A stretch of DNA of 64,000 bases from Gammaproteobacteria bacterium. Lineage in GTDB: Bacteria > Pseudomonadota > Gammaproteobacteria > Eutrophobiales > Eutrophobiaceae. The translations under genes and the position numbers were made by a program. Numbering within the stretch: the first letter of the stretch is position 1; each line of letters opens with the position of its first letter. The notes beneath the pieces are model-generated. The model did not search any database. It saw nothing but the letters and a program-made list of their open reading frames with translations, and was not told where the DNA came from. Positions 1 through 64,000 of this stretch are shown piece after piece. The stretch is taken from assembly GCA_965243115.1 (NCBI GenBank), contig CBDEUD010000003.1, positions 2,392,325 to 2,456,324 on the forward strand, written 5' to 3'.

Positions 1-26
1 GATTCTTGCATAGAGGGGGAACATAA

Positions 27-2363
27 ATGAACGCAAGCCATCGTTTTTACAAAATATTCAGCATAGTTTTTGTGCTTTTGGTTTCAGTAACATCCGGCAT
101 TGCTTACGCACAGCTTCTGGAAGAAATTGTCGTCACTGCTCAAAAACGAGAGCAAAGGTTGCAGGATGTCGGCTTATCTGTGACGGCTTTCAGCGGTAAC
201 CAGATCAGGGAGCTCGCTTACACCAACAGCATTGATATCGGCCAACAGACCCCCGGGTTGCAGATTACGCAACTTCATGCTTCTACCACTCAGCTCAATA
301 TTCGCGGTGTGTCACAAAACGATTTTGCCGTTCACCTGGAAGGACCCATTGCAACGTATGTCGACAATGCTTATTCCAGCTCCATGGGTACGGCGCATGC
401 ACAGATTTTTGACCTGGAACGTGTGGAGGTATTGCGTGGTCCACAGGGTACACTCTTTGGTCGTAACGCCACCGGGGGATTACTTCATTTTCTGAGCAAA
501 AGACCCACCGAGGAATGGGAGGGGTATGGCGAATTCACGTACGGGAGTTACGATCAAATTAAATTTGAAGGTGCGGTGGGCGGCCCGTTAAGTGACAGGC
601 TTCGAGGAAGGATATCCTTCGCTACCAACAACCACGATGGGATTATGGAAAATCGTATTGGTCCGGACTTGAGAGACGCAGAAACATACTCAGTACGAGG
701 TCAATTGGAGTTTGACGTAACCGATAAATTTCAAGCCTATGTAAAACTGGCCTACTCGGAAGACGATAGCAGGGGCAACACTTACACACATTCGCCATCC
801 ACCTTTATAACCGCATCGGGGCTTGGTGAACTAATTACTGACACTGGTCAACCCCCACTTTTTCTCAGCTTGTTCGATCCACTCGACGGTATGGCCGACC
901 TGATTCTTGGTCCATGTTCCGGCTGTGATGCTTTCGGGTACCGGGAGCCCGACGACGATCCTCACACCGGTTCCTTCGATTTTATTCCATCCTTTGTAAG
1001 GGATATCTTTAATGCCCAGCTTGAGCTGACCTGGGACTTGGAAAATTTTACTGTGACTTCTATAACGGATTACCTTTATGTGAACAGGACATACGGTGAG
1101 GACACTGATGGTTCACCCTTTAACCAGGTAACTTTTGTGGATGTTGAAGACAGAGACCAGATTTCACAGGAGATTCGATTTAATGGCGAGACCGATAAAT
1201 TTACCTGGGTGGCCGGTGCATACTACCTGGATTTTGATGTCTTCTCAGTAGGCACGGTTACTCAGGACGCAGGCCCATTAACAACTTTTGGCTTTGACGG
1301 TTCAATGGGTGCTGTGGCAGGCCCTTTTACATTCCCACCCGCGCCGACGGGGCCATTTCCTCCGTTTGCCGGGCTTCCCTTTGATCACACTGGAACGACA
1401 AAATCAACGTCATGGGCGATTTTTGGGCATGTAGAAACTAAATTGTCAGAGCAGTTTTCCCTCGTAACGGCATTACGTTACACGGAAGATGATAGAGACA
1501 TGGATTTGACCATTGATAATCGTCAGTTGTTCATGAGTCCATTCGCCATCGTGTCGCTCGATCCTTCCAATTCACCTTTTGCGAGTTTGGAATTTGAAAA
1601 TGTGTCAGCCAAGATTCAGCTTGACTGGACACCCAATGAAGATTGGCTCCTGTATGCGGGCTTCACACGGGGACACAAGGCAGGCAACTTTTCCCAACCG
1701 TTCTTTATTCCCGCTGACTTAAGTGAACTGCCCCATGATGAAGAAGTGTTACACAGCTTTGACATAGGTGCGAAAGGGGTAATGCTTGATGGCAGACTGA
1801 GATTGAACGCTAGCATTTTCTATTATGACTACAAGGACTACCAGGCTTTTTTCTTTGAAAATCTGGCTCAGAAGGTGAGTAATTTTGATGCGAATGCCCT
1901 GGGAGCCGAGATCGAATTGGTATTCAATCCAGTGGATGCTCTGGATCTGTCATTTGGTGTATCGCTACTGGATACAGAGGTTGAGGATGTCGGTACACCC
2001 ATTGGTGTTCTCGATAGGGAGTTGCCATTTGCACCGGACGTTTCTTTCAATGGTCTGGCACGTTATACCTGGCCGGTCTTTGGTGGCAATCTATCTGCAC
2101 AGGTTGATTTCAATTACGTCGATGACTTCTGTTTCGGTGTCATCTGTCACCCACTTGAAGAGGAAGATTCCTATATCGTTGCAAATACCCAGTTGAGCTA
2201 CACCACAGATGATAAAAGGTGGCGTTTGGCGGCATTTGTTAAAAATGTGGGTGATGAGGAATATCGCAAAGCGGCTGTTGAATCAAGCTTTGCCGGGTTT
2301 AGTTCTGTTGTTTTTTCAGATCCCAGATGGTATGGGGGAAGTATTGCTTATCAGTGGAAGTAA
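27..2363 (+). CDS. TonB-dependent outer-membrane receptor
   Basis: N-terminal signal peptide (MNASHRFYKIFSIVFVLLVSVTSGIAYAQ). Plug-domain motif EEIVVTAQKREQRLQDVGLSVTAF. 778 aa, beta-barrel-like length, aromatic C-terminus (YQWK). SD-like agaggggga lies upstream. Confidence 0.85.
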   Translation: MNASHRFYKIFSIVFVLLVSVTSGIAYAQLLEEIVVTAQKREQRLQDVGLSVTAFSGNQIRELAYTNSIDIGQQTPGLQITQLHASTTQLNIRGVSQNDFAVHLEGPIATYVDNAYSSSMGTAHAQIFDLERVEVLRGPQGTLFGRNATGGLLHFLSKRPTEEWEGYGEFTYGSYDQIKFEGAVGGPLSDRLRGRISFATNNHDGIMENRIGPDLRDAETYSVRGQLEFDVTDKFQAYVKLAYSEDDSRGNTYTHSPSTFITASGLGELITDTGQPPLFLSLFDPLDGMADLILGPCSGCDAFGYREPDDDPHTGSFDFIPSFVRDIFNAQLELTWDLENFTVTSITDYLYVNRTYGEDTDGSPFNQVTFVDVEDRDQISQEIRFNGETDKFTWVAGAYYLDFDVFSVGTVTQDAGPLTTFGFDGSMGAVAGPFTFPPAPTGPFPPFAGLPFDHTGTTKSTSWAIFGHVETKLSEQFSLVTALRYTEDDRDMDLTIDNRQLFMSPFAIVSLDPSNSPFASLEFENVSAKIQLDWTPNEDWLLYAGFTRGHKAGNFSQPFFIPADLSELPHDEEVLHSFDIGAKGVMLDGRLRLNASIFYYDYKDYQAFFFENLAQKVSNFDANALGAEIELVFNPVDALDLSFGVSLLDTEVEDVGTPIGVLDRELPFAPDVSFNGLARYTWPVFGGNLSAQVDFNYVDDFCFGVICHPLEEEDSYIVANTQLSYTTDDKRWRLAAFVKNVGDEEYRKAAVESSFAGFSSVVFSDPRWYGGSIAYQWK

Positions 2364-2494
2364 GTCAGACTACAGAGCTCCGTTTTCTTTCCATGCGAGT
2401 TTTCTGATTGTCGCGCTCTGTTTAAATGTTACGGTCCTGAGTTTTTGACGGCGCGTTTTAATTCTTTTGGAGGGTCGCTCTATGTACGCCATTC

Positions 2495-3664
2495 GTGCCG
2501 CCTATATTCCCAATGATAAGGGAAATTCCAATGACTAATCACAATAATCATTTTCTGCAAAACGCCTGGTACTGCGCAAGCTGGAGTGACGAGGTCGGCG
2601 AGGGAATGTTCGAGCGTTTGGTCGCCAGGCACCCCCTCTTGTTATACCGGACCGCGGACGGTAATCCCGTCGCTTTGAAGAACATGTGCCCGCACCGGTT
2701 TTCTCCGCTGCACACCGGGAAGCTGGTTGACGATATCATCCAATGTCCCTATCACGGGCTACGTTTCGACAGCTCAGGAGCTTGCGTATATAACCCTCAC
2801 AGTGGCGGCCATATCCCCGAAACGCTATGTGTCCGCACCTATCCCGTCGTCGAGCGTTATGACATGCTCTGGGTATGGCTCGGCGAACCCGAACTAGCCA
2901 ATCCTGATACTATCCCTGATTTCAGTTATCAAACCGATTCAAGCTTTCACAGAATCGGCGGCGTCATCGATGTCAACGCTGGTTATCAAATGATCACTGA
3001 CAACCTGATGGATTTGTCGCACGTAGAGTTCGTTCATAAGGGTGGTCTTGGCACTGACTCCATAACTCGCGGCGAGCTTGAGATCCTTCAGGATGGCACT
3101 ACGGTGTGGGCCAACCGTTGGTGTCCTGACGGTCCACCACCGCCGGCGATGGCTCCAATGCTCGATAACCCCAACCAGGCGTACGATTTTTGGATGAATA
3201 TGCGTTGGGATGCGCCGGCACACATGGTCATCGATGCGGGCCTCGCCCCGAGGGGGAAGCCGCGGGAAAACGGGATTTGGATCTACGGTACCGCCATCCT
3301 GACGCCGAAAGATGAGACCTCGACAACTTATTTTTGGACAGTAACGCGCAATTACGCGACGGATGAGCCGGCTATGGATGCAATGTGGCAGGCGTCTATC
3401 GATATAGCCTTCCTCGAGCAGGACAAACCGACTATTGAAGCACAGCAGGCAATGATAGCGTTGCACGATGCAACAGACATCGACGATGGATTGAGGCCCG
3501 TGGTGCTTGGCTCAGACGCAGGACCGGTGCGTTGCCGCCATGTACTGAAGAAACTACGCGATAGTGATGGGGTGGAGTTACCTGATCCCCGTAATCCCGC
3601 ATTGAGCGAACTCGTCGAAAACTCACGCGGCAGCTACAACGGGCGTGTAACACCGATTGTCTAG
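2495..3664 (+). CDS. Rieske [2Fe-2S] non-heme iron oxygenase, VanA/phthalate-dioxygenase-like alpha subunit
   Basis: Rieske motif CPHRF...CPYHGLRF. N-terminal NAWYCASWSDEV is typical of VanA-type O-demethylase/PDO-family oxygenases. The true start is probably the internal MTNHNN (~2531). Confidence 0.8.
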   Translation: MPPIFPMIREIPMTNHNNHFLQNAWYCASWSDEVGEGMFERLVARHPLLLYRTADGNPVALKNMCPHRFSPLHTGKLVDDIIQCPYHGLRFDSSGACVYNPHSGGHIPETLCVRTYPVVERYDMLWVWLGEPELANPDTIPDFSYQTDSSFHRIGGVIDVNAGYQMITDNLMDLSHVEFVHKGGLGTDSITRGELEILQDGTTVWANRWCPDGPPPPAMAPMLDNPNQAYDFWMNMRWDAPAHMVIDAGLAPRGKPRENGIWIYGTAILTPKDETSTTYFWTVTRNYATDEPAMDAMWQASIDIAFLEQDKPTIEAQQAMIALHDATDIDDGLRPVVLGSDAGPVRCRHVLKKLRDSDGVELPDPRNPALSELVENSRGSYNGRVTPIV

Positions 3665-3817
3665 GCGGCGCTCCAATCCATGCCGGGTCTATAACTCCAA
3701 CCAAGTACACTTTATACAAAAGCAACATATGGGGAGCCGGCCTGATACGGTCAGGTATTTATAGTTTAAAGGTAAAATATTCAGAACTTCAGGTTAATAA
3801 AAGAAGGATAATTAAAG

Positions 3818-4450
3818 ATGGCAATTTTAAGGTTATCAAATGGTGAACTAATTACCGGCTACTCAGAAATTAATGAACTGATTGTGCCAGCGGGGATGGA
3901 AGTAGGCAGGTTTAACTACCCGGATCCCCTTGAAGCCAAAGTTAAGTCAATGGAAAAACCACTAAACCAGGATGGGGCAGAGTTTATATTTAGCGAGCTC
4001 TCTGCAAATGTGGAGAGTGTGGTGAAGGACCTGGACTTTAGTTACAACTATCGTCGCGCCGGCATTTTCGTTCCAGCAAAGGAAAAGGGTGGAACAAGTG
4101 CATTTTCTATGGCTGGTGATGACCAGATGCAAGTTGCATCTGCAGAGATGACCCCAGCTGATCTCGCTAATTATATGGCACCGCACATCTTGCGAGCGAA
4201 TAACTTACATTTCTCATTCCAGGGAGCCTTTATTAAAGGCATGCAATTGGGGTCAGATTTGCAGGCGATGATTTACGTGCTAGCGGGAGAGTGGCAACGG
4301 CTTGATCCAAATATACTATCCTGGGTTGTTTTCCCGAGTGGAGAACCCGTGATTGGGTTAAGTTTTTTTGATCAAAAACCAAACGCTAGCGGCGCACACG
4401 AGACAGACGTATTTCCTGATACTGAAATTTCGGGAACAGTTAAGTTTTGA
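3818..4450 (+). CDS. hypothetical protein (no recognisable family) on a low-GC segment
   Basis: 210-aa ORF with an AAGGAT SD-like sequence upstream. The flanks are AT-rich, in contrast to the window average. Confidence 0.45.
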   Translation: MAILRLSNGELITGYSEINELIVPAGMEVGRFNYPDPLEAKVKSMEKPLNQDGAEFIFSELSANVESVVKDLDFSYNYRRAGIFVPAKEKGGTSAFSMAGDDQMQVASAEMTPADLANYMAPHILRANNLHFSFQGAFIKGMQLGSDLQAMIYVLAGEWQRLDPNILSWVVFPSGEPVIGLSFFDQKPNASGAHETDVFPDTEISGTVKF

Positions 4451-4594
4451 GCGATTTAGATTATTCAAGTTGAAATGATGTTTAACAGGTTTTGAAGTGA
4501 ATATCTTCTACCAAAGCTGCGTCAATAAAGCTTTGTCAGAGCCATATGTTCGTCACGCGGAATCAGTGCTTGGATTAAACATGAGGGCTTCGGT

Positions 4595-5614
4595 ATGGGC
4601 GTGATGTGGGGAGAAAGAGTAGACGGAGGATATAAATCTTCCCTTGTATATCGCTTTTTTAAACCCAAAGATATCACCGGAAACGAGATAAATGGTCTCG
4701 GTGAGTCAGTAAAGCGCCGCCCCACTCCCATATATCACTGGTTTGGAATCCTTAAATTACCGTTTAATCGCGTATGGTGGCAATTGATCGCCTACACAAT
4801 GTTCAGGGGAACAAAGGCGACTGATGCTTATATGAAGACATGCCGAGAGTATGCTGAAAAGCCCTATGATCCTGTTGCAGAAAAAAGGGTCAACAAGTCA
4901 CCTGAAGAATGGACTGCTGACATCAAAAACTACGCCAAAGAGAAAGGTGCTGATCTTGTTGGTACGATGCGTATGCGGGAGGAATGGGTTTTCGAGGGGC
5001 TCGAGGTAAAGGAAAAATGGATCATAATACTGGGTTTGAAGATGAATTTTGATGAGCTTGCCAAGTCACCGGAACCTGAGGGTGTCGAAGCTGTAATAAA
5101 AACCTATGCTGATGGGAATATTCTCGTCCAGGACATCTCCAACTGGTTGCGAAGTAAAGGTTGGAGTGCAAATGGCTATGGTGGCCCCATGGCCAGTGCC
5201 GTGAATATGATACCTGTTGCACTCGCCGCAGGTTTTGGTGAGTTGGGTAAGCATGGCTCTATTATCAATCGCGACTTGGGCTCAAACCTGAGGTTGGCTT
5301 ATGTCCTCACTGACATTCCCCTGGTAGATGAAGATGAGGAAGACGATTTCGGGGCAGACAGTTTTTGTACTGCTTGCCAGATATGTACAAAGGCCTGCCC
5401 CCCTGCAGCAATTTTGTCGGAAAAACAGATGGTGAGAGGTGTAGAGAAATGGTACGTGGATTTTGACAAGTGTGTACCTTTCTTTAATGACCATGGTGGC
5501 TGTGGGGTATGTATTGCAGTTTGTCCCTGGAGTCGACCAAATGTCAGACCGAAACTCTTGTCAAAAATGTTAAAACAGAAATCGAAGCGAGAGATGTCGG
5601 CTTCGCTGCAATGA
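4595..5614 (+). CDS. QueG/reductive-dehalogenase superfamily iron-sulfur protein (epoxyqueuosine-reductase-like, truncated architecture)
   Basis: Two 4Fe-4S motifs, CTACQICTKACP and GGCGVCIAVCPWS. The segment GFGELGKHGSIINRDLGSNLRLAYVLTDIPL aligns by recall with QueG GLGWTGKHSLILNREAGSFFFLGELLVDIPL. The N-terminal WTADIKNYAKEKGADLVG resembles the QueG N-terminus. The C-terminal HEAT-like extension of QueG is absent. Confidence 0.65.
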   Translation: MGVMWGERVDGGYKSSLVYRFFKPKDITGNEINGLGESVKRRPTPIYHWFGILKLPFNRVWWQLIAYTMFRGTKATDAYMKTCREYAEKPYDPVAEKRVNKSPEEWTADIKNYAKEKGADLVGTMRMREEWVFEGLEVKEKWIIILGLKMNFDELAKSPEPEGVEAVIKTYADGNILVQDISNWLRSKGWSANGYGGPMASAVNMIPVALAAGFGELGKHGSIINRDLGSNLRLAYVLTDIPLVDEDEEDDFGADSFCTACQICTKACPPAAILSEKQMVRGVEKWYVDFDKCVPFFNDHGGCGVCIAVCPWSRPNVRPKLLSKMLKQKSKREMSASLQ

Positions 5615-5762
5615 AAGTACTCGCCATAGATGAAGCGAATCTTTCATATGACATGCTGCTTTGGGTGGCGCCCGGCAGTACTTTTGGGTCCGGCTGGCAT
5701 ATTCTGATATCAAACATACGCTGAAGGCGTAGAGATGGATTGCACAAACATGGCGCATCATT

Positions 5763-6944
5763 GTGAGGAGCGAGAAAGTGACCATAAATACCCCTGAATT
5801 TACTGACGAGGAGATTCTCGGTATCCGAGAGGGCATTAACGGTATTAAACGGCCCCTTCCGGCGCGTTGTTATCATGACGAAGAGATCTACCGGTTTGAA
5901 GTCGAACATATCCTGAAGAAAAACTGGTTGTGCGTAGGGCGTTGGGACTACGCGCAAAACCCCGGGGATTATTTCACCCGGACGATGTTCGGTGAATCAA
6001 TCGTCATCGTCAGGGACAAGGATCACAAACTTCACGCACTGATCAATGTCTGCCGGCACCGGTTTTGCCAGGTGCTGGAAGATGGCTCTGGTAACGTCAG
6101 CATGCTTGTGTGCCCTTTCCATGGCTGGACCTATAACCTGAATGGGAGCCTGCGTGCTGTCGGTGTCCGGAAAATAGAAGGCATGGATAAGGACAAATGC
6201 CGATTGCCGTCCCTGCGCCTTGAGGAGTGGCAGGGATTTATCTTTATCAATTTCGATCCGGATGCGCAGGCCCTGGGGCCGCAGCTTGAGGCAGTCAACC
6301 CGATTATGGATCTCTACGGCGTCTCGAAATACCGACATCAGCTCACCCAGGATTTCGATTCTCCGTGGAACTGGAAGCTGAATTTTGAAGCAGGCTATGA
6401 AGGCTACCACCATGCCGGGCTGCACAATGAGCGCTTCAACCATATCGAACCGGCATCCGGCTCGCGGCCGCTCTGGTTTGGTGAGATCTGTGGCTCCTAT
6501 GGGGTGCCCTTTGCTGATGATATCCCCCGGGAGGAGACACGTCCCTTTGGTTTACCGCCGCACATGAAAAGTGAAGATGATCCTGTTGAAATGGATACCT
6601 TCATCGCGGTGTATCCGGCTTTCATGATGTATGTGAACAGTTACCAGGTTTCCTACACGCTCGTGCAACACCAGGGCGTGGACATCAATATCGGGTCGAC
6701 GCCTCAGGCATTTGCACCCTGGGCGCTGGAAGCGCCCAATGCCGGGGAAATCATTGACGAGTTCAAGGAATTCACCGTGGAAGTACAAAAAGAGGACACC
6801 CTTGGCTGCACGATGATGCAGAAAGGTCTCAAGTCCCAAAGCGCCCGGGCTGGTTTCATCCATCCGTTGGAAGTGCAGATGAACCATTATCATAACTGGT
6901 ACCTGGATCAGTTCGAAAAGGTCAGGAATGCCGCTAAGGCGTAG
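5763..6944 (+). CDS. Rieske non-heme iron oxygenase alpha subunit (GbcA/Stc2/CntA-like, candidate N- or O-demethylating monooxygenase)
   Basis: Rieske motif CRHRFCQ...CPFHGWTY. ~390 aa alpha-only architecture with N-terminal EEIYRFEVEHILKKNWLCVGRWDY, typical of this subgroup. Confidence 0.75.
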   Translation: MRSEKVTINTPEFTDEEILGIREGINGIKRPLPARCYHDEEIYRFEVEHILKKNWLCVGRWDYAQNPGDYFTRTMFGESIVIVRDKDHKLHALINVCRHRFCQVLEDGSGNVSMLVCPFHGWTYNLNGSLRAVGVRKIEGMDKDKCRLPSLRLEEWQGFIFINFDPDAQALGPQLEAVNPIMDLYGVSKYRHQLTQDFDSPWNWKLNFEAGYEGYHHAGLHNERFNHIEPASGSRPLWFGEICGSYGVPFADDIPREETRPFGLPPHMKSEDDPVEMDTFIAVYPAFMMYVNSYQVSYTLVQHQGVDINIGSTPQAFAPWALEAPNAGEIIDEFKEFTVEVQKEDTLGCTMMQKGLKSQSARAGFIHPLEVQMNHYHNWYLDQFEKVRNAAKA

Positions 6945-6958
6945 ATGTATAACATCGC

Positions 6959-7507
6959 TCACCCACCTAACCAATCCTGCAGAAACTGCGCCACGCTACG
7001 GTCCACCAGGATACGAAGTCGCGGGGTGTCATCCAGCCTATGGATAATGACCGGCAGGTGCTGCAACCGGGTCAAGGCATAGCGGCCGGAGGGAAAGGCG
7101 CTGTCATGGAGATCGACCGAACACCCTTCCGCCAGTCTGGCCACGGCATCCTCACCGGATATGTCGATGATGCTCCAGGCATCGGTCATATCCGTGACAA
7201 TGGCGGTGGCGTCACCGGCTGCGTCCCGTAATGCGCTTGAAACACTGTCGATATCCGGCGCCGGGTTAACCAGCAACCAGTCATTGGGCGCCAGCCAGTA
7301 TGCTGTCGGCTCGTTGTTTACCTTCTCCTGCGGGCTTTGCGGCAGGGTGCTTCCAATCAGCTTCTCAAACGGGGCCGGATTTATCCCGGCGCGTGGCCGC
7401 ACCTGCAGTCGCAGCTTGCGTGTACCGTCAGGCATGCAATCGATCTCCTTCCGGGTCCCAGGCAACGGGTGTACTGAGCTGTGCTGGATGAACCTGGCCA
7501 TTGTCAT
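6959..7507 (-). CDS. soxG: sarcosine oxidase gamma subunit (SoxG-like)
   Basis: Small ORF immediately downstream of soxA, in the operon position expected for the gamma subunit. The ORF overlaps the soxA 3' end, so the real start is probably the internal MPDGTRK (~7435). Confidence 0.6.
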   Translation of the reverse strand: MTMARFIQHSSVHPLPGTRKEIDCMPDGTRKLRLQVRPRAGINPAPFEKLIGSTLPQSPQEKVNNEPTAYWLAPNDWLLVNPAPDIDSVSSALRDAAGDATAIVTDMTDAWSIIDISGEDAVARLAEGCSVDLHDSAFPSGRYALTRLQHLPVIIHRLDDTPRLRILVDRSVAQFLQDWLGG

Positions 7508-10391
7508 ACACGTTCACCTTCTCACCCAGGCGCTTACTGCCGTCCTGCACCAGGCCGAGACCCACGTAACGTTGCAGGTTGGGACTGTAACAGGCCGAAG
7601 TCACGTAACCCTGGGTAGGTGCGGGTGCGCCCGAATGGTTCACATCGATAACATGCGCACCGGCTGTAAGAACGCCTCCTTCTCCCACAGGTGTAAGACC
7701 CACAAATTCAAAACGTCCGTTACTTACGTTGTGAGGGCGGCTCAGGGAACGCTTGCCCAGGAACTCGCCCTGCTTGCCGTCAGCTACATGGCCCCAGCCG
7801 ACGTCCCTGGGCGTGGTGTTGCCATCGGTATCGCTGCCCACGTGCAGGTATCCCTTCTCGGTCCGCAATATCCCCAGGGTTTCGACGCCGATCGGCACCA
7901 CTTGCAGGTCTTCACCGTGTTGCAGCAAGCGCTCCCACAAGGCCGGCCCCCAATCGGCAGGAACGTTCAGTTCATAGCATAGCTCGCCTGTATAGCTGGC
8001 CCTGAGTACGCGTACGGGTATGTCATCCAGCGTACCGGTGGCGATTGCCATGTGGGGTAACCCGTTGCCGCTGAGGTCAATACCGGACTCCAGCCGTTCA
8101 AGCAACTCTCTCGACCGCGGGCCGGATACGGCGATATTCGCCCACTGGCTGGTAACCGGCGTCAGCAATACGTCCAGGTCCGGCCAGTCGCCCTGCAGCA
8201 GGGCCTCCATCCAGGTGTGGATGCGATTCGCCCCGGCGCTGGTGGTATGCACCAGGTAGTGGTCGTCAGCCAGACGGGCAAAAATACCGTCGTCGATGAT
8301 AACGCCGTTTTCGTTCAGCATGAGACCGTAACGGGCCCGGCCGGTTCCCAGCGAGGTGACGTTGTTGATGTAAACGCGGTCCAGGAATTCAGCGGCGCCC
8401 GGTCCGCGCACTTCGATTTTCCCCAGCGGCGACCCGTCAAAGACGGCTACCAAGGTACGGGCGGCCACGGCCTCCCGGGCAATGGCCTGTTGTTCGCTTT
8501 CACCATTGCGCGGGTAAACCCGGGGACGGCGCCAGGTGCCGTAATCTTCAAATTGCGCGCCCAGTTGTTCGTGGCAGGCAAACAGCGGACTGCGCTGCAC
8601 CGGCGCATAGAAATCGCCCCTGTCACGTCCGGCAATAGCGCCCAGGGTTACCGGCATGTAGAAAGGCCGGAAGGTGGTAGTTCCCACCTGGTCAGGGGTC
8701 CTGTCCGTACGCTCCGCCAGGGCCAGCAGGGCATTCACGTTGCTGGTTTTGCCCTGGTCGACGGACATGCCGGTGGTGGTATAGCGTTTCATATGCTCCA
8801 CTGAGGTATAGTTCTCGGCTACTGCAATATCGATATCCCGCAGGGTCACGTCATACTGGAAATCGATCCACTGGCGGTCCGGGCGTTGTTCACACCCGGC
8901 CAGTTCAATATGCAGGGCGCCAGTGCTCTTCGAGCGCGTCCGGGGACGGACTTGAAGTCCGTCCCCAACGGCAGCGAGACCTGCCACCCGGCCCTGTTCC
9001 AGTGCATCGTCCAGGGACAGGACACCGGCTACCATACCCGCTACGTGCACATGGGGAGGGATCTCGTCCGGCACGAACGCACCCAGCGAGACGTCAAAAC
9101 GCAGCCTGCCGCGGGCCTGGGTGAACAGGTGCACCGCCGGTTGCCAGCCTCCGGACATGGCGACACAGTCACACTGCAACGTTGCCAGGGTTTCCCGGCT
9201 GCCCCGCCTGGCAACGGACACGCTGCGCACGCCTTTATCACCCCGGCAATCCAGCGGGACCGCATTGTGAAACACCGTCATGCCCTGATCACGCAATTCC
9301 CGGGCGCCCCTGCCGGCAAGTGACTTACGCGCATCGATCATGGCAACAACGTCAATACCTGAGTCCATGAGTGCGCCAGCTACGCCGTAGGCACTGTCGT
9401 TGTTGGTCGCAATGACGACGCGCTGACCCGGCGCCACTGCGTAGCGCTTGCAGTACTGTTGTACGGCGCCGGCCAGCATGACGCCCGGCCGGTCGTTGTT
9501 GGCGAAGAGCAGCGGCTGCTCGATGGCGCCGGTGGCGAAGATAATCTCGCGCGCATGGATCTTCCACAACCGCTGTCGCGGTCCTTCGCCCTGTCCTGTC
9601 TCACGCCGGTCGCTCAGCGTCTCGGAAGCGATTACCACGCGGTGGTCGAACCAGGCCGAAGCCGTGGTGTTGGTCAACAGGGTAACGTTGTCCCGCTGTT
9701 GCAAAGTACGGGCGGCGCGTTCCAGCCACACCTTCCCCGGTCTGCCATCGATGTCCTCTTCATTCCAGAGCAGGCTGCCGCCCACGTGGCTGTCCTGTTC
9801 AACGACGATAACCCGCGCCGCTTTCCTGCTCGCAGCCAGCGCCGCGCCCAGGCCGGCAGGGCCGCTGCCCACTACCAGGACATCACAATGCGCGTTATGG
9901 TGAACATAGTGATCGGGGTCATGGCCCACAGGCAGTTTGCCCAGTCCCGACAGGCGGCGGATAACCCCCTCGTACCAGTGCCAGTGCGGCCAGATAAAGG
10001 TCTTGTTGTAAAACCCGGCAGGCCAGAGGAAATGCAGGTAATCCAGACTGCGCCCGATATCAAACTTCACACCGGGCCAGCAGTTTTGACTGCGCGCCAC
10101 CAGTCCATCGTACAGAGGCTGCAACGTTGCCCGTACATTGGGTTCTTCCAGAGCGCCCTGTCCCACCGTCACCAGCGCATTGCACTCTTCAGCGCCGGCA
10201 GCAAGAATACCCCGGGGACGATGATACTTGAAACTGCGCCCCACCACGCGTACGCCGTTGGCCAGTAAGGCCGATGCCAGGGTGTCGCCTTTGAAGCCGC
10301 TGTATTGTTTGCCGTCGAAACTGAATGACAACGGCTTGCCACGGTCGATCCTGCCGCCCGTTTCAAACCGCATGGGTTGGGATGCAGTCAT
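7428..10391 (-). CDS. soxA: heterotetrameric sarcosine oxidase alpha subunit (SoxA-like, with C-terminal GcvT-like folate domain)
   Basis: 987 aa. N-terminus GGRIDRGKPLSFSFDGKQYSGFKGDTLASALLANGVRVVGRSFKYHRPRGI is the classical SoxA signature. Rossmann VLVVGSGPAGLGAALAA. C-terminal aminomethyltransferase-like region. Confidence 0.9.
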   Translation of the reverse strand: MTASQPMRFETGGRIDRGKPLSFSFDGKQYSGFKGDTLASALLANGVRVVGRSFKYHRPRGILAAGAEECNALVTVGQGALEEPNVRATLQPLYDGLVARSQNCWPGVKFDIGRSLDYLHFLWPAGFYNKTFIWPHWHWYEGVIRRLSGLGKLPVGHDPDHYVHHNAHCDVLVVGSGPAGLGAALAASRKAARVIVVEQDSHVGGSLLWNEEDIDGRPGKVWLERAARTLQQRDNVTLLTNTTASAWFDHRVVIASETLSDRRETGQGEGPRQRLWKIHAREIIFATGAIEQPLLFANNDRPGVMLAGAVQQYCKRYAVAPGQRVVIATNNDSAYGVAGALMDSGIDVVAMIDARKSLAGRGARELRDQGMTVFHNAVPLDCRGDKGVRSVSVARRGSRETLATLQCDCVAMSGGWQPAVHLFTQARGRLRFDVSLGAFVPDEIPPHVHVAGMVAGVLSLDDALEQGRVAGLAAVGDGLQVRPRTRSKSTGALHIELAGCEQRPDRQWIDFQYDVTLRDIDIAVAENYTSVEHMKRYTTTGMSVDQGKTSNVNALLALAERTDRTPDQVGTTTFRPFYMPVTLGAIAGRDRGDFYAPVQRSPLFACHEQLGAQFEDYGTWRRPRVYPRNGESEQQAIAREAVAARTLVAVFDGSPLGKIEVRGPGAAEFLDRVYINNVTSLGTGRARYGLMLNENGVIIDDGIFARLADDHYLVHTTSAGANRIHTWMEALLQGDWPDLDVLLTPVTSQWANIAVSGPRSRELLERLESGIDLSGNGLPHMAIATGTLDDIPVRVLRASYTGELCYELNVPADWGPALWERLLQHGEDLQVVPIGVETLGILRTEKGYLHVGSDTDGNTTPRDVGWGHVADGKQGEFLGKRSLSRPHNVSNGRFEFVGLTPVGEGGVLTAGAHVIDVNHSGAPAPTQGYVTSACYSPNLQRYVGLGLVQDGSKRLGEKVNVYDNGQVHPAQLSTPVAWDPEGDRLHA

Positions 10392-10705
10392 ACCGTTTCT
10401 TCCCGGTCCATATCCGGGGCCGCCTTATCGAGACGATACACGGCGAGAATCTCGTGGGTTACCGTATGACGGGCAACATTGAACCACTGCCGGCACCCGT
10501 AACGGTGCTGCCAGCGTTCGAAGTGGACCCCCTTGGGATTATCACGGTAAAACAGGTATTCGGCCCATTCCCGGTCCGACACCTGCTCTGCCGGTTCGGG
10601 CCGGGCTATATGGGCCTGCCCGCCGGAGACAAACTCGTTTTCATCACGTTCACCACAGAAAGGGCAGGAGATCCGGAACATGGCGATCCTTCTAGTGAGC
10701 CACAC
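10388..10705 (-). CDS. soxD: sarcosine oxidase delta subunit (SoxD-like)
   Basis: MFRISCPFCGERDENEFVSGGQAHIARPEP matches the SoxD family. ~97 aa counted from MFRISC. Sits between soxB and soxA. Confidence 0.8.
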   Translation of the reverse strand: MWLTRRIAMFRISCPFCGERDENEFVSGGQAHIARPEPAEQVSDREWAEYLFYRDNPKGVHFERWQHRYGCRQWFNVARHTVTHEILAVYRLDKAAPDMDREETV

Positions 10706-11936
10706 CCGCCGCGGCCGATTCGTCCACCAGGGCGCCGCTTTCGAAACGTTCCAGGGAGAAAGGTTTGATCAGCGCATGGGGCTGGTCCTTGACAATGGTA
10801 GAAGCCATGGTATCGCCGCTCGCCGGGATGGCCTTGTAACCGCCGGTGCCCCAGCCGCAGTTGATATACAGGTTCTGCACCGGCGTCCTGCCCATGATGG
10901 GACTGGTATCGGGCGAGATATCCACGATGCCGGCCCACTGGCGCATGAGCTTTAACCGGCTGAAACGTGGATACAGGGTCAGGAACGCCGCCACGCAGGA
11001 TTCGATGTTATCGTAACTGCCGCGCTGGGCATAGGAATTGTACACGTCGGCGCCAGCGCCCAGGACGATCTCGCCGCGGTCCGACTGGCTCGCATACATG
11101 TGTATGGCGCCGGACACGGTCACCAGATTAAGCGCCGGTTTAATCGGCTCCGATACCATGGCCTGCAGCGCCATGCTGGTGAGCGGCAGGCGGAAACCCG
11201 CCATCTTCGCCAGTACGCTGGTGTGGCCGGCGACGGTGATATGCACTTTTTCCGCGGAAATATCTCCCAGCGAGGTTTGTACCCCGGTAACCATGCCGTG
11301 GCTGATGTTAAAGCCTGTCACGGTACAGTTCTGGATGATATCCACTCCCAGGGCATCGGCGGCGCGGGCATAACCCCAGTTGACCGCATCATGGCGCGAG
11401 ATGCCGCCGCGCCATTGGATAAATCCACCGGCTACGGGAAAGCGCGCATTGATGTCAATGAGCGGTTCAAGTTCTTTGATTTGCTGCGCTGTCAGCATCT
11501 CGGAATCTATACCGTTAAGCTGGATGGCATTGGTCCAGCGCTTCAGCATCTCCATGTCATGATCGCTATGGGCAAGATTCAGCACCCCGCGCTGGCTGAA
11601 CATCACGTTGATATTGAGATCGCGGCTCATGCTTTCGTATAACTTCAGGGAGTGCTCGAAGAACGCGGCGCTCTCGGGATAGAAATAATTGGAACGGGTA
11701 ACCTGGGTATTGCGGCCGCTGTTGCCGCCGCCTATCCAACCGCGTTCCAGCACTGCCACATTAGTAACACCATGCTTTTTTGCCAGGTAATAGGCCGTGG
11801 CAAGACCATGCCCTCCCCCGCCGATAACGACCACGTCATAGGATTTCTTCGGTTCCGGCGAACGCCAGACCGGCTGCCAGCGTTTATGCCCTCTCAGCGC
11901 ATGGTAGAGGATTTTGGCAAAAGAATACTTCTCCAC
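10692..11936 (-). CDS. soxB: sarcosine oxidase beta subunit (SoxB-like FAD flavoprotein)
   Basis: VVVIGGGGHGLATAYYLAKKHGVTNVAVLERGWIGGGNSGRNT is the dinucleotide-binding motif of SoxB/DAO-family proteins. 414 aa. Confidence 0.9.
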   Translation of the reverse strand: MEKYSFAKILYHALRGHKRWQPVWRSPEPKKSYDVVVIGGGGHGLATAYYLAKKHGVTNVAVLERGWIGGGNSGRNTQVTRSNYFYPESAAFFEHSLKLYESMSRDLNINVMFSQRGVLNLAHSDHDMEMLKRWTNAIQLNGIDSEMLTAQQIKELEPLIDINARFPVAGGFIQWRGGISRHDAVNWGYARAADALGVDIIQNCTVTGFNISHGMVTGVQTSLGDISAEKVHITVAGHTSVLAKMAGFRLPLTSMALQAMVSEPIKPALNLVTVSGAIHMYASQSDRGEIVLGAGADVYNSYAQRGSYDNIESCVAAFLTLYPRFSRLKLMRQWAGIVDISPDTSPIMGRTPVQNLYINCGWGTGGYKAIPASGDTMASTIVKDQPHALIKPFSLERFESGALVDESAAAGVAH

Positions 11937-11980
11937 GACTGGTACCTGATGGTCTTAGAATAATATGTTACGGAATCCGG

Positions 11981-13126
11981 TTATTCCATCTCGTTGACAA
12001 CGATATTCTCCCCCGTGTTGCGCAACAACTCAATCCACCTGTCAACGTGTTCCCTGTCCGAGGGAACAGGCGTTATGCCGGTTTCGACTTCGCCGTTCAG
12101 TATGGCCTCGACTACCAGAGAAACCGGGACTGAAACGAGTCTTGCCATGGCAGACCCCCGTTCATCACCGGTGCTGTCCAGGAGATATTGCCGGGCCCAT
12201 ACCTGCCTGCCCGTTTTGTCCCTGGCGCTTAACTCCACACTCAGTACGACCCGGTCCGGTTCCCCTTCGGCATACTGGTGTTGCCGCCATAACTCTTCAC
12301 TCAACCCGGCAAGGCGTTGCTCACCGGCTGCCCCGGTTGCGTTCTCCACCGTGCGGAAAATATCCTCCCAGGCCTTTGCCCAACCCTCAAGCCGCAGTGT
12401 GCCGCGTACGAAGTGTTCAATCGTCCAGTTACTTTCAATCCCGTATTGCCTGATGAACGGCAACGAATCCCGGTTGGGGAAAGCCTCAAAACGTTCTCCG
12501 TTGACCAGGAAAGCATCGATTTCCCTGTAAGGCGTCCCGGTGTTGCGTTCCTCACCCCGGGCAATCCAGCGGGCCGGTGTATTGAGTGCCTTCAGCACAC
12601 CCAGCGGAGACCAGGAAAACTTGTAGGTGAATTCATCCGCCTCAAGCGGAAAACCGCCGCAGTAAGAATGAAATGAGATGATGTTCCCAGGGTCAAATAC
12701 ACCGCTACGCCGGTAGCTGTCCAGCAGTGCATGGGCGAACAGGTGGTCCAGTCCCGGGTCAAGGCCGCACTCATTGACGAAGCATAATTGTTTTGCCCTG
12801 GCTTGCGCATCAAGCATTGCCATCTCTTCAGAAATGTAACTCGAAGTAACAAAGTGCGCACCGGTTTCCAGGCAAAGTCCTGCCGCACGCAGGTGCATGG
12901 GTGCGGGCAACATGGATACCACTACATCACCCGGCTTGACTCTCGATGCCAGCAGCGTCCAATCAAATTCCCTGGCAGCGGTATCAGCGGAGCGTATGCC
13001 TGCAAACGCGGTCTGTGCTTTCGCCAGGGTCCTGTTCCATACGGTGATCGGATAATCCGACAGCGCCAACCTGCGTATACCCGGCACAGATGACAGGCCT
13101 GCTCCAAGCCAGTGAACGTGGTGCAT
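11981..13126 (-). CDS. saccharopine dehydrogenase family oxidoreductase, LYS9-like (saccharopine reductase type)
   Basis: Blocks VTSSYIS, NECGLDPGLDHL, SYCGGFP, YKFSWSPLGVL, FPNRDS and RGTLRLEGW align with yeast Lys9 blocks VTSSYIS, MNEIGLDPGIDHL, SYCGGLP, YKFSWSSRGVL, YPNRDS and RGTLRYQGF (from recall). Confidence 0.8.
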   Translation of the reverse strand: MHHVHWLGAGLSSVPGIRRLALSDYPITVWNRTLAKAQTAFAGIRSADTAAREFDWTLLASRVKPGDVVVSMLPAPMHLRAAGLCLETGAHFVTSSYISEEMAMLDAQARAKQLCFVNECGLDPGLDHLFAHALLDSYRRSGVFDPGNIISFHSYCGGFPLEADEFTYKFSWSPLGVLKALNTPARWIARGEERNTGTPYREIDAFLVNGERFEAFPNRDSLPFIRQYGIESNWTIEHFVRGTLRLEGWAKAWEDIFRTVENATGAAGEQRLAGLSEELWRQHQYAEGEPDRVVLSVELSARDKTGRQVWARQYLLDSTGDERGSAMARLVSVPVSLVVEAILNGEVETGITPVPSDREHVDRWIELLRNTGENIVVNEME

Positions 13127-13141
13127 GTTTCTATCCCATCC

Positions 13142-14200
13142 CTAACCTGTTTCTGTTAATCGGGCTTGCGCCTTTTTATCTTCATAGAACTCCAGCGCCC
13201 GTTGCCAGGTCTTGCCGTCTGGTAATTCCAGCAATGCGCCCAACAGTTGCGCGGAAAAATCTTCACTGCTTTCCTTTGGCAACATCGAAGGCAAATGGTC
13301 TATGGCTATCAGGTCCAGGACGGGTTTGTCTCTGAGGCGTAGCGCCGGCCTTACGAATGTTGTGCAGTCAGTATAAACCGGTAGCGGGTTATAGACACTG
13401 TACGGGTCGCAACTGACGTCGACTACACTGGTGAGCAAGCGCTCTTTCTCCAGCAGGTCATTGGTTATAAACGGTCGGGTGTCTGATTGAAGCAGTACGC
13501 AGTTTATCAGCATATCGTGCTCAAGTATTTCAACAAACGGGCCTCCTTCTACCGTTTCTTCCAGGTCCCACAAGGTAGTTTCCAAACCCAGGCTGTGGCA
13601 GAAGTCCGTAGCGCCGCGACCGGAGCGCCCTTTGGCTCCGACGATTATGACCCGAGGATACATGCCGGACTTCTTCAGCAAATCAGATGCTTCTACCAGC
13701 AGTTGATTCTTGTCGGGATAACTGCGGACAGGTTGCAGCTTCCCAGGTTGCGCCAGCCGGTTCATTACACCCAGGGCGGCACCTGCAAAACCCGCCCAGT
13801 AACCGAATGCGGCGATGCGCCTGCCGTTTTCGTCCAGCAGGTATTCCAGGTCGAGCAACTGCCCGCCATCTTCGGCAAACCTGCACAGCAAAGCCGTCCA
13901 GCCCGTTTGCTGCTTGTAGGCGTGGCCGAAATAGATATGCCTGTGACACAGTGCGGGTAATGGCTCCGGCAATTCCTTGAGGCCGAGAACATAACAGTCT
14001 AGCGGGGCATCCGGCCAGGAAGCGGCCGGAACGATACGGCAACCCGCCTGCCGGTATTGCCGGGTATCGAACACCCGGTTACCGCACTCTTCAACGGACA
14101 CGCTAAAGCCTGCTGCAATCAGTTCCCCCGCCGCGGCAGGGGCCAGCGCAACCCTGCGTTCGAACGGCTTGGATTCGGCGCGCAGCCATAAATGGGGCAT
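13142..14200 (-). CDS. saccharopine dehydrogenase (L-lysine-forming) / LYS1-like, AlaDH-PNT family
   Basis: HLWLRAESKPFERRVALAPAAAGELIAAGFSVSVEE aligns with yeast Lys1 HLRAETKPLEARAALTP..LIAKGF.IYVED. Further matches: LGLKELPE, DLEYLLDENGRRIAAFGYWAGFAGAALGV, IIVGAKGRSGRGA, IDHLPSMLPKESSE. Confidence 0.8.
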   Translation of the reverse strand: MPHLWLRAESKPFERRVALAPAAAGELIAAGFSVSVEECGNRVFDTRQYRQAGCRIVPAASWPDAPLDCYVLGLKELPEPLPALCHRHIYFGHAYKQQTGWTALLCRFAEDGGQLLDLEYLLDENGRRIAAFGYWAGFAGAALGVMNRLAQPGKLQPVRSYPDKNQLLVEASDLLKKSGMYPRVIIVGAKGRSGRGATDFCHSLGLETTLWDLEETVEGGPFVEILEHDMLINCVLLQSDTRPFITNDLLEKERLLTSVVDVSCDPYSVYNPLPVYTDCTTFVRPALRLRDKPVLDLIAIDHLPSMLPKESSEDFSAQLLGALLELPDGKTWQRALEFYEDKKAQARLTETG

Positions 14201-14261
14201 GATTTACGCGGTGGGCTTGAAATCTCGGATTAAGTCAGGATTTCCTTTATCTCATGCGCTA

Positions 14262-14558
14262 CTAATTTGCTGCCTGTACGTGTAATTTAACTCCCAGGGC
14301 CTTGATGATCTTTATCACTGTCGTAAAGGACGGATTGCCCTCCGATGACAACGCCTTGTATAACCCTTGCCGTGTCATCCCGGTGCTTTCTGCCAACCTG
14401 CCCATGCCTTTTGCACGGGCAATATTATTCAACGCGGTACGGATCAGGGCGCCATCACCGGTGTCCTCTTCCATGCATGCATCCAGGTACAAGGCCATGT
14501 CTTCTTCAGTATGAAGATAATCAGTAACATCATACGGGGTCAGTTTTACTTCAGCCAT
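14262..14558 (-). CDS. addiction-module antidote protein (HigA/XRE-like, TIGR02684-type antitoxin)
   Basis: 98 aa. MAEVKLTPYDVTDYLHTEEDMALYLDACMEE...ALNNIARAKGMGRLAESTGMTRQGLYKALSSEGNPSFTTVIKIIKALG is the typical sequence of this antidote family. It overlaps the stop of the upstream toxin ORF. Confidence 0.8.
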   Translation of the reverse strand: MAEVKLTPYDVTDYLHTEEDMALYLDACMEEDTGDGALIRTALNNIARAKGMGRLAESTGMTRQGLYKALSSEGNPSFTTVIKIIKALGVKLHVQAAN

Positions 14559-14737
14559 CTACGTACCTCCCCGGCTATTTCAAGAGCCTGTTCAATAACA
14601 CCTTTACCTACCGCTCGGCAATCACCCAGGTTACCTTGTTGAACATTTTCCAGACGCGCCGCGATTTTCGCTTTTGCTTGCCTGTCCCGCAATCCTCTGA
14701 GCCATTTGCCAAAGACTTCCGTTGTCTGAACCAACAT
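14546..14737 (-). CDS. addiction-module killer protein (RelE/ParE-superfamily, TIGR02683-like), apparently internally deleted
   Basis: N-terminus MLVQTTEVFGKWLRGLRDRQAKAKIAARLENVQQGNLGDCRAVGKGV matches the family, but the protein is only 63 aa. The conserved SELRIDYGPGYRVYF...GGDKSTQ core is missing. Confidence 0.55.
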   Translation of the reverse strand: MLVQTTEVFGKWLRGLRDRQAKAKIAARLENVQQGNLGDCRAVGKGVIEQALEIAGEVRRWLK

Positions 14738-14747
14738 GGCGATATAG

Positions 14748-14763
14748 TAAACTATAGTTTACA
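14748..14763. promoter_or_regulatory. perfect 16-bp palindrome GTAAACTATAGTTTAC, candidate TA-module operator
   Basis: Self-complementary 16-mer 11 bp upstream of the toxin start codon. Autoregulatory operators at this position are typical for type II TA operons. Confidence 0.5.
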
Positions 14764-14814
14764 CTAATGTCAATGCTTTTATGCTGGCAACATGTTTCCC
14801 TGGCACATTCGCAA

Positions 14815-16122
14815 TCAATTCGTCGGCCAACTGAACACCCTCACCGCGCCTTCGGAAACGTCGAGTTCGCACTTCACCATCTCTCCTTTGCGGATGATGG
14901 CCGGCAGCGCCGCACCGTCCCGTTCCAGCAGGGAAATGTCTTCCAGGGGATTGCCGTCCACAACCAGCAGGTCGGCAAACGCCCCTTCCCTGATACAACC
15001 GAGCCTGTCGGGTTCCATCAGGATCTCGGCGTTGACTGCCGTGGCCTGGTGAAGGATCTCAAATGGCGTGAAGACTTGTTTCCTGATAGCAAATTCCGTG
15101 CATTGCCGTACATGTTGCGCGCCCAGCAGGTCCGTACCCAGGCCCATTTTCACACCGGCAGCGCGCATGGTTTCCAGACCATCCATAGCCTGGGCGTAAA
15201 CAAGCTTGACTTTTTCCTGGCCAGCTGGCGGCAGACCATACTTGGCGCCTTCTTCATGAAGTGCGAACAGTACTGCAAAAGTGGGAACGACGTAGGCATT
15301 CCGGCCGGCCACATAGTCCGCGGTTTCCTTGTCAATCAGGGTCGCATGCTCGATACAGCGCACCCCGAACTCCACACAACGCCTGACCGCTTCGGTCGGG
15401 TGGCAATGGGCTGACACGTAGGTTTCCTGACGTGCGCATTCATCCACCGCAGCGCGAATCTCTTCTTCGGTAAACTGTGTGTGGTGCAGTGGATCATTGG
15501 GACTGACTACACCACCAGACCCCATTATCTTTATGCAATGGGAGCCCTTTCTCAATTCGTCGCGTACTGCGCGCCGCATTTCATAAGGATCATCGACAAT
15601 GCGCGTCAGTTTGGTCGAATAGTTGCCACAGGTACAAAGTTGATCCGATGGATCCACTTCCCAGCCCGGGCGCATATCGCCGTGCCCCCCGGTTTGCGAC
15701 ATGATTTTTCCTGCGTAATAAAAACGCGGGGCACGCACCAGTCCATGGTCGATAGCGCGGGAGATTCCGACGTCACCGCCCCCAATATCGCGTATCGTTG
15801 TAAATCCCCGAGCCAGGGTCGCATTGAGAAACACATTGGCATACTGGGCAATATACGTCTCCGGCATCCTGGATAGCGCCGTCGTATCCAGGGTGGGGAT
15901 ACATACATGGATATGATTATCTATCAGACCGGGTATCACGGTGCGACCCCCGGCATCGACCACGTGATCGCTCCGGCTGCCTGTCTCGCTCGTGGAGATT
16001 TCTTTGATCTCGCCATCCGCCAGCAAGATGTTGGAACGGTCCGACAGTTCCGGGCTATGTCCGTCAAATATATGCGCATTTTTTATAAGTATCGATTCAC
16101 TGGTCATCTCTGTCATTCTCAT
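14815..16122 (-). CDS. amidohydrolase-family metal-dependent hydrolase
   Basis: IPGLIDNHIHV metal-binding HxH motif near the N-terminus, 435 aa, with further His/Asp positions. The start overlaps the upstream gene by 4 bp (ATGA). Confidence 0.8.
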   Translation of the reverse strand: MRMTEMTSESILIKNAHIFDGHSPELSDRSNILLADGEIKEISTSETGSRSDHVVDAGGRTVIPGLIDNHIHVCIPTLDTTALSRMPETYIAQYANVFLNATLARGFTTIRDIGGGDVGISRAIDHGLVRAPRFYYAGKIMSQTGGHGDMRPGWEVDPSDQLCTCGNYSTKLTRIVDDPYEMRRAVRDELRKGSHCIKIMGSGGVVSPNDPLHHTQFTEEEIRAAVDECARQETYVSAHCHPTEAVRRCVEFGVRCIEHATLIDKETADYVAGRNAYVVPTFAVLFALHEEGAKYGLPPAGQEKVKLVYAQAMDGLETMRAAGVKMGLGTDLLGAQHVRQCTEFAIRKQVFTPFEILHQATAVNAEILMEPDRLGCIREGAFADLLVVDGNPLEDISLLERDGAALPAIIRKGEMVKCELDVSEGAVRVFSWPTN

Positions 16123-16979
16123 ATTTCGGTCAGTTTGAAATCATAGACTTCTTCAGCACTGATTGCAGCACCCTCACCCAGTTCTGTGCCCAGGTCGGCC
16201 AGGCCTGCCTGTAAACTCTCCGGATCGACATATCCATTCGGCGTATAACAGGGCAAGATCAATTCATAGGTTTTTACCGCATCCTCATGGGAGATATTCA
16301 TTGCATCCTGAAGAATGGAATGGATATCAGCCGGTGAATCGCGGATGACGGCCAAGCTCCGCCGGTAGACGCCGACCAGGCGTTCCACCAAACCGGGATC
16401 TTCCTCCGCGATCTTTTCAGTAGTGGCGATACCGCTGGTCACAAACCTTATCTCGTCTCCCACTAGGCTAAGGATATTCAATCCCAGCCGTTGTACCGTC
16501 ACCGGCGAGACAGCGGAACTGATCAGCGCCGCATCCACAGCGCCTGCGCGCAGCAGGCCGAGACGGATGGCATCATCCCGGGTCGGTTTCAACTCGACAT
16601 CCGTATCGGGATCGAGGCCATGGTTGCGCACGGCGATGCGGTTGAACCAGTATGGCGGGGCAAGCGGCGGGTAGGTCGCGATACGCTTACCGGCAAGCTG
16701 TTCGACGCCGTCCGTCCCTGCAGCGCCATATAACCAGAACATCGGTTTGGTAACGGCAGCCAGATAAACCCTGAAAGAAACGTTTTGAGAAAAAGCCGCG
16801 GCGCCGCAGGCAACCTGGAAATAATCCGCAACCGGAAGCTTGTCATCCGGCGTAAACGTGGTATCGACCAGTCTTACGTCCAGGCCTGCAGATGCATAAA
16901 AACCGCCGCGCCGGGCGACAAAATGGCACAGCAGTTCATGAATATCAAATGCCTTGATACCGCATTCGATGGTTTTCAT
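16119..16979 (-). CDS. NMT1/THI5-like or SsuA-like substrate-binding-fold protein (no signal peptide)
   Basis: 286 aa with a periplasmic-binding-protein type 2-like sequence character. Assigned by general resemblance only. Confidence 0.4.
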   Translation of the reverse strand: MKTIECGIKAFDIHELLCHFVARRGGFYASAGLDVRLVDTTFTPDDKLPVADYFQVACGAAAFSQNVSFRVYLAAVTKPMFWLYGAAGTDGVEQLAGKRIATYPPLAPPYWFNRIAVRNHGLDPDTDVELKPTRDDAIRLGLLRAGAVDAALISSAVSPVTVQRLGLNILSLVGDEIRFVTSGIATTEKIAEEDPGLVERLVGVYRRSLAVIRDSPADIHSILQDAMNISHEDAVKTYELILPCYTPNGYVDPESLQAGLADLGTELGEGAAISAEEVYDFKLTEI

Positions 16980-16991
16980 TTGCTGGTTATG

Positions 16992-17225
16992 TCATTCAAG
17001 AGGCAGGATGTTGTGCGAGTAGTCTTCCGGTTCCAGGGTTGTGAGGTTTGCCCGGGACTGGCGCATCCCGTAAGTTGTCACGGTTTCAGGTTCACAATCG
17101 CGCCAGGTGAAAGAACAATCCAGGCAATGGTACACGGTCCAGACAACCGTGTCGCCATGCAGCCCCTGGCGTTCCACCCGGCAACGGTCGGCTTCTGCAG
17201 CACAGCGGGGACATTGGATATTCAT
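16992..17225 (-). CDS. BsdD/VdcD-like small zinc-ribbon protein (phenolic acid decarboxylase subunit D paralog)
   Basis: CPRC...C..CSFTWRDCEPE matches B. subtilis BsdD (CPRC...CQTCFFTWRSCEPE). ~45% identical to the ORF at 39363-39596 in this same window. Confidence 0.7.
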   Translation of the reverse strand: MNIQCPRCAAEADRCRVERQGLHGDTVVWTVYHCLDCSFTWRDCEPETVTTYGMRQSRANLTTLEPEDYSHNILPLE

Positions 17226-17313
17226 ATAATTGGACTATAATACATAGGTTGAACAGTTAGTTGAAGATCGCTTAACATTTATCCATCCCGTACTTATTTA
17301 TTCTCTGACCCCG

Positions 17314-18621
17314 ATGAAACAACTGATTATCCCGGTTATCCTGCTTTTCCTGGCGCAGCAGGTACACGCTGACGATCCGCCGTTATATCCCTATCCCGCT
17401 CCGGAAGATATTACCCTGGAAGACATCGTTCCCGCAGCGATGGACAATCTCAGCCGGCCGGGATACGTTCCCGGAATGAAGCCGGGGGAAAAGGTCTTGA
17501 TCGTTTCCGATCGTTCCGTGGATCCGCTGGCTGCCGAAGCCTTCTACGTTGCCGCGTGGCGCCTGGGCGCAAGCCAGGTGGATACGATTATGCTGCAAGG
17601 CCGCCTGGACGTGACCGACCCTACTGAACTGGTCCTCGAGATCTTCGAGAAAGATCCGTGGCCGCAATGGGTATGGGACACCGCCGCGGGTTATGACAGG
17701 GTATTGCCGTTGTCCTTTATCAACCCGGTCAACCTGATGCCGGCCGTCAACGTTCCCGGCGTCGGCTGGAAGAACAAATGGGCCCACGATACCGATACCG
17801 TGCTTCACATGCTGTGGAATACGCACCAGCAACGCCAGCGCCTCGCCGCCAACAGGGACTACCCCGATGAACTTGTCTGGGCGCTGATCCGCAAGGGTTA
17901 CGACACCATGCGCAGCGGTAAAAAATTTCACCTGACCGATCCCAACGGCACGGACCTGCGGTGGACGCTGGATGAGCAGATGTGGGAAGGTTATAACGAG
18001 TTATGGGGTGATATCGTCAACAACCACTCGCCGCGAATCCACCTCAGTGACAACCCGGAAATGCAAGGCGTTTTCGTATCGGACCACCTGCATTCCGGCC
18101 GTATCCCTACAATTGAACTGCACATTGATAAAGGCAAGGTCACAGAGGTAAAAGGCGGCGGCAGCATGGGTGATTACCTGCGCACCGCGTTTGAAAAATA
18201 CAAGGACGTCCAGTACCCGCACTTCCCCGGCCCGGGGGTTAACTGGGTGGAGTACCTGGTCTGGGGTTTTTACCCGGTCCCCGGTTACGAACCGCTGCCG
18301 GACATCCCGGAGATGGCCTGGTCCGGCAAGTGGTGGACCTACAACATCGACCTGAAAGCGGGCTTGGTCCATATTGCCGTCGGCACGACGGCCGGCGGAT
18401 TTACCGCGGAATTCACCAGGGAGCACGGCTATCCCGTGCATCACAAGGACTTCGTGATCTACCGGCCGACGTTGACGGTGGACGGGGAAGTAATCATCGA
18501 GCGCGGCCACCTCACGGCGCTGGATGACCCGGAGATCCGCGCCATCGCCGCCAAATACGGCGATCCGGACACGCTGCTGAAACAACCGTGGAGCCCGGAT
18601 CAGGACCCGCGTTTCAGGTAA
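17314..18621 (+). CDS. exported hypothetical protein (signal peptide), family not recognised
   Basis: N-terminal signal MKQLIIPVILLFLAQQVHA. 435 aa. No diagnostic motif that I can name with confidence. Confidence 0.45.
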   Translation: MKQLIIPVILLFLAQQVHADDPPLYPYPAPEDITLEDIVPAAMDNLSRPGYVPGMKPGEKVLIVSDRSVDPLAAEAFYVAAWRLGASQVDTIMLQGRLDVTDPTELVLEIFEKDPWPQWVWDTAAGYDRVLPLSFINPVNLMPAVNVPGVGWKNKWAHDTDTVLHMLWNTHQQRQRLAANRDYPDELVWALIRKGYDTMRSGKKFHLTDPNGTDLRWTLDEQMWEGYNELWGDIVNNHSPRIHLSDNPEMQGVFVSDHLHSGRIPTIELHIDKGKVTEVKGGGSMGDYLRTAFEKYKDVQYPHFPGPGVNWVEYLVWGFYPVPGYEPLPDIPEMAWSGKWWTYNIDLKAGLVHIAVGTTAGGFTAEFTREHGYPVHHKDFVIYRPTLTVDGEVIIERGHLTALDDPEIRAIAAKYGDPDTLLKQPWSPDQDPRFR

Positions 18622-18634
18622 CCGGTTGCCGGGT

Positions 18635-20080
18635 TCACGGCAACATCCTTTCAATGGATTGCACGAACCGGCTGTAGTTGCGGCGACGCCCGCTTGAGCG
18701 GGTGTGGAGTTCGTCCCGCACCTGCCACACGCTGGCTGTTTTCACCAGGCCGGCCGTCTCCCGGAACGACAAACACCGGTCATCCCATTCCAGCCCCAGG
18801 AAATGCAGCAATCGCCGCACTGTCTGTTCCGGTGAGGCCACGAGTTCATCGTAGTCGACCGTAAAGATGTTTTCTGCGAAACAGCTTTGCCAGTGCGCCA
18901 TCAACCGTTCGTGCTGCCGGTAGTAATGGGCAGTGTCTTCCAGGCCGGTGGCATAACTGAGGTTGCCGCCGAGTTGCTGGAAGTATATCGACAGGCAGTT
19001 ATCAACCGCGTTGCGCTTGGTATAGACGATACGCGCGGCCGGAAACAGGGCCTTGACCAGGCCCAGGTGCAGGAAGTTGTCCGGCCGCTTGTCGGTGATG
19101 CGGTCTGCGCCAGGAAACTGCATCCGCAACCTGGACAGGTATTCCTGTCCCAGTTTATCCAGCTTTTCCCGCGCCGCGCCCGCGACTCCGTCCGGGTACG
19201 GTGCCAGCCTCTCCGCCACCAGCCACGGCAGGTAATCCAGTTCACCGGCGGCGGTGATCGACGGATGACCTGCCAGGACCTGCTCGATGAGGGTCGAACC
19301 GGAGCGGAACATGCCGCAGATGAAGATCGGTGTTGCCGTTGAAGCGGTAGTTACCCGCCTGATCCATTCGGGTGTAAACAGTTCGACTATCCGCTCGAAG
19401 CCCTGCTCCGCGGCGCCCCTGTCATAGGGTTGATTGCGCAGCCTGCCCATGTCGTTGGCGGTGCGGTACGCCGCGAAGGCGTCCTCGTACTGCCCGAGAT
19501 CGTCCAACGCCTTGCCCAGTGCAAAACAGAGTCCCTCTCTTGCCAGGGGGTCGTTGCCTGCATCCGCTGCCGCGCGCCTGAGTGATTCGACCAGCCCCCC
19601 GTCAGCGTCCGTTATCGTCCTTGCCCGGGCGAGCCGCGCCAGCGCATCACAGTGTCCGGGATCAATAGCGAGTATCCGTCCATATAATTCCGTTGCCCCT
19701 TGTCTTTCTCCCAATTCCTCAAACAGCCCGGCTAGGTTGAACAGCGCAGGAACATAAGCGGGATCGATGTTGAGGGCGCGCTCGTACATCTCCCTGGCTT
19801 GCGCCGGTTGACGCATCTCGGAATACAACACGCCCATGTTGGAATAGACTTCCTGAACATCGTCAATACCGTGTCTTATGGCCTCCCCGTAGGCGCTCAC
19901 GGCGTCAGCATATCGCTTGCCCTTCTTGTACAGCAACGCCAGGTTGAAATGGGCAACCGCATGCCCGGGCTGCCGTTTCAGCAGGCGCCGGTATTGGCTG
20001 ATTGCCTCATCCGTCCGGCCAAGTCCGTCCAGCAGGCCGGCGCGTTCAAATACCTGTTGGAATTCCGTATGCGATTTCAC
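18635..20080 (-). CDS. TPR-repeat protein with C-terminal sulfotransferase domain
   Basis: N-terminal TPR-like repeats (AHFNLALLYKKGKRYADAVSAYGEAI...). C-terminal PAPS-binding 5'-PSB motif FRSGSTLIEQVL. Confidence 0.8.
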   Translation of the reverse strand: MKSHTEFQQVFERAGLLDGLGRTDEAISQYRRLLKRQPGHAVAHFNLALLYKKGKRYADAVSAYGEAIRHGIDDVQEVYSNMGVLYSEMRQPAQAREMYERALNIDPAYVPALFNLAGLFEELGERQGATELYGRILAIDPGHCDALARLARARTITDADGGLVESLRRAAADAGNDPLAREGLCFALGKALDDLGQYEDAFAAYRTANDMGRLRNQPYDRGAAEQGFERIVELFTPEWIRRVTTASTATPIFICGMFRSGSTLIEQVLAGHPSITAAGELDYLPWLVAERLAPYPDGVAGAAREKLDKLGQEYLSRLRMQFPGADRITDKRPDNFLHLGLVKALFPAARIVYTKRNAVDNCLSIYFQQLGGNLSYATGLEDTAHYYRQHERLMAHWQSCFAENIFTVDYDELVASPEQTVRRLLHFLGLEWDDRCLSFRETAGLVKTASVWQVRDELHTRSSGRRRNYSRFVQSIERMLP

Positions 20081-20109
20081 GAGTTACACATTTCCCGGTA
20101 TTGGGGGCT

Positions 20110-21990
20110 TCAGTCTCTGTTGTTTTCACCATGGACCGGAACCACATCGAACGCCACGCTCATGCGCGCTTCATCCGCTTCAAAGGGCACCGTTCCGTGC
20201 CACATATAAGAGGGAAACAGTACCAATCGCCCGGTAGACGGCTGGATAACCCGGCGCGCCTCACCATAACTGCCGAGATCAATATCCGGTTCACCGAACT
20301 TTATCCCTCCACCGTTAGCCCCGGAGCCGGTGATAGCTGCCGGCACCTGGACATAACAGGCGGAACTGATCCATCCCAGCGGATGCACGTGCATGGTATG
20401 GTAACCATTTCTTTGCAAACGCACCGACCAGGACGCGGCAAAACTGAAACGCTCACAGCGGCGTAACAAGAGGGGATGTTCCGGGTCGCGCGGAAGCCGT
20501 TCGATATAGTCCCGGATGCAATGTTCCAGGCAGGTGACCAGTTCCCCGATCTCCGGTTCACCCCGGTCGAACAGGTCGCCGTGGGTCTGCGTCCCGCCTC
20601 GTAATGTCTGCTCGGGGGGATGGCGTTTGCCAAGGTGCAGGGAGTTGAGGGTGTCGCTTAATTTCCCGTTGAATTGTTCCGCATCGGCGTATCTTGCAGG
20701 CGCAGGCACGTCATAAACCCGGATAAATTTTTCGTAATCGTTGAGGATACCGTCCCGTTCGTCGTCCAGCATGCGCCAGCACAGCCCCAGGTAAGCGATG
20801 GCCCGCTGGTTGAACGGTATCTCCCGTATTGCCTGTTCGGCGTGAGGTAACGCCTCGTCCGGCCGCCGGCAGGCCAGCAATGCCCGCGCGTAGCTGACGC
20901 GATGGTTGGGCACTACTTCCGGCGCGGCCGCCGCGTCCCCATGCATCGCCAGTGCCTCATCCCAACGCTGCTGTCCTTCCAGGGTATAGCCAAGCTGGCT
21001 CTTGAGTTCGCTGGAATCCGGCGTATAGCGCAGCCCCTGTCTCAATACCCGTTCCGCCTCCTCGAATGCCCCCTTCTGATTCAGGGCAACCGCACAGGCC
21101 ATGGCAAGTTGTTCCGAGCCCGGGCGTTTGACCAGAGCCTCATGGTAGGACTTCAGGTGCTCTCCCAGCAGTTCCTGCTCCCACAACAGCGTATTCAGGT
21201 TACGATGGCTGGTGATGTCCTCGGGATTCCGCTTTATTGCGGCTCGGTAGGAGTCCATGGCGCTGCCGATATCCAGGGAATCAACCTGGGTGCTGCCGAG
21301 GTTCTGGTACAGTTCGGCCCGGTCCAGGCCCAGCCGGCGGGCAGCTTGCAAGTGTTTGATCGCATCGGACGGGCGTTGCCTGGCCCGCAGGCAAACACCC
21401 AGGTTGTGGTGCGCCTCGGCATAATCCGGACGCAGTTCGAGGGCCTTTTGGTAATTTTGAATCGCCTGATCGAAATCATCCTGTTGCTTGAATACGTTAC
21501 CGAGGCCCAGGCAGGCGGCGGCATCACCGGGACGGAGTTCCAGGCAACGCCGAAAGGATGTTCCGGCCGTCTCATAGCGTCCCTGTTCCAGGCAGCATAA
21601 GCCCAGGTTCCGCCACGCATCGACGTAACGGGGATGCAATCTCACCGCCTCGGAGTAGCTTTGCGCGGCTTCCTCATGCCTGCCGCTCAGGGACAGCGCA
21701 TTGCCCAGGTTGTTGGCGACCTCGGCCTGCTGCGGAAACCGGCGCAGGGATTCCCGCATAAATTCGATGGCGGTCTGGTATTCCCCGCGCTGCGAGTGGA
21801 GCAACCCCACGAGCTGCAGCGCCGTCGGATGGTCCGGATGCTGCGCCAGAAAGCGGTAATAGAGCGGCTCGGCCGCATCCAGGTTACCGGCTTCATGATC
21901 GGCTATAGCCTGTTGCAGCAAGGGTGGAAACCTGGATGAACTTTTTATCGCCATATATCGGTATGTCCGGCCACATGAACAGCGCGCCAA
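20110..21990 (-). CDS. TPR-repeat protein with C-terminal 2OG-Fe(II) oxygenase-like domain (TIGR02466-like)
   Basis: Multiple TPR units (AEAHHNLGVCL, AELYQNLGSTQ etc.). C-terminus HVHPLGWISSACYVQVP...LVLFPSYMWHGTVPF...RMSVAFDV resembles the small PhyH-like 2OG oxygenase family. Confidence 0.7.
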   Translation of the reverse strand: MARCSCGRTYRYMAIKSSSRFPPLLQQAIADHEAGNLDAAEPLYYRFLAQHPDHPTALQLVGLLHSQRGEYQTAIEFMRESLRRFPQQAEVANNLGNALSLSGRHEEAAQSYSEAVRLHPRYVDAWRNLGLCCLEQGRYETAGTSFRRCLELRPGDAAACLGLGNVFKQQDDFDQAIQNYQKALELRPDYAEAHHNLGVCLRARQRPSDAIKHLQAARRLGLDRAELYQNLGSTQVDSLDIGSAMDSYRAAIKRNPEDITSHRNLNTLLWEQELLGEHLKSYHEALVKRPGSEQLAMACAVALNQKGAFEEAERVLRQGLRYTPDSSELKSQLGYTLEGQQRWDEALAMHGDAAAAPEVVPNHRVSYARALLACRRPDEALPHAEQAIREIPFNQRAIAYLGLCWRMLDDERDGILNDYEKFIRVYDVPAPARYADAEQFNGKLSDTLNSLHLGKRHPPEQTLRGGTQTHGDLFDRGEPEIGELVTCLEHCIRDYIERLPRDPEHPLLLRRCERFSFAASWSVRLQRNGYHTMHVHPLGWISSACYVQVPAAITGSGANGGGIKFGEPDIDLGSYGEARRVIQPSTGRLVLFPSYMWHGTVPFEADEARMSVAFDVVPVHGENNRD

Positions 21991-22001
21991 TCATAACCCA
22001 T

Positions 22002-22030
22002 AAAAAGAAACGGCGGGCATATGCCCACCG
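22002..22030 (-). terminator. rho-independent terminator downstream of the large TonB receptor gene
   Basis: On the minus strand: stem CGGTGGGCAT/ATGCCCGCCG (one mismatch, contains the palindrome GGGCATATGCCC) followed by TTTCTTTTT. Confidence 0.6.
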
Positions 22031-22053
22031 TCCCTTAACCAACCACTACGCCC

Positions 22054-25020
22054 TCAGAACTTCTGGGAGACCCCGAAGAACAGGTAACGGCCCAGGGTAT
22101 CCCACATGCCCGGGATCGTGTTGCCGTTGCCATAGACCGAAACATTGCCGAAGAAACCGCTGACCGGCGGGTCATTATCCAACAGGTTGCTGACCCCCAT
22201 GCTCAACGTGGTTTCACCGATGCCTATAAATCCCGGCGTATAGTCAACGGACATGTCGATATAGTTCTCGGTGCCGGAACTGTAGCGATCATTGGCAAAT
22301 TCATCGACGCCGCTGATATAACGCCAGCTTCCGGCAAATGTCATGTTCCAGGGCGAGGTCCAGACCGCACCGAAGTTGTGCCGCCACTTCGGCCGCGGAC
22401 GGACGCAGGTGCTGGCGTAATAGCCCGCACAGTCTTCAACCACGGCGCCGGGTGTCAACTGTTGCTCGAATTTCTCCAGCCAGGTGCCGCGGAAGGTAAA
22501 CTCCAGGGCGCCGTAATTGCCCGGTTCCATGACATAATTGCCGAAGAAATCCATCCCCGAGGTCTCGAAAAAACCGATGTTGATATTGGTCGAGACGATA
22601 TTGGGCGCGGTCGCGCTGCTGCCGATCCAGAGGTTGCCGTTGGGTCCGCGATTGACCTGTGAGCAGAAGACCGGGTCCCCGGTCAGGCCGCACTGGTTGA
22701 CAATGAACTCCGGCTCCACGTCATCGATCGCGTCCAGGATCTCGATACTCCAGTAATCGATACTGACCGTCAGTCCCGGAATAATGTCTTCAGGAGTAAT
22801 GACCGCGCCGATGGTGAACGTGTTGGCCTTCTCCGGGGCGAGTTCGGTATTGCCGCCGAAAGTGGCATTGTACTGGCCGGCAGGACTCAGGGGTATGTTG
22901 CCGTACTGCTCCGCCGTCACCCCTGAATTCGCGCACTGCGACTGGGATTGTATCGGCGCAGAACCGGCGCAGGGGTCGACCCCGGACCACAGCCCCAGGT
23001 TGCGCGGTTCGAACAGCTCCCTGATGTTCGCGGCCCTGACCGCGCGGGAATAACCGCCGCGTAACTTCAGGCTGTCCACCGGTGTCCATTCCGTCAGGAT
23101 CTTGTAGGTGTCCGTTGTATGTCCCGTGCTGTAATCGGAGTAACGGTAGCCGACGTCGAGAGTCAGTGACTGGAACATGGGCTGGTACTCCACCAGGGGG
23201 ATCCTGGCTTCAACAAAGAACTCGGCGACATCGACCTCGCCATCCACGGGTGGGACCGGACCGCCCTGGCCGGCGCCGTCACCGGTCCGGTAGCCCAGGT
23301 CGGGGTTAAACTCCATTTTCTCGTCCCGGTATTCACCTCCGAACACGACTTGTACGCCGTCCGTCGCCATGGGACTGACAAGCCCGTAGTTGGTCAGGTC
23401 GCCGGATACGTAGGCGACGTACTGGTCCTGGTCCAGGTTGCCCGAAGCGAACAGGGGTATCTGCAGGTAGTCGAGCGCTTCCTGCGTCACGCCGCCCGCC
23501 TGGAAGACGTTCCAGGGTGCGCAAGTGGGGTCGGTGCCGTCTACGACGGATTGGCAGGTCGGCACGCCATCGACGTTGACTACATCCAGCGCCCTTATGA
23601 TGCGGGTGGTGGACAGGTCGTTGTTGTACAACTTGCTCAGGCGCGTGCGCGAGATGTTGACAAACGCATCGTAACTCCAGTTATCGTTAATATCCCCCTT
23701 GATACCACCCAGGCCTCGATACGAGGTATGGGTTATGTCGTCATTGCGAAACCCGCCTTCGACATTGCGGCGGCCGATATATATCGGCAATACGTCTGCC
23801 GGGTCCGTGCAACCGATGGCGGCGAACTGCTGCGCCGACAGGAAGGCGTTGCTGCAGTTCAGCGTGGAAGTCACGAAAAATGCGCCCGATGGCGCGATCT
23901 GTGCATTGGTGCGGTCGTCCATGAACTGGAATTCCACGTACCCTTCCAGGTGTTCGTTGACCTCGTAGTTGCCGAACAGTCCGGCCGTGTAGCGCTCATC
24001 CGGACGCTGAAAGTGATTTGGCGGGGCGTAGTTGTAGAATGAGAAATCCCAGGGGACAAATTCATTGCCTGCGACCGTGTAGTAGAAGGTGCCGTCGAAG
24101 GGTGTAAACAGGCCGGTCGGCAGCGTTGCGGAACCGGCGCAGGTATCGCCCGTTCCTCCCCCACTCAGCGCACAGGCGCTGAAATCACGTTCCGACTGGG
24201 TAAGCGCATTGGTTTCACGATAGCCGAGGTAGCCGGTAATGTTGCCCCTGCCGTCGCCCGTGTTGACGCCGAAAGTCACGTTCACGTCGTGCCCTTCGCC
24301 ATCAAAGACGCTGTCGGGGGCCTGTTCGAAACCCCTGGCTTCAACTGCGGCCTGGACATCCTCGTTGCCTGAATCGTGCTGGTACCCGGAATACTGGTAG
24401 TCGATCTGGATCCCTTCAAAGTCCTTTTTCATGATAAAGTTGACCACGCCTGACATCGCATCGGATCCATAGGTAGCAGAGGCGCCGCCGGTCAGCACCT
24501 CGATCCGTTCGATCAGCGCCCCCGGCACCTGGTTGATGTCCGGGGCGAGCGCGGTTACGTCACCGAACCCCATGCGGTGCCCGTTGGTCAGAACCAGCGT
24601 GCGGTCCGATCCCAGGCCGCGCAGGTCTATCGTCGCCGACCCGGTGGCGCCGTTGGATTCGTTGGCGGTCAATTCCGGCACTATCGACGGCAGGTCATTG
24701 ATCAGGTCTTCGACACGGGTAATGCCGCGGAAGCTGAGCTCTTCCGACTTGACCGTGGTTACCGGGCTGGACGTAACCAGGTTGGGGTCAGCGGCAATGC
24801 GTGATCCCGTGACGACTACCTCCTCCAGGGTTTCCTGCTGCGCCTGCTGGGCGCTTGCAGGGGTGGAAGCGCTGACGGCGGTTGCCGCTATGGCAACGGT
24901 TGACATTGCCCGGTTTACCGCCAATGAGAGTGGATTTCTTCGAAACATTTTGACTTCCCCTACTGCTGAATTTATTGCAAATTTTGATTTGTTGCGGAAT
25001 AAAGACATTGAAATTATCAC
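22054..25020 (-). CDS. TonB-dependent outer-membrane receptor (large, 988 aa)
   Basis: Signal peptide. Plug motif ETLEEVVVTGSRIA...DLINDLP. C-terminal beta-barrel ending ...FFGVSQKF, the canonical terminal Phe. Confidence 0.85.
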   Translation of the reverse strand: MIISMSLFRNKSKFAINSAVGEVKMFRRNPLSLAVNRAMSTVAIAATAVSASTPASAQQAQQETLEEVVVTGSRIAADPNLVTSSPVTTVKSEELSFRGITRVEDLINDLPSIVPELTANESNGATGSATIDLRGLGSDRTLVLTNGHRMGFGDVTALAPDINQVPGALIERIEVLTGGASATYGSDAMSGVVNFIMKKDFEGIQIDYQYSGYQHDSGNEDVQAAVEARGFEQAPDSVFDGEGHDVNVTFGVNTGDGRGNITGYLGYRETNALTQSERDFSACALSGGGTGDTCAGSATLPTGLFTPFDGTFYYTVAGNEFVPWDFSFYNYAPPNHFQRPDERYTAGLFGNYEVNEHLEGYVEFQFMDDRTNAQIAPSGAFFVTSTLNCSNAFLSAQQFAAIGCTDPADVLPIYIGRRNVEGGFRNDDITHTSYRGLGGIKGDINDNWSYDAFVNISRTRLSKLYNNDLSTTRIIRALDVVNVDGVPTCQSVVDGTDPTCAPWNVFQAGGVTQEALDYLQIPLFASGNLDQDQYVAYVSGDLTNYGLVSPMATDGVQVVFGGEYRDEKMEFNPDLGYRTGDGAGQGGPVPPVDGEVDVAEFFVEARIPLVEYQPMFQSLTLDVGYRYSDYSTGHTTDTYKILTEWTPVDSLKLRGGYSRAVRAANIRELFEPRNLGLWSGVDPCAGSAPIQSQSQCANSGVTAEQYGNIPLSPAGQYNATFGGNTELAPEKANTFTIGAVITPEDIIPGLTVSIDYWSIEILDAIDDVEPEFIVNQCGLTGDPVFCSQVNRGPNGNLWIGSSATAPNIVSTNINIGFFETSGMDFFGNYVMEPGNYGALEFTFRGTWLEKFEQQLTPGAVVEDCAGYYASTCVRPRPKWRHNFGAVWTSPWNMTFAGSWRYISGVDEFANDRYSSGTENYIDMSVDYTPGFIGIGETTLSMGVSNLLDNDPPVSGFFGNVSVYGNGNTIPGMWDTLGRYLFFGVSQKF

Positions 25021-25078
25021 GCAATACTCATTTTTTTTTCATGAAATCCTCATAAGTATAGTACATCAAGATATAAAA

Positions 25079-25135
25079 GATATATGAATATTTATTCATA
25101 ATTAATGTCGATATATATGAATATTTATTCATAAT
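25079..25135. promoter_or_regulatory. two direct copies of a 23-bp unit, each containing the palindrome ATGAATA-TT-TATTCAT, in the TonB receptor promoter region
   Basis: gatatatgaatatttattcataat at 25079-25102 and again at 25112-25135. Lies in the AT-rich region immediately upstream of the TonB receptor start codon. Confidence 0.55.
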
Positions 25136-25177
25136 GGATGTTGTTACTTAAATACAATATAGCCCGGACAAGAGGCT

Positions 25178-27163
25178 TTATTTGACTCGTGCCACACCTA
25201 CTTTAACCAGTGGACCGAGCGTGTCTTTCAACGGACCCAGCCATGGTTCGTAATGGCGCCAGTGATCGATACCGTCACGAAAGATGGGAGAGCGCACCTG
25301 CTCCGAACTCGCAGTGCTGACGTCACGGTCATTTTTGTAAAATTGCAGGCACGACTCCTCGTAGGGCAGTTCGCAGTATTGCAGCAGCCTGCGTACTTCG
25401 GCCTCGGTATCCGTGACCAGTGATTCGTAAATAATGCGGTGTACCCGCCCCGGGAGTACCACATCGAAATGGGCCATCAGTTCCACGTAATCCCGGTAAT
25501 AGCGCCCGATATCCTGCAGGTCGTAACTGAAATTCTGCGCACGCGCAAAATGTTCCTTGAATAACGACAAACCGCATGCCAGAGGGTGGCGCCGCACGTC
25601 GATGATACGCGCATTCGGCAATATCAGGTGGACAAACCCCACGTGGATGAAATTGTTGGGCATCTTGTCGATGAAGAACGGGGCGCCACGTTTGCGCTGA
25701 ACGCGAGTCTGCCCAATATATGTATCACCAAGCTCACGCAGCGTGTCTTCTTCCAGATTTTCCAACACTTCCGGATATCTCGTTTCATTCGGGGCCGGTT
25801 TCCATTCTTCAAGTGACATCGTAATTGCCGCGATATCGGGGAGTTCCATGGTGCCTTCGACGCTGGAGTGGCTTGACAGGATCTGTTCTACCAGTGTCGA
25901 ACCGGTGCGCGGCAGACCCAGGATGAATATGGGTTCTGGCGTACTCGCACCGGACGAGGAGCGGCCGGCAAAAAACCCGGGTGTGAACAGCGCGATGCAA
26001 CGGCGCACGTAATCAGAGAGTTCATCGGCATTGTAGCGCCTGTGTTTCCGGCACAGCCGGTTGCCATCGGCATAATGCCGAAAGGAATCGGCAAATTCAG
26101 CTTTATCTTCCAGGGCCTTGCCAATCGCGAAGTTAAAATGTATTCGATCCTCATCGTTGAGACCTGGCCTTGCCAGTTGCGTATGCATGGCTTCAAGTTC
26201 CGGCCGGGTAAATTCCAATGTCTTCAAGCTCGCCAGACCCCAGTACGGTTCGCCGAAATGCGGCGCCTGTGCAATAGCCTTGCGATAAGCGTTGGCGGAT
26301 TCCGTGCGGCGGCCAACCGTTTTCAGCATATGCCCCAGACTGGTCCAGACCGTGATTTGGCCCGGATCCTCATCAACAAGGTTTTCACAAATCTCGATGG
26401 CCTCCCCGTATTCACGCAGCCGCGCCAGAATGGCTGCCTTCAGCTTACGCAATTCCGCATTGTCCGGATCTGCCGCGAGCAACCGGTCGGCCTCCTGCAA
26501 GGCGTCAGGGGCCTTGTTCAGGCGCAACAGTACTACGGCGTAATTGTGACGTGCGCGCCGGTAACCGGGAGCGAGTTGCAGGCATCGTTCAAGCAAGGTC
26601 TCCGCCTCTCTCATCCTGTTATTACGCTCGGCAACATCCGCCAGCAGGCACAGGGCGACGATGTCGGCAGGGTGTTGTTCGATGTGATTGCGCAACCGGG
26701 TTTCAGCTTCTGCAACGCGGCCCTCTTTGAGAGCGGCAGCAGGTTCCCGCAAGTGCGGGTCATTTGTCGAATAACGTACATACGCGCTGAAAGCCTCATC
26801 CGCACCATCCCTGTCTTCCAGCGCGGTAAGAAGATCCGCCAGCGCCAGCCAGGCGTCTGAAAAATCCGGTTTTACGGTCACGGCGCGGCGCATCGATTGC
26901 ACCGCGCTTTCGTTCTGCTTCAGTTCGCGCAGCGCAAGACCTAACTGCAGGTGAACCAGTGGCGCGTCCGGAGAACTTGCGGACAACTTTGTCAGTATCT
27001 CGACCGCCGCATCCAGGTTGCCTGCCAGGCGGCTCGCGATGCCCCGGAACAACGAGGCCATCCGGTGCCCGGGAACGGCAGTCAGGAACTCGGCCGCCAG
27101 GGCCTCGGCCCGGACGGGATCAGACCGTAACAACTGCTCTATCTGCCGGAGCCTGGCATTCAT
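25178..27163 (-). CDS. TPR-repeat protein with sulfotransferase domain (paralog of 18635-20080)
   Basis: PAPS-binding motif LGLPRTGSTLVEQIL. Long N-terminal TPR region. The C-terminal region is similar to the other sulfotransferase. Confidence 0.8.
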   Translation of the reverse strand: MNARLRQIEQLLRSDPVRAEALAAEFLTAVPGHRMASLFRGIASRLAGNLDAAVEILTKLSASSPDAPLVHLQLGLALRELKQNESAVQSMRRAVTVKPDFSDAWLALADLLTALEDRDGADEAFSAYVRYSTNDPHLREPAAALKEGRVAEAETRLRNHIEQHPADIVALCLLADVAERNNRMREAETLLERCLQLAPGYRRARHNYAVVLLRLNKAPDALQEADRLLAADPDNAELRKLKAAILARLREYGEAIEICENLVDEDPGQITVWTSLGHMLKTVGRRTESANAYRKAIAQAPHFGEPYWGLASLKTLEFTRPELEAMHTQLARPGLNDEDRIHFNFAIGKALEDKAEFADSFRHYADGNRLCRKHRRYNADELSDYVRRCIALFTPGFFAGRSSSGASTPEPIFILGLPRTGSTLVEQILSSHSSVEGTMELPDIAAITMSLEEWKPAPNETRYPEVLENLEEDTLRELGDTYIGQTRVQRKRGAPFFIDKMPNNFIHVGFVHLILPNARIIDVRRHPLACGLSLFKEHFARAQNFSYDLQDIGRYYRDYVELMAHFDVVLPGRVHRIIYESLVTDTEAEVRRLLQYCELPYEESCLQFYKNDRDVSTASSEQVRSPIFRDGIDHWRHYEPWLGPLKDTLGPLVKVGVARVK

Positions 27164-28134
27164 TTCATTTTCGTCCTTTCCGCGACCATCACCCAGGCTG
27201 ACGGCACGGAGTGTTGACCGAAATTCAGAATATCACGCACGCGGATTGAAAATGCCCGGGCCGTCAACTGGGCTATTGCCCGCTCCAGTCCCGGTTCATC
27301 AAGCGCGGCTTGCAACATGGTTGCCATGCGGCCCGAATACGTGTCGAGCTCCTTTTCCATGAGCTCAATCCAGGTGAACACTTCAGCAGGCTCATAGGTC
27401 TTGAAACGGCGGTATATATGGGCCACATCGGTATACAGGCGGTACAACGTGCCGTCCGCCACACCCTTGCCCCAGCGCTGCAAAATCTTCTCTGCCGCAA
27501 CTACCGAGCCGGCGAATTTCTCATCTGCGCGGCGAAACAGGTCTTTGCCGTCATGCCCTTGCTGCACTGACGTAGCGGCTTTGAACAGCCGCTCGAAGCA
27601 ATGCAGCAGGTCGGCGTTTCGAAAACCGTCGATCGCCTCGAGATTGACAGCGCATTCCCGGTAAATTCCGCCCCCGCGCAGGTGTAACACCGCTGCGATC
27701 AGCCCGCCGCGCCCCACTACCCGGGCCGCTTCGGCGAAGACATCCAGCCCCGCATATTCCATGCCGAACTGGCTTGTCACAAGATCAAACGCACCATCCT
27801 GAAAAGGCAATTGCGCCGCATCCGCGGCGATGCCGCACAGGACGGGATCGCGATTGCGCATTTCCTCAAGTGCAGCGGGTGATTCATCGACTCCGGAAAT
27901 ATGCAGTTCGCAGTCCGGGTCCAGGCTTTTCCTTGATACCAGGGCAAAGCGCGTAACGGCGCCGTTTCCGCAGGCGATATCCAGCATTCTCGGCGCCGCC
28001 TGAAACGAGGGGAAAACCTTCCCGAACAACTGTAGCCAGAACCGTTCGAGTACCTCATCCTGGGGGCCGCCGTCCTTGTGCGCAGCCGCCGACCGGGTAT
28101 TGCGCCAGTATGCATCCCAGTCACTTACCGTCAT
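27160..28134 (-). CDS. class I SAM-dependent methyltransferase
   Basis: Motif I MLDIACGNGAVT. The stop overlaps the sulfotransferase start by 4 bp, consistent with translational coupling. Confidence 0.7.
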   Translation of the reverse strand: MTVSDWDAYWRNTRSAAAHKDGGPQDEVLERFWLQLFGKVFPSFQAAPRMLDIACGNGAVTRFALVSRKSLDPDCELHISGVDESPAALEEMRNRDPVLCGIAADAAQLPFQDGAFDLVTSQFGMEYAGLDVFAEAARVVGRGGLIAAVLHLRGGGIYRECAVNLEAIDGFRNADLLHCFERLFKAATSVQQGHDGKDLFRRADEKFAGSVVAAEKILQRWGKGVADGTLYRLYTDVAHIYRRFKTYEPAEVFTWIELMEKELDTYSGRMATMLQAALDEPGLERAIAQLTARAFSIRVRDILNFGQHSVPSAWVMVAERTKMK

Positions 28135-28145
28135 GCCGGCCGTTT

Positions 28146-29948
28146 TCAGGATCCCCGGGACGCTATCCAGTTCACGATCTTCCGCTCCAGCAGGGTCAGG
28201 GGCATGGAACCGTCGGCCAGTACCTGGCGATGAAAGGCCTTGACGTCAAAGCTATCGCCCAGCTCAGCCTCGGCCCTCCGCCGCAATTCCGTGATCCTGA
28301 GTTGGCCGACCTTGTAGGCCAGCGCCTGGCCCGGCATGGCCATATAGCGCTCAACTTCCGCGATCGCATTTGTGCGGGTGATAGGGCAGTTGGACTCCAT
28401 CCAGTCGATCGCCTGCTCCCGGGTCCAGCCGAGGGCATGCAGGCCGGTATCGACGACCAGGCGGTTGGCGCGCCATATGTCGTTGGTCAGCGCGCCTATC
28501 CGCTGGTATGGGTCCGTGTACAAACCCAGTTCCTCACCCAGGGTCTCTGCATACAAGGCCCAGCCTTCCACAAAGGCGGTCTGTCCGCCAAAGCGGCGAA
28601 ATGCCGGCAGGTCCTCCTGTTCCTGGGCCAGGGCGATCTGGAAGTGGTGGCCGGGCACCGCCTCATGGATAAACAACGATTCACGCTCCCAATTGGAACG
28701 TGACCCGACGTCATGCGTATTCACATAAAACACCGCCGGACGACTACCGTCGGGGGCCGGCGGCATGTAATGGGCGGCGGCGGCTGAAGCGGCGCGAAAT
28801 TCTTCGATGGGTTTGATGACATATTCCGCTTCGGGAATCAGGTCGAACAGGCGGGGTAACCGTTCTTCAACATCGGTTTTTATGTCGCGATAGCTTTGCA
28901 CCAGTTTTTCGGGCTCATCATAATAAAATTGCGGATCCTCGCGCATGAACCGGAAGAACGCCTTCATGTCACCCTCGAACCCGATCGTGTTTTTAATGGA
29001 CTCCATCTCTTTATACAATGCTGCCGCCTGTGTCTTCCCGATCTCATGAATTTGCTCCGGCGTCAGGTCGGTAGTCGTATGGAATTTTGCCAGGTATGCA
29101 TACCATTTATCTCCACCCGCCAGAGCGCCTATACCGTGCGAATCCCGGGCGTACCGCAGATAGTCTTCCGCCATAAAATCGTGCAGGCGTCTATAGGCCG
29201 GAACGAGCTTATCCGAAATCATGTCAGCGTAAGCAACGCTCAGGCGTTCGCGCTCCTGTTCCGGTACGCCGTCAGGAATATTCCTGACCGGCTGGTAAAA
29301 GACGCTGTCCTTTACATCATCGACTACGTGGCCATCCAGCAACGGCAGGACGCGTTCCACCAGAAGACCCGGAAGCACCACGCCTTCGCTGATGCCGGTT
29401 CGCATATTGCCGATAGCCCGGTCGACCCAGGGTATGAATCCGTCAAGCCGCTTAAGCCAGTTGTCATAATCTTCAACCGTGTTGAAAGGCTGTGCCGACG
29501 TGCCGGTCCCGAGCAGGGCGACAAAGCTGGGTATGCTGAAAAATTGCGTCACCGGTATGAGGGTTTCGAGACGTGCGTGACCGTCACGAAATTCTTCGAC
29601 GGCCATCAGGCGGTCATACTCGAAGATGTCATAGCTGAGCTGGTCCCGGCTGCTTAACCGCTCGCGATCAATAGCCTGTAACTTATCCAGGAACCCCTGT
29701 TCCAGGGCCAGGGAGTCGCGCAAATATTGTTCCGACAAATCATCCGGAAAACGATCGTTAAATCGATAATCCCCTTCAAACATCGCAGTGATCGGGTTCA
29801 GTTCGAAATTGGCATCGCGGTATTCATCAAACAAGGCATGTAACTGCATGTTCTTCCCTTCGGTTTGATCGTCAGGCGCGCGTTCGCACGCCGTGATGAA
29901 TATCAGCAGCAACGGCAACAGAGTGGCTTTGAGGTTTTGTTGATACAT
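28146..29948 (-). CDS. DUF885-family lipoprotein (putative metallopeptidase-like)
   Basis: Lipobox LLIFITAC. The HEAVPGHHFQ motif is characteristic of DUF885. Confidence 0.7.
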   Translation of the reverse strand: MYQQNLKATLLPLLLIFITACERAPDDQTEGKNMQLHALFDEYRDANFELNPITAMFEGDYRFNDRFPDDLSEQYLRDSLALEQGFLDKLQAIDRERLSSRDQLSYDIFEYDRLMAVEEFRDGHARLETLIPVTQFFSIPSFVALLGTGTSAQPFNTVEDYDNWLKRLDGFIPWVDRAIGNMRTGISEGVVLPGLLVERVLPLLDGHVVDDVKDSVFYQPVRNIPDGVPEQERERLSVAYADMISDKLVPAYRRLHDFMAEDYLRYARDSHGIGALAGGDKWYAYLAKFHTTTDLTPEQIHEIGKTQAAALYKEMESIKNTIGFEGDMKAFFRFMREDPQFYYDEPEKLVQSYRDIKTDVEERLPRLFDLIPEAEYVIKPIEEFRAASAAAAHYMPPAPDGSRPAVFYVNTHDVGSRSNWERESLFIHEAVPGHHFQIALAQEQEDLPAFRRFGGQTAFVEGWALYAETLGEELGLYTDPYQRIGALTNDIWRANRLVVDTGLHALGWTREQAIDWMESNCPITRTNAIAEVERYMAMPGQALAYKVGQLRITELRRRAEAELGDSFDVKAFHRQVLADGSMPLTLLERKIVNWIASRGS

Positions 29949-29993
29949 ATAAACGATTCCTGAAACAAACGTGAGTAAAAATATCCCTGTTTC

Positions 29994-31169
29994 TCATTGC
30001 GTCCCGGAGGCAAATTCAGCCGATAGCAACAGGCCCATTTTGCGCCGGTAGCGGCTGTTCTGTTCCGGATTATCGGCCAGGCTGATGGCTTTACGCAGGT
30101 TTTTCTCAGCCTGTTTGTCATTACCGAGACGGCTGTGTATGGTCCCCTGTAAAAAGTAGAACCGGTGCTCCTTGTCATAGAGCCGGATGGCTGCGCGGGT
30201 ATGTTCAAGGGCAAGCAGGTACTCACGTCCGGCGAATGCCTCAAGCCCCATGCGATACCGGTAATAGGGATTTATTTCACGGTAGTACGCCACCCTCTTC
30301 TGCAGGGCCTGTGCCGTTTCCCGTTCACCCAGTTGCTCGTAGAGACGGGCGGCATTACTGGCAGCCGTCAGGTCGGAAGGATCATGCTGTAACGCCAACC
30401 GGTATGCCAGTTCCGCTGCTTCCAGTCTTCCGTAGCGCCGGTACACCGCGCCGAGGTTCGACCAGAAATAGGAAACACCGGGCTCAATGCTCAATGCCTT
30501 GACGATATAGCGAACGGCCTGCGCATGATTTTCCTGCTTCAGGTACTCCATGGCGCGGTTGTTGTAATGTTGCGCCAGGGCCAGGGAGTCGGAAATTTTT
30601 CTTTGCCTGTAACTGGTGTCATATTCCTCCATGGCTATGTCGATAACCTTATCCAGTTTATCAGGTAATCTTACTATCGCATTGATATGTTTGTACATTA
30701 TCAAGGTATTACTATCTGACATATCCCACGCGTAGGGGACATCAACTTCATTGTAATCGACCTTCAGTCCCACTTCCCTCATCAACGCGACAACAAAATT
30801 CGTGAACGCCAGGCAATTGGCGCGCCCATGGGAAAATACTTCCTGTACGGTATACGTCGCGGCGGCATCGTATTTCAGTCCCGGTGCTCCCGGCTGTAAA
30901 ACAGCTCTCAGCAGTTCCCTTAGTTTTACGTGGTCCGCAGCGCCCGGCGGGACTGCCCGGCGAGCAAACGCCGCCATCTCCGGTGACAGGTCCATCACCG
31001 GCTCGTCGGGCATCACCAGGGGCGCAGCGTCTTCACCAAACACGGGTTTGCCGCTGAGCAGCCATGCCTGTTGTGCGGCAGTTACCGGCCGATCCGCAAT
31101 CGGGGTATTGACTGCACAGCCGGAAAGCCACATCAGCAAAATAATGATGGCCGTATTAAATCTGGTCAT
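29994..31169 (-). CDS. transglutaminase-like domain lipoprotein with C-terminal TPR repeats
   Basis: Lipobox LMWLSGCAV. Catalytic-Cys context GRANCLAFTNFVVALMREVGL (GxCxxFA). TPR-like units in the C-terminal half. Confidence 0.7.
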   Translation of the reverse strand: MTRFNTAIIILLMWLSGCAVNTPIADRPVTAAQQAWLLSGKPVFGEDAAPLVMPDEPVMDLSPEMAAFARRAVPPGAADHVKLRELLRAVLQPGAPGLKYDAAATYTVQEVFSHGRANCLAFTNFVVALMREVGLKVDYNEVDVPYAWDMSDSNTLIMYKHINAIVRLPDKLDKVIDIAMEEYDTSYRQRKISDSLALAQHYNNRAMEYLKQENHAQAVRYIVKALSIEPGVSYFWSNLGAVYRRYGRLEAAELAYRLALQHDPSDLTAASNAARLYEQLGERETAQALQKRVAYYREINPYYRYRMGLEAFAGREYLLALEHTRAAIRLYDKEHRFYFLQGTIHSRLGNDKQAEKNLRKAISLADNPEQNSRYRRKMGLLLSAEFASGTQ

Positions 31170-31279
31170 TGGTACGCGTTAAACGATTACCGCCCGGTAA
31201 GTTATTATTTTAGCTTCTTCCTGCCACGCTGTGTATGAATCCCGGGCATAGCTGGTGGACAATTCATTAAATCTGTAAT

Positions 31280-32833
31280 TTGTTATGCTATCTTCCAACT
31301 AAACCAACAAATTCAGGCGTTATGTCAACTTCCGTCTCTATCGGCCGGCCGGCTGCAAAATCCGGAACTCATCCGCGTGGACTTTACACGCTGTTCTTTA
31401 CCGAGATGTGGGAGCGCTTCAGTTACTACGGCATGCGCGCATTGCTGGTGCTGTTCATGACCGCGGCCGTCACTGAGGGCGGCCTCGGCTTTGACGATGT
31501 GACTGCCACGGCGATTTACGGCCTGTACACGGCAGCGGTCTACGTGGCCGCGTTGCCGGGCGGCTGGATTGCCGACCGGTTGCTGGGCGCGCAGCGCGCC
31601 GTCTGGTACGGCGGAATGGTCATAATGCTCGGGCATTTCACCCTGGCGGTCCCTGCCCTGCCGGCATTTTATCTCGGCCTGGTATTTGTGGTGCTCGGCA
31701 CCGGGCTGCTGAAACCCAATATCAGCGCCATAGTGGGTGAACTGTATCCCGGTGGCGGTTCCGCCCGGGACGCCGGTTATACGATCTTCTACATGGGGAT
31801 AAACCTTGGCGCCATGATCGGCCCGCTCATCTGCAGCACACTGGGTGAAAGCGACCGCTTCGGCTGGCACTACGGTTTCGCCGCAGCCGGCATCGGCATG
31901 TTGTTCGGTTTGATACAGTTTCGCCTTACCCGCCACCACCTGGGTGATGCCGCACGTTATCCCGACTACCTGCGTCCGGACGGCAGCAGCAAGTCGCCGC
32001 CAAAATACGGCTGGCTTCTGGTCGGCATGGGCGTTGGATTGGTGGCTTTCATCACGGCCATGGCCCTGGGCGGCGTCATCACCGTTGATGCCCTGTCACT
32101 CGCAAAAGTATCCACCTATATCATTGCCGCCATAGCTGCGTTGTACTTCGCGGCAGTGTACGCGTTCGGCAAACTCAGCCTGGTCGAAAAGAAGTGCGTC
32201 GCCGTCATTATCATCCTGGTCATTGCCGAGGCCGTGTTCTGGTCGGGTTTTGAACAGGCCGGGTCATCTCTCAACCTGTTTGCACAGCGCTACACGGAGC
32301 GGATGGTGTTCGGCTTTGAAATACCCGCCGGCTGGTTCCAGAGCCTGAACCCAATGTTCATTCTGATACTTGCGCCGTTTTTTGCGGCGCTCTGGGTGCA
32401 TCTCGGCCGGCGCAACCTGGACCCGTCCATACCGGCGAAATTCGGCCTCGGGCTGATCCAGCTCGGCCTCGGTTTCCTGGTCATGTTCGTGGCATCGAAG
32501 TTTGTGGTCAGCGGGGAATCGGTATTGCCTACCTGGTTGTTCCTTACCTACCTGTTGCACACTACCGGCGAATTGTGCCTGAGTCCGGTAGGCTTGAGTT
32601 CGATCAGCAAACTGGCGCCTAAACGCTTTGTCAGCCAGATGATGGGAATCTGGTTTCTCGGCAGCGCGCTCGGCAATATCATAGCCGGGCTTGTGGCGGG
32701 CCGCTTTAACCCGGAGTCGCTGCACGATATGCCCAACCTGTATCTGCAAATCATTTCAATAACCGTTTTTGCCGGCGTGCTGTTGCTGCTTTTTACAAAA
32801 CCGATCAAGAAACTGATGGGAGAGAATTCTTGA
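31280..32833 (+). CDS. POT/PTR2-family proton-dependent di/tripeptide transporter
   Basis: PTR2 signature FTEMWERFSYYGMRALLVLFM. ~14 predicted TM segments. 517 aa. Confidence 0.9.
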   Translation: MLCYLPTKPTNSGVMSTSVSIGRPAAKSGTHPRGLYTLFFTEMWERFSYYGMRALLVLFMTAAVTEGGLGFDDVTATAIYGLYTAAVYVAALPGGWIADRLLGAQRAVWYGGMVIMLGHFTLAVPALPAFYLGLVFVVLGTGLLKPNISAIVGELYPGGGSARDAGYTIFYMGINLGAMIGPLICSTLGESDRFGWHYGFAAAGIGMLFGLIQFRLTRHHLGDAARYPDYLRPDGSSKSPPKYGWLLVGMGVGLVAFITAMALGGVITVDALSLAKVSTYIIAAIAALYFAAVYAFGKLSLVEKKCVAVIIILVIAEAVFWSGFEQAGSSLNLFAQRYTERMVFGFEIPAGWFQSLNPMFILILAPFFAALWVHLGRRNLDPSIPAKFGLGLIQLGLGFLVMFVASKFVVSGESVLPTWLFLTYLLHTTGELCLSPVGLSSISKLAPKRFVSQMMGIWFLGSALGNIIAGLVAGRFNPESLHDMPNLYLQIISITVFAGVLLLLFTKPIKKLMGENS

Positions 32834-32894
32834 AGGTAAAAACCGGAACCTTTCCGCACGTCCTCACAGCGGCCCTTGCCATGGCGAAATATAA

Positions 32895-34820
32895 ATGCCG
32901 GATATAAGGTCTGTTTGCCGTGCAGTAATCGTGCTGCTTTGTCTTGCAGGATGCCAGAACAATGATTCCGGCCGCTCTGAAGTCAAATCCGCTGAAGCTG
33001 ATGAACAGGTTGCTGATGAGCCCGGGCAAACCGCGCAAGGATTTGTCGCAACCGTTAACAGGCAACTGGAAGAGTTGCACAAGGAAAATGCCGCTGCCGC
33101 CTGGGTGCGGGTGACGTATATCACACCTGACACGGCGTTGATTGCAGCCAAATCACAGGAACGTCTGCTGGAGTTTCACAGCAAGTCCGTTAAACAAAGC
33201 AGAAAATTTACCGGCAGACCCATGGGTGACGATACTGCCCGCGCAATCAGGCTGTTGGTTCAGGGCACATCCATGCCGGCGCCTGACGATGCTGCGAAAC
33301 GGGCCGAACTGGCGGAAATCGCAACCCGCATGGAGGGGCAATACGGTGAAGGGAAATACTGCCCGGAAGGGCCTGATACCTGCAAGGACCTGCCGGAACT
33401 GGAGCGTATATTGGGAGATAAAAAACACGATTTCGCAGCACAGTTGGACGCCTGGGTCGGTTGGCGCACCATTTCGCCGAAAATGCGCAAGGATTACCGG
33501 CGTTTTGTAGAACTGACCAATGAAGGCGCCCGCGAACTCGGTTTCTCCGATCTCGGTGAAATGTGGCGCTCCGGATACGACATGCCGGCAGCGGAGTTCG
33601 AGCAGGATACGGAGCGTCTCTGGAGCCAGGTCAAGCCTCTTTATAACGAGTTGCATTGTTATGTGCGCGACAAGCTTGCCGATTTTTATGGTGAAGACAA
33701 AGTGTCGCGTACTGGCCGTATCCCCGCGCACCTGCTTGGCAACATGTGGGCCCAGGAATGGGCGGGAATTTATGACATCGTGGAACCGTACCCGGGTGTT
33801 GCCGATGTTGATGTAACTCCGTCCCTGAAGCGGCAACAGGCAGAACTGGAAAGCAGGTTCCAGGATAAATTCGGGGACAGGGTTGAAGCGAAGCGCCAGG
33901 CCGAAGCTGAAATGGCCGTCAAGATGGTTAAAATGGCAGAGGATTTTTATACGTCACTGGGCATGCAGCCATTGCCTGAGAATTTCTGGGAACGGTCCAT
34001 GCTTCTGAAACCGCGGGATCGTCAGGTGGTATGCCACGCCAGCGCCTGGACCATGGACGGCAAGGAAGACGTGCGTATCAAACAATGTATTGAGGCTACA
34101 GGTGAACAGTTGTGGACGGTATTCCATGAACTCGGCCACGTTTACTATGACTTGCTGTATAAAAATCAACCGCTCCTGTTTCAGGGCGGCGCCCATGACG
34201 GTTTTCATGAGGCAGTAGGCGACACCGTCAACCTGTCCATGACCCCCGAGTACCTGTACAAGCTCGAGCTGATCAGACAGACCAGCCAGGCCTCGCAGGC
34301 GCTGATCAATCAACAGATGAACCTGGCGCTGGACAAGGTCGCCTTCCTGCCGTTTGCAATGATGATAGACCGGTGGCGTTGGGCGGTGTTCGACGGGCGT
34401 ATCAAACCGAGTGATTATAATACGGCCTGGTGGGAGCTGCGCCGGAAGTACCAGGGTATCGAATCACCGGTAGAACGCACCGAGGCAGATTTCGATCCGG
34501 GAGCAAAATACCATATACCCGGGAACACGCCGTACATACGTTATTTTCTCTCGTTTGTAATTCAGTTCCAGTTTCACAAGGCGCTATGCGCTATCGCCGG
34601 TTTCAACGGACCGTTGCATCAATGCTCTATTTACGGTAACAAAATTGCCGGTAAACGATTCATGGACATGCTGGAACTTGGCGCCAGCCGGCCCTGGCAG
34701 GACGCGTTCGAGACACTGGCCGGCACGCGCCGGATGGATGCCTCCGCAATTATCGAATACTTTCAGCCCCTGACAAGCTGGCTCGGGGAGCAAAACCGGG
34801 ATCGGCAGTGCGGCTGGTAA
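32895..34820 (+). CDS. peptidyl-dipeptidase A (angiotensin-converting-enzyme-like, peptidase family M2), secreted/lipoprotein
   Basis: FHELGHVYYDLLYKNQPLLFQGGAHDGFHEAVGDTVNLS aligns with ACE [39 protein letters not shown] (HEXXH...HEAxGD). N-terminal signal/lipobox LLCLAGC. Confidence 0.85.
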   Translation: MPDIRSVCRAVIVLLCLAGCQNNDSGRSEVKSAEADEQVADEPGQTAQGFVATVNRQLEELHKENAAAAWVRVTYITPDTALIAAKSQERLLEFHSKSVKQSRKFTGRPMGDDTARAIRLLVQGTSMPAPDDAAKRAELAEIATRMEGQYGEGKYCPEGPDTCKDLPELERILGDKKHDFAAQLDAWVGWRTISPKMRKDYRRFVELTNEGARELGFSDLGEMWRSGYDMPAAEFEQDTERLWSQVKPLYNELHCYVRDKLADFYGEDKVSRTGRIPAHLLGNMWAQEWAGIYDIVEPYPGVADVDVTPSLKRQQAELESRFQDKFGDRVEAKRQAEAEMAVKMVKMAEDFYTSLGMQPLPENFWERSMLLKPRDRQVVCHASAWTMDGKEDVRIKQCIEATGEQLWTVFHELGHVYYDLLYKNQPLLFQGGAHDGFHEAVGDTVNLSMTPEYLYKLELIRQTSQASQALINQQMNLALDKVAFLPFAMMIDRWRWAVFDGRIKPSDYNTAWWELRRKYQGIESPVERTEADFDPGAKYHIPGNTPYIRYFLSFVIQFQFHKALCAIAGFNGPLHQCSIYGNKIAGKRFMDMLELGASRPWQDAFETLAGTRRMDASAIIEYFQPLTSWLGEQNRDRQCGW

Positions 34821-34914
34821 GCAGCAACCGATGGAACGGTGAAAATAACCGGGGAACCTGCAAGTTGCAGGAGGCATTTGCGACGCCCCTGTAATGGACG
34901 GGGATGTAAAAAAG

Positions 34915-34938
34915 GGGCGGAGTGACTGTCTCCAGTCA
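34915..34938. terminator. bidirectional stem-loop between convergent genes
   Basis: Perfect 10-bp inverted repeat GGAGTGACTG-tctc-CAGTCACTCC, flanked by an A-run upstream and gctttggtt downstream. Lies between the stops of the M2 peptidase (+) and the molybdoenzyme (-). Confidence 0.55.
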
Positions 34939-34966
34939 CTCCCACCCCGCTTTGGTTACTACTTGA

Positions 34967-37135
34967 CTAAGCTACTCGCTCGACCTGCACCAGGCTGTCG
35001 AACACCCTCGGGGCATGGCCCATATCGGCAAAGTCCGCGGACGATACGACGTTGGCGGTACCCTTGTTCAGCTGCCGCCAGTAGCCCAGGGATGAAACCA
35101 CCAGACCCGAACCGACGTCGTCTGTGACCTTGGCCACCACTTCGAACGCGCCGCGGTCGTTGAAGACCCGCACCTGGTCGCCTTCACTGATGCCCCGCGC
35201 CTCGGCGTCGGCTTCGCTGATCATGACGAACTGATCGCCCTGCCGTTTGATCTTGTTATCCATGTTGGCGTAACAGGAATTCAGGAAGCCGTGACTCTTC
35301 GGGGCGATAATATTCAGCGGGTATTTTTCCGCCAGGCCCGGGTTGCTCTGGGGCGATTCCTTTGACGGCACGTAATCAGGCAGGTTGTCCAGCGGCTCGC
35401 TGTTGCCGGGCTGCATCTCCTCGTACATCTGCCGGAACGGCGCGATGATGAAATTGCCGTTTGACGCGGATTCCGAGAAAAATTCGCACTTGCCGGACGG
35501 CGTGGGGAAATTGCCCTCCTTATGCGGCGCCCGCTCATGAGGTTCGCCAATCTTGACGCGTGCAAAACCGTTATCACGCAGGTAATCCACACTGAGGCCC
35601 TCACAGGCCGGCGAATCCCAGTCAACGAAATGCTCAAGGCACTCGGAATCGGACCACTTGAAGCGGTCTTCCTCAAAGCCCATGCGCTGCGCCAGACGGT
35701 TGAAGATCTCGTTATTGGACAAGACCTCGCCGGGTGGTTCGGAACACTTGGTGTTGTAGGTAAGATAGTTGTGCCCCCAGGACAGGATGATATCCTCCAT
35801 TTCCGCGCCCATGGCGGCAGGCAGGACGATATCCGCGTAGGCCGCGGTATCGGAGATGAAATGCTCGGCCGAGACCATGAACAGGTCTTCCCGCTCCAGT
35901 CCCTTGATGATCTTGTCGCCTTCCGGCGCCTGGGTTACCGGGTTGGAGTTCCAGCACATCAGGGACATGATCGGCGGGTCCAGGTCCATCTCGCCGGTCA
36001 GCGCCCGGCCGATCTGCAGGTTGTTGATGACCCGCGTACCTTCCGGAATAAGCTGGGGCTGCGAGATCACGTCCAGTTTGTAGGGATGTTCCCAGAACGT
36101 CATCTGGTAGATACCGCCGCCCACACCGCGCCAGGCGCCGGTCAGTGACGGCAGGCAACTGATGGCGCGTATCGCCTGGCCGCCGCCCCAGTTCCTCTCC
36201 ACGGCAACGCCGATACGGATGGCGGCCGGGTTGGTGGCAGCATACTCGCGGGCCAGGGTGCGAATATCATCGGCAGGGATACCGGTGATCTCTTCAGCCC
36301 ACTCCGGCGTGCGCGTGGCGGCCCGTTCCACCAGTTCCTTGAAACCGACGGTGTAGTTATCGACGTAATCCTGGTCAACCAGGTTCTCTTCAATGATGAC
36401 ATTCATCATGGCCATGGCCAGGGCGCCGTCGGTGCCGGGACGTATTGTAATGTGCCAGTCGGCCTGCCTCGCGGTGCGTGACCGGTAGGGATCAATCACC
36501 ACCAGTTTGGCTCCCCTGTCTCTGGCATCCTTGACAAAATGCCAGGCGTGCAGGTTGGTGCTGACGCTGTTGCAACCCCAGAGGATGATGTACTTGGAAT
36601 GGGCGAAGCTTTCCGGGTCAACGCCGCTGGTGGGGCCGTTGGTCAATACCCAGGCCGTTGCCGACCCTTCGCCGCAGAAGGTGCGTTCGCAAACCGTCGC
36701 GCCCAATCTGTTAAAGAAAGCATCGCCGCCGTTCAAACCATGTATCAGTCCCTGGTGTCCCAGGTAGCTGTAGGGAACGATGGCCTGGGGGCCATATTCG
36801 TCGATGATGTCTTTCCAGCGGCTGATCACTTCGTTGAGCGCATCATCCCAGGAGATGCGTTCGAATTGCTTGCTGCCCTTCGGGCCCGTCCGGCGCAGCG
36901 GATGGAGCACGCGATCGGGATGGTAATGGCGTTTCTCGTAATCATCGAGTTTTACGCACAAACCCCCGCGCGTCATGGGATGTTCCGGGTTGCCGTGAAC
37001 TCCGGTGAGTTTGCCGTCTTCGACTTCGAAGACCATGGAACAGGTATCGGGACAATCATGCGGGCAACCGCCGTAATAGGTTTCTTTCATTTGTGCAGCC
37101 ATGGAACACCCCCTTCTTGAATAATTTGCAGACAC
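34967..37135 (-). CDS. molybdopterin (bis-MGD) oxidoreductase family protein with N-terminal 4Fe-4S motif, cytoplasmic
   Basis: CPHDCPDTC...C cluster motif. 722 aa with the typical DMSO-reductase-superfamily domain order. No Tat signal. Confidence 0.8.
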   Translation of the reverse strand: MSANYSRRGCSMAAQMKETYYGGCPHDCPDTCSMVFEVEDGKLTGVHGNPEHPMTRGGLCVKLDDYEKRHYHPDRVLHPLRRTGPKGSKQFERISWDDALNEVISRWKDIIDEYGPQAIVPYSYLGHQGLIHGLNGGDAFFNRLGATVCERTFCGEGSATAWVLTNGPTSGVDPESFAHSKYIILWGCNSVSTNLHAWHFVKDARDRGAKLVVIDPYRSRTARQADWHITIRPGTDGALAMAMMNVIIEENLVDQDYVDNYTVGFKELVERAATRTPEWAEEITGIPADDIRTLAREYAATNPAAIRIGVAVERNWGGGQAIRAISCLPSLTGAWRGVGGGIYQMTFWEHPYKLDVISQPQLIPEGTRVINNLQIGRALTGEMDLDPPIMSLMCWNSNPVTQAPEGDKIIKGLEREDLFMVSAEHFISDTAAYADIVLPAAMGAEMEDIILSWGHNYLTYNTKCSEPPGEVLSNNEIFNRLAQRMGFEEDRFKWSDSECLEHFVDWDSPACEGLSVDYLRDNGFARVKIGEPHERAPHKEGNFPTPSGKCEFFSESASNGNFIIAPFRQMYEEMQPGNSEPLDNLPDYVPSKESPQSNPGLAEKYPLNIIAPKSHGFLNSCYANMDNKIKRQGDQFVMISEADAEARGISEGDQVRVFNDRGAFEVVAKVTDDVGSGLVVSSLGYWRQLNKGTANVVSSADFADMGHAPRVFDSLVQVERVA

Positions 37136-37269
37136 CCGGAATCGTCAAAAACCGGATATAGATTTGCAGTATAGTATAAATAACGGAAGTGCGCGGATAT
37201 TTCTCATTTGATTTTATGCGGTATTTGTGAATATTCTTAACAGTACTGAAACAGGAAACATCAGTTCCC

Positions 37270-37839
37270 ATGAAACGAATCATTATCGGCATGTCCGGGG
37301 CCAGCGGCCTGCCCTACGGGGTGCGCCTGGTGCAAGTGCTGGCCGATTTACCGGACATCGAAACCCACCTGGTCATGACCAATGCGGCCAAGTTGAACAT
37401 AGGTATTGAAACGGACCACAGTGTCGATGACGTAGAAGCTCTGGCAGACGTAGTACACAATATCCGGGACATCGCAGCCACCATTTCCAGCGGCTCATTC
37501 CGGACCGACGGCATGATCGTCGCTCCCTGCTCCATGCGAACGTTGTCGGCCATTACCAACTCCTATGCCGAAAACCTGCTGGTGCGGGCCGCCGACGTGG
37601 TCCTCAAGGAACGCCGGCGCCTGGTAATCATGCCGCGCGAGACCCCGCTGCACACGGGGCACTGCAAGTTATTCTACGAGGCGTCCGTTCTGGGGGCGAT
37701 CATCGCTCCGCCCATCCCGGCATTCTATAACCGCCCTGAGAGTATCGATGATATCGTCAACGCCAGTGTCGGCCGGGTGCTGGACCTGTTTGATATAGAA
37801 CCCGGAATCGTAAAGCGCTGGAAAGGCGTCAGAAACTGA
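37270..37839 (+). CDS. ubiX: UbiX/Pad1-family flavin prenyltransferase (VdcB/BsdB-like)
   Basis: MKRIIIGMSGASGLPYGVRLVQVL at the N-terminus is the UbiX FMN-binding signature. 189 aa. Confidence 0.9.
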   Translation: MKRIIIGMSGASGLPYGVRLVQVLADLPDIETHLVMTNAAKLNIGIETDHSVDDVEALADVVHNIRDIAATISSGSFRTDGMIVAPCSMRTLSAITNSYAENLLVRAADVVLKERRRLVIMPRETPLHTGHCKLFYEASVLGAIIAPPIPAFYNRPESIDDIVNASVGRVLDLFDIEPGIVKRWKGVRN

Positions 37840-37855
37840 GCCTGCTTCCGCTCAG
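37836..37855. terminator. small hairpin CTGAGC-N8-GCTCAG spanning the convergent stop codons of ubiX and the flavoprotein gene
   Basis: 6-bp inverted repeat. The only intergenic sequence between these convergent genes is 12 bp, so this is weak as a terminator. Confidence 0.3.
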
Positions 37856-39291
37856 GCAAACAGGCCGCCGGGATCCAGGGCCTGTTTAAGCCTGCCGCGC
37901 AGTTCGGCCATGCCGGCGTTATCGTAGCCGGCCAGCGCCCGATCCAGGTAGCCGGTGCTGATGTGGCTGACGCCATAGCCCCGCTGCGCCATCGTATCGA
38001 CAAGTGTCTCAAGGCATGCGGCTGCCCTGGGCTCGGCGTCACGCTGGTAGGTCAAATAGACACGCTGGATGACGGAGCGCCAGCCGACGGCAAATTCCGT
38101 CAGGTAGTCGAACCCGCTGCTGCGCACCGTGTCGCCGACCAGCTTGTTCATCTTCAGGACCTGCCGGCCGTCGATAGGACTGACAAAACCGGCATACAGG
38201 TGCGCCTGGCCCGACCAGTTGTTGAGATTGCTGAACTCCGCGGAGGGCCGGCCGCGCATCATGCTCTCCCTGGCGGCCAGCACCGGGTTGCCTGCCCGCG
38301 TCTTCAGGTCGAGCACCGCAGCGCCCTGGATACCTGAAAAGGCTCCTTTTACCATGGGCCATAATACATCGACGTTAGGAGGGGTGTTGTATAACGCGCC
38401 GTACAGGGTCCATAGCCCCAGGCCATGATCCGCCCTCAACCTGTCCAGGTCGACAGTATTTCCGCTGATGTAATCCTGCCGGGAACTGAACGGACTCGCA
38501 TCCAGCGCGGGATTACTGATAACTACCGTGTTCGGTATGATCACGTTGACCTTGAATGAACGCAGTATCTCCACCGCCTGGGCCAGGTCGCCGTTACTCT
38601 CCAGGGTAACGGCAAAAGGCTGGTAGGCAGGCGGCGCCGGCATCAGCCATACCCCCATTTTTGTCACCACACCCAGGCTGGACTGGGTAAACAGGCCGTC
38701 CAGGTAGGGACCGTAGGCGTATTTCGCCAGTTGCCAGGTATTGCTCTTCGGCATGGCGCCCATGCCCAGCCTTACCAGTTCGCCGCCGGCCAGCATGACC
38801 TCCATCCCGCACTGCATCATCGTGTGGTCCCCGTAGGCGGTATACCCGAACTCCCGGGCGGTGATGCTGCCGGCTACGGAATTCAGGCCGTTCCTGTCGC
38901 AATCCACCCACAGGCCGGTATTGTTTTCCTCCAGGTACGCATTCAACTGCGCGTAACTCACGCCCGGTTCCACCAGGGCATAGGCGGCTTTAGCGTTAAC
39001 CTCCACGATGTTGTTCATGCGGGACTGGTCGATGACCAGGATAGCCTTCTCCGTAGCGCCGCTGACCATGGCGCCGTTTGCGGCGCTGTTGGGTAATACC
39101 CACAGGGAGACCGCGCTTTCTGCGGCGGCCGCCAGCACTGACCTTAACTGTTCAATGTCTTCGGGAAGGACTACGCCGGCGGGCGTCTTGCCAAGCCGCG
39201 CGTACCCCCCCTTGGCGATAGCGTCGTTGCCGGACAAAACGGCATCACTGCCCAGTTGATCCCTCAGTTTATTAATCAGTTTTATTGACAT
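37852..39291 (-). CDS. FAD-linked oxidase, vanillyl-alcohol oxidase/p-cresol methylhydroxylase (VAO/PCMH) family, cytoplasmic paralog
   Basis: Clear paralog of the 41484-43154 ORF (EPGVSY..L..YL...LW.D....G.SV.G...E.G.GYT.YGDH). No signal peptide. 479 aa. Confidence 0.75.
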   Translation of the reverse strand: MSIKLINKLRDQLGSDAVLSGNDAIAKGGYARLGKTPAGVVLPEDIEQLRSVLAAAAESAVSLWVLPNSAANGAMVSGATEKAILVIDQSRMNNIVEVNAKAAYALVEPGVSYAQLNAYLEENNTGLWVDCDRNGLNSVAGSITAREFGYTAYGDHTMMQCGMEVMLAGGELVRLGMGAMPKSNTWQLAKYAYGPYLDGLFTQSSLGVVTKMGVWLMPAPPAYQPFAVTLESNGDLAQAVEILRSFKVNVIIPNTVVISNPALDASPFSSRQDYISGNTVDLDRLRADHGLGLWTLYGALYNTPPNVDVLWPMVKGAFSGIQGAAVLDLKTRAGNPVLAARESMMRGRPSAEFSNLNNWSGQAHLYAGFVSPIDGRQVLKMNKLVGDTVRSSGFDYLTEFAVGWRSVIQRVYLTYQRDAEPRAAACLETLVDTMAQRGYGVSHISTGYLDRALAGYDNAGMAELRGRLKQALDPGGLFA

Positions 39292-39362
39292 TATACATTA
39301 AAAATATATCTCAACATACTGTTTAAAAAAATTTAATTTTTTCATTTTCTATTCCCTAATCC

Positions 39363-39596
39363 CTATCCCCTATCCGCAGGCGGAATATTTTGCTTGTACT
39401 TCTCCGGATGGTCCGGATCGGCGCGGAACCACGCCTCCCGCTCGGCGTAATCAATCGATTCCGCGGGTTCGCTGTCGCGCCAGGTGAACGAACAGCGCCG
39501 GCAATAATATACGGTCCAGACCACTTCACCCCCTTCCCTGCCCTGGTATTCGGTGCGCAGGTGTTCCTGCGCTGATTGGCAACGGGGGCAGTTCAC
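39363..39596 (-). CDS. phenolic acid decarboxylase subunit D (BsdD/VdcD-like)
   Basis: MNCPRCQS...CRRCSFTWRDSEPAE zinc-ribbon motif. Immediately downstream of, and overlapping, the UbiD-family gene. Confidence 0.75.
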   Translation of the reverse strand: MNCPRCQSAQEHLRTEYQGREGGEVVWTVYYCRRCSFTWRDSEPAESIDYAEREAWFRADPDHPEKYKQNIPPADRG

Positions 39597-41077
39597 CGGT
39601 TTTCCGCCTCTTTCTGCAGCCGCATGATGTATTTGGCCAGGTCATCGATTTCGGCGCCTGCGGGAGGCGATACGATCTTGGCATCTCCGCCGATGGGATC
39701 GGGCGGCATGAAACTGGTGGCGTCGATGATCAGGCGGTGGCCCTTCCCCGGGATCTCCGCGGCCGGGTCGATGATCACCATGGGCATATTGGGAATGACG
39801 ATGATATCGCTGGCGCGGGTGCGCGTGGACAAGGCCCACATTACCTGGTTGAGGTCAAAGGGATCGACGTCGTCATCCACCATGATCAGGTTCTTCAGGT
39901 ACATCAGGCCGTGGGGCGTGCCCAGGGCCCGCATGGCCACCGATTTGGCAAATCCGGCGAACCGGTTCTTCACCGATATGATCCCGGTCAGGCCGTGCTG
40001 GTACAGGGCGTTCACCGCGACGACTTCGGGAAAGTTTTCCTTCAACTGGGCATAGATCGGGGCGCAGGTGCTGAGCCCGATCAGGGTATCGTGCTCGGTC
40101 CAGCCCTTGCCGATATAAATACTCTCGAAAATGGGGTCGGCACGGTGCGAAACGGCGGTCACGCGGAACAGGGGGACATGGCGAATACCGCTGTAGCTGC
40201 CCGGGAATTCGCCGAACGGCCCTTCCAGGCAGCGCCGGTTGTTCATAAGCTCAGCTTCAATCACCATTTCCGCGCCGGCAAGCACATCCAGGCCGTTGCC
40301 GGATTGGGTCAGTTCAATGGGGCTGCCCATCATCTGCGAGGCGTAGGCAAATTCCGATTCATCGTAATTTACCGGGGTGGCCGCGAACATGGCCATGGCG
40401 GGGTGGTTGCCGAGCATCACGGCGATCTTCAGCGGGACATCGTCCTGTTCCGCCATACGTATCTGCTGCGCCATATCGTGATTCGGGACAGACAACAAGG
40501 TGAACTGGTCCGGTCCCTGTACCTGGATGCGATAGATCCCCACGTTCTGCTTGGCAAAATTGTCCGGGTCGCGGGGGTCGCGGCTGACGATGTTGGCCTT
40601 GGCGATATAGAACCCGCCGTCCAGGGCATTGATGCGGTACAGCGGCAACAGGCCATACAGGTTGATATCCGTTTCGACCCTGTTTTCATGCACCGGCGCG
40701 TGTTCCTGTTTCACCCTGCTGATCAGCGGTTTGTCGGAACCCCAGCGCCCCGCCAGGTCGTAGAAAAGTTCCTTGATGCTGGTGCCTTTCGGCTTGCCCA
40801 GCAGCAGGGCTATATTGGAAAAACTGCCGTGTACTCCCACGACCAGTCTTTTGCCCGGGTAACCGCGGATCTTGTCGAATACGATCGCCGGGCCGGTCAT
40901 GGCGTCGCGCCCTGCCGCGACGACAACCTTGCGGATATCGGGTTCGGGCAGCACGGTTTCGGGCCAGGTAATGCACTGGCCGTACTCAGCCAGCAGTTCG
41001 AGATAGTCTCTTAAATTATGTATCCGCTCGGCTATGGCCCGGGCCTCGGGTGATAACGTGACGGTTTCCATGTCCAT
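39593..41077 (-). CDS. UbiD-family (prFMN-dependent) aromatic acid decarboxylase, VdcC/BsdC-like
   Basis: 494 aa. UbiD-family sequence character throughout. Flanked by the D subunit downstream and ubiX nearby. Confidence 0.85.
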   Translation of the reverse strand: MDMETVTLSPEARAIAERIHNLRDYLELLAEYGQCITWPETVLPEPDIRKVVVAAGRDAMTGPAIVFDKIRGYPGKRLVVGVHGSFSNIALLLGKPKGTSIKELFYDLAGRWGSDKPLISRVKQEHAPVHENRVETDINLYGLLPLYRINALDGGFYIAKANIVSRDPRDPDNFAKQNVGIYRIQVQGPDQFTLLSVPNHDMAQQIRMAEQDDVPLKIAVMLGNHPAMAMFAATPVNYDESEFAYASQMMGSPIELTQSGNGLDVLAGAEMVIEAELMNNRRCLEGPFGEFPGSYSGIRHVPLFRVTAVSHRADPIFESIYIGKGWTEHDTLIGLSTCAPIYAQLKENFPEVVAVNALYQHGLTGIISVKNRFAGFAKSVAMRALGTPHGLMYLKNLIMVDDDVDPFDLNQVMWALSTRTRASDIIVIPNMPMVIIDPAAEIPGKGHRLIIDATSFMPPDPIGGDAKIVSPPAGAEIDDLAKYIMRLQKEAENR

Positions 41078-41460
41078 CAGTGATCTCCTCCCGTGATATA
41101 GTCAGTCAGCAGGTCCAGTTGGGCGTCGTCGATTTCACTGTGGCGAAACGGCGGCATCAGTTTGAAGCCCTCCCGCACCACCAGTTTTACATAGTCCGGC
41201 TGCAGGTTATCCCTGTCAAGCAGCGGCGCCTGCTCTGCACTCATCCTCTCCTCCAGGCGCATGGTGCCCGGGTGGCCGGGCCCGGCACCGTGGCAGGCGA
41301 TGCAATACAAATCGAACAAGGCCTTGCCATCCAGATCGCTCATCTGCATGTCCGTATGTCCTTGTGCAGGTTCGCCTGTCCCCGCAGTTTCATCGTTACC
41401 ACACCCTGCCAGCAACAGCAGGACTGCCAGGAAGGTTGCGTATCGGTATCCGGTCATCAT
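41077..41460 (-). CDS. c-type cytochrome lipoprotein (PchC-like partner of the flavoprotein)
   Basis: Lipobox LLLLAGCGN. Heme-binding site CIACHG. 127 aa, directly downstream of the Tat-exported PCMH-family flavoprotein. Confidence 0.7.
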   Translation of the reverse strand: MMTGYRYATFLAVLLLLAGCGNDETAGTGEPAQGHTDMQMSDLDGKALFDLYCIACHGAGPGHPGTMRLEERMSAEQAPLLDRDNLQPDYVKLVVREGFKLMPPFRHSEIDDAQLDLLTDYITGGDH

Positions 41461-41483
41461 GAACGTTCAACGCATTGCGATTT

Positions 41484-43154
41484 TTAAGCCGGCCAGATAC
41501 CGCTCTTCCCCGGAGACAGGATCCCGGCCGGATCCAGCGCCTGCTTCAACCGGTGGTGCAGTTTCCACAATGCTCCGTCATTCCAGTTATAGGTGCCGGC
41601 AATCTCGTCCATGAAATTCAGGTGGGTGCGATACTCCCCGTAGCCCTGTTCGGCAAAATCGTTGACCAGGTGTCCGAAACATTCGTGGGCGCGGCGCCGC
41701 TCATCGTCATCCAGGCGATCGAAGATGAGCTGGAAGATGTTCAGGAGTTCCCGCCAACCCACCAGGAATTCACCGATATAGTCGAAGCCGTATTCGTTCG
41801 CCCGGTCCCTTATCAGGGTGAACTGTTTCATGGAATCCTCGCCGGTTACCGGTGAACGGGGTGAGAAATCGATATGCGCGCCGCTGCCTACCCAGTTCAT
41901 CAGGCTGAACTCGGTCATGTTCGGCACGCCTTGCATCAGCTTGACCCGGTAGCGCCAGGCCGGATCGCCGGGCCGGTCGCCCTCGAAGAAGAACTTTGCG
42001 CCGGGAATACTGCGGAACGCCTCTTCCAGGACTTTCCAGTTGTTGTCCATGATCGGTTCCGGCCCGTACAGCGCGCCGTAGAAATTCCACATGCCGATAT
42101 TCAGGTCGTCCGCCATCTTCTGGCGATGGCGCATCGGCATGGGGCCTTTGCCGCTGTAATACTGTTTCCTGGTTGCGTTGGGGGCCGCTTCCCAGATCAG
42201 GCCCACCGTGGTTGCAGCATTGGGGATCAGCATGTTGAGCCGCAACGGGCCCACGATCTCGGTAATCTGGTAAAGATCCTCCTCACGGGGGAAAGTCACC
42301 AGGTAAGGACGGTAACCCGGGGGTTCCGGCATCAACCAGATTCCCACCTTGGTGATGATGCCGAAATTCGACTGGGTGAACATGCCTTCAACCCATGGCC
42401 CGCAGCCGTACTTGTACAGGCTGGACGTGGTTGAACCTGACAGGGCGCCCATGCCGGTATCGACGACGGTGCCGTCTGCCAGCACCACCTGCATGCCGCA
42501 ATTCATCAGCAGGTGGTCGCCGTAGGGCGTGTAGCCGGCGCCGTGTTCCGACAGGTTGCCGAGGACGCTGCCCCAGCCGGGGGCTGCCGGGTCGATCCAC
42601 AGTTTGCTGCCGCGTTGTTGCAGGTAATTGTACAATTCAAAGTAGCTGACTCCCGGTTCGACCACTGCGTAACCGTGTTCCTCATTGACCTCGATGATGC
42701 GTTTCATCCGGTTCAGATCGAGAACAAAAAAACCGGGCTTCCTGGGCGCCGGACCGCCGTAGGCATAATTCTTGCCGGTGGAAACGGTCCACAGGGGGAT
42801 TTGGTAACTGCGGGCAATTTTCAGGATGGCCTGGATCTCTTCAACGGTCCTGGGCGCCACCGCAGCGGACGGCATGTTCGCCTCATCGGGCAAAGTGGAA
42901 TAGACGTCCCGGTAAGTCCTCAAATCCCCTTCGTCGTCAGTGAAAACCCACTTGTCACCGATGGCATGGCGCAATTCCGCAACGGCCCGGTTGAACTCGG
43001 CAGGCGTCAGAGACTCCGGCAGGGGTTTTTCAAATCCCTCTTCCGTCTCCGCCGCAGCGGTGTCCACAGCCAGGGGCACACCGGCAGCCAGGAATGACGA
43101 TTTCAGGAATTTCCGTCTCGTTACCATAAAACAGCCCTGACAGGAATACTGCAA
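41484..43154 (-). CDS. Tat-exported VAO/PCMH-family flavoprotein subunit (p-cresol methylhydroxylase / 4-alkylphenol hydroxylase PchF-like)
   Basis: Twin-arginine signal TRRKFLKSSFLAAGVPLAVDTAAAE. FAD-binding PCMH-type domain. 556 aa. Confidence 0.75.
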   Translation of the reverse strand: MQYSCQGCFMVTRRKFLKSSFLAAGVPLAVDTAAAETEEGFEKPLPESLTPAEFNRAVAELRHAIGDKWVFTDDEGDLRTYRDVYSTLPDEANMPSAAVAPRTVEEIQAILKIARSYQIPLWTVSTGKNYAYGGPAPRKPGFFVLDLNRMKRIIEVNEEHGYAVVEPGVSYFELYNYLQQRGSKLWIDPAAPGWGSVLGNLSEHGAGYTPYGDHLLMNCGMQVVLADGTVVDTGMGALSGSTTSSLYKYGCGPWVEGMFTQSNFGIITKVGIWLMPEPPGYRPYLVTFPREEDLYQITEIVGPLRLNMLIPNAATTVGLIWEAAPNATRKQYYSGKGPMPMRHRQKMADDLNIGMWNFYGALYGPEPIMDNNWKVLEEAFRSIPGAKFFFEGDRPGDPAWRYRVKLMQGVPNMTEFSLMNWVGSGAHIDFSPRSPVTGEDSMKQFTLIRDRANEYGFDYIGEFLVGWRELLNIFQLIFDRLDDDERRRAHECFGHLVNDFAEQGYGEYRTHLNFMDEIAGTYNWNDGALWKLHHRLKQALDPAGILSPGKSGIWPA

Positions 43155-43186
43155 AATTGATTTAACATGAAATTACGCTAAATTCA

Positions 43187-43274
43187 GGACAACCATAAAT
43201 TTAAAACATTTCTTAATTTATGGTTGTCCCAAATTAGGTTTAGTCTCAATTTATGGTTGTCCCAAATTAGGTTT
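43187..43274. promoter_or_regulatory. compound repeat: a 15-bp perfect inverted repeat plus two direct 27-bp repeats, candidate operator
   Basis: GGACAACCATAAATT (43187-43201) and its reverse complement AATTTATGGTTGTCC (43215-43229). The 27-mer aatttatggttgtcccaaattaggttt occurs at 43215-43241 and again at 43248-43274 (33-bp period). Confidence 0.6.
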
Positions 43275-43284
43275 CTGTGGTTAA

Positions 43285-44028
43285 TTAATCCAGGTTGAGT
43301 TTCAGGTGTGAGCCGTCACACCAGGGTTTGGTCTTGGAGTATTTGCAGCCGCACAGGGCCACGTGCTGGAACTCGTCCAGTTGGAATTGCATGGGTACGC
43401 GCCTCGTTTCCTTGTGGGAACCGTCACAGAACGGCTGGTTTTTGGAGCGGCCGCAGGCGCACCAGTAATACTCGCCCTTGTCCAGGTTCATGAGGTAGGG
43501 TGAATTCCGGCTGCCGTCCAGGAATTTGGACTTTACCCAACCCTCCTCGTACGGGCTCACCATGTTCAGCTTCAGTTCCATGGACTGGAACAGCCAGCGC
43601 CCGTCCTGTTTTACACACCGGCAGTCGTACGTGCCGCCGATCCAGTGGGATTCCGCCTCGTCGGTATGCGGGTTGGGCACGGTTGCCGATTCCCACAGGT
43701 ACCAGAAAACCGTGGCGCTGAGGCCGTCGGGAGCGATATCAATCAACGGTGAAATCATGTAATGCAATGACCACCAGATCTTCTCGCCGGCGATCCCGTG
43801 CAGGCCTTTTGCGAGTCTGTCCCGGCCATGATATTTGCCGAAGCCCTTGCATTCCCAGGTGCCGTCTTCGGCAAAACACGGACCGATGACTTCGGGATCA
43901 TTGCCGCGGTCACAACCCCTGGCGTACGTAACGATCAGGCGCTGTATCGCCTCCACGTCCTCGAGGTGGGTCAACTTGGCATCCAGTCTTTCCAGCAGTC
44001 CCTTTATTTCAGCAAGTTCTTCGCTCAT
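43285..44028 (-). CDS. NTF2/SnoaL-like domain fused to tandem CDGSH-type [2Fe-2S] domains
   Basis: N-terminal ~160 aa has NTF2-like fold character. C-terminus carries two CDGSH motifs, CACGRSKNQPFCDGSH and CGCKYSKTKPWCDGSH. Confidence 0.7.
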   Translation of the reverse strand: MSEELAEIKGLLERLDAKLTHLEDVEAIQRLIVTYARGCDRGNDPEVIGPCFAEDGTWECKGFGKYHGRDRLAKGLHGIAGEKIWWSLHYMISPLIDIAPDGLSATVFWYLWESATVPNPHTDEAESHWIGGTYDCRCVKQDGRWLFQSMELKLNMVSPYEEGWVKSKFLDGSRNSPYLMNLDKGEYYWCACGRSKNQPFCDGSHKETRRVPMQFQLDEFQHVALCGCKYSKTKPWCDGSHLKLNLD

Positions 44029-44054
44029 AGCAATTCCCTGGCCCCTGCCCCCTG

Positions 44055-45299
44055 TCAGGCTACCCGCCTGGATTTCTGTTTGCGTCCTTCAAGCTCTGCT
44101 GCGTAAGCCTTGTAACGGGTTATCAGCCAGCGGTTGAATTGCGGCAGGGTTGCCTCTTTCGGGGCATAACGGCCCCGGGGTGCAAACCGTGAGCGCAGCC
44201 CTTTGTGAACGGCGGTGTTGGCGCCGGTATCCTGGTCGTTCAGGGTTTCCAGGCCGATGACCACGGATTTGAAAATAATATCGAAATTATCCATGCGCAG
44301 GGTGGATTTGGGATAGATGAAACCGACACGGATGGTCATGGCGTTGGCCCCCTGGGGCAGGATGCAATAATAGAAACAACCGTCCGGCACACAGCCGAAG
44401 AACAGGTTGGGCAGGATACAGGCAAACATCACCCGCTTGCGTTCGTTCTCGGTCAGCCCTTCGATGACCGGGAACAGGCAATGGAATGCAGCGGTGAAAT
44501 TACCGTCCAGTTCCAGGAAACCGGTAGGATGATAGACGGCGCCGTCATCGAAATCGTCCCATTCGGCAAACGTGGCCAGCTTGGAAGGGGCAAAATCGTG
44601 GGGACCCTTGTGCAGGTACCAGGTGTGATGAGGTTCAATGGCGTTTTCGTGCATGAACTTCCAGTTCCACGGACTTGGCCCCCAGTCTACCGTCGGCACG
44701 CCGCCCATCTCTGCCAGGTTATGGTTTTCAACTTCTTTTGTGAGTCGTTTCAGACGCGGGGCCAGGGGTTTCGCCTTGCCGTCCATGTTGATGAAGATGA
44801 AGCCGTTCCACAGTTCGGTACGTAACGTGGGCAGGCAATATTTTTTTTGTAATTCACCCAGGCTGGCGTGTGCATCCATTTCCGGGGCGCTGACCAGCTT
44901 GCCCGTTTCATCGTAGGACCAGCCGTGGAAGGGACAGGTAAAGACACGGGTATTGCCTGTTTCCTCGCCCAGCACGTGTCCGCGGTGCTGGCATACGGCG
45001 GACATGACACGCACACCACCGTCGTCCTTGCGTTGCACCAGCAGCGGGTCTTCATTGATCGAGACGGAGACGTAATCGCCCGGACGGGGTATGGTGCCGA
45101 TGTGTCCCACACAGATCCACTCCCGGTCCCAGACAGCCCGCTTTTCAAATTCAAACCATTCTTCGGAGGTATACACTTCCGGCGGCATGGAGACGCAGTC
45201 CTTCAATTCAACATTGGACTCGTCAAGCCGTCCGAGGATTTCATACAGGTGTTCAGTCAACCTGACATCAGGTAAGGTGTGCGTGACATAATCGGCCAT
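44055..45299 (-). CDS. Rieske non-heme iron oxygenase alpha subunit
   Basis: Rieske motif CQHRGHV...CPFHGWSY. 414 aa. Only 26 bp upstream of the NTF2-CDGSH gene on the same strand. Confidence 0.8.
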   Translation of the reverse strand: MADYVTHTLPDVRLTEHLYEILGRLDESNVELKDCVSMPPEVYTSEEWFEFEKRAVWDREWICVGHIGTIPRPGDYVSVSINEDPLLVQRKDDGGVRVMSAVCQHRGHVLGEETGNTRVFTCPFHGWSYDETGKLVSAPEMDAHASLGELQKKYCLPTLRTELWNGFIFINMDGKAKPLAPRLKRLTKEVENHNLAEMGGVPTVDWGPSPWNWKFMHENAIEPHHTWYLHKGPHDFAPSKLATFAEWDDFDDGAVYHPTGFLELDGNFTAAFHCLFPVIEGLTENERKRVMFACILPNLFFGCVPDGCFYYCILPQGANAMTIRVGFIYPKSTLRMDNFDIIFKSVVIGLETLNDQDTGANTAVHKGLRSRFAPRGRYAPKEATLPQFNRWLITRYKAYAAELEGRKQKSRRVA

Positions 45300-45448
45300 G
45301 ATAACTCCCCCTGGTAAATACGGGATTATGTGAAATAAATTATGCGGTTAGTTCCGCTTTGGCAGGTAATAATATACATTAAATCGTTCAATATTGAAAA
45401 AAACCGGCGTGCGGTTAATTCCTTACCATCAGCGAGCAGGAGAATATC

Positions 45449-45679
45449 ATGAGCAGCATCACGGAAAAGAAAAAAACCATCAGCGATTTCATCGTGCAAT
45501 GCAACAACTATGCCGACGGTCAGATCAGGAAATACCGGATGCGGCTGGAACAGGCCGATGCCATGGATGTCCTTGAAATCGAGTCAAAAATTTACCACTG
45601 GAAGGTATATAAATCGTTCAACGAGTACACCATTGAAGAACTGAAAACGGACGAACTGGATCACTGGTTTGATGAGTAG
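45449..45679 (+). CDS. small hypothetical protein (76 aa), low-GC orphan
   Basis: Strong SD (gcaggagaatatc ATG). Lys/Glu-rich. No family recognised. Confidence 0.4.
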   Translation: MSSITEKKKTISDFIVQCNNYADGQIRKYRMRLEQADAMDVLEIESKIYHWKVYKSFNEYTIEELKTDELDHWFDE

Positions 45680-45751
45680 GTGCCGGGATCAATAGCGGAA
45701 TCAAGGAATCAACGGGGTCTGACCCCATTGATTCCATTGATTTGCCGGTCC

Positions 45752-47179
45752 CTAGCCCAATGGGCGTGACAGGAAGTCCCAGAAAATATAAAAGAAGATC
45801 GTCGACAGCACCAGGGTCAGCAACATGACCGGCAGGCCTTTCCGGAACCAGAGGCCGGGGGTGATGCGCAGGCTCGGATCGTTCTCGTTTCTTGCCAGGC
45901 GCTCCGATATCGTCACGATGAACACGTTTGCGGTCGAACCGATATGGGTACCGTTGCCGCCCATGCCGACGCCGATGGCCAGTCCCCACCACAGCGGCGT
46001 CACGTTTATCCCCACCGTCTCCATGCTCAGAATGATCGGGATCATGGCCGCGGTGAAGGGAATGTTGTCGATGGCCGCGGACATAATGGCTCCCACCCAC
46101 ATCAGGATGATGGTCGCCATCAGCAGGTCCTGTTGCACGAAGGGCGTAATATACTGGCCGATGTACATGAGGAACTGGCTGTGTTCCACGCCCCCCACCA
46201 GCATGAACAGGGAAATGAAGAACACCAGCAAGGTGATTTCCACGTGCTCGAAGGTATTGTCCATGATGATGTTACGGGAAACATACATCAACGATACCAT
46301 GCCGATGGCCGCGACAAACCAGGGCTCCCAGTGAAACCTGTGGTGGAGCATGAAGAGCACGACCATGACCCCGAGGATGATAAGCGAAGCGTTCCACACC
46401 CTCGGGTTTTTCACCTCTGTCGAATAGTCGGATACGTCTGCCGGCGTCTCGGCCAGTTCCTCCTTGAACAGGTATTTCAGGAGGATCAGCACGCCTATCC
46501 AGGCGATGAAAACCGGCGGCACCATGTGGTAGGCAAAATCGTTAAACGAGATATTGGCCGCGGAACCGATCATCAGGTTCGGGGGGTCGCCCACCAGGGT
46601 AGCGACACCGCCGGTATCCGATAACAAGGCAGCCGCCAGCAGGTAGGGTATCGGGGTAATCTTCTGCGCCCGGGCAATCAGGATGATCAGCGGTCCGAAT
46701 ATCACTACCGTGGTCACGTTGTCCAGCAGCAGGGATAATACGGTGACACAGGTGCCTATCAGGGCCAGCAACAGGTACAAGCGGCCCTTGCTGAAATTGG
46801 CGATGCGGTAGGCCAGCATGTCGAAGCCGCCGGTCGGGATCATCATGGCAATCACCGACATCATGGCGCCCAGCAGGAAGACCACGTTCCAGTCCACCGC
46901 CTCCACCGCCAGCGACGGGTTGTAAAAACCGTAGATCTGGCCCACGATCACCATGACCATGGCGCCGCCGGCTGCCACTTTCATGCGTTCCAGTCCATGC
47001 AGCATCTCGGTGAAGATACCGATAAACGTCACTGCCAGGACGATGCCCGAAACCAGCATCGCCTCGTTGAACACCAACGGTGCATCCATTGTTACTGCCT
47101 GTCCAGGGGTGGTCTCCGCACAGGCGAGCATGGGGAACAGTCCGAGCAACAATACACCGAAAACACTTTTTATACTCAT
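45752..47179 (-). CDS. ArsB/NhaD-superfamily ion transporter (NhaD-type Na+/H+ antiporter-like)
   Basis: 475 aa polytopic membrane protein with an N-terminal signal-like segment. Motifs LDNVTTVVIFGPL and LVGDPPNLMIGS are typical of NhaD/ArsB permeases. Confidence 0.65.
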   Translation of the reverse strand: MSIKSVFGVLLLGLFPMLACAETTPGQAVTMDAPLVFNEAMLVSGIVLAVTFIGIFTEMLHGLERMKVAAGGAMVMVIVGQIYGFYNPSLAVEAVDWNVVFLLGAMMSVIAMMIPTGGFDMLAYRIANFSKGRLYLLLALIGTCVTVLSLLLDNVTTVVIFGPLIILIARAQKITPIPYLLAAALLSDTGGVATLVGDPPNLMIGSAANISFNDFAYHMVPPVFIAWIGVLILLKYLFKEELAETPADVSDYSTEVKNPRVWNASLIILGVMVVLFMLHHRFHWEPWFVAAIGMVSLMYVSRNIIMDNTFEHVEITLLVFFISLFMLVGGVEHSQFLMYIGQYITPFVQQDLLMATIILMWVGAIMSAAIDNIPFTAAMIPIILSMETVGINVTPLWWGLAIGVGMGGNGTHIGSTANVFIVTISERLARNENDPSLRITPGLWFRKGLPVMLLTLVLSTIFFYIFWDFLSRPLG

Positions 47180-47384
47180 TGTAACTCCTTGATATTATTA
47201 ATTTTTAACCTATTTTTAACGTTGTGGTTGAGGCGGCATCACACAAAGTTCAAGATTATAATTCGTGATTTTTATATTATCAATATTACATGATTCTTAC
47301 GCCGGCATGATTTTTTCGGCTGCAACGTTATCCATACGCTTCGGCCACTGGTGCATTACCCGGGTTAAGCTATAATAAGCCGCT

Positions 47385-48014
47385 ATGATGACCAGGCAAT
47401 CACTTAACATGGCCCTCATGGTAGCAGGCGTGGTTGTGCTGGCGACCGTTATCGGCATGCTTGCAGCCATGCACCCGCAGGATGAGACGGAACCCGGCAT
47501 CCCGGGGCTGCTCTGGCCTGGATCGAAAACCCTGACGGCATTCGCAGCCGTCGATCATAATAACAATCCGTTCACCCTGACCGACCTGGAGGGAAAATGG
47601 TCGTTCCTGTTCTTCGGTTTCACGCACTGCCCCGATATTTGCCCGATCACCCTGGCTGTCATGGACAAGGTACACAGGCAACTGGAACAGGCACAGCACG
47701 TTCAAACCGTTTTCGTGTCGGTCGACCCCGAACGGGATACGCCGGCACGCCTGGCTCAATACGTCAGTTCCTTCAACCCGTCATTTATCGGCCTTGGGGG
47801 TTCGGTTGAGCAGATTGCAAACCTGACGGGCCAGATCGGCCTCCCCTTTTTCCTGGATAAAACGGAGAGTAAGGAAAACTACCTGGTGGACCACGGTGCG
47901 TCATTATTCCTGGTCGATCCTCTTGGCCGGCTGGTGGCGATATTTTCGACTCCTCACGACAACCGCAGCATCACTGACAGGTTCAACCGGATCCGTCGAC
48001 TCATTGAGGGTTAG
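47385..48014 (+). CDS. SCO1/SenC-family copper chaperone (thioredoxin fold)
   Basis: FFGFTHCPDICP CxxxC copper-binding motif. N-terminal TM anchor. 209 aa. Confidence 0.85.
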   Translation: MMTRQSLNMALMVAGVVVLATVIGMLAAMHPQDETEPGIPGLLWPGSKTLTAFAAVDHNNNPFTLTDLEGKWSFLFFGFTHCPDICPITLAVMDKVHRQLEQAQHVQTVFVSVDPERDTPARLAQYVSSFNPSFIGLGGSVEQIANLTGQIGLPFFLDKTESKENYLVDHGASLFLVDPLGRLVAIFSTPHDNRSITDRFNRIRRLIEG

Positions 48015-48029
48015 CCGGCGTCTTCCTTA

Positions 48030-48863
48030 ATGCCAGGATTTTTTACCCTGACCCCCAATAGGCTGCACCACCTGCTCTCCAGGCTGATGTACAAGGTTAC
48101 CCGCTGCCCGTGGCGTCCCTGGAAAAATACCCTGATCCGGTTGTTCATCGGGAAATACAGGGTCGATATGAGCCTTGCGGAAAAATCCTCAGCCGATGAA
48201 TATACGACCTTCAATGATTTCTTCACCCGCGGCCTCAAACCCGGAACGCGCCCCGTATCCGGGGGGAGCAATGGCCTCATCTCGCCCGTTGACGGCAGCA
48301 CCGGCGCGGCCGGGACTCTTGATGACAACCGGCTGGTCCAGGCCAAGGGCAAATATTACTCACTTGCTGAACTGGTCCATGGAGACGAGGATCACGTCGG
48401 GTATTATCGAAACGGCAACTTCATCACGCTTTACCTGTCGCCCCGGGATTACCACCGGGTTCATATTCCCGCAGACGGAGAACTGGCCTTCATGTCATAC
48501 ATACCGGGCCGGCTATTCTCCGTCGGTCCCGCGCACACGCGCCGCGTCGACAGGCTGTTTGCCCGCAATGAGCGTGTCATCACCACTTTCCGATCGGAGC
48601 TGGGCATGTTCTCCGTAATTTTCATTGGCGCGATCTTCGTCGGTTCAGTGGAAACGACCTGGCATGGGCAGGTTACGCCCGCCGACAAACGGGAATATGC
48701 GAACTGGCAGTACGAGCCGGGTATCAGCTTCGCCCGGGGAGATGAAATCGGCCGTTTCAACATGGGTTCAACGGTGATCCTGCTGACGGAACCCGGTAAG
48801 ATCAACTGGGTCGTAACCGGCGGACAGGTCTCCATGGGCCAGGTGATAGGGATCAGGGGCTAG
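48030..48863 (+). CDS. psd: phosphatidylserine decarboxylase proenzyme
   Basis: Self-cleavage site FNMGSTVILL (LGST-type). 277 aa. 15 bp downstream of the SCO1 gene. Confidence 0.85.
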   Translation: MPGFFTLTPNRLHHLLSRLMYKVTRCPWRPWKNTLIRLFIGKYRVDMSLAEKSSADEYTTFNDFFTRGLKPGTRPVSGGSNGLISPVDGSTGAAGTLDDNRLVQAKGKYYSLAELVHGDEDHVGYYRNGNFITLYLSPRDYHRVHIPADGELAFMSYIPGRLFSVGPAHTRRVDRLFARNERVITTFRSELGMFSVIFIGAIFVGSVETTWHGQVTPADKREYANWQYEPGISFARGDEIGRFNMGSTVILLTEPGKINWVVTGGQVSMGQVIGIRG

Positions 48864-49174
48864 CGGCCGGCCCTTGATCCCTGGCCCCTGGTCCCTCTAT
48901 AAATAAAACCGGGAAATGCGAAGACCACGAACAAAAAGAAGGTGACCGCATAAAACTCCCAGTCCTGCGCGTGGGTTTCCCCCTGCATTTTTTTCTCGAC
49001 CCCCAGGGCAAGGAACCCGGCAAGAAAATACAGCAGCAACCACTCAAGCAAACACATCCACACCGCTTTTCTCTCCGGCCTGACAAACAGCAGGAAACGT
49101 CCGTAAAACCAGGGAACGTTAGCCAGGATAACGGATATGACGATCAACAACCAGGTGACGTTGCCCGCAGACAT
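48860..49174 (-). CDS. small integral membrane protein (DUF2818-like) downstream of nuoN
   Basis: Three hydrophobic helices. 13 bp after the nuoN stop on the same strand. Confidence 0.45.
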   Translation of the reverse strand: MSAGNVTWLLIVISVILANVPWFYGRFLLFVRPERKAVWMCLLEWLLLYFLAGFLALGVEKKMQGETHAQDWEFYAVTFFLFVVFAFPGFIYRGTRGQGSRAGR

Positions 49175-49187
49175 CAGCAGGAACGGG

Positions 49188-50642
49188 CTAGCCCATCAGT
49201 ACCGTGGTACAGATTCGTATGAGTTCTCCGGGGACGAATCCGAGTATCAGCAAGGCCAGGCCGTTGAAACTGATCATCAATCTTACCTGCATGCCGGCCC
49301 CGATCGCCGGCATGGTGTCCGGTTGATCAAAGTACATCAGTTTAACAATACGCAAATAATAGTAGGCCCCTACCACTGAAAAGATAACTGCCAGGATGGC
49401 CAGCCAGATATAACCGATTGCGATTACTTCCTTGATAACGAACCACTTCGCCCAGAATCCCAGGAACGGGGGAACGCCGGCCAGGGAGAACATGAACAGC
49501 AACATGATAAAGGCAAACCAGGGGTTGAATTCGGCAAATCCCTTGAAGTCAGTCAATTGATCGGCTTCATGGTCTGCGCTCCCGGATAAAATAATGAAGC
49601 CGAATGCGCCCAGGCTCATGATGACGTAGGAGATGACATAGAACAACGCCGCTGCATAGGTGGCGCCGGCGCCGGTCTCGAGACCCGGCAGAATACCCAG
49701 GATCAGGAACCCGGCATGGGCGATGGCGGAATATGCCAGCATACGTTTTATATTGGTCTGGGAGATGGCGATGATATTGCCTGCCGCCATGGACAGCACG
49801 GACAGGATGATCAGCATGCCCTGCCAATCGACATGCAACGGTTGCAGACCGTCGATAAGCAGGCGTACCGCCATGGCAAAAGCAGCTACTTTCGGCGCGC
49901 TGGCCAGGAACAGGGTAACCGCGGTCGGTGAACCCTCGTATACATCCGGCAGCCAGGTATGGAACGGGACCGCGCCCAGCTTGAACGCGATCCCGACAAC
50001 AACGAAGACCAGGCCGAAGGTTAACGCAATCCTGCTGCCGGAGTGGGAACTGATGTAACCGGCAAGTTCCGGCAATACCAGGGTGCCGGAGAGGCCGTAT
50101 AAAATTGAAATGCCGTACAACAGCAACCCGGACGCCAGCGCCCCCAGGACAAAATACTTCATGGCTGCCTCGGAGGCCGTGCCTGATTCCCTGTTCATGG
50201 CTACCATGGCGTACAGGGACAGCGACATGAGTTCCAGGCCGAGGTATACGGTCAGCATGCTGTATGCCGATATCATGACCAGCATCCCCAGTACGGCAAA
50301 CAACCCGATCACGAAATATTCGCCCTGCAACTGCCCGCGCGCCTTGAAATAGTGGTACGAGAACAGGAACACGATTACCGATGCGGCGCAAACGGTCACC
50401 TTCAACACCGTGCTCAGCGGATCGAGGATGAAGTGCTGGTTGAATACCGAAATGCGCGCATCCGGATTGAGGCAGATTACGAGAATGATCACGACCACCA
50501 GGGAGACCTGCGCCAGCCAGTAGGTCAGCGGCTTGTTCTCGTCTGTTGAAAACACGTCACATACCAGGACCAGGCAGGCAAGCGCCAGCAGCGCGAGTTC
50601 CGGGATGACATACATCATTTCAGCAGTGATCGGCATCATCAT
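49188..50642 (-). CDS. nuoN: NADH-quinone oxidoreductase subunit N
   Basis: 484 aa antiporter-like membrane subunit. Last gene of the nuo operon. Confidence 0.9.
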   Translation of the reverse strand: MMMPITAEMMYVIPELALLALACLVLVCDVFSTDENKPLTYWLAQVSLVVVIILVICLNPDARISVFNQHFILDPLSTVLKVTVCAASVIVFLFSYHYFKARGQLQGEYFVIGLFAVLGMLVMISAYSMLTVYLGLELMSLSLYAMVAMNRESGTASEAAMKYFVLGALASGLLLYGISILYGLSGTLVLPELAGYISSHSGSRIALTFGLVFVVVGIAFKLGAVPFHTWLPDVYEGSPTAVTLFLASAPKVAAFAMAVRLLIDGLQPLHVDWQGMLIILSVLSMAAGNIIAISQTNIKRMLAYSAIAHAGFLILGILPGLETGAGATYAAALFYVISYVIMSLGAFGFIILSGSADHEADQLTDFKGFAEFNPWFAFIMLLFMFSLAGVPPFLGFWAKWFVIKEVIAIGYIWLAILAVIFSVVGAYYYLRIVKLMYFDQPDTMPAIGAGMQVRLMISFNGLALLILGFVPGELIRICTTVLMG

Positions 50643-52156
50643 ATGATCTTGGATTGTGAGATATGTTGCGCCAGGTGGTTGAGCGTGGTTTCCATCAATT
50701 CAAGCAGCGGCGCCGGCCACAGGCCCAGCAATAACACGGCGCCGGCAAGCAACGCCAGGAACAGGGTCTCGCGCAGGGAAACGTCCTGCAAACCGGCCAC
50801 CCGTTCATTCGCCACGCCGCCGAAGATTACGCGTTTATACATCCATAACGTATAGGCGGCGCCCAGAACCAGTACGGTTGCAGCCGCAACGGCAATCCAG
50901 GCATTGGCATGAAAGCTGCTCAGGATGACCAGGAATTCCCCGACAAATCCCGACGTGCCGGGTAACCCGGCATTGGCCATGGCGAACAGCATCATGAACG
51001 AGGCAAATACCGGCATGGTATTGGCCACTCCGCCGTAATCGGTTATCTGCCGGCTGTGCACCCGGTCGTACATTACCCCGACGCACAGGAACAGGGCGGC
51101 CGAGATCAGGCCGTGCGATATCATCTGCATCATACCCCCAGCCAGTCCCATTACCGCGTCGGTGCCCGGCCCGGACTGGTTTATAAGGGAAAACACGATA
51201 AAAAATCCCAGCGTGACAAACCCCATATGGGAAACGGATGAATAGGCGATCAGTTTTTTCATGTCCTGCTGCACCAGGGCGACAAAGCCGATATAGACGA
51301 TAGCGATCAGCGACAATACGATCATGAAGTTCGCCAATGCCGCGCTGGCGTCCGGTGTGATGGGCAGGCTGAAACGGATAAAGCCGTATCCTCCCATCTT
51401 CAACATGATGGCCGCCAGGATTACGGAACCGCCCGTAGGCGCCTCAACGTGCGCATCGGGCAACCAGGTATGCACCGGCCACATGGGGACCTTTACCGCA
51501 AAGGCAAGCAGGAACGCAATAAATATCCATTTCTGCGCCTCAAGCGACAGCGGCAACCGGTACAGGTCAAGGATATAGAAACTTCCCATTTTCGAGTACA
51601 GGTACAGCAGTGCCACGAGCATGAATACCGAGCCCAGGAAGGTGTACAGAAAAAACTTGATGGTGGCATAAACGCGCCTCGGGCCACCCCATACGCCGAT
51701 GATCAGGAACATGGGGATCAACATGGCTTCCCAGAAAAAATAGAACAGTATCGCATCCATGGACACGAACACCCCGTTCATCAACCCTTCCAGGATGAGA
51801 AAGGACGCCAGGTACTGGGACAGCCTGGCCTCGATAACCACCCAGCCGGCAATCACCACCAGGACGGTGGTAAACGTCGTCAACATGATCAGGGGCACGG
51901 AGATACCGTCGACCCCCAGGTGATAATTTATGTTGAACGTGCTTATCCATTCGGAGTATTCAACAAACTGCATCAGCACCGTTGCGGTGTCGAAGCGCAG
52001 GTATAACAGGATCGACAACAACAGCGCGCACAGGGACACCAGCAGGGCAAACAGTTTGACCGAATCCCGCATCCTGTCTCCGGCGCAGAGGACAACCGCT
52101 CCGCCCAGTATGGGCGCCCAGACCAGTAAACTCAGAATAGGCAGGGATTGGAGCAT
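50639..52156 (-). CDS. nuoM: NADH-quinone oxidoreductase subunit M
   Basis: 505 aa, Mrp-antiporter-like. Overlaps nuoN by 4 bp. Confidence 0.9.
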   Translation of the reverse strand: MLQSLPILSLLVWAPILGGAVVLCAGDRMRDSVKLFALLVSLCALLLSILLYLRFDTATVLMQFVEYSEWISTFNINYHLGVDGISVPLIMLTTFTTVLVVIAGWVVIEARLSQYLASFLILEGLMNGVFVSMDAILFYFFWEAMLIPMFLIIGVWGGPRRVYATIKFFLYTFLGSVFMLVALLYLYSKMGSFYILDLYRLPLSLEAQKWIFIAFLLAFAVKVPMWPVHTWLPDAHVEAPTGGSVILAAIMLKMGGYGFIRFSLPITPDASAALANFMIVLSLIAIVYIGFVALVQQDMKKLIAYSSVSHMGFVTLGFFIVFSLINQSGPGTDAVMGLAGGMMQMISHGLISAALFLCVGVMYDRVHSRQITDYGGVANTMPVFASFMMLFAMANAGLPGTSGFVGEFLVILSSFHANAWIAVAAATVLVLGAAYTLWMYKRVIFGGVANERVAGLQDVSLRETLFLALLAGAVLLLGLWPAPLLELMETTLNHLAQHISQSKII

Positions 52157-52166
52157 ACCGGCGGGT

Positions 52167-54146
52167 TCACATGAGTTGGTGGACGAAAACCGCCAGGAGC
52201 AACAACAGCCCGATAATCATGGCAAAGGCGTAATGGTACAGGTAGCCGGTCTGCAGGTTCCTGATCAATGCTGAAAACCAGCGCACCACACGGGCTGAAC
52301 CGTTGACCAGGAAACCATCTATGATACGTTCGTCGCCCCATTGCCAGAGCGCCATGCCGGCGTTGCGGGCGCCGCCGGCAAATACGGCCTGGTAGAGTTC
52401 GTCAAAGTAGTATTTCCTGACAAACAGCCGGTAAGGCAGGGCGAGAAGTCCGGCGATTTTACCCGGCCAGCCCGGAAACCTGACATAAAACAGCCAGGCA
52501 ACGCAGATCCCCGCCAGCGCCAGCCATACGGGCGCATGCTTGTACGAGTTCACGACAAAGTCCAGGGCGCCGGAATAATGCGAAGCAATTTCCTGCAGAC
52601 CCGCAGCATGCTGCGCGGATACGTGGATCGCATCCATGTAATAATCGCCCAATACCATGGGACCCGCCAGGAAACCGCCGATAGCCAGGGATGGGATGGC
52701 GAGGATGAACAACGGCACGGTAACGACTCCCGGCGACTCCTGCAAATGCTCCCAGGTATGCCGGTCCATGCGCTCCTTGCCGTGGAACGTCATAAAAAAC
52801 AGGCGGAACGTGTACAGCGCGGTGATAAAAACGCCGCTCAGCACGGCCAGGTAGGCAAACCCCGCGCCCGGGAGTTGCGAGTAATGCACCGCCTCGATTA
52901 TGGCATCCTTCGAGAAAAACCCCGACGTCATCGGAAATCCGACCAGCGCCAGCGACCCGATCAGCGCAGTGAACCACGTCACCGGCATATAACGGTACAA
53001 CCCACCCATTTTGCGCATGTCCTGCTCATGGTGGAGTGCGATAATCACGGAACCCGCGGCCAGGAACAGCAAGGCCTTGAAAAAGGCATGCGTCACCAGG
53101 TGAAAGATGGCAATGGAGTAGGCGGAAGCGCCAAGCGCCACGGTCATGTAGCCTAACTGGGACAGGGTCGAATAGGCGACAACCCGTTTGATGTCGTTCT
53201 GGACCAGTCCCAGCAGGCCCATGAAAAACGCCGTCAGCGCGCCGATCAGCAGGATCATGCTGAGCGCAACCTCGGACAACTCGAACAGGGGCGACATGCG
53301 CGCCACCATGAAAATGCCTGCCGTTACCATCGTCGCCGCGTGAATCAATGCGGATATGGGCGTCGGGCCCTCCATGGAATCCGGCAGCCACACGTGCAGG
53401 GGAACCTGGGCGGATTTTCCCATGGCGCCGATGAACAGGCAGATGCAGATGAAACTCAGAACAGACCATTCCAGTCCCGGGATCAGGGATATGGTGGTAC
53501 CCGTGAGCGCCTGTGCCTGGCCGAACACCTGCAGGTAATCCAGGGAATTGAAATACGTCAGGACCGCGGCAATGCCGATGAGGAAACCGAAATCGCCCAC
53601 CCGGTTGACGAGAAACGCCTTGAGGCCGGCAAAGTTGGCCGACTCGCGCTTGAACCAGAAACCTATCAGCAGGTAGGACACCAGTCCGACCGCTTCCCAG
53701 CCGAAAAACAACTGGACGAAGTTGTTGGACATCACCAGCATCAGCATGGCAAAAGTGAACAGGGAGATATAACTGAAAAAACGCTGGTATCCCGGGTCGT
53801 CATGCATGTAGCCGATGGTATAGATATGGATCATCCAGGACACGAAACTGACGACTACCATCATCGTCACCGATAGCTGGTCCACCAGGAATCCCATGGT
53901 GAAATGCAACTCGCCGACAGAAAGCCAGGTATATACATCGGCGTTATACACTTCACCGCCGTCAAACATGAGATGCTTGTAGGCAAGCAGGGACAGCAGC
54001 GTGGAAATACCCACGCCGATGATCGTCACCCAGTGCGCGCCGCGCCTGCCGATGACATTCCCGGCCAGGCCGGCGATGACCGCTCCGAGTAACGGCGCGA
54101 GCACGATGGCAAGATAGATATGGTCCGGATTAAACACCGGCATCAT
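52167..54146 (-). CDS. nuoL: NADH-quinone oxidoreductase subunit L
   Basis: 659 aa with the long C-terminal helix-containing extension typical of NuoL. Confidence 0.9.
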
Positions 54147-54448
54147 CCCTTCAGGCTATCCAGGTCCACCACGTTGATGGTATTCCGGTTGCGGAATAAA
54201 ACGACCAGGATCGCCAGGCCGATGGCGGCTTCGGCCGCCGCGACCGTCAGAATAAAGAAGACAAAGACCTGGCCGTGAATGTCACCGAGAAAATGGGAAA
54301 ACCCGATAAAGTTCAGGTTCACGGAGAGCAGCATCAATTCGATGCACATCAACAGGATAATGACATTTTTCCTGTTGATGAAAATGCCCGCCACGCTGAT
54401 GCAGAACAGTAACGCGGCCAGTATAAGGACGTCGCTGAGTTCAATCAT
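54143..54448 (-). CDS. nuoK: NADH-quinone oxidoreductase subunit K
   Basis: [41 protein letters not shown] is the classical NuoK sequence. The ORF-track extension to 54481 ([11 protein letters not shown]) is probably not translated. Confidence 0.85.
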
Positions 54449-55064
54449 CTGACTTTTCCGCCGCGTTCTCCGCGCTTGCATCCATGTTGACGAGCCGCAC
54501 CCGCGCTTCCCGTTCCACGCTGACCTGTTTCCCCGGTTTCGGCGTACGTTGCGTGCGCGGTTTACGCATGGTCAAGCTGATCGCGGCAATAATCGCGACC
54601 AGCAGGATCGCGCCGGCAACTTCGAAGGGGTAGATATATTCGGTGAACAGGACCTTGCCGAGCAACCGGGTATTGCCGATGCCGGCCTCAACCTGGCCGG
54701 CGACCGGACCCGTATCGGGCAGGAAACGGGTAGTCCCCACTATCAGTCCCATGGCTACCAGCATCAGCAGGGCTACCAGTAACCCCACGGGTAAAAACCG
54801 GGAGAACCCTTCCCTGAGTGTTGAAACGTTAATATCCAGCATCATCACCACGAACAGGAACAGCACCATCACCGCGCCGACGTATACCAGCACCAGCGCG
54901 ATTGCCAGAAATTCCGCCTGTAATATCAACCAGATAGCCGCACTGCAAAAAAAAGACAGGATCAGGAACAGCGCGGAATGCACCGGGTTGCGCACGGAAA
55001 TGACCAGGCATGCCGACGCCACCAGCAAAGCGGCGAAAATGTAAAATATTGACAGTTCCAACAT
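54441..55064 (-). CDS. nuoJ: NADH-quinone oxidoreductase subunit J
   Basis: 207 aa. [39 protein letters not shown]. Confidence 0.9.
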
Positions 55065-55086
55065 GGGTGTTTTTTTGGTTCCGGTC

Positions 55087-55110
55087 GGGGACAGATTTAA
55101 ATCTGTCCCC
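55087..55110. other. perfect 24-bp palindrome GGGGACAGATTT-AAATCTGTCCCC in the nuoI-nuoJ intercistronic gap
   Basis: Seen directly. Lies within an 80-bp gap of an otherwise tightly packed operon. Candidate mRNA stem-loop. Confidence 0.5.
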
Positions 55111-55144
55111 TGTCTGTCTCTCTTTGGCTGTAAAAATTAATCCG

Positions 55145-55633
55145 TTACCGGTATACCGCTTCCGTTGCGCGGTCCCGGGCAATCTGCTGTTCAGCCATAT
55201 CCCCGACCTCCAGCAATCTTTCCTTCGTCATCAGCAGGTCGGAGCGCTGTTCGCCGTGATACTCGTAGATGCGCGTCTCGACAATGGAATCGACCGGGCA
55301 TGATTCCTCGCAGAACCCGCAAAAAATGCATTTCGCCAGATCTATGTCATACAGGGTGGTGCGCCGGGTGCCGTCATCCCGCTGCTCCGATTCGATGGTA
55401 ATGGCCACTGCCGGACAGACCGCTTCACACAGCTTGCAGGCGATACAGCGTTCCTCTCCGTTGGGATAACGGCGCAGGGCATGAAGCCCCCTGAAGCGCG
55501 GCGACTGGGGAGTCTTCTCCTCGGGATACTGAACCGTAATCTTGCGCCTGAACAGGTAACGCCCGGTCAAACGCAGCCCCTTGAATAACTCCCACAATAA
55601 AAAACTCTGCAAATAACTTTTAATTTTCATCAT
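55145..55633 (-). CDS. nuoI: NADH-quinone oxidoreductase subunit I (2x[4Fe-4S])
   Basis: [12 protein letters not shown] and [12 protein letters not shown] ferredoxin motifs. 162 aa. Confidence 0.9.
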
Positions 55634-56751
55634 ATATCAAACCAGGGGCCAACTTCTCCGACGACCATGCCGGAAATCACTACAATCCAGATGATGGTGA
55701 TGGGAAGGAACACCTTCCAGCCAAGACGCATAATCTGGTCGTAGCGGTAACGGGGAAACGTTGCCCTGAGCCACAGGAACAGGAACAGAAACACCGATGT
55801 CTTCAACAGCAACCAGAACAGGTTCGGCTCAGAGAGATAAGACATGTTTCCGAACAGCGGCATACCCTGGAAGGGCGACAGCCAGCCGCCGCAGAACAGC
55901 ACCGCGGTCAGCACGGCAATCAATACCATGTTGGCATATTCCGCCATGAAAAAAATGGAAAATGCCATACCGCCGTACTCGACGTGGAATCCTGCCACAA
56001 GTTCGGATTCACCCTCCGCAACGTCGAACGGCGCCCGGTTGGTCTCCGCCACGCCGGAAATAAAATAAACCAGGAAAATGGGCAACAGGGGCAGCCAGTA
56101 CCAGTGCAGGATACTGCCGCTTTGCGCGGCCGTGATCTGGCCCAGGTTCAGGCTGCCGGCGGCAATCAGCACACACACCAGCGCAAAACCCATGGCGATC
56201 TCGTAGGAAACGATCTGGGCGGCGGAGCGCATCGCACCCAGGAACGCGTACTTGGAATTCGACGCCCAGCCGGCCACGATAATGCCGTAAACCGCCAGTG
56301 AAGTGAGGGCCAGAATATACAGCAACCCTGCGTTGATATCGGCGAGCACCAGGGTATCGCCGAACGGTATCACCGCCCACGCCGCCAGGGAAGGCGCCAT
56401 GGCGAGTACCGGCGCCATCACGAACAGGCGCTTGTTCGCGCCGGTCGGTATGATGATCTCCTTGAACAGCAACTTGACTACATCGGCGATGGGCTGGCCC
56501 AGACCCCAGAAGCGAAACCCGAAGAAACCGACCCGGTTCGGCCCCAGCCGGCACTGTATGTAGCCGATGATCTTGCGCTCGGCATACGTCAGGTAAGCGA
56601 CACACAGGAGCAAGGGGAGCAATATCGCCAGGATTTTTACCAGCACTTCCAGGGTATAAAGCGTGTAAGCCGTATACCCTTCCGGCACGATCCAGCCGAC
56701 CATGGGAGCGAGCACGCGATCGCTGATGATATTGAACAGGTTCTCAATCAT
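55630..56751 (-). CDS. nuoH: NADH-quinone oxidoreductase subunit H
   Basis: 373 aa. [22 protein letters not shown] signature. Confidence 0.9.
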
Positions 56752-56769
56752 GGCCGTTAACTTCCAGGT

Positions 56770-59139
56770 TCAGGCGCCCGTTACGGAAACCGGACCCGAC
56801 AAGGGTCCCAACCCGGCATTGCCTGCGTGCCCGCCATGGATCAATACACAGTTGTCCGCCACCGTGTCATCGACCAGTAGCGGCATCTGCAGGTTATTTT
56901 CCCGGCAGGACACATTGATACTGTGCCGCTGCAGCACGCCCAGCCTGCGCGCCGTTTTTCCGTTTATACGGGCAAAGCCGTCGGCAACGTCAGTGGTCTG
57001 CTGCAGTGCCGGGGCATGGCGCACCAGTGAGTCGACCGAATTCATGGGGATATAACCGACGCGCTGCAAAGCGTCACTGCCTGACGGGATCGTCCCGGGC
57101 GTGTTCCATACCGCCAGGTTATGCGCCTGGATTTGCCCCATCGCGTCTGCGGCTTCCGCACTGACCTCTTCGAAACCGCTATAACCGAAACCGGTTTGTC
57201 CCATTTTTCTTGCCAGTAAACTGATTATTTCCCAAGCCTGCAGGGCACTGCCGGGAGGCGGTATCACCGCGTCAAAACTTTGCCTGCGCCCCTCCATGTT
57301 CAGGTAGGAACCGGTATTTTCCGCATACATCGCCATCGGCAGCAGCACGTCGGCATACGCGGCCGCGGTCCTGTACCCTGTGACCGCAACCACGCAGCCC
57401 GCCCCGGCCATTGCCGCACGCGCCAGGTTTCCATCAAAACAATCCAGCTCCGGTTCGACGTCCACCAGCAGATAGGCCCCCATCTGTTCAGTCAGCATGG
57501 CAGCCGCGTCAAGGCCGCCGGCAGCGGCTTGTACCATTCCGGGCAACCGGTGCGGCACGGCCCCGGCCAGCCACGCCCCGGCGCTGTTGGCCCCGTTCTC
57601 CAGGTAACCGAATGCGCCCGACCCCCGTTGCGCCAGCATCCCGGACAAATAGCGCAGCAAGGCCAACTGTGGATGGGAAATACCCAGGCTGCCGATGAAC
57701 ACGGCCGGCCTGTCTGCCTCGACCAGGGCGCTTGCAATCTTTTTATGAGGTGGCTTCGGTCTTAATCCAGCCAGCAAGCCGGCAAGTTCGGCATCCGTAC
57801 CGGTCATGGCAACGGCAGCCTTCAGAACGGTTGCCAGCTCGGATACGAGGTCAGCGGGTGATACGACACTTTTGTGGGCAACATCAAAATTGAAATCGAA
57901 GTCCACCGGGTTGAGCGCCATCACTTCAGCGCCCGCCAGTACGGCCTTGCGCAGCCGGTGGTTGAAGATTGGCTGGTCCTTGCGCGCATAGCTCCCGACG
58001 AGCAAAACCGCATCGAGTTGCTCAACGCCGGCAAGAGACAAGCCAAGCCCGGGGTATGCCGGCGCGGCTTCCTGGTCACTGAAGTCAGACTGCCGCAATC
58101 GATGGTCGATGTTGTGGGACCCCAGTCCCCGCACGAATTTCTGTGCCAGGTAATGTTCCTCGGAAGTGGCCGAGGGGGAAACCAGGGCCCCGGTTTTCCC
58201 TGCCCCGTGCCGTTCGATCACGGCGCGCAGCTTACCTGCCGCACGCTCAATTGCCGTATTCCAATCGACCTCCCGCCAGTCGTTCCCATCCCGGACCATG
58301 GGAGCCGTAACGCGCTCACCACTGTTCAGCCCTTCATAGCTGAAACGATCGCGGTCCGACAGCCAGACCTCGTTGATAGCTTCATTTTCCGCGGGAACAA
58401 CACGTTTGACCCGGTCATCTTTTACATGAAAATGCAGGTTTGAACCCACCGGGTCGTGGCCGGCGATACCGTTGTGCTGGCTCATCTCCCAGGTACGCGC
58501 ACTGTAGCGGAACGGCTTGGAGGTAAGCGCTCCCACCGGACACAGGTCAATCACGTTGCCGGACAATTCGGAGGTCATGCTGTTTTCAATATAGGTGCCG
58601 ATCTCCATGAACTCGCTGCGGCCGGTTGCGCCCAGCTCGCGCAAACCTGCGATCTCCTCGCCGAAGCGCACACAGCGGGTACAGTGGATGCAGCGGGTCA
58701 TGTCCGTCTGCACCAGGGGGCCGATGTTCTTGTCCTTTACGACCCGCTTTTTTTCCTGGTAGCGGGACACGTCCCTGCCGTAACCCATGGCCAGGTCCTG
58801 CAACTCGCACTCCCCGCCCTGGTCGCAGATAGGGCAGTCCAGGGGATGGTTGATGAGCAGGAATTCCATCACCGATTTCTGTGCATCCAGCGCAAGTTCC
58901 GACCTGGTATGGACTTTCATGCCATCCATCACCGGCGTGGCGCAGGCGGGCAGCGGCTTGGGCGCCTTTTCCACCTCCACCAGGCACATCCGGCAATTGG
59001 CCGCGACGCTCAGCTTGTCGTGGTAACAGAAACGCGGCACGTAGTTGCCGACGCGGTCGGTCACTTCGATCAGCATCTGCCCGGGACTGGCTTCTACTTC
59101 CTTACCGTCTATCTCAATTTTTATGAGGTTATCAGACAT
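56770..59139 (-). CDS. nuoG: NADH-quinone oxidoreductase subunit G
   Basis: 789 aa. N-terminal 2Fe-2S/4Fe-4S cysteine clusters (CYHDKLSVAANCRMCLVEV). Molybdopterin-like C-terminal domain. Confidence 0.9.
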   Translation of the reverse strand: MSDNLIKIEIDGKEVEASPGQMLIEVTDRVGNYVPRFCYHDKLSVAANCRMCLVEVEKAPKPLPACATPVMDGMKVHTRSELALDAQKSVMEFLLINHPLDCPICDQGGECELQDLAMGYGRDVSRYQEKKRVVKDKNIGPLVQTDMTRCIHCTRCVRFGEEIAGLRELGATGRSEFMEIGTYIENSMTSELSGNVIDLCPVGALTSKPFRYSARTWEMSQHNGIAGHDPVGSNLHFHVKDDRVKRVVPAENEAINEVWLSDRDRFSYEGLNSGERVTAPMVRDGNDWREVDWNTAIERAAGKLRAVIERHGAGKTGALVSPSATSEEHYLAQKFVRGLGSHNIDHRLRQSDFSDQEAAPAYPGLGLSLAGVEQLDAVLLVGSYARKDQPIFNHRLRKAVLAGAEVMALNPVDFDFNFDVAHKSVVSPADLVSELATVLKAAVAMTGTDAELAGLLAGLRPKPPHKKIASALVEADRPAVFIGSLGISHPQLALLRYLSGMLAQRGSGAFGYLENGANSAGAWLAGAVPHRLPGMVQAAAGGLDAAAMLTEQMGAYLLVDVEPELDCFDGNLARAAMAGAGCVVAVTGYRTAAAYADVLLPMAMYAENTGSYLNMEGRRQSFDAVIPPPGSALQAWEIISLLARKMGQTGFGYSGFEEVSAEAADAMGQIQAHNLAVWNTPGTIPSGSDALQRVGYIPMNSVDSLVRHAPALQQTTDVADGFARINGKTARRLGVLQRHSINVSCRENNLQMPLLVDDTVADNCVLIHGGHAGNAGLGPLSGPVSVTGA

Positions 59140-59163
59140 TAAAATATTTGTTATCCGTGATAG

Positions 59164-59263
59164 GTAGGGATGGTATTTTCAAGACCGTCGGCAGCCATGG
59201 ATGGCTGACGATGAGCGTACAGGGACGTATTCACAGCGTGTCTTGAAAATACCATCCCTACCT
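59164..59263. repeat. ~100-bp palindromic element (23-bp perfect inverted-repeat arms, 54-nt loop) in the nuoF-nuoG intergenic gap
   Basis: GGTAGGGATGGTATTTTCAAGAC at 59164-59186 and its exact reverse complement GTCTTGAAAATACCATCCCTACC at 59241-59263. The loop contains a second imperfect IR (gtcggcagccatggatggctgac). Confidence 0.6.
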
Positions 59264-59289
59264 ACCAAGTCTCTATAAATTCTACTGTT

Positions 59290-60579
59290 TCAGCCATTTA
59301 CAATGCTGCGGCCATTATTGTTTATCATATATTCGAACTCGTGCCGGTAGTGTTTCATGAAACTCTGCACCGGCCATGCTGCGGCATCGCCCAGGGCGCA
59401 GATGGTGCGGCCCTCTATCTTGTTGGCCACGTCGACCAGCTTGTCCAGGTCTTCCATCCGGCCCTGGCCATCGGTAATGCGTGACAGCATGCGGTACAAC
59501 CAGCCGGTGCCCTCGCGGCACGGGGTGCACTGGCCGCAGGATTCCTCAAAATAAAAGCGTGAGATGCGCCGCAGCATCCCGACCATGCAGGTGGTCTCAT
59601 CCATGACGACGACTGCACCGGAACCGATGGAAGACCCCGCGGCGCGCAGGGAATCATAATCCATATTGGTTTCCAGCATGACGTCGCCGGGCACCACGGG
59701 CACCGATGAACCACCGGGGATGACCGCTTTCAGTTGCCGCCCCTGCCATACGCCGCCGGCCATTTCCAGCAGTTCGCGGAACGGCATGCCCAGCGGCACC
59801 TCGAAATTACCCGGGTTTTCCACGTGGCCGCTTACGGAAAAGCACTTGGTGCCGCCGCTGTTCTCCACGCCCAGGTCGGCAAACCATTGCGCTCCTTTAC
59901 GTATAATCGAGGGCGCGGAGCAGAAACTTTCCGTATTGTTGACCGTGGTGGGCCTGCCGTATAAACCGTACTGCGCGGGAAACGGCGGCTTGAACCGGGG
60001 TTTGCCGGGTTTGCCTTCCAGGGATTCGAGCAGCGCCATCTCTTCACCACAAATATAGGCGCCGGCGCCCAGCACCGAATAAATATCGATATCTATGCCC
60101 GAACCGAGGATATCCCGGCCCAGGTAACCCGCGTCGTATGCTTCCTTCAAGGCATCCTCAAAACGCCGGTACGGCTCATCCATGAACTCGCCGCGGATAT
60201 AGTTATAACCCACGGCAGCGCCCATGGCGTAACAGGCGATGGCCATGCCCTCCACCAGGGAGTGGGGATTGAACCGGAGGATATCCCGGTCCTTGCAGGT
60301 GCCCGGTTCGCTTTCATCGGAGTTGCAGACCACGTATTTCGGGTTCGGCGCGTCGGGGTTCATGAAACTCCATTTCAGGCCCGTGGGAAACCCGGCGCCG
60401 CCGCGCCCGCGCAGGCCCGATCCCTTGATTTGTTCGGTTACGTCCCGGGGCGGGATCTTTTCGTCAAGAATCTTTTTCCAGGCCTGGTAGCCTTCCACCC
60501 GGTGGTAATTTTCCAGGGTCCAGGGCTGCTCATACCTGAGCGTGGCGTAGCAGACCGAATTGACGGCTTCCCGGTTCAT
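59290..60579 (-). CDS. nuoF: NADH-quinone oxidoreductase subunit F
   Basis: 429 aa. [20 protein letters not shown]-binding signature. C-terminal 4Fe-4S Cys motif. Confidence 0.9.
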
Positions 60580-61064
60580 CAGTCCAGCCCGTCCAGCACC
60601 TCGTCCACCCGTTCAGGCGTCAGGTTCACGTAGTACTTATGGTCGACCATCATCATGGGCGCGCCGCAGCAGGCCGCCAGGCATTCCTCTTCCTGTTTCA
60701 GGTAAATGCGGTTGTCGCTCGTCGACTCACCGGTTTTTATACCCAGTTTCCCTTCGATATGGGCGACGATATCGTCCGCGCCGCGCAACATGCAGGAGAT
60801 GTTGGTGCATACCGACACGCTGTGCCGGCCGCAGGGTTCGGTTTCCAGCATGGAATAAAAACTGCCCACCTCATATACCGCGATACGCGGCATCTCCAGG
60901 TACTCAGCCACCGCATCCATCAGTTCCGTGGTCAGGTAACCGCCGTTTTCATGCTGCGCCTCGCGCAGCGCCGCCAGCACGGCCGACTGCTTCCGGTCTG
61001 CCGGGAAAATTGCGGTCCAGCGGTCGATTTCCGCGCATACGTGGCTGGGTAACCGGGTGCCCAT
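60579..61064 (-). CDS. nuoE: NADH-quinone oxidoreductase subunit E
   Basis: 161 aa. Thioredoxin-like 2Fe-2S protein with [14 protein letters not shown]...CLAACCGAP. Confidence 0.9.
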
Positions 61065-61066
61065 TG

Positions 61067-62320
61067 TTACCTGTCGACCTCGCCGAACACGATATCCTGA
61101 GTCCCCAGTACCGCTACAACGTCAGCCAGCATGTGCCCCCGGACCATCTCGTTCAGGGACGAGAGGTGGACAAACCCGGGGGCGCGTACTTTCAGGCGGT
61201 ACGGCTTATTCGCGCCGTCCGAGACCAGGTATATGCCGAACTCGCCCTTGGGGTGTTCTACACACGCATACACCTCTCCCTCCGGTACGCAGTAACCCTC
61301 GGTAAACAGCTTGAAGTGGTGGATCAGCGCCTCCATGTCCTCTTTCATCGTTTCCCTTTTCGGGGGAACCAGTTTGTGATCATCCACGATCACCGGGCCC
61401 GGATTATTGCGCAGCCAGTCCACGCACTGCCGGATGAGCGCATTCGACTGGCGCATCTCCTCGACGCGTACCAGGTACCGGTCGTAACAATCCCCGTTGA
61501 CGCCGACCGGGATGGCAAAGTCCAGTTGATCGTAGACTTCATAGGGCTGTTTTTTGCGCAGGTCCCATTCCACGCCCGAACCGCGCAGCATGGGGCCGGT
61601 GAAGCCCAGTTCTATCGCCCGTTCCGGCGAGACAACGCCGATACCCACCGTGCGCTGTTTCCAGATGCGGTTGTCGGTGAGCAGGGTTTCATACTCGTCG
61701 ATGCGATCGGGGAAACGGTCGGTAAAATCGGCAATGAAATCGAGCAGGGAGCCCCGGCGATTGCTGTTTATTTTCGCTACTTCCGCTTTCGAGCGGTTGC
61801 CCGTCACCTGGTAGCGCGGCATTTCCGCCGGCAGGTCCCGGTACACGCCTCCGGGCCGGTAGTAGGTCGCATGCATCCTCGTGCCGGATACCGCCTCATA
61901 GCAGTCCATCAGGTCTTCCCGTTCCCGGAAGCAATACAGGAACATGCTCATGGCGCCGATATCCAGGCCGTGGGCGCCCAGCCACATGAGGTGATTCAGG
62001 ACACGGGTAATCTCGTCAAACATGACCCGGATATAGCGGGCCCGCAGCGGCGGCGTTACTCCCAGTAATTTTTCAATGGCCAGGACATACGCGTGCTCGT
62101 TGCACATCATGGACACGTAATCGAGGCGGTCCATGTAGCCGATACTCTGGTTGTAGGGTTTGCTCTCCGCCAGCTTTTCCGTGGCCCGGTGCAGCAGGCC
62201 GATATGGGGGTCGGCGCGTTCGATCACCTCTCCGTCCATCTCCAGGACCAGGCGCAACACGCCATGAGCCGCCGGGTGCTGCGGGCCGAAGTTCATCGTC
62301 ATGTTGTGGATTTCAGGCAT
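61067..62320 (-). CDS. nuoD: NADH-quinone oxidoreductase subunit D (separate from C)
   Basis: 417 aa. [31 protein letters not shown], the 49-kDa subunit signature. Confidence 0.9.
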
Positions 62321-62380
62321 TGCTGGTTTTTAGTTTCCAGTTTTTAGTTGCTGGTTATCGGGTCGGACTCCAGGCTGCTC

Positions 62381-63037
62381 TTACGGTTTGGTGTAGCGGT
62401 TGTCATGCCTGATTGTTTTAGGAACCAGTACGCGGTTTTTGATGGTAACCGGCTGGTAGACCACCCGTCCCTGCTCCTCGTCGTAACGGACCTCCACGTT
62501 GCCCTCCAGCGGAAAATCCTTGCGGAACGGGTGACCCCTGAAACCGTAATCCGTCAGTATGCGTCTCAGGTCGGGATGTCCGTCGAACAGGATCCCGAAC
62601 AGGTCAAAGGCCTCCCGTTCAAACCAGTTGGCGCCGGCCCAGATGGGGGTGACGGAATCGATCCTGGGCGGCATGCCGGAGATAAAACTGCGCAGTCTCA
62701 GGCGCCGGTTGAGTTTCAGCGACAGCAGATGATAGACCACCGCGAAGCGATCCTCGAGGTCCTGGGTGTCGATATAGACACCCTGGCTGACGCCGCGGCT
62801 GAAGCCGGTCCGGGTCGTGTCCTGGGTTTCCCAGTCCGCCTTGCCGAAGGACAGGTAATCGACCCCGCACAGGTCGGTTAACTGGTTAAACGCCAGGGAC
62901 TCATCATCCCTCAGGATATGACAGACTTCCGTTATATCAGCGGCGTTGACCTCTATGGTCACCTGGGCTGTTTCGAGTTTGTCCCGGACAATCTTTGCGC
63001 CGAGGCACTCGCGCAAGTCGTTGAGAAGCTGTTCCAT
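62381..63037 (-). CDS. nuoC: NADH-quinone oxidoreductase subunit C
   Basis: 218 aa, 30-kDa subunit family. Separate ORF, with a 60-bp gap before nuoD. Confidence 0.85.
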
Positions 63038-63051
63038 GTGAGAAAGCTGTC

Positions 63052-63537
63052 CTACCTTCTTATTGTATTGGTGCTGGTACGCTTGATCTTTTTCTGTAAT
63101 TGCAGCACACCGAACAGCAGGGCTTCAGCGGTAGGGGGACAACCCGGCACATAGATATCCACCGGGACGATACGGTCACATCCGCGTACGACGGAGTAGG
63201 AATAATGGTAATACCCGCCGCCGTTGGCACAGGACCCCATGGAGATGACCCACTTGGGGTCCGGCATCTGGTCATAGACCCGGCGTAGCGCCGGCGCCAT
63301 CTTGTTGACCAGCGTTCCCGCAACGATCATGACGTCGGACTGCCTGGGGCTGGGCCGGAATATCACGCCGAAGCGATCCAGGTCATAGCGGGAAGCGCCC
63401 GCATGCATCATCTCGACCGCGCAGCAGGCAAGGCCGAACGTCATCGGCCACAGGGAGCCGGTGCGCGCCCAGTTCACCAGGTTGTCGACCGTGGTGGTAA
63501 CGATGCCCTGGTGGTGAATCTGTTCTTCAGGATTCAT
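63052..63537 (-). CDS. nuoB: NADH-quinone oxidoreductase subunit B
   Basis: 161 aa. Cluster-N2 motif [10 protein letters not shown]...GSCANGGG...PGCPP. Confidence 0.9.
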
Positions 63538-63541
63538 TCCA

Positions 63542-63898
63542 CTACTCCCATTCCAGGGCGCCCTTGCGCCACTCGTAGATGAAGCCGACGACCAGCACCG
63601 CCAGGAACAGCATCATGGCCCAGAAACCGACCATGCCCACGTCGCGCAGGGCGACCGCCCAGGGAAAGAAGAAGGCGATTTCCAGGTCAAAGATGATGAA
63701 CAGGATGGCGATGAGGTAATAGCGCACGTCGAATTGCATCCTGGCGTCTTCGAATGCATCAAAGCCGCATTCGTACGGGGACTGCTTCGCGCTGTCGGGC
63801 TTATTGGGTCCGAGGAAATAGCCCAGCACGAACAAAATACCGCCGAAAACAAGCCCAACGATAAGAAATATTAATATTGGCAGGTAACTCTCAAGCAT
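63542..63898 (-). CDS. nuoA: NADH-quinone oxidoreductase subunit A
   Basis: 118 aa, three TM helices. First gene of the operon, with an AT-rich promoter region at 63899-64000. Confidence 0.9.
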
Positions 63899-64000
63899 GG
63901 GGAGAGATTATACCCGTATCACGCAGATAAAAAAATGTAAACTCGATTTAACTGTCATGAAAAGTATGCATATGCTACCTTCAATTATGAATAAACAATC

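What the first reader, a model, noticed from the sequence alone, without database searches (positions are those of the whole stretch)
14262..14763. Toxin-antitoxin pair with an internally deleted toxin and a perfect palindromic operator
The antidote gene is intact and full length. The killer-protein ORF begins like its family (MLVQTTEVFGKWLRGLRDRQAKAKIAARLENVQQGNLGDCRAVGKGV) but then jumps to IEQALEIAGEVRRWLK and stops at 63 aa, where family members are ~100 aa. The conserved ELRIDYGPGYRVYF...GGDKSTQ core seems to have been removed by an in-frame deletion that still preserves the toxin-stop/antitoxin-start overlap. A perfect 16-bp palindrome (GTAAACTATAGTTTAC) sits 11 bp upstream of the toxin ATG as a likely operator. 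This looks like a domesticated or inactivated TA locus, with the antitoxin retained, at the boundary between two catabolic operons.
Basis: partly seen in the sequence, partly recalled or inferred. Interest (0 to 1): 0.5.

Follow-up and report, generated by a model that had tools for sequence, protein, structure and literature searches.

The report
Decaying toxin-antitoxin pair, toxin core deleted
This is a small bacterial toxin-antitoxin gene pair whose toxin has lost its working core through a clean 111-base in-frame deletion, while the antitoxin gene and its DNA control site are still intact. This is an ordinary and well-documented way for such modules to decay.

Summary
On the minus strand, a 63-aa ORF (14546-14737) overlaps a 98-aa antitoxin gene (14262-14558) by 13 nt.

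- **Toxin remnant.** The ORF matches the RelE/ParE-type toxin model TIGR02683 only at positions 3-52 of 95 and scores below the cut-off. Its closest relatives, 18 of the 20 found, are 100 aa. Protein and DNA alignments show one 111-bp (37-codon) in-frame deletion, which removes three predicted β-strands and the conserved motifs.
- **Antitoxin.** It is full length and keeps every invariant family position.
- **Palindrome.** GTAAACTATAGTTTAC lies at 14747-14762, 9 nt from the ATG rather than 11. It sits between a TTGACA -35 and a TACTAT -10. In 29 distinct family loci it is one version of a TGTA-N10-TACA dyad whose arms co-vary. The footprinted Vibrio cholerae HigA2 operator has the same layout.

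The locus is therefore best read as an auto-repressed antitoxin gene behind a dead toxin remnant.

- **Erosion is recurrent.** Nine of 38 related loci with a recognisable toxin show toxin erosion with the antitoxin kept. Two further independent core deletions were found.
- **Other findings.** The cassette sits at different sites in related genomes. The window copy is a recombinant mosaic whose breakpoint coincides with the deletion.

Domestication of the remnant is not shown. The case is ordinary and of modest interest.

The parts
14768..14773 (-). -35 hexamer TTGACA of the TA promoter
   Evidence: Promoter scan: TTGACA, 18-nt spacer, TACTAT, 10 of 12 matches. A TTGAnn element at the same distance is seen in other family loci.
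14746..14763 (-). Operator dyad TGTAAACTATAGTTTACT. The perfect 16-bp palindrome is 14747-14762. It fills the promoter spacer and overlaps the -10.
   Evidence: Unique in the window, 0 expected by chance. It is one version of a TGTA-N10-TACA dyad found 4-12 nt (mostly 8-12) upstream of the toxin ATG in 29 distinct loci. Arm complementarity is 83.5% against 26-42% for slid controls, and 6 of 9 pairs show changes on both sides. The V. cholerae HigA2 operator TGTACGC-N5-GCGTACA has the same placement.
14744..14749 (-). -10 hexamer TACTAT. Only 6 nt separate it from the toxin ATG, so the transcript is probably leaderless.
   Evidence: The same 4-7 nt gap between TACAnT and the ATG is seen in other family loci. 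The leaderless start is an inference; no transcription start site data exist.
14546..14737 (-). Toxin remnant ORF, 63 aa. It consists of family residues 1-47 joined to residues 85-100.
   Evidence: TIGR02683 is matched only at positions 3-52 of 95, below the cut-off. The AlphaFold2 model of the remnant is all-helical with pTM 0.39.
14596..14597 (-). Junction of the 111-bp (37-codon) in-frame deletion (GTT|ATT)
   Evidence: DNA alignments A2. There is no exact microhomology at the junction, only an imperfect TGAA 2 nt inside each end.
14566..14570 (-). Shine-Dalgarno GGAGG of the antitoxin gene. It lies inside the retained toxin tail, 7 nt before the antitoxin ATG.
   Evidence: Read directly from the sequence. 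The element is conserved in the relatives' alignment.
14262..14558 (-). Intact antitoxin gene, 98 aa, with an N-terminal segment and a C-terminal Xre-type HTH
   Evidence: TIGR02684 110.5 bits (cut-off 53.7), plus PF21716 and HTH_3. It keeps all invariant and nearly invariant columns of a 30-sequence family alignment.
14451..14596 (-). Divergent recombinant patch covering the toxin tail and antitoxin codons 1-36. It is about 17% different from the closest relatives, while its flanks differ by 1-5%. Its left edge is the deletion junction.
   Evidence: Differences are 1/141 in toxin codons 1-47 against 25/146 in the patch (Fisher p = 3e-7). dS is about 0.9 in the patch against about 0.1 downstream.
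14262..14811 (-). Extent of the cassette (promoter to antitoxin stop) shared with relatives that carry it at other genomic sites
   Evidence: BLAST and alignments. The shared left boundary is AATGTGYCAGGGAAACATGTTGCC, and homology ends at the antitoxin stop codon.

Best explanation
This is an eroded type II toxin-antitoxin module of the HI1419/HI1420 family: a RelE/ParE-superfamily toxin (TIGR02683/PF05973) followed by an HTH antitoxin (TIGR02684/PF21716).

A single 111-bp in-frame deletion removed toxin residues 48-84. These form three of the five predicted β-strands, the start of the C-terminal helix, and the conserved RIxYGPGYR and GGxKxxQxxD motifs. The 63-aa remnant therefore cannot form the RNase fold and is very probably non-toxic (inferred from sequence and models; toxicity was not tested).

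The promoter, the operator dyad that overlaps the -10, the antitoxin ribosome-binding site inside the retained toxin tail, and the antitoxin gene are all intact. The locus should therefore now behave as a negatively auto-regulated antitoxin/repressor gene preceded by a short, probably leaderless, remnant ORF. An antitoxin dimer would bind TGTAAAC-N4-GTTTAC and shut off its own promoter (inferred by comparison; not measured here).

This is the usual 'toxin first' route of TA decay. Whether the antitoxin is kept because decay is recent or because it gives immunity against incoming intact copies of this evidently mobile cassette is not resolved.
For: - Deletion.
- What was lost: the AlphaFold2 model of the full-length relative has strands at 2-5, 41-44, 47-52, 58-65 and 68-74, and helices at 7-15, 19-33 and 78-99. 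Its best PDB fold matches are HigB2 5jaa_D and RelE 4fxe. In VcHigB2 the catalytic Arg64 and Tyr82 lie on β3 and β4 (PMC5416850). The remnant model has no β-sheet and pTM 0.39.
- Antitoxin intact. dN/dS is about 0.1 against relatives.
- Operator and promoter. HigA2 alone binds its TGTACGC-N5-GCGTACA operator, which spans from -35 to over the -10, with KD 25 nM and represses in vivo (PMC11006873).
- Recurrent toxin erosion in the family: of 50 antitoxin loci, 29 have an intact toxin and 9 have toxin remnants next to an intact antitoxin.
  - L012 has an independent 108-bp core deletion.
  - L011 has the promoter and operator fused to the toxin tail.
  - The Orrella protein P0168 has a parallel in-frame core deletion.
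- Literature: toxin-only pseudogenisation is far more common than antitoxin-only (185 vs 8 copies; PMC13617665). TA decay is reviewed in PMC7167474.
Against: - There is no experimental evidence on toxicity, expression or DNA binding.
- The full-length toxin model is only moderately confident (pLDDT 71), and its PDB fold matches have weak E-values (7.6e-3 at best).
- An in-frame deletion that keeps the N-terminal helices, the C-terminal helix and the overlap with the antitoxin start is also what a selected mini-protein would look like.
- Only one sequence carries this allele, and it was not found elsewhere, so selection on the remnant cannot be measured.
- An assembly error cannot be formally excluded without reads.
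Confidence: 0.85

Rival explanations
1. The 63-aa remnant is a domesticated, functional mini-protein. It keeps the two N-terminal helices and the C-terminal helix. It might act as a partner or co-repressor of the antitoxin, or as a leader ORF whose translation is needed for proper antitoxin expression. In-frame removal of the toxic core would then be what selection favours.
For: - The deletion is in frame and keeps the 13-nt stop/start overlap.
- At least three independent core deletions of length divisible by three occur in the family: the window (111 bp), L012 (108 bp) and Orrella P0168.
- In VcHigBA2, toxin helix α2 also contacts the globular antitoxin domain (PMC5416850), and the equivalent helix is retained here.
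Against: - The L012 deletion creates a TGA stop at its junction, so no fusion protein is made there.
- P0168 is a singleton cluster.
- Other eroded alleles keep only the tail, or carry stops or frameshifts, which looks like neutral decay.
- The main antitoxin-binding surface in the structural analogue is the β-sheet, which is deleted here.
- The remnant model has no confident fold (pTM 0.39).
- HigA2 represses without its toxin.
- One in three random deletions is in frame.
Confidence: 0.08
2. The retained antitoxin is kept by selection as an anti-addiction or immunity factor. It would neutralise intact toxins of the same cassette family arriving by horizontal transfer. The toxin remnant would be just a by-product.
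For: - Near-identical intact cassettes (96-99% in the promoter and toxin 5' part) circulate among related genomes at different sites, while flanking genes are only about 80% identical.
- The antitoxin is under purifying selection (dN/dS about 0.1) and keeps all family-invariant residues.
- The anti-addiction concept is established for chromosomal TA systems (PMC7167474).
Against: - Purifying selection measured against relatives mostly reflects history before the deletion.
- The antitoxin N-terminal neutralising segment is the most diverged part (R8P, W9Y, D16H relative to its close clade), which could weaken cross-neutralisation.
- No second, intact copy of the family is present in the 64-kb window.
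Confidence: 0.25
3. The 111-bp gap is an assembly or sequencing artefact, and the real genome has a full-length toxin.
For: - The allele was not found in any other assembly. The exact protein is not on record, and the junction was absent from the metagenome contigs.
Against: - The junction is clean and is not in a repeat or homopolymer.
- Independent, different deletions of the same gene exist in other genomes, so such alleles are real.
- The divergent patch beginning at the junction is a biological signature rather than a collapse artefact.
Confidence: 0.03

Closest known systems
HI1419/HI1420-type type II TA family (toxin TIGR02683 'upstrm_HI1419', Pfam PF05973 Gp49-like; antitoxin TIGR02684 'dnstrm_HI1420', Pfam PF21716 + HTH_3)
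   Same: The gene order is toxin first with overlapping genes. The antitoxin is a full-length member. The toxin N-terminus (residues 1-47) and C-terminal tail are 84-92% identical to 100-aa members over the retained residues.
   Different: The toxin lacks profile positions ~53-95 in the HMM match, which corresponds to family residues 48-84, and it falls below the family cut-off. It is a remnant, not a member in working order.
Vibrio cholerae HigBA2 (PDB 5JAA; PMC5416850, PMC11006873)
   Same: - Toxin-first operon.
- The toxin has two N-terminal helices, a β-sheet core and a long C-terminal helix.
- The antitoxin has an N-terminal segment and a C-terminal Xre HTH dimer.
- A single inverted-repeat operator with TGTA...TACA outer half-sites lies after -35 and over -10.
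- It is the top fold match of the modelled full-length relative.
   Different: - No sequence-level similarity to the PDB chains was detected, either with single sequences or with profiles.
- The fold match is weak (E = 7.6e-3, TM 0.48).
- The dyad spacing differs: 18 bp (TGTA-N10-TACA) against 19 bp.
- The toxin here has lost its core.
Decaying chromosomal TA systems (E. coli ccdO157; Photorhabdus TA erosion, PMC13617665; review PMC7167474)
   Same: The toxin is inactivated while the antitoxin and the neighbourhood persist. The cassette was acquired horizontally, and erosion recurs independently across lineages.
   Different: Here the inactivating lesion is a clean in-frame core deletion rather than a nonsense or frameshift mutation. 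It also coincides with the edge of a recombinant patch.

Membership tests
TIGR02683 / PF05973 RelE/ParE-superfamily toxin | Whole-protein HMM score above the curated cut-off, with a match across the profile | tested here: not met
   The window ORF scores 52.1 bits against a cut-off of 62.85, matches positions 3-52 of 95 only, and has no Pfam hit. The full-length relative P0001 scores 129.7 bits over positions 3-93 and hits PF05973 at 31.6 bits against a 23.9-bit cut-off.
TIGR02683 / PF05973 RelE/ParE-superfamily toxin | β-sheet core carrying the conserved RIxYGPGYR and GGxKxxQxxD motifs | tested here: not met
   Columns 48-84 are absent. The strands at 47-52, 58-65 and 68-74 of the model are deleted. 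The remnant model is all-helical.
TIGR02683 / PF05973 RelE/ParE-superfamily toxin | Toxicity (translation inhibition or mRNA cleavage) neutralised by the cognate antitoxin | not testable with these tools
   This needs a kill-rescue assay.
TIGR02684 / PF21716 HTH antitoxin | Full-length HMM match above the cut-off, with a C-terminal Xre-type HTH | tested here: met
   TIGR02684 110.5 bits (cut-off 53.7) over positions 1-88 of 89; PF21716 94.5 bits; HTH_3 31 bits.
TIGR02684 / PF21716 HTH antitoxin | Family-invariant residues retained | tested here: met
   All invariant and nearly invariant columns of alignment A5 are present. The substitutions P8, Y9 and H16 occur in other family members.
Type II TA operon (auto-regulated, toxin-first higBA-like layout) | Adjacent or overlapping toxin and antitoxin genes in one transcription unit | tested here: met
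   There is a 13-nt overlap and a single promoter upstream.
Type II TA operon (auto-regulated, toxin-first higBA-like layout) | Palindromic operator overlapping the promoter and bound by the antitoxin | tested here: inconclusive
   The sequence side of this feature is met. A dyad lies between -35 and -10, is conserved in position, and has co-varying arms in 29 loci. Binding itself was not tested. The analogous operator is footprinted for VcHigA2.
Vibrio cholerae HigBA2 family | Detectable homology to HigB2 and HigA2 | tested here: inconclusive
   Only a weak fold match was found (5jaa_D, E = 7.6e-3, probability 0.99, TM 0.48). No sequence or profile hits were found.

The most novel reading that the evidence does not exclude
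In-frame excision of the toxic β-sheet core may be a recurrent, selected way of disarming this TA family. It would leave a ~63-aa helical mini-protein (N-terminal hairpin plus C-terminal helix) that still works with the antitoxin, for example as a co-repressor, stabiliser or translational-coupling leader. The deletion may be produced by recombination between diverged cassette copies. The window, L012 and the Orrella protein P0168 would then be parallel instances.
Probability: 0.08. Interest if true: 0.55.

Novelty: new member of a known kind. Interest (0 to 1): 0.27.

Why it matters
The locus is mainly a clean, well-resolved example of how chromosomal toxin-antitoxin modules decay. The toxin is disarmed first, while the promoter, operator, antitoxin ribosome-binding site and antitoxin persist.

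Three by-products have some practical value.

- The operator of the HI1419/HI1420 family can be defined by comparison alone as TGTA-N10-TACA with co-varying inner arms overlapping the -10. The toxin message is probably leaderless.
- Annotation pipelines will either miss the 63-aa remnant or mislabel it as a working RelE/ParE toxin.
- The same cassette sits at several places in one conserved catabolic cluster in related uncultured gammaproteobacteria. This gives a natural series for studying TA mobility and erosion.

None of this overturns current understanding.

Tried and rejected
- **Naturally short family.** phmmer of the 63-aa ORF against 1.84 billion representatives gave matches only to query residues ~3-60. 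The 54-68-aa hits were contig-end fragments, frameshifted products, or one singleton (P0168) with a parallel deletion. Rejected.
- **Frameshift instead of deletion.** The space between the toxin ATG and the antitoxin ATG is only 180 nt, and the DNA alignment shows a single 111-bp gap. Rejected.
- **Same allele elsewhere.** The exact protein is not on record. The junction 23-mer and a 20-mer specific to the divergent patch gave 0 hits in the metagenome contigs. The closest antitoxin is 93% identical. The donor of the divergent patch was not found.
- **Sequence-level link to solved structures.** Four PDB sequence or profile searches gave nothing meaningful. Only a weak fold match was obtained.
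- **Relaxed selection on the antitoxin N-terminus after toxin loss.** The excess differences are mostly synonymous (dS about 0.9), and the amino-acid changes fall within family variation. Recombination explains the pattern better. Rejected as stated.
- **Extra operator copies in the window, which would indicate a domesticated regulator with other targets.** None were found within 3 mismatches. The one TGTA-N10-TACA match at 38388 is at chance level.
- **Plasmid or phage origin.** No close DNA relatives were found in PLSDB or INPHARED.
- **Microhomology at the junction.** None is exact. The ancestral sequence of the 3' side is unknown because that side comes from a divergent allele.

Full report
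**1. What is in the sequence.** Two overlapping ORFs lie on the minus strand. The other is a 98-aa ORF at 14262..14558. They overlap by 13 nt (ATGGCTGAAGTAA). The downstream protein is a full-length member of the 'addiction module antidote' family. It scores 110.5 bits on TIGR02684 (cut-off 53.7, positions 1-88 of 89) and 94.5 bits on PF21716, and has an Xre-type HTH_3 at residues 55-92. The upstream ORF hits the RelE/ParE-family toxin model TIGR02683 only at profile positions 3-52 of 95. Its score of 52.1 bits is below the 62.85-bit cut-off, and it has no Pfam hit.

**2. The deletion is real and precisely defined.** A search of 5.8 billion proteins returned 21 relatives. Eighteen are 100 aa, one is 99 aa, one is 98 aa and one is a 59-aa fragment. 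All but the fragment carry PF05973.
- In the protein alignment the window ORF lacks exactly columns 48-84 (SEMRIHYGPGYR[IV]YFIRSGTEIIVLLGGGTKKTQNKD). Its tail IEQALEIAGEVRRWLK aligns with the family C-terminus. Identity over the retained residues is up to 92%.
- A full-length relative (P0001) scores 129.7 bits on TIGR02683 across positions 3-93.
- I fetched the contigs that encode these relatives and aligned the DNA. This shows one clean 111-bp gap between window positions 14597 and 14596 (...GGTAAAGGTGTT|ATTGAACAG...). The reading frame and the 13-nt overlap with the antitoxin start are unchanged.
- There is no exact microhomology at the junction.

I ran it against 1.84 billion representative proteins. 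Every match covers only query residues ~3-60. The short hits are fragments, frameshifted products, or a singleton from Orrella sp. with a parallel deletion.

**3. What the deletion removes.**
- An AlphaFold2 model of the full-length relative (pLDDT 71, so moderate confidence) has strands at 2-5, 41-44, 47-52, 58-65 and 68-74, and helices at 7-15, 19-33 and 78-99.
- Its best matches among solved structures are V. cholerae HigB2 (5jaa_D) and E. coli RelE (4fxe). The E-values are weak but the probabilities are high. No sequence-level PDB relatives were found.
- The deletion takes out three strands, the start of the C-terminal helix and all the invariant core motifs.
- In HigB2 the catalytic Arg64 and Tyr82 lie on strands β3 and β4. 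The antitoxin's neutralising helix packs on the β-sheet surface (PMC5416850).
- The 63-aa remnant is modelled as helices only, with pTM 0.39.

The inference is that it cannot be an active RelE-type toxin. This was not tested experimentally.

**4. The palindrome is an operator by comparative evidence.** On the coding strand it reads TGTAAACTATAGTTTACT (14763..14746). It is unique in the window, where 0 matches are expected by chance. The promoter scan places TTGACA at 14773-14768 and TACTAT at 14749-14744 with an 18-nt spacer. The dyad therefore fills the spacer and overlaps the -10.

I collected 50 loci encoding antitoxin relatives from species-representative genomes and extracted the region upstream of each toxin.
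- There are 29 distinct sequences. In 26 of them a TGTA-N10-TACA-type dyad lies 8-12 nt from the toxin ATG; the other three lie at 4-6 nt.
- The inner arms change in a compensating way, for example AAC/GTT, GCC/GGC, GAC/GTC and CTCC/GGAG.
- Counted formally, 83.5% of arm positions are complementary, against 26-42% when the partner arm is slid by 1-3 nt. Six of nine positions show changes on both sides. None of 500 shuffles reached the observed covariation score.
- The footprinted operator of V. cholerae HigA2 is TGTACGC-N5-GCGTACA, 'starting after the -35 and extending over the -10'. HigA2 alone binds it at 25 nM and represses in vivo (PMC11006873).

So the outer half-sites and the placement match a characterised system. 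The proteins here, however, show no sequence-level similarity to the solved HigBA2 chains.

Two further inferences follow from the sequence. Only 6 nt separate the -10 from the toxin ATG here, and 4-7 nt in other family loci, so the toxin message is probably leaderless. The antitoxin has its own GGAGG (14566-14570) inside the retained toxin tail.

**5. How the locus most likely works now.** The promoter, operator, antitoxin ribosome-binding site and antitoxin are all intact. The antitoxin keeps all invariant family columns, and its dN/dS against relatives is about 0.1. The locus should behave as a self-repressed HTH-antitoxin gene preceded by a short remnant ORF, with no toxin activity. No intrinsic terminator is predicted on the minus strand between the antitoxin and the AlaDh_PNT gene 61 bp downstream. 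Some read-through into the catabolic genes is therefore possible, but this is speculative.

**6. Toxin erosion is common in this family.** Of the 50 antitoxin loci:
- 29 have an intact toxin;
- 9 have toxin remnants next to an intact antitoxin;
- 12 show no toxin-like sequence upstream.

Within the close clade there are two more independent lesions.
- L012 (Ca. Azotimanducaceae MAG) has a 108-bp deletion of codons ~41-76 that creates a TGA stop at the junction.
- L011 has the promoter and operator fused directly to the last ~16 toxin codons.

A distant homologue from Orrella sp. (P0168, 68 aa) has an in-frame core deletion almost identical in extent to the window's (GEGVSEM|KDIKRALELARGL). Several eroded alleles keep only the toxin's 3' tail, which is consistent with that tail carrying the antitoxin's translation signals. 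This pattern matches published work. Toxin-only pseudogenisation (185 copies) greatly outnumbers antitoxin-only (8) in Photorhabdus (PMC13617665), and decay of chromosomal TA systems is well known (PMC7167474).

**7. Beyond the finding: mobility and mosaicism.**
- The cassette from promoter to antitoxin stop (14262-14811) is 96% (5' part) and 90% (3' part) identical to copies in metagenome-assembled contigs. The flanking catabolic genes of those contigs are only 79-85% identical to the window.
- The cassette sits at different sites of the same cluster. In the window it follows the amidohydrolase stop. In L001 and L009 it lies in the 3' end of the AlaDh_PNT gene. In L002-L006 it lies in the 5' end of the saccharopine dehydrogenase gene, with a 12-bp duplication (TTCACTGGCTGG).
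- It also occurs in unrelated contexts (L007, L008, L010-L012). No close relatives are found on known plasmids or phages.
- Within the window copy, divergence from the closest clade is 1/141 in toxin codons 1-47. It then jumps to 25/146 from the deletion junction through antitoxin codon 36 (dS about 0.9) and falls back to about 4-5% (dS about 0.1). Fisher p is 3e-7 for the first contrast and about 4e-4 for the second, but the segments were chosen after looking at the data.

The window allele therefore carries a patch from an unsampled divergent allele whose left edge is the deletion junction. Either the deletion arose in a misaligned recombination between diverged copies, or a later deletion happened to end inside the patch. 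The data cannot separate these two scenarios.

**8. Verdict.** 'Inactivated' is well supported. 'Domesticated' is not shown. The mini-protein and anti-addiction readings remain possible but untested. The locus is a new, eroded member of a known TA family undergoing a known kind of decay. It is a tidy example rather than a surprise.

Noticed in passing
window 14262-14811; L001:542-1136; L002:5907-6852; L009:5640-6300: The same promoter-to-stop TA cassette occupies three different insertion points within one conserved catabolic gene cluster in related genomes. It is much more similar between genomes (90-99%) than the flanking genes are (~80%). In L002-L006 the insert is flanked by a 12-bp direct repeat, TTCACTGGCTGG, and supplies a new start codon for the saccharopine dehydrogenase gene. 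No recombinase is seen nearby.
   Followed up: partly
window 14451-14596: A 146-bp patch covering the toxin tail and antitoxin codons 1-36 is about 17% diverged from the closest clade (dS about 0.9), while both flanks are 1-5% diverged. Its left edge is the deletion junction. The donor allele was not found in any collection searched.
   Followed up: partly
L002:2347-2964 and L006:2350-2964: Relatives carry a second pair of the same TA family downstream of the amidohydrolase gene, about 380 bp beyond its stop. Its toxin is 49% identical to P0001. It has its own dyad, TGTAGCCACGAGGCTACA. In L006 the toxin gene was not called as a gene.
   Followed up: partly
window 14200-14815 compared with L002:1963-4812: A fumarylacetoacetate-hydrolase-family gene lies between the amidohydrolase and AlaDh_PNT genes in L002, L003 and L006, and L009 and L056 have a gap of matching size there. 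The gene is absent from the whole 64-kb window. The TA cassette occupies that interval instead.
   Followed up: partly
L011:5900-6010; L012:5819-6013: Two independent toxin deletions occur in close relatives. In L011 the promoter and operator are fused to the last ~16 toxin codons, and the Shine-Dalgarno region carries an extra 11-bp deletion. L012 has a 108-bp core deletion that creates a TGA stop at the junction.
   Followed up: yes
window 14738-14749 and family loci: The toxin ATG lies only 4-7 nt downstream of the -10 hexamer across the family, and no Shine-Dalgarno sequence precedes it. This implies leaderless toxin translation, in contrast to the Shine-Dalgarno-driven antitoxin.
   Followed up: no
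window 17314-18621 (+): A 435-aa ORF next to the cluster has no Pfam hit at E <= 1e-5. It is flanked by genes for TPR-sulfotransferase and TPR-2OG-oxygenase proteins.
   Followed up: no

What the first reader, a model, noticed from the sequence alone, without database searches (positions are those of the whole stretch)
14815..17225. Orphan BsdD/VdcD-like zinc-ribbon gene heading an operon with an amidohydrolase instead of a UbiD decarboxylase
The 77-aa ORF at 16992-17225 carries the CPRC...C..C-FTWRD-EPE signature of the D subunit of reversible hydroxyarylic-acid decarboxylases. It is a paralog (~45% identity) of the canonical vdcD-like gene at 39363-39596, which sits with a UbiD enzyme. Here it is followed 12 bp later by an NMT1/SsuA-fold protein and, with a 4-bp ATGA overlap, by a 435-aa amidohydrolase, with no UbiD partner. 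Either the D-like protein has been recruited to a different enzyme, or it acts in trans on the distant UbiD/UbiX system 22 kb away.
Basis: partly seen in the sequence, partly recalled or inferred. Interest (0 to 1): 0.5.

Follow-up and report, generated by a model that had tools for sequence, protein, structure and literature searches.

The report
Decarboxylase helper gene stranded by deletion
The small zinc-ribbon gene is a real helper subunit of an aromatic-acid decarboxylase, but it sits next to an amidohydrolase only because a roughly 14-kb deletion removed its own partner genes, so the layout is an evolutionary scar rather than a new enzyme partnership.

Summary
The ORF at 16992-17225(-), here called D1, is a VdcD/BsdD-family zinc ribbon (NCBIfam VdcD 46.5 bits, cutoff 30). 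It is 44% identical to the vdcD at 39363-39596. An SsuA/THI5-fold gene follows 12 nt later, then a cog1228 prolidase-like amidohydrolase with an ATGA overlap.

The "recruited to a new enzyme" reading is not supported. About 20 related loci carry the SsuA-fold/amidohydrolase pair without D1 directly upstream. In relatives, D1 orthologues (71-81% identical, often missed by gene callers) head D1-hydantoinase A-hydantoinase B-UbiD' operons or lie directly before UbiD'. They sit beside the same NicX-like gene, about 14 kb upstream of the SsuA-fold gene.

The window and four other loci (L001 and L048 may be one organism, so about four distinct genomes) share one identical junction. That points to a single deletion that fused D1 and its upstream region to an unrelated module.

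D1 is still under purifying selection between deletion-type genomes (dN/dS about 0.25; 0.10 in the zinc-ribbon core). It probably still works, most plausibly in trans on the remaining VdcC. That last step is inferred, not shown.

This is an ordinary family member in a deletion-made context. Interest is low to moderate.

The parts
16992..17225 (-). D1: a 77-aa VdcD/BsdD-family zinc-ribbon gene that has lost its cognate UbiD' partner.
   Evidence: NCBIfam VdcD 46.5 bits against a cutoff of 30. It is 44% identical to D2. Its orthologues lie next to or in an operon with UbiD' in L002, L041, L042 and L043. dN/dS between deletion-type genomes is 0.21-0.26.
16980..16991 (-). The 12-nt spacer CATAACCAGCAA, which marks the deletion junction between the D1 3' flank and the start codon of the NMT1-like gene.
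   Evidence: It is identical in the window, L001, L003 and L045. Its first bases match the start of the D1-HydA spacer in L043, CATTCCCAGCGA, at 9 of 12 positions. The native upstream sequence of the NMT1-like gene seen in relatives is absent.
17235..17253 (-). Conserved element TTCAACCTATGTATTATAG upstream of D1. It is promoter-like (TATTAT) and is a candidate native D1 promoter or operator that now precedes D1-NMT1-amidohydrolase.
   Evidence: It is conserved in the window, L003, L045 and the island-type locus L043 (ATCAACCTATGTATTATAG). The consensus promoter scan did not call it, so its function is inferred.
16119..16979 (-). A 286-aa cytoplasmic SsuA/THI5/DszB-fold (NMT1 family) protein. 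It belongs to a module that does not depend on D1.
   Evidence: Pfam NMT1 37.6 bits. There is no signal peptide. The AlphaFold2 model has pLDDT 87.8. Foldseek matches ThiY, THI5, TauA, SsuA and DszB at TM 0.69-0.77. It is present without D1 directly upstream in about 20 related loci.
14815..16122 (-). A 435-aa cog1228 prolidase-like amidohydrolase that overlaps the NMT1-like gene by ATGA.
   Evidence: Amidohydro_1 141.3 bits. PDB matches are 3mkv at E 5.6e-102 and 3feq/3n2c (named PROLIDASE) at 2.4e-93. NCBIfam Xaa-Pro dipeptidase NF051886 scores 228 bits, below its cutoff of 500. The overlap is seen.
17314..18621 (+). A divergently transcribed NicX-like gene (435 aa, N-terminal signal peptide). 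It is the conserved left-hand neighbour of D1 in both deletion-type and island-type genomes.
   Evidence: Faint PF26233 NicX hits on orthologues. It is 86-93% identical in L002, L003, L011, L017, L021, L041 and L045.
39363..39596 (-). D2: the canonical vdcD, overlapping vdcC.
   Evidence: NCBIfam VdcD 59.8 bits. It overlaps the UbiD gene by 4 bp.
39593..41077 (-). The VdcC-type UbiD decarboxylase. It is the only UbiD in the window and the candidate trans partner of D1.
   Evidence: NCBIfam VdcC 656.9 bits against a cutoff of 650. It scores 448 bits against ShVdcC 7ae4_A and keeps E45 and R148, equivalent to ShVdcC E31 and R133. It is the only UbiD hit in the window.
37270..37839 (+). The UbiX flavin prenyltransferase, which supplies prFMN.
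   Evidence: NCBIfam NF004685 263 bits against a cutoff of 188.

Best explanation
D1 is a genuine VdcD-type zinc-ribbon activator subunit. It originally headed an operon D1-hydantoinase A-like-hydantoinase B-like-UbiD' (a second, VdcC-like prFMN decarboxylase), located beside a NicX-like gene. In the ancestor of the window genome and the other deletion-type genomes, a single deletion of about 14 kb ran from 12 nt after the D1 stop codon to the start codon of the SsuA/THI5-fold gene. It removed HydA, HydB, UbiD', a formamidase-like gene, LigAB, a cupin gene, a sulfatase gene, a TonB receptor gene and an MFS transporter gene. This placed D1 and its native upstream region directly in front of a pre-existing, D-independent SsuA-fold/prolidase-like amidohydrolase module. 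The three-gene 'operon' is therefore a rearrangement scar and not a functional partnership. All of this is shown by comparative sequence evidence. The following part is inferred. D1 is still expressed and still useful, because its zinc-ribbon core has stayed under purifying selection since the deletion. The most likely role is binding and activating the remaining VdcC 22 kb away, or another UbiD elsewhere in the genome, in trans. A side effect of the deletion is that the SsuA-fold/amidohydrolase genes now lie behind the D1 upstream region.
For: 1. Family identity: VdcD HMM above cutoff, ShdD as best PDB match, PF26358 on a 97%-identical protein.
2. D1 orthologues have UbiD' partners. L002 has TetR-D1-UbiD'. 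L042 has D1-UbiD'. L041 and L043 have NicX-like<>D1-HydA-HydB-UbiD'. The L043 D1 also scores as VdcD and its UbiD' scores 620 bits on VdcC.
3. Collinearity. L043 reads TPR-sulfotransferase, NicX-like remnant, D1, then 14,170 nt, then the NMT1-like gene and the amidohydrolase. The window has the same order with 12 nt in place of the 14 kb. L046 and L047 (NMT1-like 88% and 83% identical) keep HydB-UbiD'-FmdA-LigBA-TonB-MFS upstream of the NMT1-like gene. The L046 downstream genes match the window.
4. The junction is identical in the window, L001, L003 and L045. The spacer resembles the first 12 nt after D1 in L043.
5. The NMT1-like/amidohydrolase pair lacks D1 directly upstream in about 20 related loci. 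In L017 and L021 the NicX-like gene abuts the NMT1-like gene with no D1.
6. Purifying selection between deletion-type genomes. Window versus L003 gives 13 synonymous and 13 non-synonymous changes, dN/dS 0.255, binomial p 0.002. Residues 1-49 give 0.10, p 0.0004. The ORF is intact in all five deletion-type loci.
7. Plausibility of trans action. Marshall et al. 2021 (PMC8379154) show that VdcD forms a stoichiometric activating complex with VdcC, and that a non-cognate VdcD (39% identical) gives limited activation. D1 keeps R42 and E45 (ShVdcD R36 and E39), and the window VdcC keeps their partners E45 and R148.
Against: The canonical VdcC already has its own overlapping D2, so a second activator looks redundant. 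No expression or interaction data exist. These genomes are recombination mosaics: window versus L001 is nearly identical in the NicX-like gene and D1 but has dS 0.26 in the NMT1-like gene, and the L045 D1 carries several island-type residues. Part of the apparent constraint could therefore have been imported from genomes where D1 still has its partner. The C-terminal tail shows no significant constraint (dN/dS 0.28-0.68), and the Pro-rich NIPPP motif has become NILPL in the window, L001, L003 and L048. I could not scan the rest of the window genome. The absence of UbiD' there rests on incomplete cluster listings. The direction of the event, deletion versus insertion, is inferred by parsimony.
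Confidence: 0.7

Rival explanations
1. Relic or leader ORF. D1 no longer has any protein function. It persists because the deletion made it the first cistron of the NMT1-like/amidohydrolase transcript, where its translation or its promoter is needed. The low dN/dS would then reflect alleles repeatedly imported by homologous recombination from genomes where D1 still serves UbiD'.
For: The deletion removed the native upstream region of the NMT1-like gene, including the GGAG seen in relatives, and left only 12 nt after the D1 stop. There is clear mosaicism around the junction. The L045 D1 shares several residues with island-type D1. The tail is relaxed and the Pro-rich motif is lost. D2 already serves VdcC.
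Against: Window versus L003 both carry the deletion-lineage substitutions (A12, V17, L74, L76). They still show 9 synonymous against 4 non-synonymous changes in the zinc-ribbon core (dN/dS 0.10, p 0.0004). A leader-ORF role would conserve reading-frame integrity but not amino acids. Shine-Dalgarno cores are rare in this window anyway (12 of 45 ORF starts), so the loss of GGAG says little.
Confidence: 0.2
2. Recruitment. The D-like zinc ribbon has become a subunit or activator of the SsuA/THI5-fold protein or of the amidohydrolase, so the three genes form a new functional unit.
For: The spacing is tight (12 nt, then an ATGA overlap) and the genes are co-oriented. The arrangement has been kept in about four distinct genomes with D1 under purifying selection. 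The SsuA-fold protein lacks a signal peptide and shares its fold with enzymes such as DszB and THI5.
Against: All deletion-type loci share one junction, so this is one event and not recurrent selection. The pair works without D1 directly upstream in about 20 related loci. The NMT1-like and amidohydrolase proteins of deletion-type genomes are no more different from island-type ones than from each other; the window's NMT1-like protein is 88% identical to island-type L046 and 84% to deletion-type L003 and L045. D1 retains the VdcC-contacting R/E pair.
Confidence: 0.07
3. Insertion rather than deletion. D1-NMT1-like-amidohydrolase is the ancestral arrangement, and the 14-kb HydAB-UbiD'-LigAB-TonB-MFS block was inserted between D1 and the NMT1-like gene in other lineages.
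For: Without a rooted species tree the polarity is formally open. The region is rearrangement-prone: there are NicX-like fragments in L017, a NicX-like remnant in L043, and REP-like palindromes.
Against: VdcD proteins are defined by partnership with a UbiD. D1 lies directly before UbiD' in L002 and L042. The island type is found across the more divergent genomes (NMT1-like 68-88% identical), whereas the short form has a single identical junction. In the island type the NMT1-like gene has its own upstream region with a palindrome and GGAG, which the window lacks.
Confidence: 0.03

Closest known systems
VdcD / BsdD / EcdD / ShdD, the small subunit of non-oxidative hydroxyarylic acid (vanillate/4-hydroxybenzoate) decarboxylases (NCBIfam NF041205, Pfam PF26358; structure 7ae4)
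   Same: The size is the same (77 aa). It has two CxxC pairs forming a zinc ribbon and the W-R-x-x-E block. The arginine and glutamate that make salt bridges to VdcC are present. The HMM score is above cutoff. Close orthologues sit with a VdcC-like UbiD.
   Different: In this genome it has no adjacent UbiD and is followed by unrelated genes. It is a second, 44%-identical paralogue alongside a canonical vdcD. The Pro-rich C-terminal motif is degraded (NIPPP to NILPL). Ancestrally it was separated from its UbiD' by two hydantoinase/caprolactamase-like genes, which is not the classic vdcBCD order.
cog1228 amidohydrolase-superfamily prolidases Sgx9260c (3mkv) and Sgx9260b (3feq/3n2c). Their Xaa-Pro and N-acyl-Pro hydrolase activity is from my recollection of Xiang et al. 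2010; the paper was not read here.
   Same: Full-length match at 345 and 316 bits, with the Amidohydro_1 domain.
   Different: It scores below the cutoff of the NCBIfam Caulobacter Xaa-Pro dipeptidase equivalog (228 against 500). The substrate is unknown. It is always paired with a cytoplasmic SsuA-fold gene, often with MFS transporter genes.
SsuA/ThiY/THI5/DszB class-II periplasmic-binding-protein fold (Pfam NMT1, PF09084)
   Same: Pfam NMT1 hit. The confident model matches ThiY-like 4nmy, THI5 4esx/4h6d, TauA 6ssy and DszB 2de2 at TM 0.69-0.77.
   Different: There is no signal peptide. Sequence identity to any solved structure is only 10-17%. No significant sequence hit appears in PDB. Whether it is a binding protein or an enzyme is undecided.

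Membership tests
VdcD/BsdD/EcdD (D subunit of hydroxyarylic acid decarboxylases) | Profile-HMM match above the curated cutoff | tested here: met
   NF041205 scores 46.5 bits against a cutoff of 30, E 2.5e-12. PF26358 is precomputed on the 97%-identical P0001.
VdcD/BsdD/EcdD (D subunit of hydroxyarylic acid decarboxylases) | Small protein (under about 10 kDa) with two conserved CxxC motifs forming a zinc ribbon | tested here: met
   It is 77 aa with C5-P-R-C8 and C34-L-D-C37. These are invariant in all 8 D1 sequences. Zinc binding itself was not tested.
VdcD/BsdD/EcdD (D subunit of hydroxyarylic acid decarboxylases) | Residues that make salt bridges to VdcC (ShVdcD R12, R36, E39) | tested here: met
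   The alignment to 7ae4 chain a places D1 R14, R42 and E45 at these positions (residues from PMC8379154). The alignment of R12 is less certain.
VdcD/BsdD/EcdD (D subunit of hydroxyarylic acid decarboxylases) | Encoded next to, or in an operon with, a VdcC-type UbiD | tested here: not met
   There is no UbiD within 22 kb and no UbiD remnant in the window. The feature is met by D1 orthologues in L002, L041, L042 and L043, so it has been lost secondarily.
VdcD/BsdD/EcdD (D subunit of hydroxyarylic acid decarboxylases) | Forms a stoichiometric complex with VdcC and is required for its activity | not testable with these tools
   This needs co-purification and reconstituted activity assays, as in PMC8379154.
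VdcD/BsdD/EcdD (D subunit of hydroxyarylic acid decarboxylases) | Proline-rich C-terminal tail at the C:D interface | tested here: inconclusive
   Island-type D1 and D2 have NIPPP/NIPPA. The window, L001, L003 and L048 have NILPL, and L045 has NIPPL. The tail is dispensable in ShVdcD.
cog1228 prolidase-type amidohydrolases | Full-length similarity to characterised members and the Amidohydro_1 domain | tested here: met
   3mkv at E 5.6e-102 and 3feq at 2.4e-93. PF01979 scores 141 bits.
cog1228 prolidase-type amidohydrolases | Equivalog-level HMM score (NCBIfam Xaa-Pro dipeptidase NF051886) | tested here: not met
   228.3 bits against a cutoff of 500. It is a family relative and not an equivalog.
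ABC-transporter periplasmic substrate-binding proteins of the SsuA/NMT1 type | N-terminal signal peptide or lipoprotein signal, and adjacent ABC permease and ATPase genes | tested here: not met
   The N-terminus MKTIECGIKAFDIHELLCHF is not hydrophobic and is invariant across homologues. The neighbours are MFS transporter or amidohydrolase genes and never ABC components. The fold itself is met.

The most novel reading that the evidence does not exclude
After losing its cognate UbiD', the stranded VdcD-type zinc ribbon has been kept by selection because it acquired a UbiD-independent job. Examples would be binding the cytoplasmic SsuA/DszB-fold protein or the prolidase-like amidohydrolase that it is now co-transcribed with. 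That would be the first case of a VdcD-family protein working outside a prFMN decarboxylase.
Probability: 0.07. Interest if true: 0.6.

Novelty: new member of a known kind. Interest (0 to 1): 0.27.

Why it matters
The main value is cautionary. A tight, overlapping three-gene 'operon' headed by a recognisable subunit looked like a new enzyme partnership. Comparative loci show it is the scar of one 14-kb deletion. There is also a small natural experiment for UbiD enzymology. A VdcD paralogue has survived under purifying selection after its own UbiD was lost, in a genome that still has a VdcC with its own VdcD. This makes the published in-vitro cross-activation of VdcC by non-cognate VdcD testable in a natural setting. 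Gene callers missed this 77-aa gene in four of the eight related loci that carry it, so orphan or unusually placed VdcD genes are probably under-counted. The ancestral D1-HydA-HydB-UbiD' operon seen in relatives, outside this window, is the more unusual object and may deserve its own study.

Tried and rejected
- The word-indexed protein search with D1 gave only 2 hits. This undercounts the family, because the small gene is often not called; D1 was found by tblastn or ORF listing in L003, L041, L043, L045 and L048.
- The metagenome scan with a D1 alignment returned a single locus, and it was D2-like. It added no arrangement statistics.
- The first AlphaFold2 model of the NMT1-like protein (14 sequences) was unusable at pLDDT 43.5. 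A third attempt with 87 database proteins gave pLDDT 87.8.
- Sequence-profile searches of the NMT1-like family against PDB gave nothing significant.
- I tried to decide whether UbiD' survives elsewhere in the window genome. An exact look-up of the window's NMT1-like protein found no indexed contig. Cluster listings show no UbiD' member on contigs of 3,947,688, 5,021,897 or 4,125,636 bp, but 86 of about 165 members were not listed. The result is suggestive only.
- I considered translational coupling as the reason for D1 retention. The NMT1-like gene has lost its GGAG, but only 12 of 45 ORF starts in the window have a Shine-Dalgarno core, so the argument is weak. It also would not explain amino-acid constraint.
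- I looked for relaxed or positive selection on the branch separating three deletion-type D1 (window, L001, L003; before L045 was fetched) from island-type D1. There were 6 synonymous and 7 non-synonymous fixed differences, which is no clear signal.
- Rfam found nothing in 14000-18000. The promoter and terminator scans were not above shuffled expectation.
- Literature searches for UbiD together with hydantoinase, oxoprolinase or acetophenone carboxylase found nothing relevant.
Full report
**1. The observation**

- D1 (16992-17225, minus strand) encodes 77 aa, with C5xxC8, C34xxC37 and FTWRDCEPE.
- The local Pfam copy has no model for it. It scores 46.5 bits (E 2.5e-12) on NCBIfam NF041205 'non-oxidative hydroxyarylic acid decarboxylases subunit D', whose cutoff is 30.
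- A 97%-identical database protein carries a precomputed PF26358 EcdD_BsdD_detox hit. The best solved-structure match is ShdD of the Sedimentibacter VdcCD complex (7ae4 chain a).
- D1 is 44% identical (33/75) to the 77-aa ORF at 39363-39596. That ORF scores 59.8 bits on the same model and overlaps a VdcC-type UbiD (39593-41077, 656.9 bits, cutoff 650). UbiX is at 37270-37839.
- The NMT1-family gene starts 12 nt after the D1 stop. The Amidohydro_1 gene overlaps it by ATGA.
- tblastn finds only one UbiD in the window and no remnant of another.

**2. The two downstream genes**

The 435-aa protein is a cog1228-type amidohydrolase.
- It matches the environmental prolidases 3mkv and 3feq/3n2c over its full length (E 5.6e-102 and 2.4e-93).
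- It stays below the equivalog cutoff of the NCBIfam Xaa-Pro dipeptidase model (228 against 500 bits).

The 286-aa protein has a weak NMT1 Pfam hit.
- It has no signal peptide and no significant sequence match in PDB.
- A first structure model was unusable. A model from 87 homologues is confident (pLDDT 87.8).
- That model matches the class-II binding-protein fold of ThiY-like, THI5, TauA, SsuA and DszB proteins at TM 0.69-0.77.
- Whether it is a binding protein or an enzyme remains open.

**3. Is the three-gene arrangement conserved?**

The NMT1-like protein has about 290 database relatives, mostly in uncultured Gammaproteobacteria. I fetched 48 loci and searched them by tblastn with the window's proteins.

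Within the clade whose NMT1-like protein is at least 68% identical, the NMT1-like gene is nearly always followed by the amidohydrolase. Sometimes an MFS transporter gene lies between them.

D1 directly upstream of the NMT1-like gene occurs only in the window, L001, L003, L045 and L048. L001 and L048 have identical D1 proteins and may be one organism. The gene callers had missed D1 in L003, L045 and L048; it was recovered by ORF listing and tblastn.

About 20 other loci have the pair without D1 directly upstream. In L017 and L021 the NicX-like gene abuts the NMT1-like gene through an unrelated 100-125-nt spacer. The pair therefore does not need D1.

**4. Where D1 comes from**

D1 orthologues (71-81% identical) are found with a UbiD' partner in four loci. 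UbiD' is 70% identical to the window VdcC.

| Locus | Arrangement |
|---|---|
| L002 | NicX-like <> double-TetR, D1, UbiD' |
| L042 | TonB receptor, D1, UbiD', 2 Rieske oxygenases, HydA, HydB, second UbiD' |
| L041 | NicX-like <> D1, HydA, HydB, UbiD' |
| L043 | NicX-like remnant <> D1, HydA, HydB, UbiD' |

- HydA and HydB are distant relatives of caprolactamase and acetophenone-carboxylase subunits. UbiD' scores 620 bits on VdcC, and the L043 D1 scores 49 bits on VdcD.
- In L043 the full order is: TPR-sulfotransferase, NicX-like remnant, D1, HydA, HydB, UbiD', formamidase-like, LigB, LigA, cupin, sulfatase, TonB receptor, MFS, NMT1-like, amidohydrolase.
- The window has the same order and orientation of TPR-sulfotransferase, NicX-like, D1, NMT1-like and amidohydrolase. 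It has 12 nt where L043 has 14,170 nt and L041 has 14,789 nt.
- L046 and L047 have NMT1-like proteins 88% and 83% identical to the window's. Both keep HydB-UbiD'-FmdA-LigBA-TonB-MFS in front of the NMT1-like gene.
- Downstream of the amidohydrolase, L046 continues with the same AlaDh_PNT, saccharopine dehydrogenase, DAO and SoxD genes as the window.

**5. The junction**

- In the window, L001, L003 and L045 the sequence from the D1 stop to the NMT1-like start is identical: TGA CATAACCAGCAA ATG.
- These 12 nt resemble the first 12 nt after D1 in L043 (CATTCCCAGCGA, 9 of 12 positions).
- The native region upstream of the NMT1-like gene in island-type relatives is absent. That region holds a palindrome, GGGGACGGATTTAAATCCGTCCCC, followed by GGAG.
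- Upstream of D1, the element TCAACCTATGTATTATAG is shared by deletion-type loci and L043.
- The simplest reading is one deletion, from 12 nt past D1 to the NMT1-like start codon. It left D1 and its own upstream region in front of a foreign module.
- Polarity (deletion rather than insertion) is inferred from three facts. VdcD proteins are defined by a UbiD partner. D1 abuts UbiD' in L002 and L042. The island type is spread over the more divergent genomes, whereas the short form has a single junction.

**6. Is D1 still functional?**

The ORF is intact in all deletion-type loci. The dN/dS comparisons are below.

| Comparison | dN/dS | Detail |
|---|---|---|
| Window vs L003, whole gene | 0.255 | 13 synonymous, 13 non-synonymous; binomial p 0.002 against neutrality |
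| Window vs L003, zinc-ribbon core (residues 1-49) | 0.10 | 9 synonymous, 4 non-synonymous; p 0.0004 |
| C-terminal tail (residues 50-77), pairs of deletion-type D1 | 0.28-0.68 | not distinguishable from neutral in 3 of 4 pairs (L003 vs L045, p 0.033) |
| Deletion-type genomes vs L045 | 0.21-0.23 | p about 1e-4 |
| Island-type pairs | 0.10-0.21 | for reference |

Window and L003 both carry the substitutions specific to the deletion lineage.

Caveats:
- The region is a recombination mosaic. Window versus L001 is nearly identical in the NicX-like gene and D1 but has dS 0.26 in the NMT1-like gene.
- The L045 D1 has several island-type residues. Some of the apparent constraint may therefore have been imported.
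- The Pro-rich tail motif NIPPP has become NILPL. In ShVdcD that tail is dispensable.

**7. How it most likely works now**

Marshall et al. 2021 (PMC8379154) showed three things about VdcD.
- It is a zinc-ribbon allosteric activator that forms a tight stoichiometric complex with VdcC.
- Salt bridges link D residues R12, R36 and E39 to C residues D173, E31 and R133.
- A non-cognate VdcD of 39% identity gives limited activation.

D1 keeps R42 and E45 at the R36 and E39 positions. The window VdcC keeps E45 and R148 at the E31 and R133 positions. D1 could therefore bind the remaining VdcC in trans. This is inference, not demonstration.

Whether a UbiD' survives elsewhere in this genome could not be settled.
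- The window VdcC is on a 3,947,688-bp NCBI contig.
- No listed member of the UbiD' clusters lies on that contig, or on the 5.02-Mb and 4.13-Mb contigs of L003 and L045.
- Only about half of the cluster members were listed.

**8. Comparison with what is known, and verdict**

D1 is a member of the VdcD/BsdD/EcdD family by HMM, motif and interface residues. The one defining feature it fails, adjacency to a UbiD, was lost secondarily. The downstream genes are a prolidase-like amidohydrolase and an SsuA/THI5/DszB-fold protein whose association predates D1 and does not depend on it.

The finding is a correct observation with an ordinary explanation: a stranded subunit gene at a deletion scar. The residual interest is that it has stayed under selection. 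The genuinely unusual object is the D1-HydA-HydB-UbiD' operon, for which I found no literature, and it lies in relatives rather than in this window.

Noticed in passing
L043:5330-11503, L041:4935-11134, L042:9751-19848 (relatives; not in the window): A VdcD-like gene heads an apparent operon with two hydantoinase/caprolactamase/acetophenone-carboxylase-like genes (HydA about 696 aa, HydB about 729 aa) and a VdcC-like UbiD (620 bits on VdcC, cutoff 650). It lies next to formamidase-like, LigAB and cupin genes. This pairs an ATP-dependent lactamase/carboxylase-type enzyme with a prFMN decarboxylase. Two literature searches found nothing on such a combination.
   Followed up: partly
L003:5755-5988, L041:4935-5165, L043:5330-5563, L045:9755-9988, L048:9755-9988: The 76-77-aa VdcD-like gene was not called by the gene callers of these assemblies, although it is intact and conserved. 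Protein-database searches therefore undercount this family: only 2 hits for D1 in 5.8 billion proteins.
   Followed up: yes
window 55087-55110; L043 about 9965-9990; upstream of the NMT1-like gene in L009, L012, L015, L041, L043, L046: A perfect-palindrome element, GGGGACGGATTTAAATCCGTCCCC, recurs in intergenic regions of this clade. There is one copy with 2 mismatches in the window, against 0 expected by chance. It looks REP-like and sits near the rearrangement-prone island.
   Followed up: partly
L023, L026, L032, L033, L040 (NMT1-like homologues of 35-40% identity): In four of these loci (L023, L026, L032, L040) the distant homologue of the cytoplasmic SsuA-fold protein lies immediately after a luciferase-like monooxygenase gene. 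In L026 (Pfam-checked) it lies before xanthine-dehydrogenase-type Mo-hydroxylase subunit genes, and L033 has ORFs of matching size. The pairing recalls DszA/DszB, and DszB is among the fold matches. The family may be enzymatic rather than a transporter component.
   Followed up: partly
window 16119-18621 compared with L001: The window and L001 are almost identical in the NicX-like gene (dS 0.027) and in D1 (no synonymous changes). They differ strongly in the adjacent NMT1-like gene (dS 0.26, 84% amino-acid identity). That implies a recombination breakpoint close to the deletion junction. The window's NMT1-like protein is closer to island-type L046 (88%) than to the other deletion-type loci.
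   Followed up: partly
window 17314-18621 (+): A 435-aa protein has a clear N-terminal signal peptide and no hit in the local Pfam or NCBIfam. Its orthologues carry only a faint PF26233 NicX (2,5-dihydroxypyridine dioxygenase-like) hit. It is highly conserved (dN/dS 0.08) and is fragmented or reduced to a remnant in L017 and L043.
   Followed up: no
window 14262-14737 (-): An HI1419/HI1420-type toxin-antitoxin pair lies between the amidohydrolase and the AlaDh_PNT gene (antidote 110.5 bits; the toxin, at 52.1 bits, is below its cutoff of 62.85). A similar pair is present in L003, but none was called in L045 and L048, so it is a variable insertion.
   Followed up: partly
window 18635-31169: A run of TPR-sulfotransferase and TPR-2OG-oxygenase fusion genes, a TonB receptor gene, a methyltransferase gene and a DUF885 gene separates the D1 region from the canonical vdc cluster. 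In relatives L018 and L019 the UbiD-D2-UbiX cluster lies only 2.5-5 kb upstream of the NMT1-like gene, so gene order here is fluid.
   Followed up: no
L041:9652-11134 and L041:13635-15954: UbiD' and a TonB receptor gene each appear split into two frames in this 11x long-read contig. This is either pseudogenisation or assembly indel errors, and I could not tell which.
   Followed up: no
window 37852-43154: The canonical vdcCD genes are flanked by two FAD-linked oxidase genes (479 and 556 aa; only the first was checked, PF01565 FAD_binding_4) and a 127-aa ORF with a CxxCH motif (not scanned). This is suggestive of a phenolic-compound oxidation and decarboxylation cluster.
   Followed up: no

What the first reader, a model, noticed from the sequence alone, without database searches (positions are those of the whole stretch)
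18635..28134. Cluster of two TPR-sulfotransferases, a TPR-2OG-Fe(II) oxygenase and a SAM methyltransferase wrapped around a 988-aa TonB-dependent receptor
All five genes are on the minus strand. Both sulfotransferases have long N-terminal TPR arrays and a PAPS-binding (R/T)GSTL motif. The oxygenase gene likewise fuses ~400 aa of TPRs to a small PhyH-like 2OG oxygenase, a domain logic reminiscent of eukaryotic Asp/Asn beta-hydroxylase. The methyltransferase is translationally coupled to sulfotransferase 2. TPR arrays imply a protein or peptide (or scaffolded) substrate. Sulfation, hydroxylation and methylation enzymes organised around an outer-membrane importer could make or remodel a sulfated, hydroxylated signal or siderophore-like ligand. 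The function of such TPR-sulfotransferase genes next to TonB receptors is, to my knowledge, uncharacterised. No precursor-peptide ORF is evident, but ORFs under 60 aa were not in the supplied track.
Basis: partly seen in the sequence, partly recalled or inferred. Interest (0 to 1): 0.7.

Follow-up and report, generated by a model that had tools for sequence, protein, structure and literature searches.

The report
Peptide-tailoring enzymes flanking a TonB receptor
Two sulfotransferases resembling tyrosine sulfotransferases, an oxygenase resembling prolyl hydroxylases and a methyltransferase sit around an outer-membrane importer in a gene order conserved across related marine-sediment bacteria; the enzymes look active and peptide-directed, comparative genomics noted this cluster type in 2010, and its substrate is still unknown.

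Summary
The five minus-strand genes exist as described, with small corrections. The receptor most likely starts at 24948 (964 aa) and the oxygenase at 21954 (614 aa).

- **Sulfotransferases:** both keep every catalytic residue of tyrosylprotein sulfotransferases.
- **Oxygenase:** it belongs to PF13759/TIGR02466, not PhyH. It has an invariant HxH...H...R motif, and its nearest characterised folds are protein prolyl hydroxylases.
- **Conservation:** the order ST2-receptor-oxygenase-ST1 holds in all Woeseiaceae-like relatives with enough sequence. The same methyltransferase family is linked in 8 of 10, but at a different position.
- **Extended module:** in other alpha- and gammaproteobacteria it adds TPR-Asp/Asn hydroxylases, SapC and a small secreted protein ("c2"). 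It often lies beside peptidases and Opp peptide importers.
- **What is missing:** the window has no precursor peptide, scaffold synthetase or exporter.
- **Regulation:** the receptor has two perfect ARG-box palindromes upstream and a strong terminator hairpin downstream.

Iyer et al. (2010) already described related receptor-dioxygenase-sulfotransferase neighbourhoods computationally. I found no experimental work.

My best reading is a cytoplasmic, TPR-guided peptide or protein tailoring module tied to a peptide-acquisition receptor, with the substrate encoded elsewhere or imported.

The parts
18635..20080 (-). ST1: TPR array plus a PAPS-dependent sulfotransferase domain resembling TPST (481 aa). 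No signal peptide. N-terminally about 70 aa shorter than its orthologues.
   Evidence: Pfam PF13469 1e-43. Catalytic R, E, K, R..S and S all present. 53-70% identity to orthologues in L001-L016 over the catalytic domain, and 56-65% over residues 14-480 against three full-length orthologues.
20110..21954 (-). Oxygenase: about 400 aa of OGT-like TPRs plus a PF13759/TIGR02466 double-stranded beta-helix domain (614 aa) with an HxH...H...R motif.
   Evidence: Pfam. Start confirmed by alignment. H531, H534, H536, H598 and R609 invariant in 74/74 sequences. AF2 model pLDDT 93. Foldseek top hits are 3bvc and 2rg4, then OGFOD1, PPHD and PHD2.
22005..22036 (-). Terminator-like hairpin (14-bp stem, then a U-tract) directly after the receptor stop codon.
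   Evidence: Palindrome found. RNA fold -24 kcal/mol, z = -4.8. Sequence.
22054..24948 (-). TonB-dependent outer-membrane receptor, 964 aa, with a signal peptide and a TonB box (LEEVVVTGSR).
   Evidence: Plug and barrel domains. N-terminus read. Only plug-level similarity to BtuB, FepA and CirA. 53-62% identity to receptors in L001-L016.
25083..25133 (.). Two perfect 18-bp palindromes, TATGAATATTTATTCATA (25083-25100 and 25116-25133), 33 bp centre to centre, in the AT-rich gap between ST2 and the receptor. Each matches the ARG-box consensus at 18 of 18 positions.
   Evidence: They are the only two matches in the window. Consensus WWTGMATWWWWATKCANW is quoted in PMC11172107.
25178..27163 (-). 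ST2: about 400 aa of TPRs plus a TPST-like sulfotransferase domain (661 aa). No signal peptide.
   Evidence: Pfam PF13469 4e-46. Residue-level alignment to TPST1 and 8w5z. 57-62% full-length identity to orthologues.
27160..28134 (-). Class I SAM methyltransferase with an unassigned C-terminal half of about 170 aa. Its stop overlaps the ST2 start (ATGA).
   Evidence: Pfam. Overlap shown. The same family (34-38% identity over the full length, E about 1e-64) is linked to the module in 8/10 relatives. Weak SAM-core match to the peptide methyltransferase LahSB.
28146..29948 (-). Context gene, probably co-transcribed with MT-ST2: DUF885 lipoprotein with an HEXXXH-type metal-site motif (HEAVPGHH).
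   Evidence: Pfam 5e-172. Lipobox read. 11-nt gap to the MT. DUF885 homologues recur near the oxygenase in 7 other loci. It does not occupy this position in the Woeseiaceae-like loci.
29994..31169 (-). Context gene: lipoprotein with a weak transglutaminase-like core plus TPRs, 45 nt upstream of DUF885.
   Evidence: Not found in related loci.

Best explanation
This is a conserved 'modification-only' module attached to a nutrient-type TonB-dependent receptor.

Shown:
- Three enzyme genes (ST2, oxygenase, ST1) and a receptor keep one order across a bacterial family. A methyltransferase of one family stays linked even though its position changes.
- Both sulfotransferases carry the full catalytic set of tyrosylprotein sulfotransferases.
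- The oxygenase has an intact metal and 2-oxoglutarate site (an HxH...H...R variant) and a fold nearest to protein prolyl hydroxylases.
- None of the enzymes has a signal peptide.

Inferred:
- The enzymes work in the cytoplasm, where PAPS, 2-oxoglutarate and SAM are available.
- Their OGT-like TPR arrays hold an extended peptide or unfolded protein. The oxygenase hydroxylates it, and the sulfotransferases and methyltransferase then cap hydroxyl, phenol or carboxyl groups.
- The substrate is not encoded in the window. It is either made elsewhere or is a peptide brought in through the receptor. In relatives the co-clustered secreted protein c2 is the best candidate.
- The receptor itself belongs to a peptide and amino-acid acquisition setting. 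Its neighbours are a DUF885 lipoprotein, a POT symporter, an M2 peptidase and an amidohydrolase, and it carries two ARG boxes.
For: - **Conserved order:** ST2-receptor-oxygenase-ST1 is found in L001-L016. Among Woeseiaceae-like loci with at least 5 kb on both sides, a receptor and an ST lie within 5 kb in 10/10 and the MT in 8/10. The flanking genes differ between genomes, so the core moves as a unit.
- **Recurrence elsewhere:** in other Alpha- and Gammaproteobacteria, 17/34 loci have a receptor within 5 kb, and some also have ST, TPR-AspH, SapC or c2.
- **Sulfotransferase residues:** R419, G421, T423, E440, K500, R525, S533 and S619 are conserved in 45-49 of 49 sequences, including both window enzymes. 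They align with the TPST 5'-PSB loop, catalytic Glu and Lys, 3'-PB motif and Ser. The best solved relatives are protein-tyrosine sulfotransferases.
- **Oxygenase:** H534-x-H536, H598 and R609 are invariant in 74/74. The AF2 model has pLDDT 93. After two uncharacterised TIGR02466 structures, the nearest folds are OGFOD1, P. putida PPHD, PHD2 and viral collagen P4H. There is a weak PF13640 hit.
- **TPR arrays:** they are most similar to OGT and SPINDLY TPRs (E down to 1e-58), with an NLG motif in successive repeats.
- **Richer versions contain modifiers only:** L082/L083 carry AspH x2, 2OG_Oxy_3, 2OG_Oxy_5 and ST x2-3 between two receptors. The c2 start overlaps the TPR-AspH stop.
- **Peptide theme:** c2 pairs with SBP_bac_5/Opp transporters. 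DUF885, amidohydrolase, SppA-like and M2 peptidase genes recur near the oxygenase. The window has the same neighbours and two perfect ARG boxes.
Against: - No substrate gene is present in the window. c2, SapC and AspH are absent from all 64 kb.
- c2's only near-invariant Tyr is Phe in some members, so Tyr sulfation of that residue cannot be the general function.
- The receptor is transcriptionally insulated, with its own operators upstream and a strong hairpin downstream. Co-expression with the enzymes is therefore not shown.
- The ST family also includes CurM-type enzymes that act on carrier-bound small molecules.
- The oxygenase lacks the canonical HxD/E motif.
- Receptors next to the oxygenase range from 25 to 62% identity to the window receptor. 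Half of the non-Woeseiaceae loci have no receptor within 5 kb.
- TPRs could serve only for assembly.
- Absence of signal peptides was judged by reading N-termini, not with a predictor.
Confidence: 0.45

Rival explanations
1. The cluster makes a small secreted siderophore-like or signal metabolite. An amino-acid derivative is hydroxylated, then sulfated and methylated, exported, and re-imported by the cognate receptor. This is the reading of the first reader and of Iyer et al. 2010.
For: Iyer et al. predicted exactly this for related neighbourhoods of TonB receptor, SapC, halogenase, 2OG dioxygenase and sulfotransferase. Siderophore and chalkophore operons typically combine tailoring enzymes with a receptor. 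From my own knowledge, methanobactin operons include a receptor and a sulfotransferase. The oxygenase family has cyanophage relatives, as those authors described.
Against: No NRPS, NIS synthetase, ATP-grasp ligase, precursor peptide or exporter is conserved in any of the 16 close loci or in the enzyme-rich L082 version. The operators are ARG-box-like in the window and GTTGC-N6-GCAAC in relatives, not Fur-box-like. The receptor is about 960 aa and matches siderophore receptors only in the plug, far below family cut-offs. Every enzyme carries a long TPR array, which is unusual for small-molecule tailoring.
Confidence: 0.2
2. The enzymes process material imported through the receptor. Peptides taken up by the receptor and an inner-membrane peptide transporter are hydroxylated, sulfated or methylated in the cytoplasm, for catabolism or to inactivate toxic peptides.
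For: The module repeatedly lies beside peptide importers (Opp/SBP_bac_5, and POT in the window) and peptidases. ARG boxes tie the receptor to amino-acid status. The enzymes are cytoplasmic by sequence.
Against: I know of no catabolic route that uses PAPS-dependent sulfation, and spending PAPS on nutrients is costly. The inner-membrane transporter is not a conserved member of the core.
Confidence: 0.12
3. The receptor precursor, or another exported envelope protein, is itself the substrate and is modified in the cytoplasm before Sec export.
For: The receptor is the only non-enzyme protein that is always present in the close relatives. TPR arrays of the OGT type bind extended, unfolded chains, which is the state of Sec pre-proteins (inference).
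Against: Receptors next to the oxygenase belong to very different subfamilies, at 25-62% identity. Many oxygenase loci have no receptor nearby. I know of no precedent for such modifications on bacterial outer-membrane proteins.
Confidence: 0.1
4. The adjacency has no functional meaning. These genomes are rich in receptors and in TPR-sulfotransferase paralogues, which simply happen to lie together.
For: Several ST paralogues lie within single 20-kb loci such as L001 and L008. The receptor appears to be separately regulated.
Against: The same order, with position-specific orthologues, is kept in all informative Woeseiaceae-like loci while the flanks change. ST1 and ST2 are only about 28-32% identical to each other, yet each is 56-65% identical over near full length to its positional counterpart in the three relatives checked. 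The MT stays linked despite changing position. The association recurs in other bacterial classes.
Confidence: 0.05

Closest known systems
Neighbourhoods of TonB receptor, SapC, tryptophan halogenase and JmjC or classical 2OG dioxygenase, with or without sulfotransferase and methyltransferase (Iyer, Abhiman, de Souza & Aravind 2010, NAR, PMC2938197)
   Same: Both occur in alpha- and gammaproteobacteria and combine a TonB-type receptor with classical 2OG dioxygenases related to cyanophage Syn9 gp52/gp54, sulfotransferases and methyltransferases. Among the nine classical 2OG dioxygenases of the cyanophage Syn9 array the authors note one TPR-fused family. SapC lies next to ST2 in relatives L007 and L008.
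   Different: The window has no SapC, halogenase or JmjC protein. All three main enzymes here are TPR-fused. Two distinct TPST-like sulfotransferases occupy conserved positions. The context is peptide uptake rather than siderophore-like. The 2010 description is purely computational and left the function unknown.
Tyrosylprotein sulfotransferases: animal TPST1/2, and Xanthomonas RaxST acting on RaxX (RaxST from my own knowledge)
   Same: Same Pfam family (PF13469). The 5'-PSB loop, catalytic Glu and Lys, 3'-PB motif and Ser all align. Like RaxST, the enzymes are cytoplasmic.
   Different: They are only distantly related (E 1e-11 to 1e-6). They carry N-terminal TPR arrays that TPST and RaxST lack. 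The window has no RaxX-like precursor and no peptidase-containing ABC exporter. The acceptor residue is unknown.
Protein prolyl 4-hydroxylases (PHD2, OGFOD1/Tpa1, P. putida PPHD acting on EF-Tu, viral collagen P4H)
   Same: Among characterised proteins these have the closest folds (Foldseek E 6e-9 to 1e-7). A distal His and a 2OG-binding Arg are conserved. There is a weak PF13640 hit.
   Different: Sequence identity is only 12-17%. The metal motif is HxH rather than HxD. The true family, PF13759/TIGR02466 (structures 3bvc and 2rg4), has no known function. TM-scores are about 0.5.
TPR-plus-catalytic-domain protein modifiers: O-GlcNAc transferase and human AspH
   Same: The domain logic is the same: a long N-terminal TPR superhelix followed by a catalytic domain. 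The TPRs are most similar to OGT and SPINDLY TPRs. True TPR-AspH (PF05118) fusions belong to the module in relatives.
   Different: The catalytic domains in the window are a sulfotransferase and a PF13759 oxygenase, not a glycosyltransferase or AspH. Substrate binding by the TPRs is inferred, not shown.
Methanobactin operons, which include the receptor MbnT and the sulfotransferase MbnS (from my own knowledge)
   Same: A receptor gene is clustered with a PAPS-dependent sulfotransferase that decorates a ribosomal peptide ligand.
   Different: No MbnA-like precursor or MbnBC core enzymes are present in the window or in the close relatives. A fragmentary MbnB_TglH_ChrH gene call about 8 kb from c2 in L084 was not followed up.

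Membership tests
PAPS-dependent sulfotransferase, TPST-like (PF13469) | 5'-phosphosulfate-binding loop (P/F-R-x-G-S/T-T-L) | tested here: met
   PRTGSTL in ST2 and FRSGSTL in ST1. R419, G421 and T423 are conserved in 46-49/49.
PAPS-dependent sulfotransferase, TPST-like (PF13469) | Catalytic base Glu, catalytic Lys, 3'-phosphate-binding R...S motif and C-terminal Ser, equivalent to TPST2 E99, K158, R183/S191 and S285 (TPST2 numbering from my own knowledge) | tested here: met
   E440, K500, R525, S533 and S619 are present in both window enzymes and in 45-49/49 homologues. They align with the TPST1 and 8w5z residues.
PAPS-dependent sulfotransferase, TPST-like (PF13469) | The acceptor is a protein tyrosine | not testable with these tools
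   Only homology and the TPR fusion suggest a peptide acceptor. CurM-type enzymes of the same superfamily act on non-protein acceptors.
Fe(II)/2-oxoglutarate dioxygenase | Double-stranded beta-helix fold | tested here: met
   AF2 pLDDT 93. Foldseek probability 1.0 to many 2OG oxygenases.
Fe(II)/2-oxoglutarate dioxygenase | HxD/E...H facial triad | tested here: not met
   The motif is H534-V-H536...H598, invariant in 74/74, so the carboxylate ligand is replaced by His. The JmjC protein JMJD8 has a similar HxH variant.
Fe(II)/2-oxoglutarate dioxygenase | Basic residue that binds the 2OG C5 carboxylate, about 10 residues after the distal His | tested here: met
   R609 lies 11 residues after H598 and is invariant in 74/74; the residue two positions on is Ser in the window and Thr in the 22-sequence consensus.
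   The catalytic region alone hits only PF13759 (2e-23) and PF13640 (0.003), even with the threshold set to E = 1.
Asp/Asn beta-hydroxylase (PF05118) | Match to PF05118 | tested here: not met
   The window oxygenase gives no hit. Separate TPR-PF05118 proteins exist in related loci but not in the window.
TonB-dependent receptor | Signal peptide, TonB box, plug domain and 22-strand barrel domain | tested here: met
   PF07715 and PF00593. The signal peptide and LEEVVVTGSR were read from the sequence.
Siderophore receptor subfamilies (FepA, CirA, FhuA, TIGR01783) | Score above the family cut-off | tested here: not met
   Scores of 43-89 bits against cut-offs of 223-1200 bits, with matches limited to the plug.
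RiPP biosynthetic cluster | A precursor peptide gene next to the tailoring enzymes | tested here: not met
   The coding gaps are 11-99 nt, apart from one 229-nt promoter gap. Its only ORF (34 aa, 25028-25132) is built from the operator repeats, has no Shine-Dalgarno sequence and is not conserved.
Siderophore/NRPS-type biosynthetic cluster | A scaffold-forming synthetase and an exporter | tested here: not met
   None was found in the annotated neighbours of the window cluster (about 7-43 kb) or in L001-L016, L082.
Iyer et al. 2010 TonB-receptor/dioxygenase neighbourhoods | A receptor plus a Syn9 gp52/54-like classical 2OG dioxygenase, with a sulfotransferase or methyltransferase | tested here: met
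   All components are present. The oxygenase has 24-27% identical cyanophage homologues. Description.
Iyer et al. 2010 TonB-receptor/dioxygenase neighbourhoods | SapC and tryptophan halogenase | tested here: not met
   No SapC in the window, although it is present in relatives L005, L007, L008 and L014. No halogenase turned up in the clustered and Pfam-annotated genes of the loci, but halogenases were not searched for with a dedicated model.

The most novel reading that the evidence does not exclude
The TPR-fused sulfotransferases, prolyl-hydroxylase-like oxygenases and Asp/Asn hydroxylases could form a bacterial post-translational modification system. It would decorate unfolded precursors of exported envelope proteins in the cytoplasm. 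Candidate targets are the small secreted c2 protein that sits inside the richest versions of the module, or the receptor itself. This would be a prokaryotic counterpart of the hydroxylation and sulfation of eukaryotic secreted and matrix proteins. It would also make these enzymes the first large family of bacterial protein sulfotransferases beyond RaxST.
Probability: 0.15. Interest if true: 0.85.

Novelty: new variant of a known kind. Interest (0 to 1): 0.5.

Why it matters
To my knowledge, bacterial protein or peptide sulfation is known essentially from one system, RaxST acting on RaxX. The PF13759/TIGR02466 oxygenase family has two solved structures and many phage and bacterial members, but I found no described function.

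This oxygenase family is widespread. The order around the receptor is strongly conserved in Woeseiaceae, a bacterial family abundant in marine sediments.

Finding the substrate would do three things:
- assign a function to three large families of 'TPR-repeat' enzymes;
- test a comparative-genomics prediction made in 2010;
- clarify how proteobacteria that rely heavily on TonB-dependent receptors handle peptides.

The window offers a compact, testable version: four enzymes, one receptor and a likely arginine-responsive operator.

Tried and rejected
- **Exact-protein look-up of the receptor.** Neither start codon gave a record, so the source genome is not in that index.
- **Rfam scan of the whole window.** No riboswitch or other RNA family was found upstream of the receptor.
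- **The 34-aa Tyr-rich ORF (25028-25132) as a sulfation precursor.** Rejected. It is built from the two palindromic repeats, its Tyr content follows from AT-rich TAT codons, it has no Shine-Dalgarno sequence, and relatives have nothing equivalent.
- **PhyH or AspH identity for the oxygenase.** Rejected.
- **Fur-type control.** The operators read as ARG boxes, not Fur boxes (and my own reading of the sequence).
- **GG-leader peptides plus a C39 ABC exporter in L088 as the missing precursor and exporter.** Rejected. They are hydrophobic, Gly-rich, bacteriocin-like peptides seen in that one locus only.
- **c2 as a component of the window.** Absent from all 64 kb, even at E = 10.
- **A single orthologous receptor co-evolving with the oxygenase.** Not supported. 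Adjacent receptors range from 25 to 62% identity.
- **Literature searches.** Searches for TPR-sulfotransferase with TonB receptor, Woeseia with sulfotransferase, halogenase with TonB and PUL, and 'repeat-containing sulfotransferase' returned nothing relevant. Blanvillain et al. 2007 does not mention these genes. Papers citing TIGR02466 or PF13759 give no function.
- **Profile search of c2 against solved structures.** No hit.

Full report
**Observation**

Pfam assigns the following:
- ST1 (18635-20080): TPR repeats plus Sulfotransfer_3, PF13469, E 1e-43.
- Oxygenase (20110-21990): TPR repeats plus 2OG-FeII_Oxy_5, PF13759, E 1e-22.
- Receptor (22054-25020): Plug plus TonB-dependent barrel.
- ST2 (25178-27163): TPR repeats plus PF13469, E 4e-46.
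- Methyltransferase (27160-28134): a class I SAM methyltransferase.

The MT stop and ST2 start overlap as ATGA.

Three corrections apply:
- The receptor most likely starts at ATG 24948. This gives 964 aa with a typical signal peptide and a TonB box.
- The oxygenase starts at ATG 21954. The resulting 614 aa align end to end with orthologues.
- ST1 is about 70 residues shorter at its N-terminus than its orthologues.

By their N-terminal sequences, none of ST1, ST2, the oxygenase or the MT has a signal peptide. The window holds no other sulfotransferase or oxygenase of these families; it does hold a second, unrelated TonB-dependent receptor at 27-2363.

**Are the enzymes intact, and what do they resemble?**

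The closest solved relatives of the ST2 catalytic domain are protein-tyrosine sulfotransferases: 8w5z at E 1e-11 and TPST1 at about 1e-6. The CurM sulfotransferase follows.

In the residue-level alignment, the PAPS 5'-phosphosulfate loop, the catalytic Glu and Lys, the 3'-phosphate R...S motif and the C-terminal Ser all line up. Across 49 module-linked sulfotransferase domains these positions are conserved in 45-49 sequences, including both window proteins.

The oxygenase catalytic region matches only PF13759, plus a weak hit to PF13640, the prolyl-hydroxylase family. It matches neither PhyH nor AspH. Its invariant residues form an HxH...H motif followed by an Arg 11 residues after the distal His; the residue two positions on is Ser or Thr (74/74 for the His and Arg residues). 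This is a variant of the usual HxD/E triad.

An AlphaFold model of this region is confident, with pLDDT 93. Its nearest solved folds are two uncharacterised TIGR02466 proteins, 3bvc and 2rg4. Protein prolyl hydroxylases come next: OGFOD1, P. putida PPHD, PHD2, viral collagen P4H and Tpa1.

The TPR arrays are most similar to those of O-GlcNAc transferase and SPINDLY. The MT has only a weak SAM-core match to the peptide methyltransferase LahSB. Its C-terminal half has no family assignment.

**Conservation**

The closest oxygenase homologues come from Woeseiaceae metagenome-assembled genomes. A scan of species-representative genomes, using an alignment of the oxygenase domain, found at least 593 loci. 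Eighty of these were retrieved with flanking sequence.

In the 16 Woeseiaceae-like loci, tblastn, ORF labelling and HMM scans gave a consistent picture:
- The order ST2-receptor-oxygenase-ST1 is kept wherever enough sequence is present. L001 has an extra sulfotransferase inserted. L010 and L014 lack ST2.
- Among loci with at least 5 kb on both sides, a receptor and an ST lie within 5 kb of the oxygenase in 10/10, and the MT in 8/10.
- ST1 and ST2 are only about 28-32% identical to each other. Each is 56-65% identical over near full length to its positional orthologue in the three relatives checked, and 53-71% over the catalytic domain across the loci. They are old, non-redundant partners.
- The MT is the same family over its full length (34-38% identity, E about 1e-64). 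In relatives it usually lies convergent, downstream of ST1, rather than upstream of ST2. Linkage that survives rearrangement argues for shared function.
- The flanking genes differ between genomes.

The second refutation condition, scattered paralogues, is therefore also not met.

**The wider module**

Outside Woeseiaceae, the loci come from Rhizomicrobium, Sphingomonadales, Kordiimonas, Steroidobacteraceae and Lysobacterales. There the oxygenase has a receptor within 5 kb in 17/34 loci. The adjacent receptors belong to different subfamilies, at 25-42% identity to the window receptor.

Other members recur in these loci:
- TPR-fused Asp/Asn beta-hydroxylases (PF05118).
- SapC (PF07277).
- A protein family without any Pfam assignment that I call c2.

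c2 is about 160-200 aa long. It has a signal peptide, an invariant C...RLxC[Y/F]D motif, an Ala/Pro/Glu-rich linker ending in FG, and a C-terminal domain containing LDNGQVWRQ.

Contigs holding c2 homologues show two patterns. The first is enzyme-rich: in L082/L083, two AspH genes, PF13640, PF13759 and two or three sulfotransferases lie between two receptors, and the c2 start overlaps the TPR-AspH stop. The second pairs c2 with Opp-type peptide ABC importers, sometimes with the TPR-oxygenase nearby.

DUF885, secreted amidohydrolase, SppA-like and M2 peptidase genes also recur near the oxygenase. The window has the same kinds of neighbour:
- a DUF885 lipoprotein and a transglutaminase-like TPR lipoprotein directly upstream of the MT;
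- a divergent POT peptide symporter;
- an ACE-like M2 peptidase;
- an amidohydrolase.

The window itself lacks c2, SapC and AspH.

**Regulation**

The 229-nt gap between ST2 and the receptor is AT-rich. It holds two perfect copies of the 18-bp palindrome TATGAATATTTATTCATA, spaced 33 bp apart. These are the only two matches in the window. Each copy fits the ARG-box consensus WWTGMATWWWWATKCANW at all 18 positions (consensus as quoted in PMC11172107).

Relatives carry different palindromes at the same place, of the form GTTGC-N6-GCAAC or GTTGT-N-ACAAC.

Directly after the receptor stop codon lies a 14-bp hairpin with a U-tract (-24 kcal/mol, z = -4.8). The receptor therefore looks like a separately controlled unit inside a conserved gene order. 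The oxygenase and ST1 (29-nt gap) and DUF885-MT-ST2 (11-nt gap, then a 4-nt overlap) form the tighter pairs.

**Precursor and scaffold**

No small ORF qualifies as a precursor. Every coding gap but one is shorter than 100 nt. The only ORF in the promoter gap (34 aa, Tyr-rich) is a by-product of the AT-rich operator repeats. No synthetase or exporter is conserved in any version of the module.

**Prior knowledge**

Iyer, Abhiman, de Souza and Aravind (2010) described alpha- and gammaproteobacterial neighbourhoods combining:
- a TonB-type receptor;
- SapC;
- tryptophan halogenases;
- JmjC or classical 2OG dioxygenases related to cyanophage Syn9 gp52/gp54;
- in some cases, sulfotransferases and methyltransferases.

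Among the nine classical 2OG dioxygenases of the cyanophage Syn9 array they also noted one TPR-fused family.

They predicted an unknown siderophore-like, amino-acid-derived metabolite whose hydroxyl groups are then methylated or sulfated. The window oxygenase does have distant cyanophage homologues. I found no experimental study of these proteins or of PF13759/TIGR02466.

**Interpretation**

The following points are shown:
- The receptor-centred gene set is conserved.
- The sulfotransferases are catalytically intact.
- The oxygenase has an intact, variant active site.
- The enzymes are cytoplasmic by sequence.
- The module consists only of modifying enzymes.
- It recurs in peptide-uptake and peptide-degradation contexts.

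From these I infer that the TPR arrays present an extended peptide or unfolded protein to the catalytic domains. Hydroxylation would be followed by O-sulfation and methylation. The substrate is encoded elsewhere or imported.

I rate this reading at about 0.45. The siderophore-like metabolite model is weakened by the lack of any scaffold enzyme, exporter or metal-type operator, and I rate it at about 0.2. Processing of imported peptides (0.12), modification of the receptor itself (0.1) and coincidence (0.05) remain possible.

**Verdict**

It is a TPR-rich, sulfotransferase-heavy variant of a neighbourhood class already noted computationally, not a new kind of system. Its substrate and purpose remain open, and this compact version lends itself well to experiment.

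Noticed in passing
window 25083-25100 and 25116-25133: Two perfect 18-bp palindromes, TATGAATATTTATTCATA, lie 33 bp apart upstream of the receptor gene. Each matches the ARG-box (ArgR operator) consensus at 18 of 18 positions, and they are the only such sites in the 64 kb. The spacing differs from the tandem 18-bp boxes described for E. coli; from my own knowledge those lie about 21 bp centre to centre.
   Followed up: partly
L005 5504-5519, L007 4560-4575, L014 5698-5713, L015 5689-5704, L016 5662-5677, L084 11244-11259: Relatives carry a different conserved palindrome, GTTGC-N6-GCAAC, with a second GTTGT-N-ACAAC-like site, immediately upstream of the module's receptor gene. The regulator is unknown. 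The window has no copy.
   Followed up: partly
L003 2741-3865, L007 980-1579, L016 3023-3592, L020 10774-11274, L082 9001-9606 and others: 'c2' is a family of secreted proteins of about 160-200 aa with no Pfam assignment. It has a C...RLxC[Y/F]D motif, an A/P/E-rich linker, an FG motif and an LDNGQVWRQ domain. It is embedded in the enzyme-rich versions of the module and elsewhere is paired divergently with Opp-type peptide ABC importers.
   Followed up: partly
window 17314-18621 (+): A 435-aa protein with a signal peptide lies convergent with ST1. It has no Pfam or NCBIfam match and no homologue in the 80 related loci.
   Followed up: no
window 31280-34820 (+): A POT-family oligopeptide:H+ symporter is followed by an angiotensin-converting-enzyme-like M2 peptidase (E 1e-217). 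M2 peptidases also lie about 3.4 kb from the oxygenase in two Sphingobium loci (L074, L080).
   Followed up: partly
L088 121-3585: A C39-peptidase ABC exporter is followed by three tandem 52-60-aa ORFs with double-glycine leaders (VHGG or VNGG) and Gly-rich hydrophobic cores. This looks like a bacteriocin locus next to a Kordiimonas TPR-oxygenase-c2-receptor set. I judged it unrelated.
   Followed up: partly
L082 2220-3278 (-): A 352-aa protein has a P-loop-like HVGSTL motif and only a marginal PF13469 hit (E 0.06). It may be a divergent third sulfotransferase, without TPRs, inside the enzyme-rich module.
   Followed up: no
L007 4590-4660 (gap between ST2 and the receptor): Three tandem copies of an approximately 20-nt unit (ATTGCGTATTGTATCTG-like) lie upstream of the receptor. 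This may be another operator array.
   Followed up: no
window 48000-56000: AT skew on the plus strand is strongly positive, up to 0.27. Three long minus-strand ORFs (484, 505 and 659 aa) lie at 49188-54146. The cause was not examined.
   Followed up: no
window 1-6000: This region has lower G+C (0.46-0.50, against about 0.56 elsewhere). It contains a second, unrelated 778-aa TonB-dependent receptor at 27-2363.
   Followed up: no
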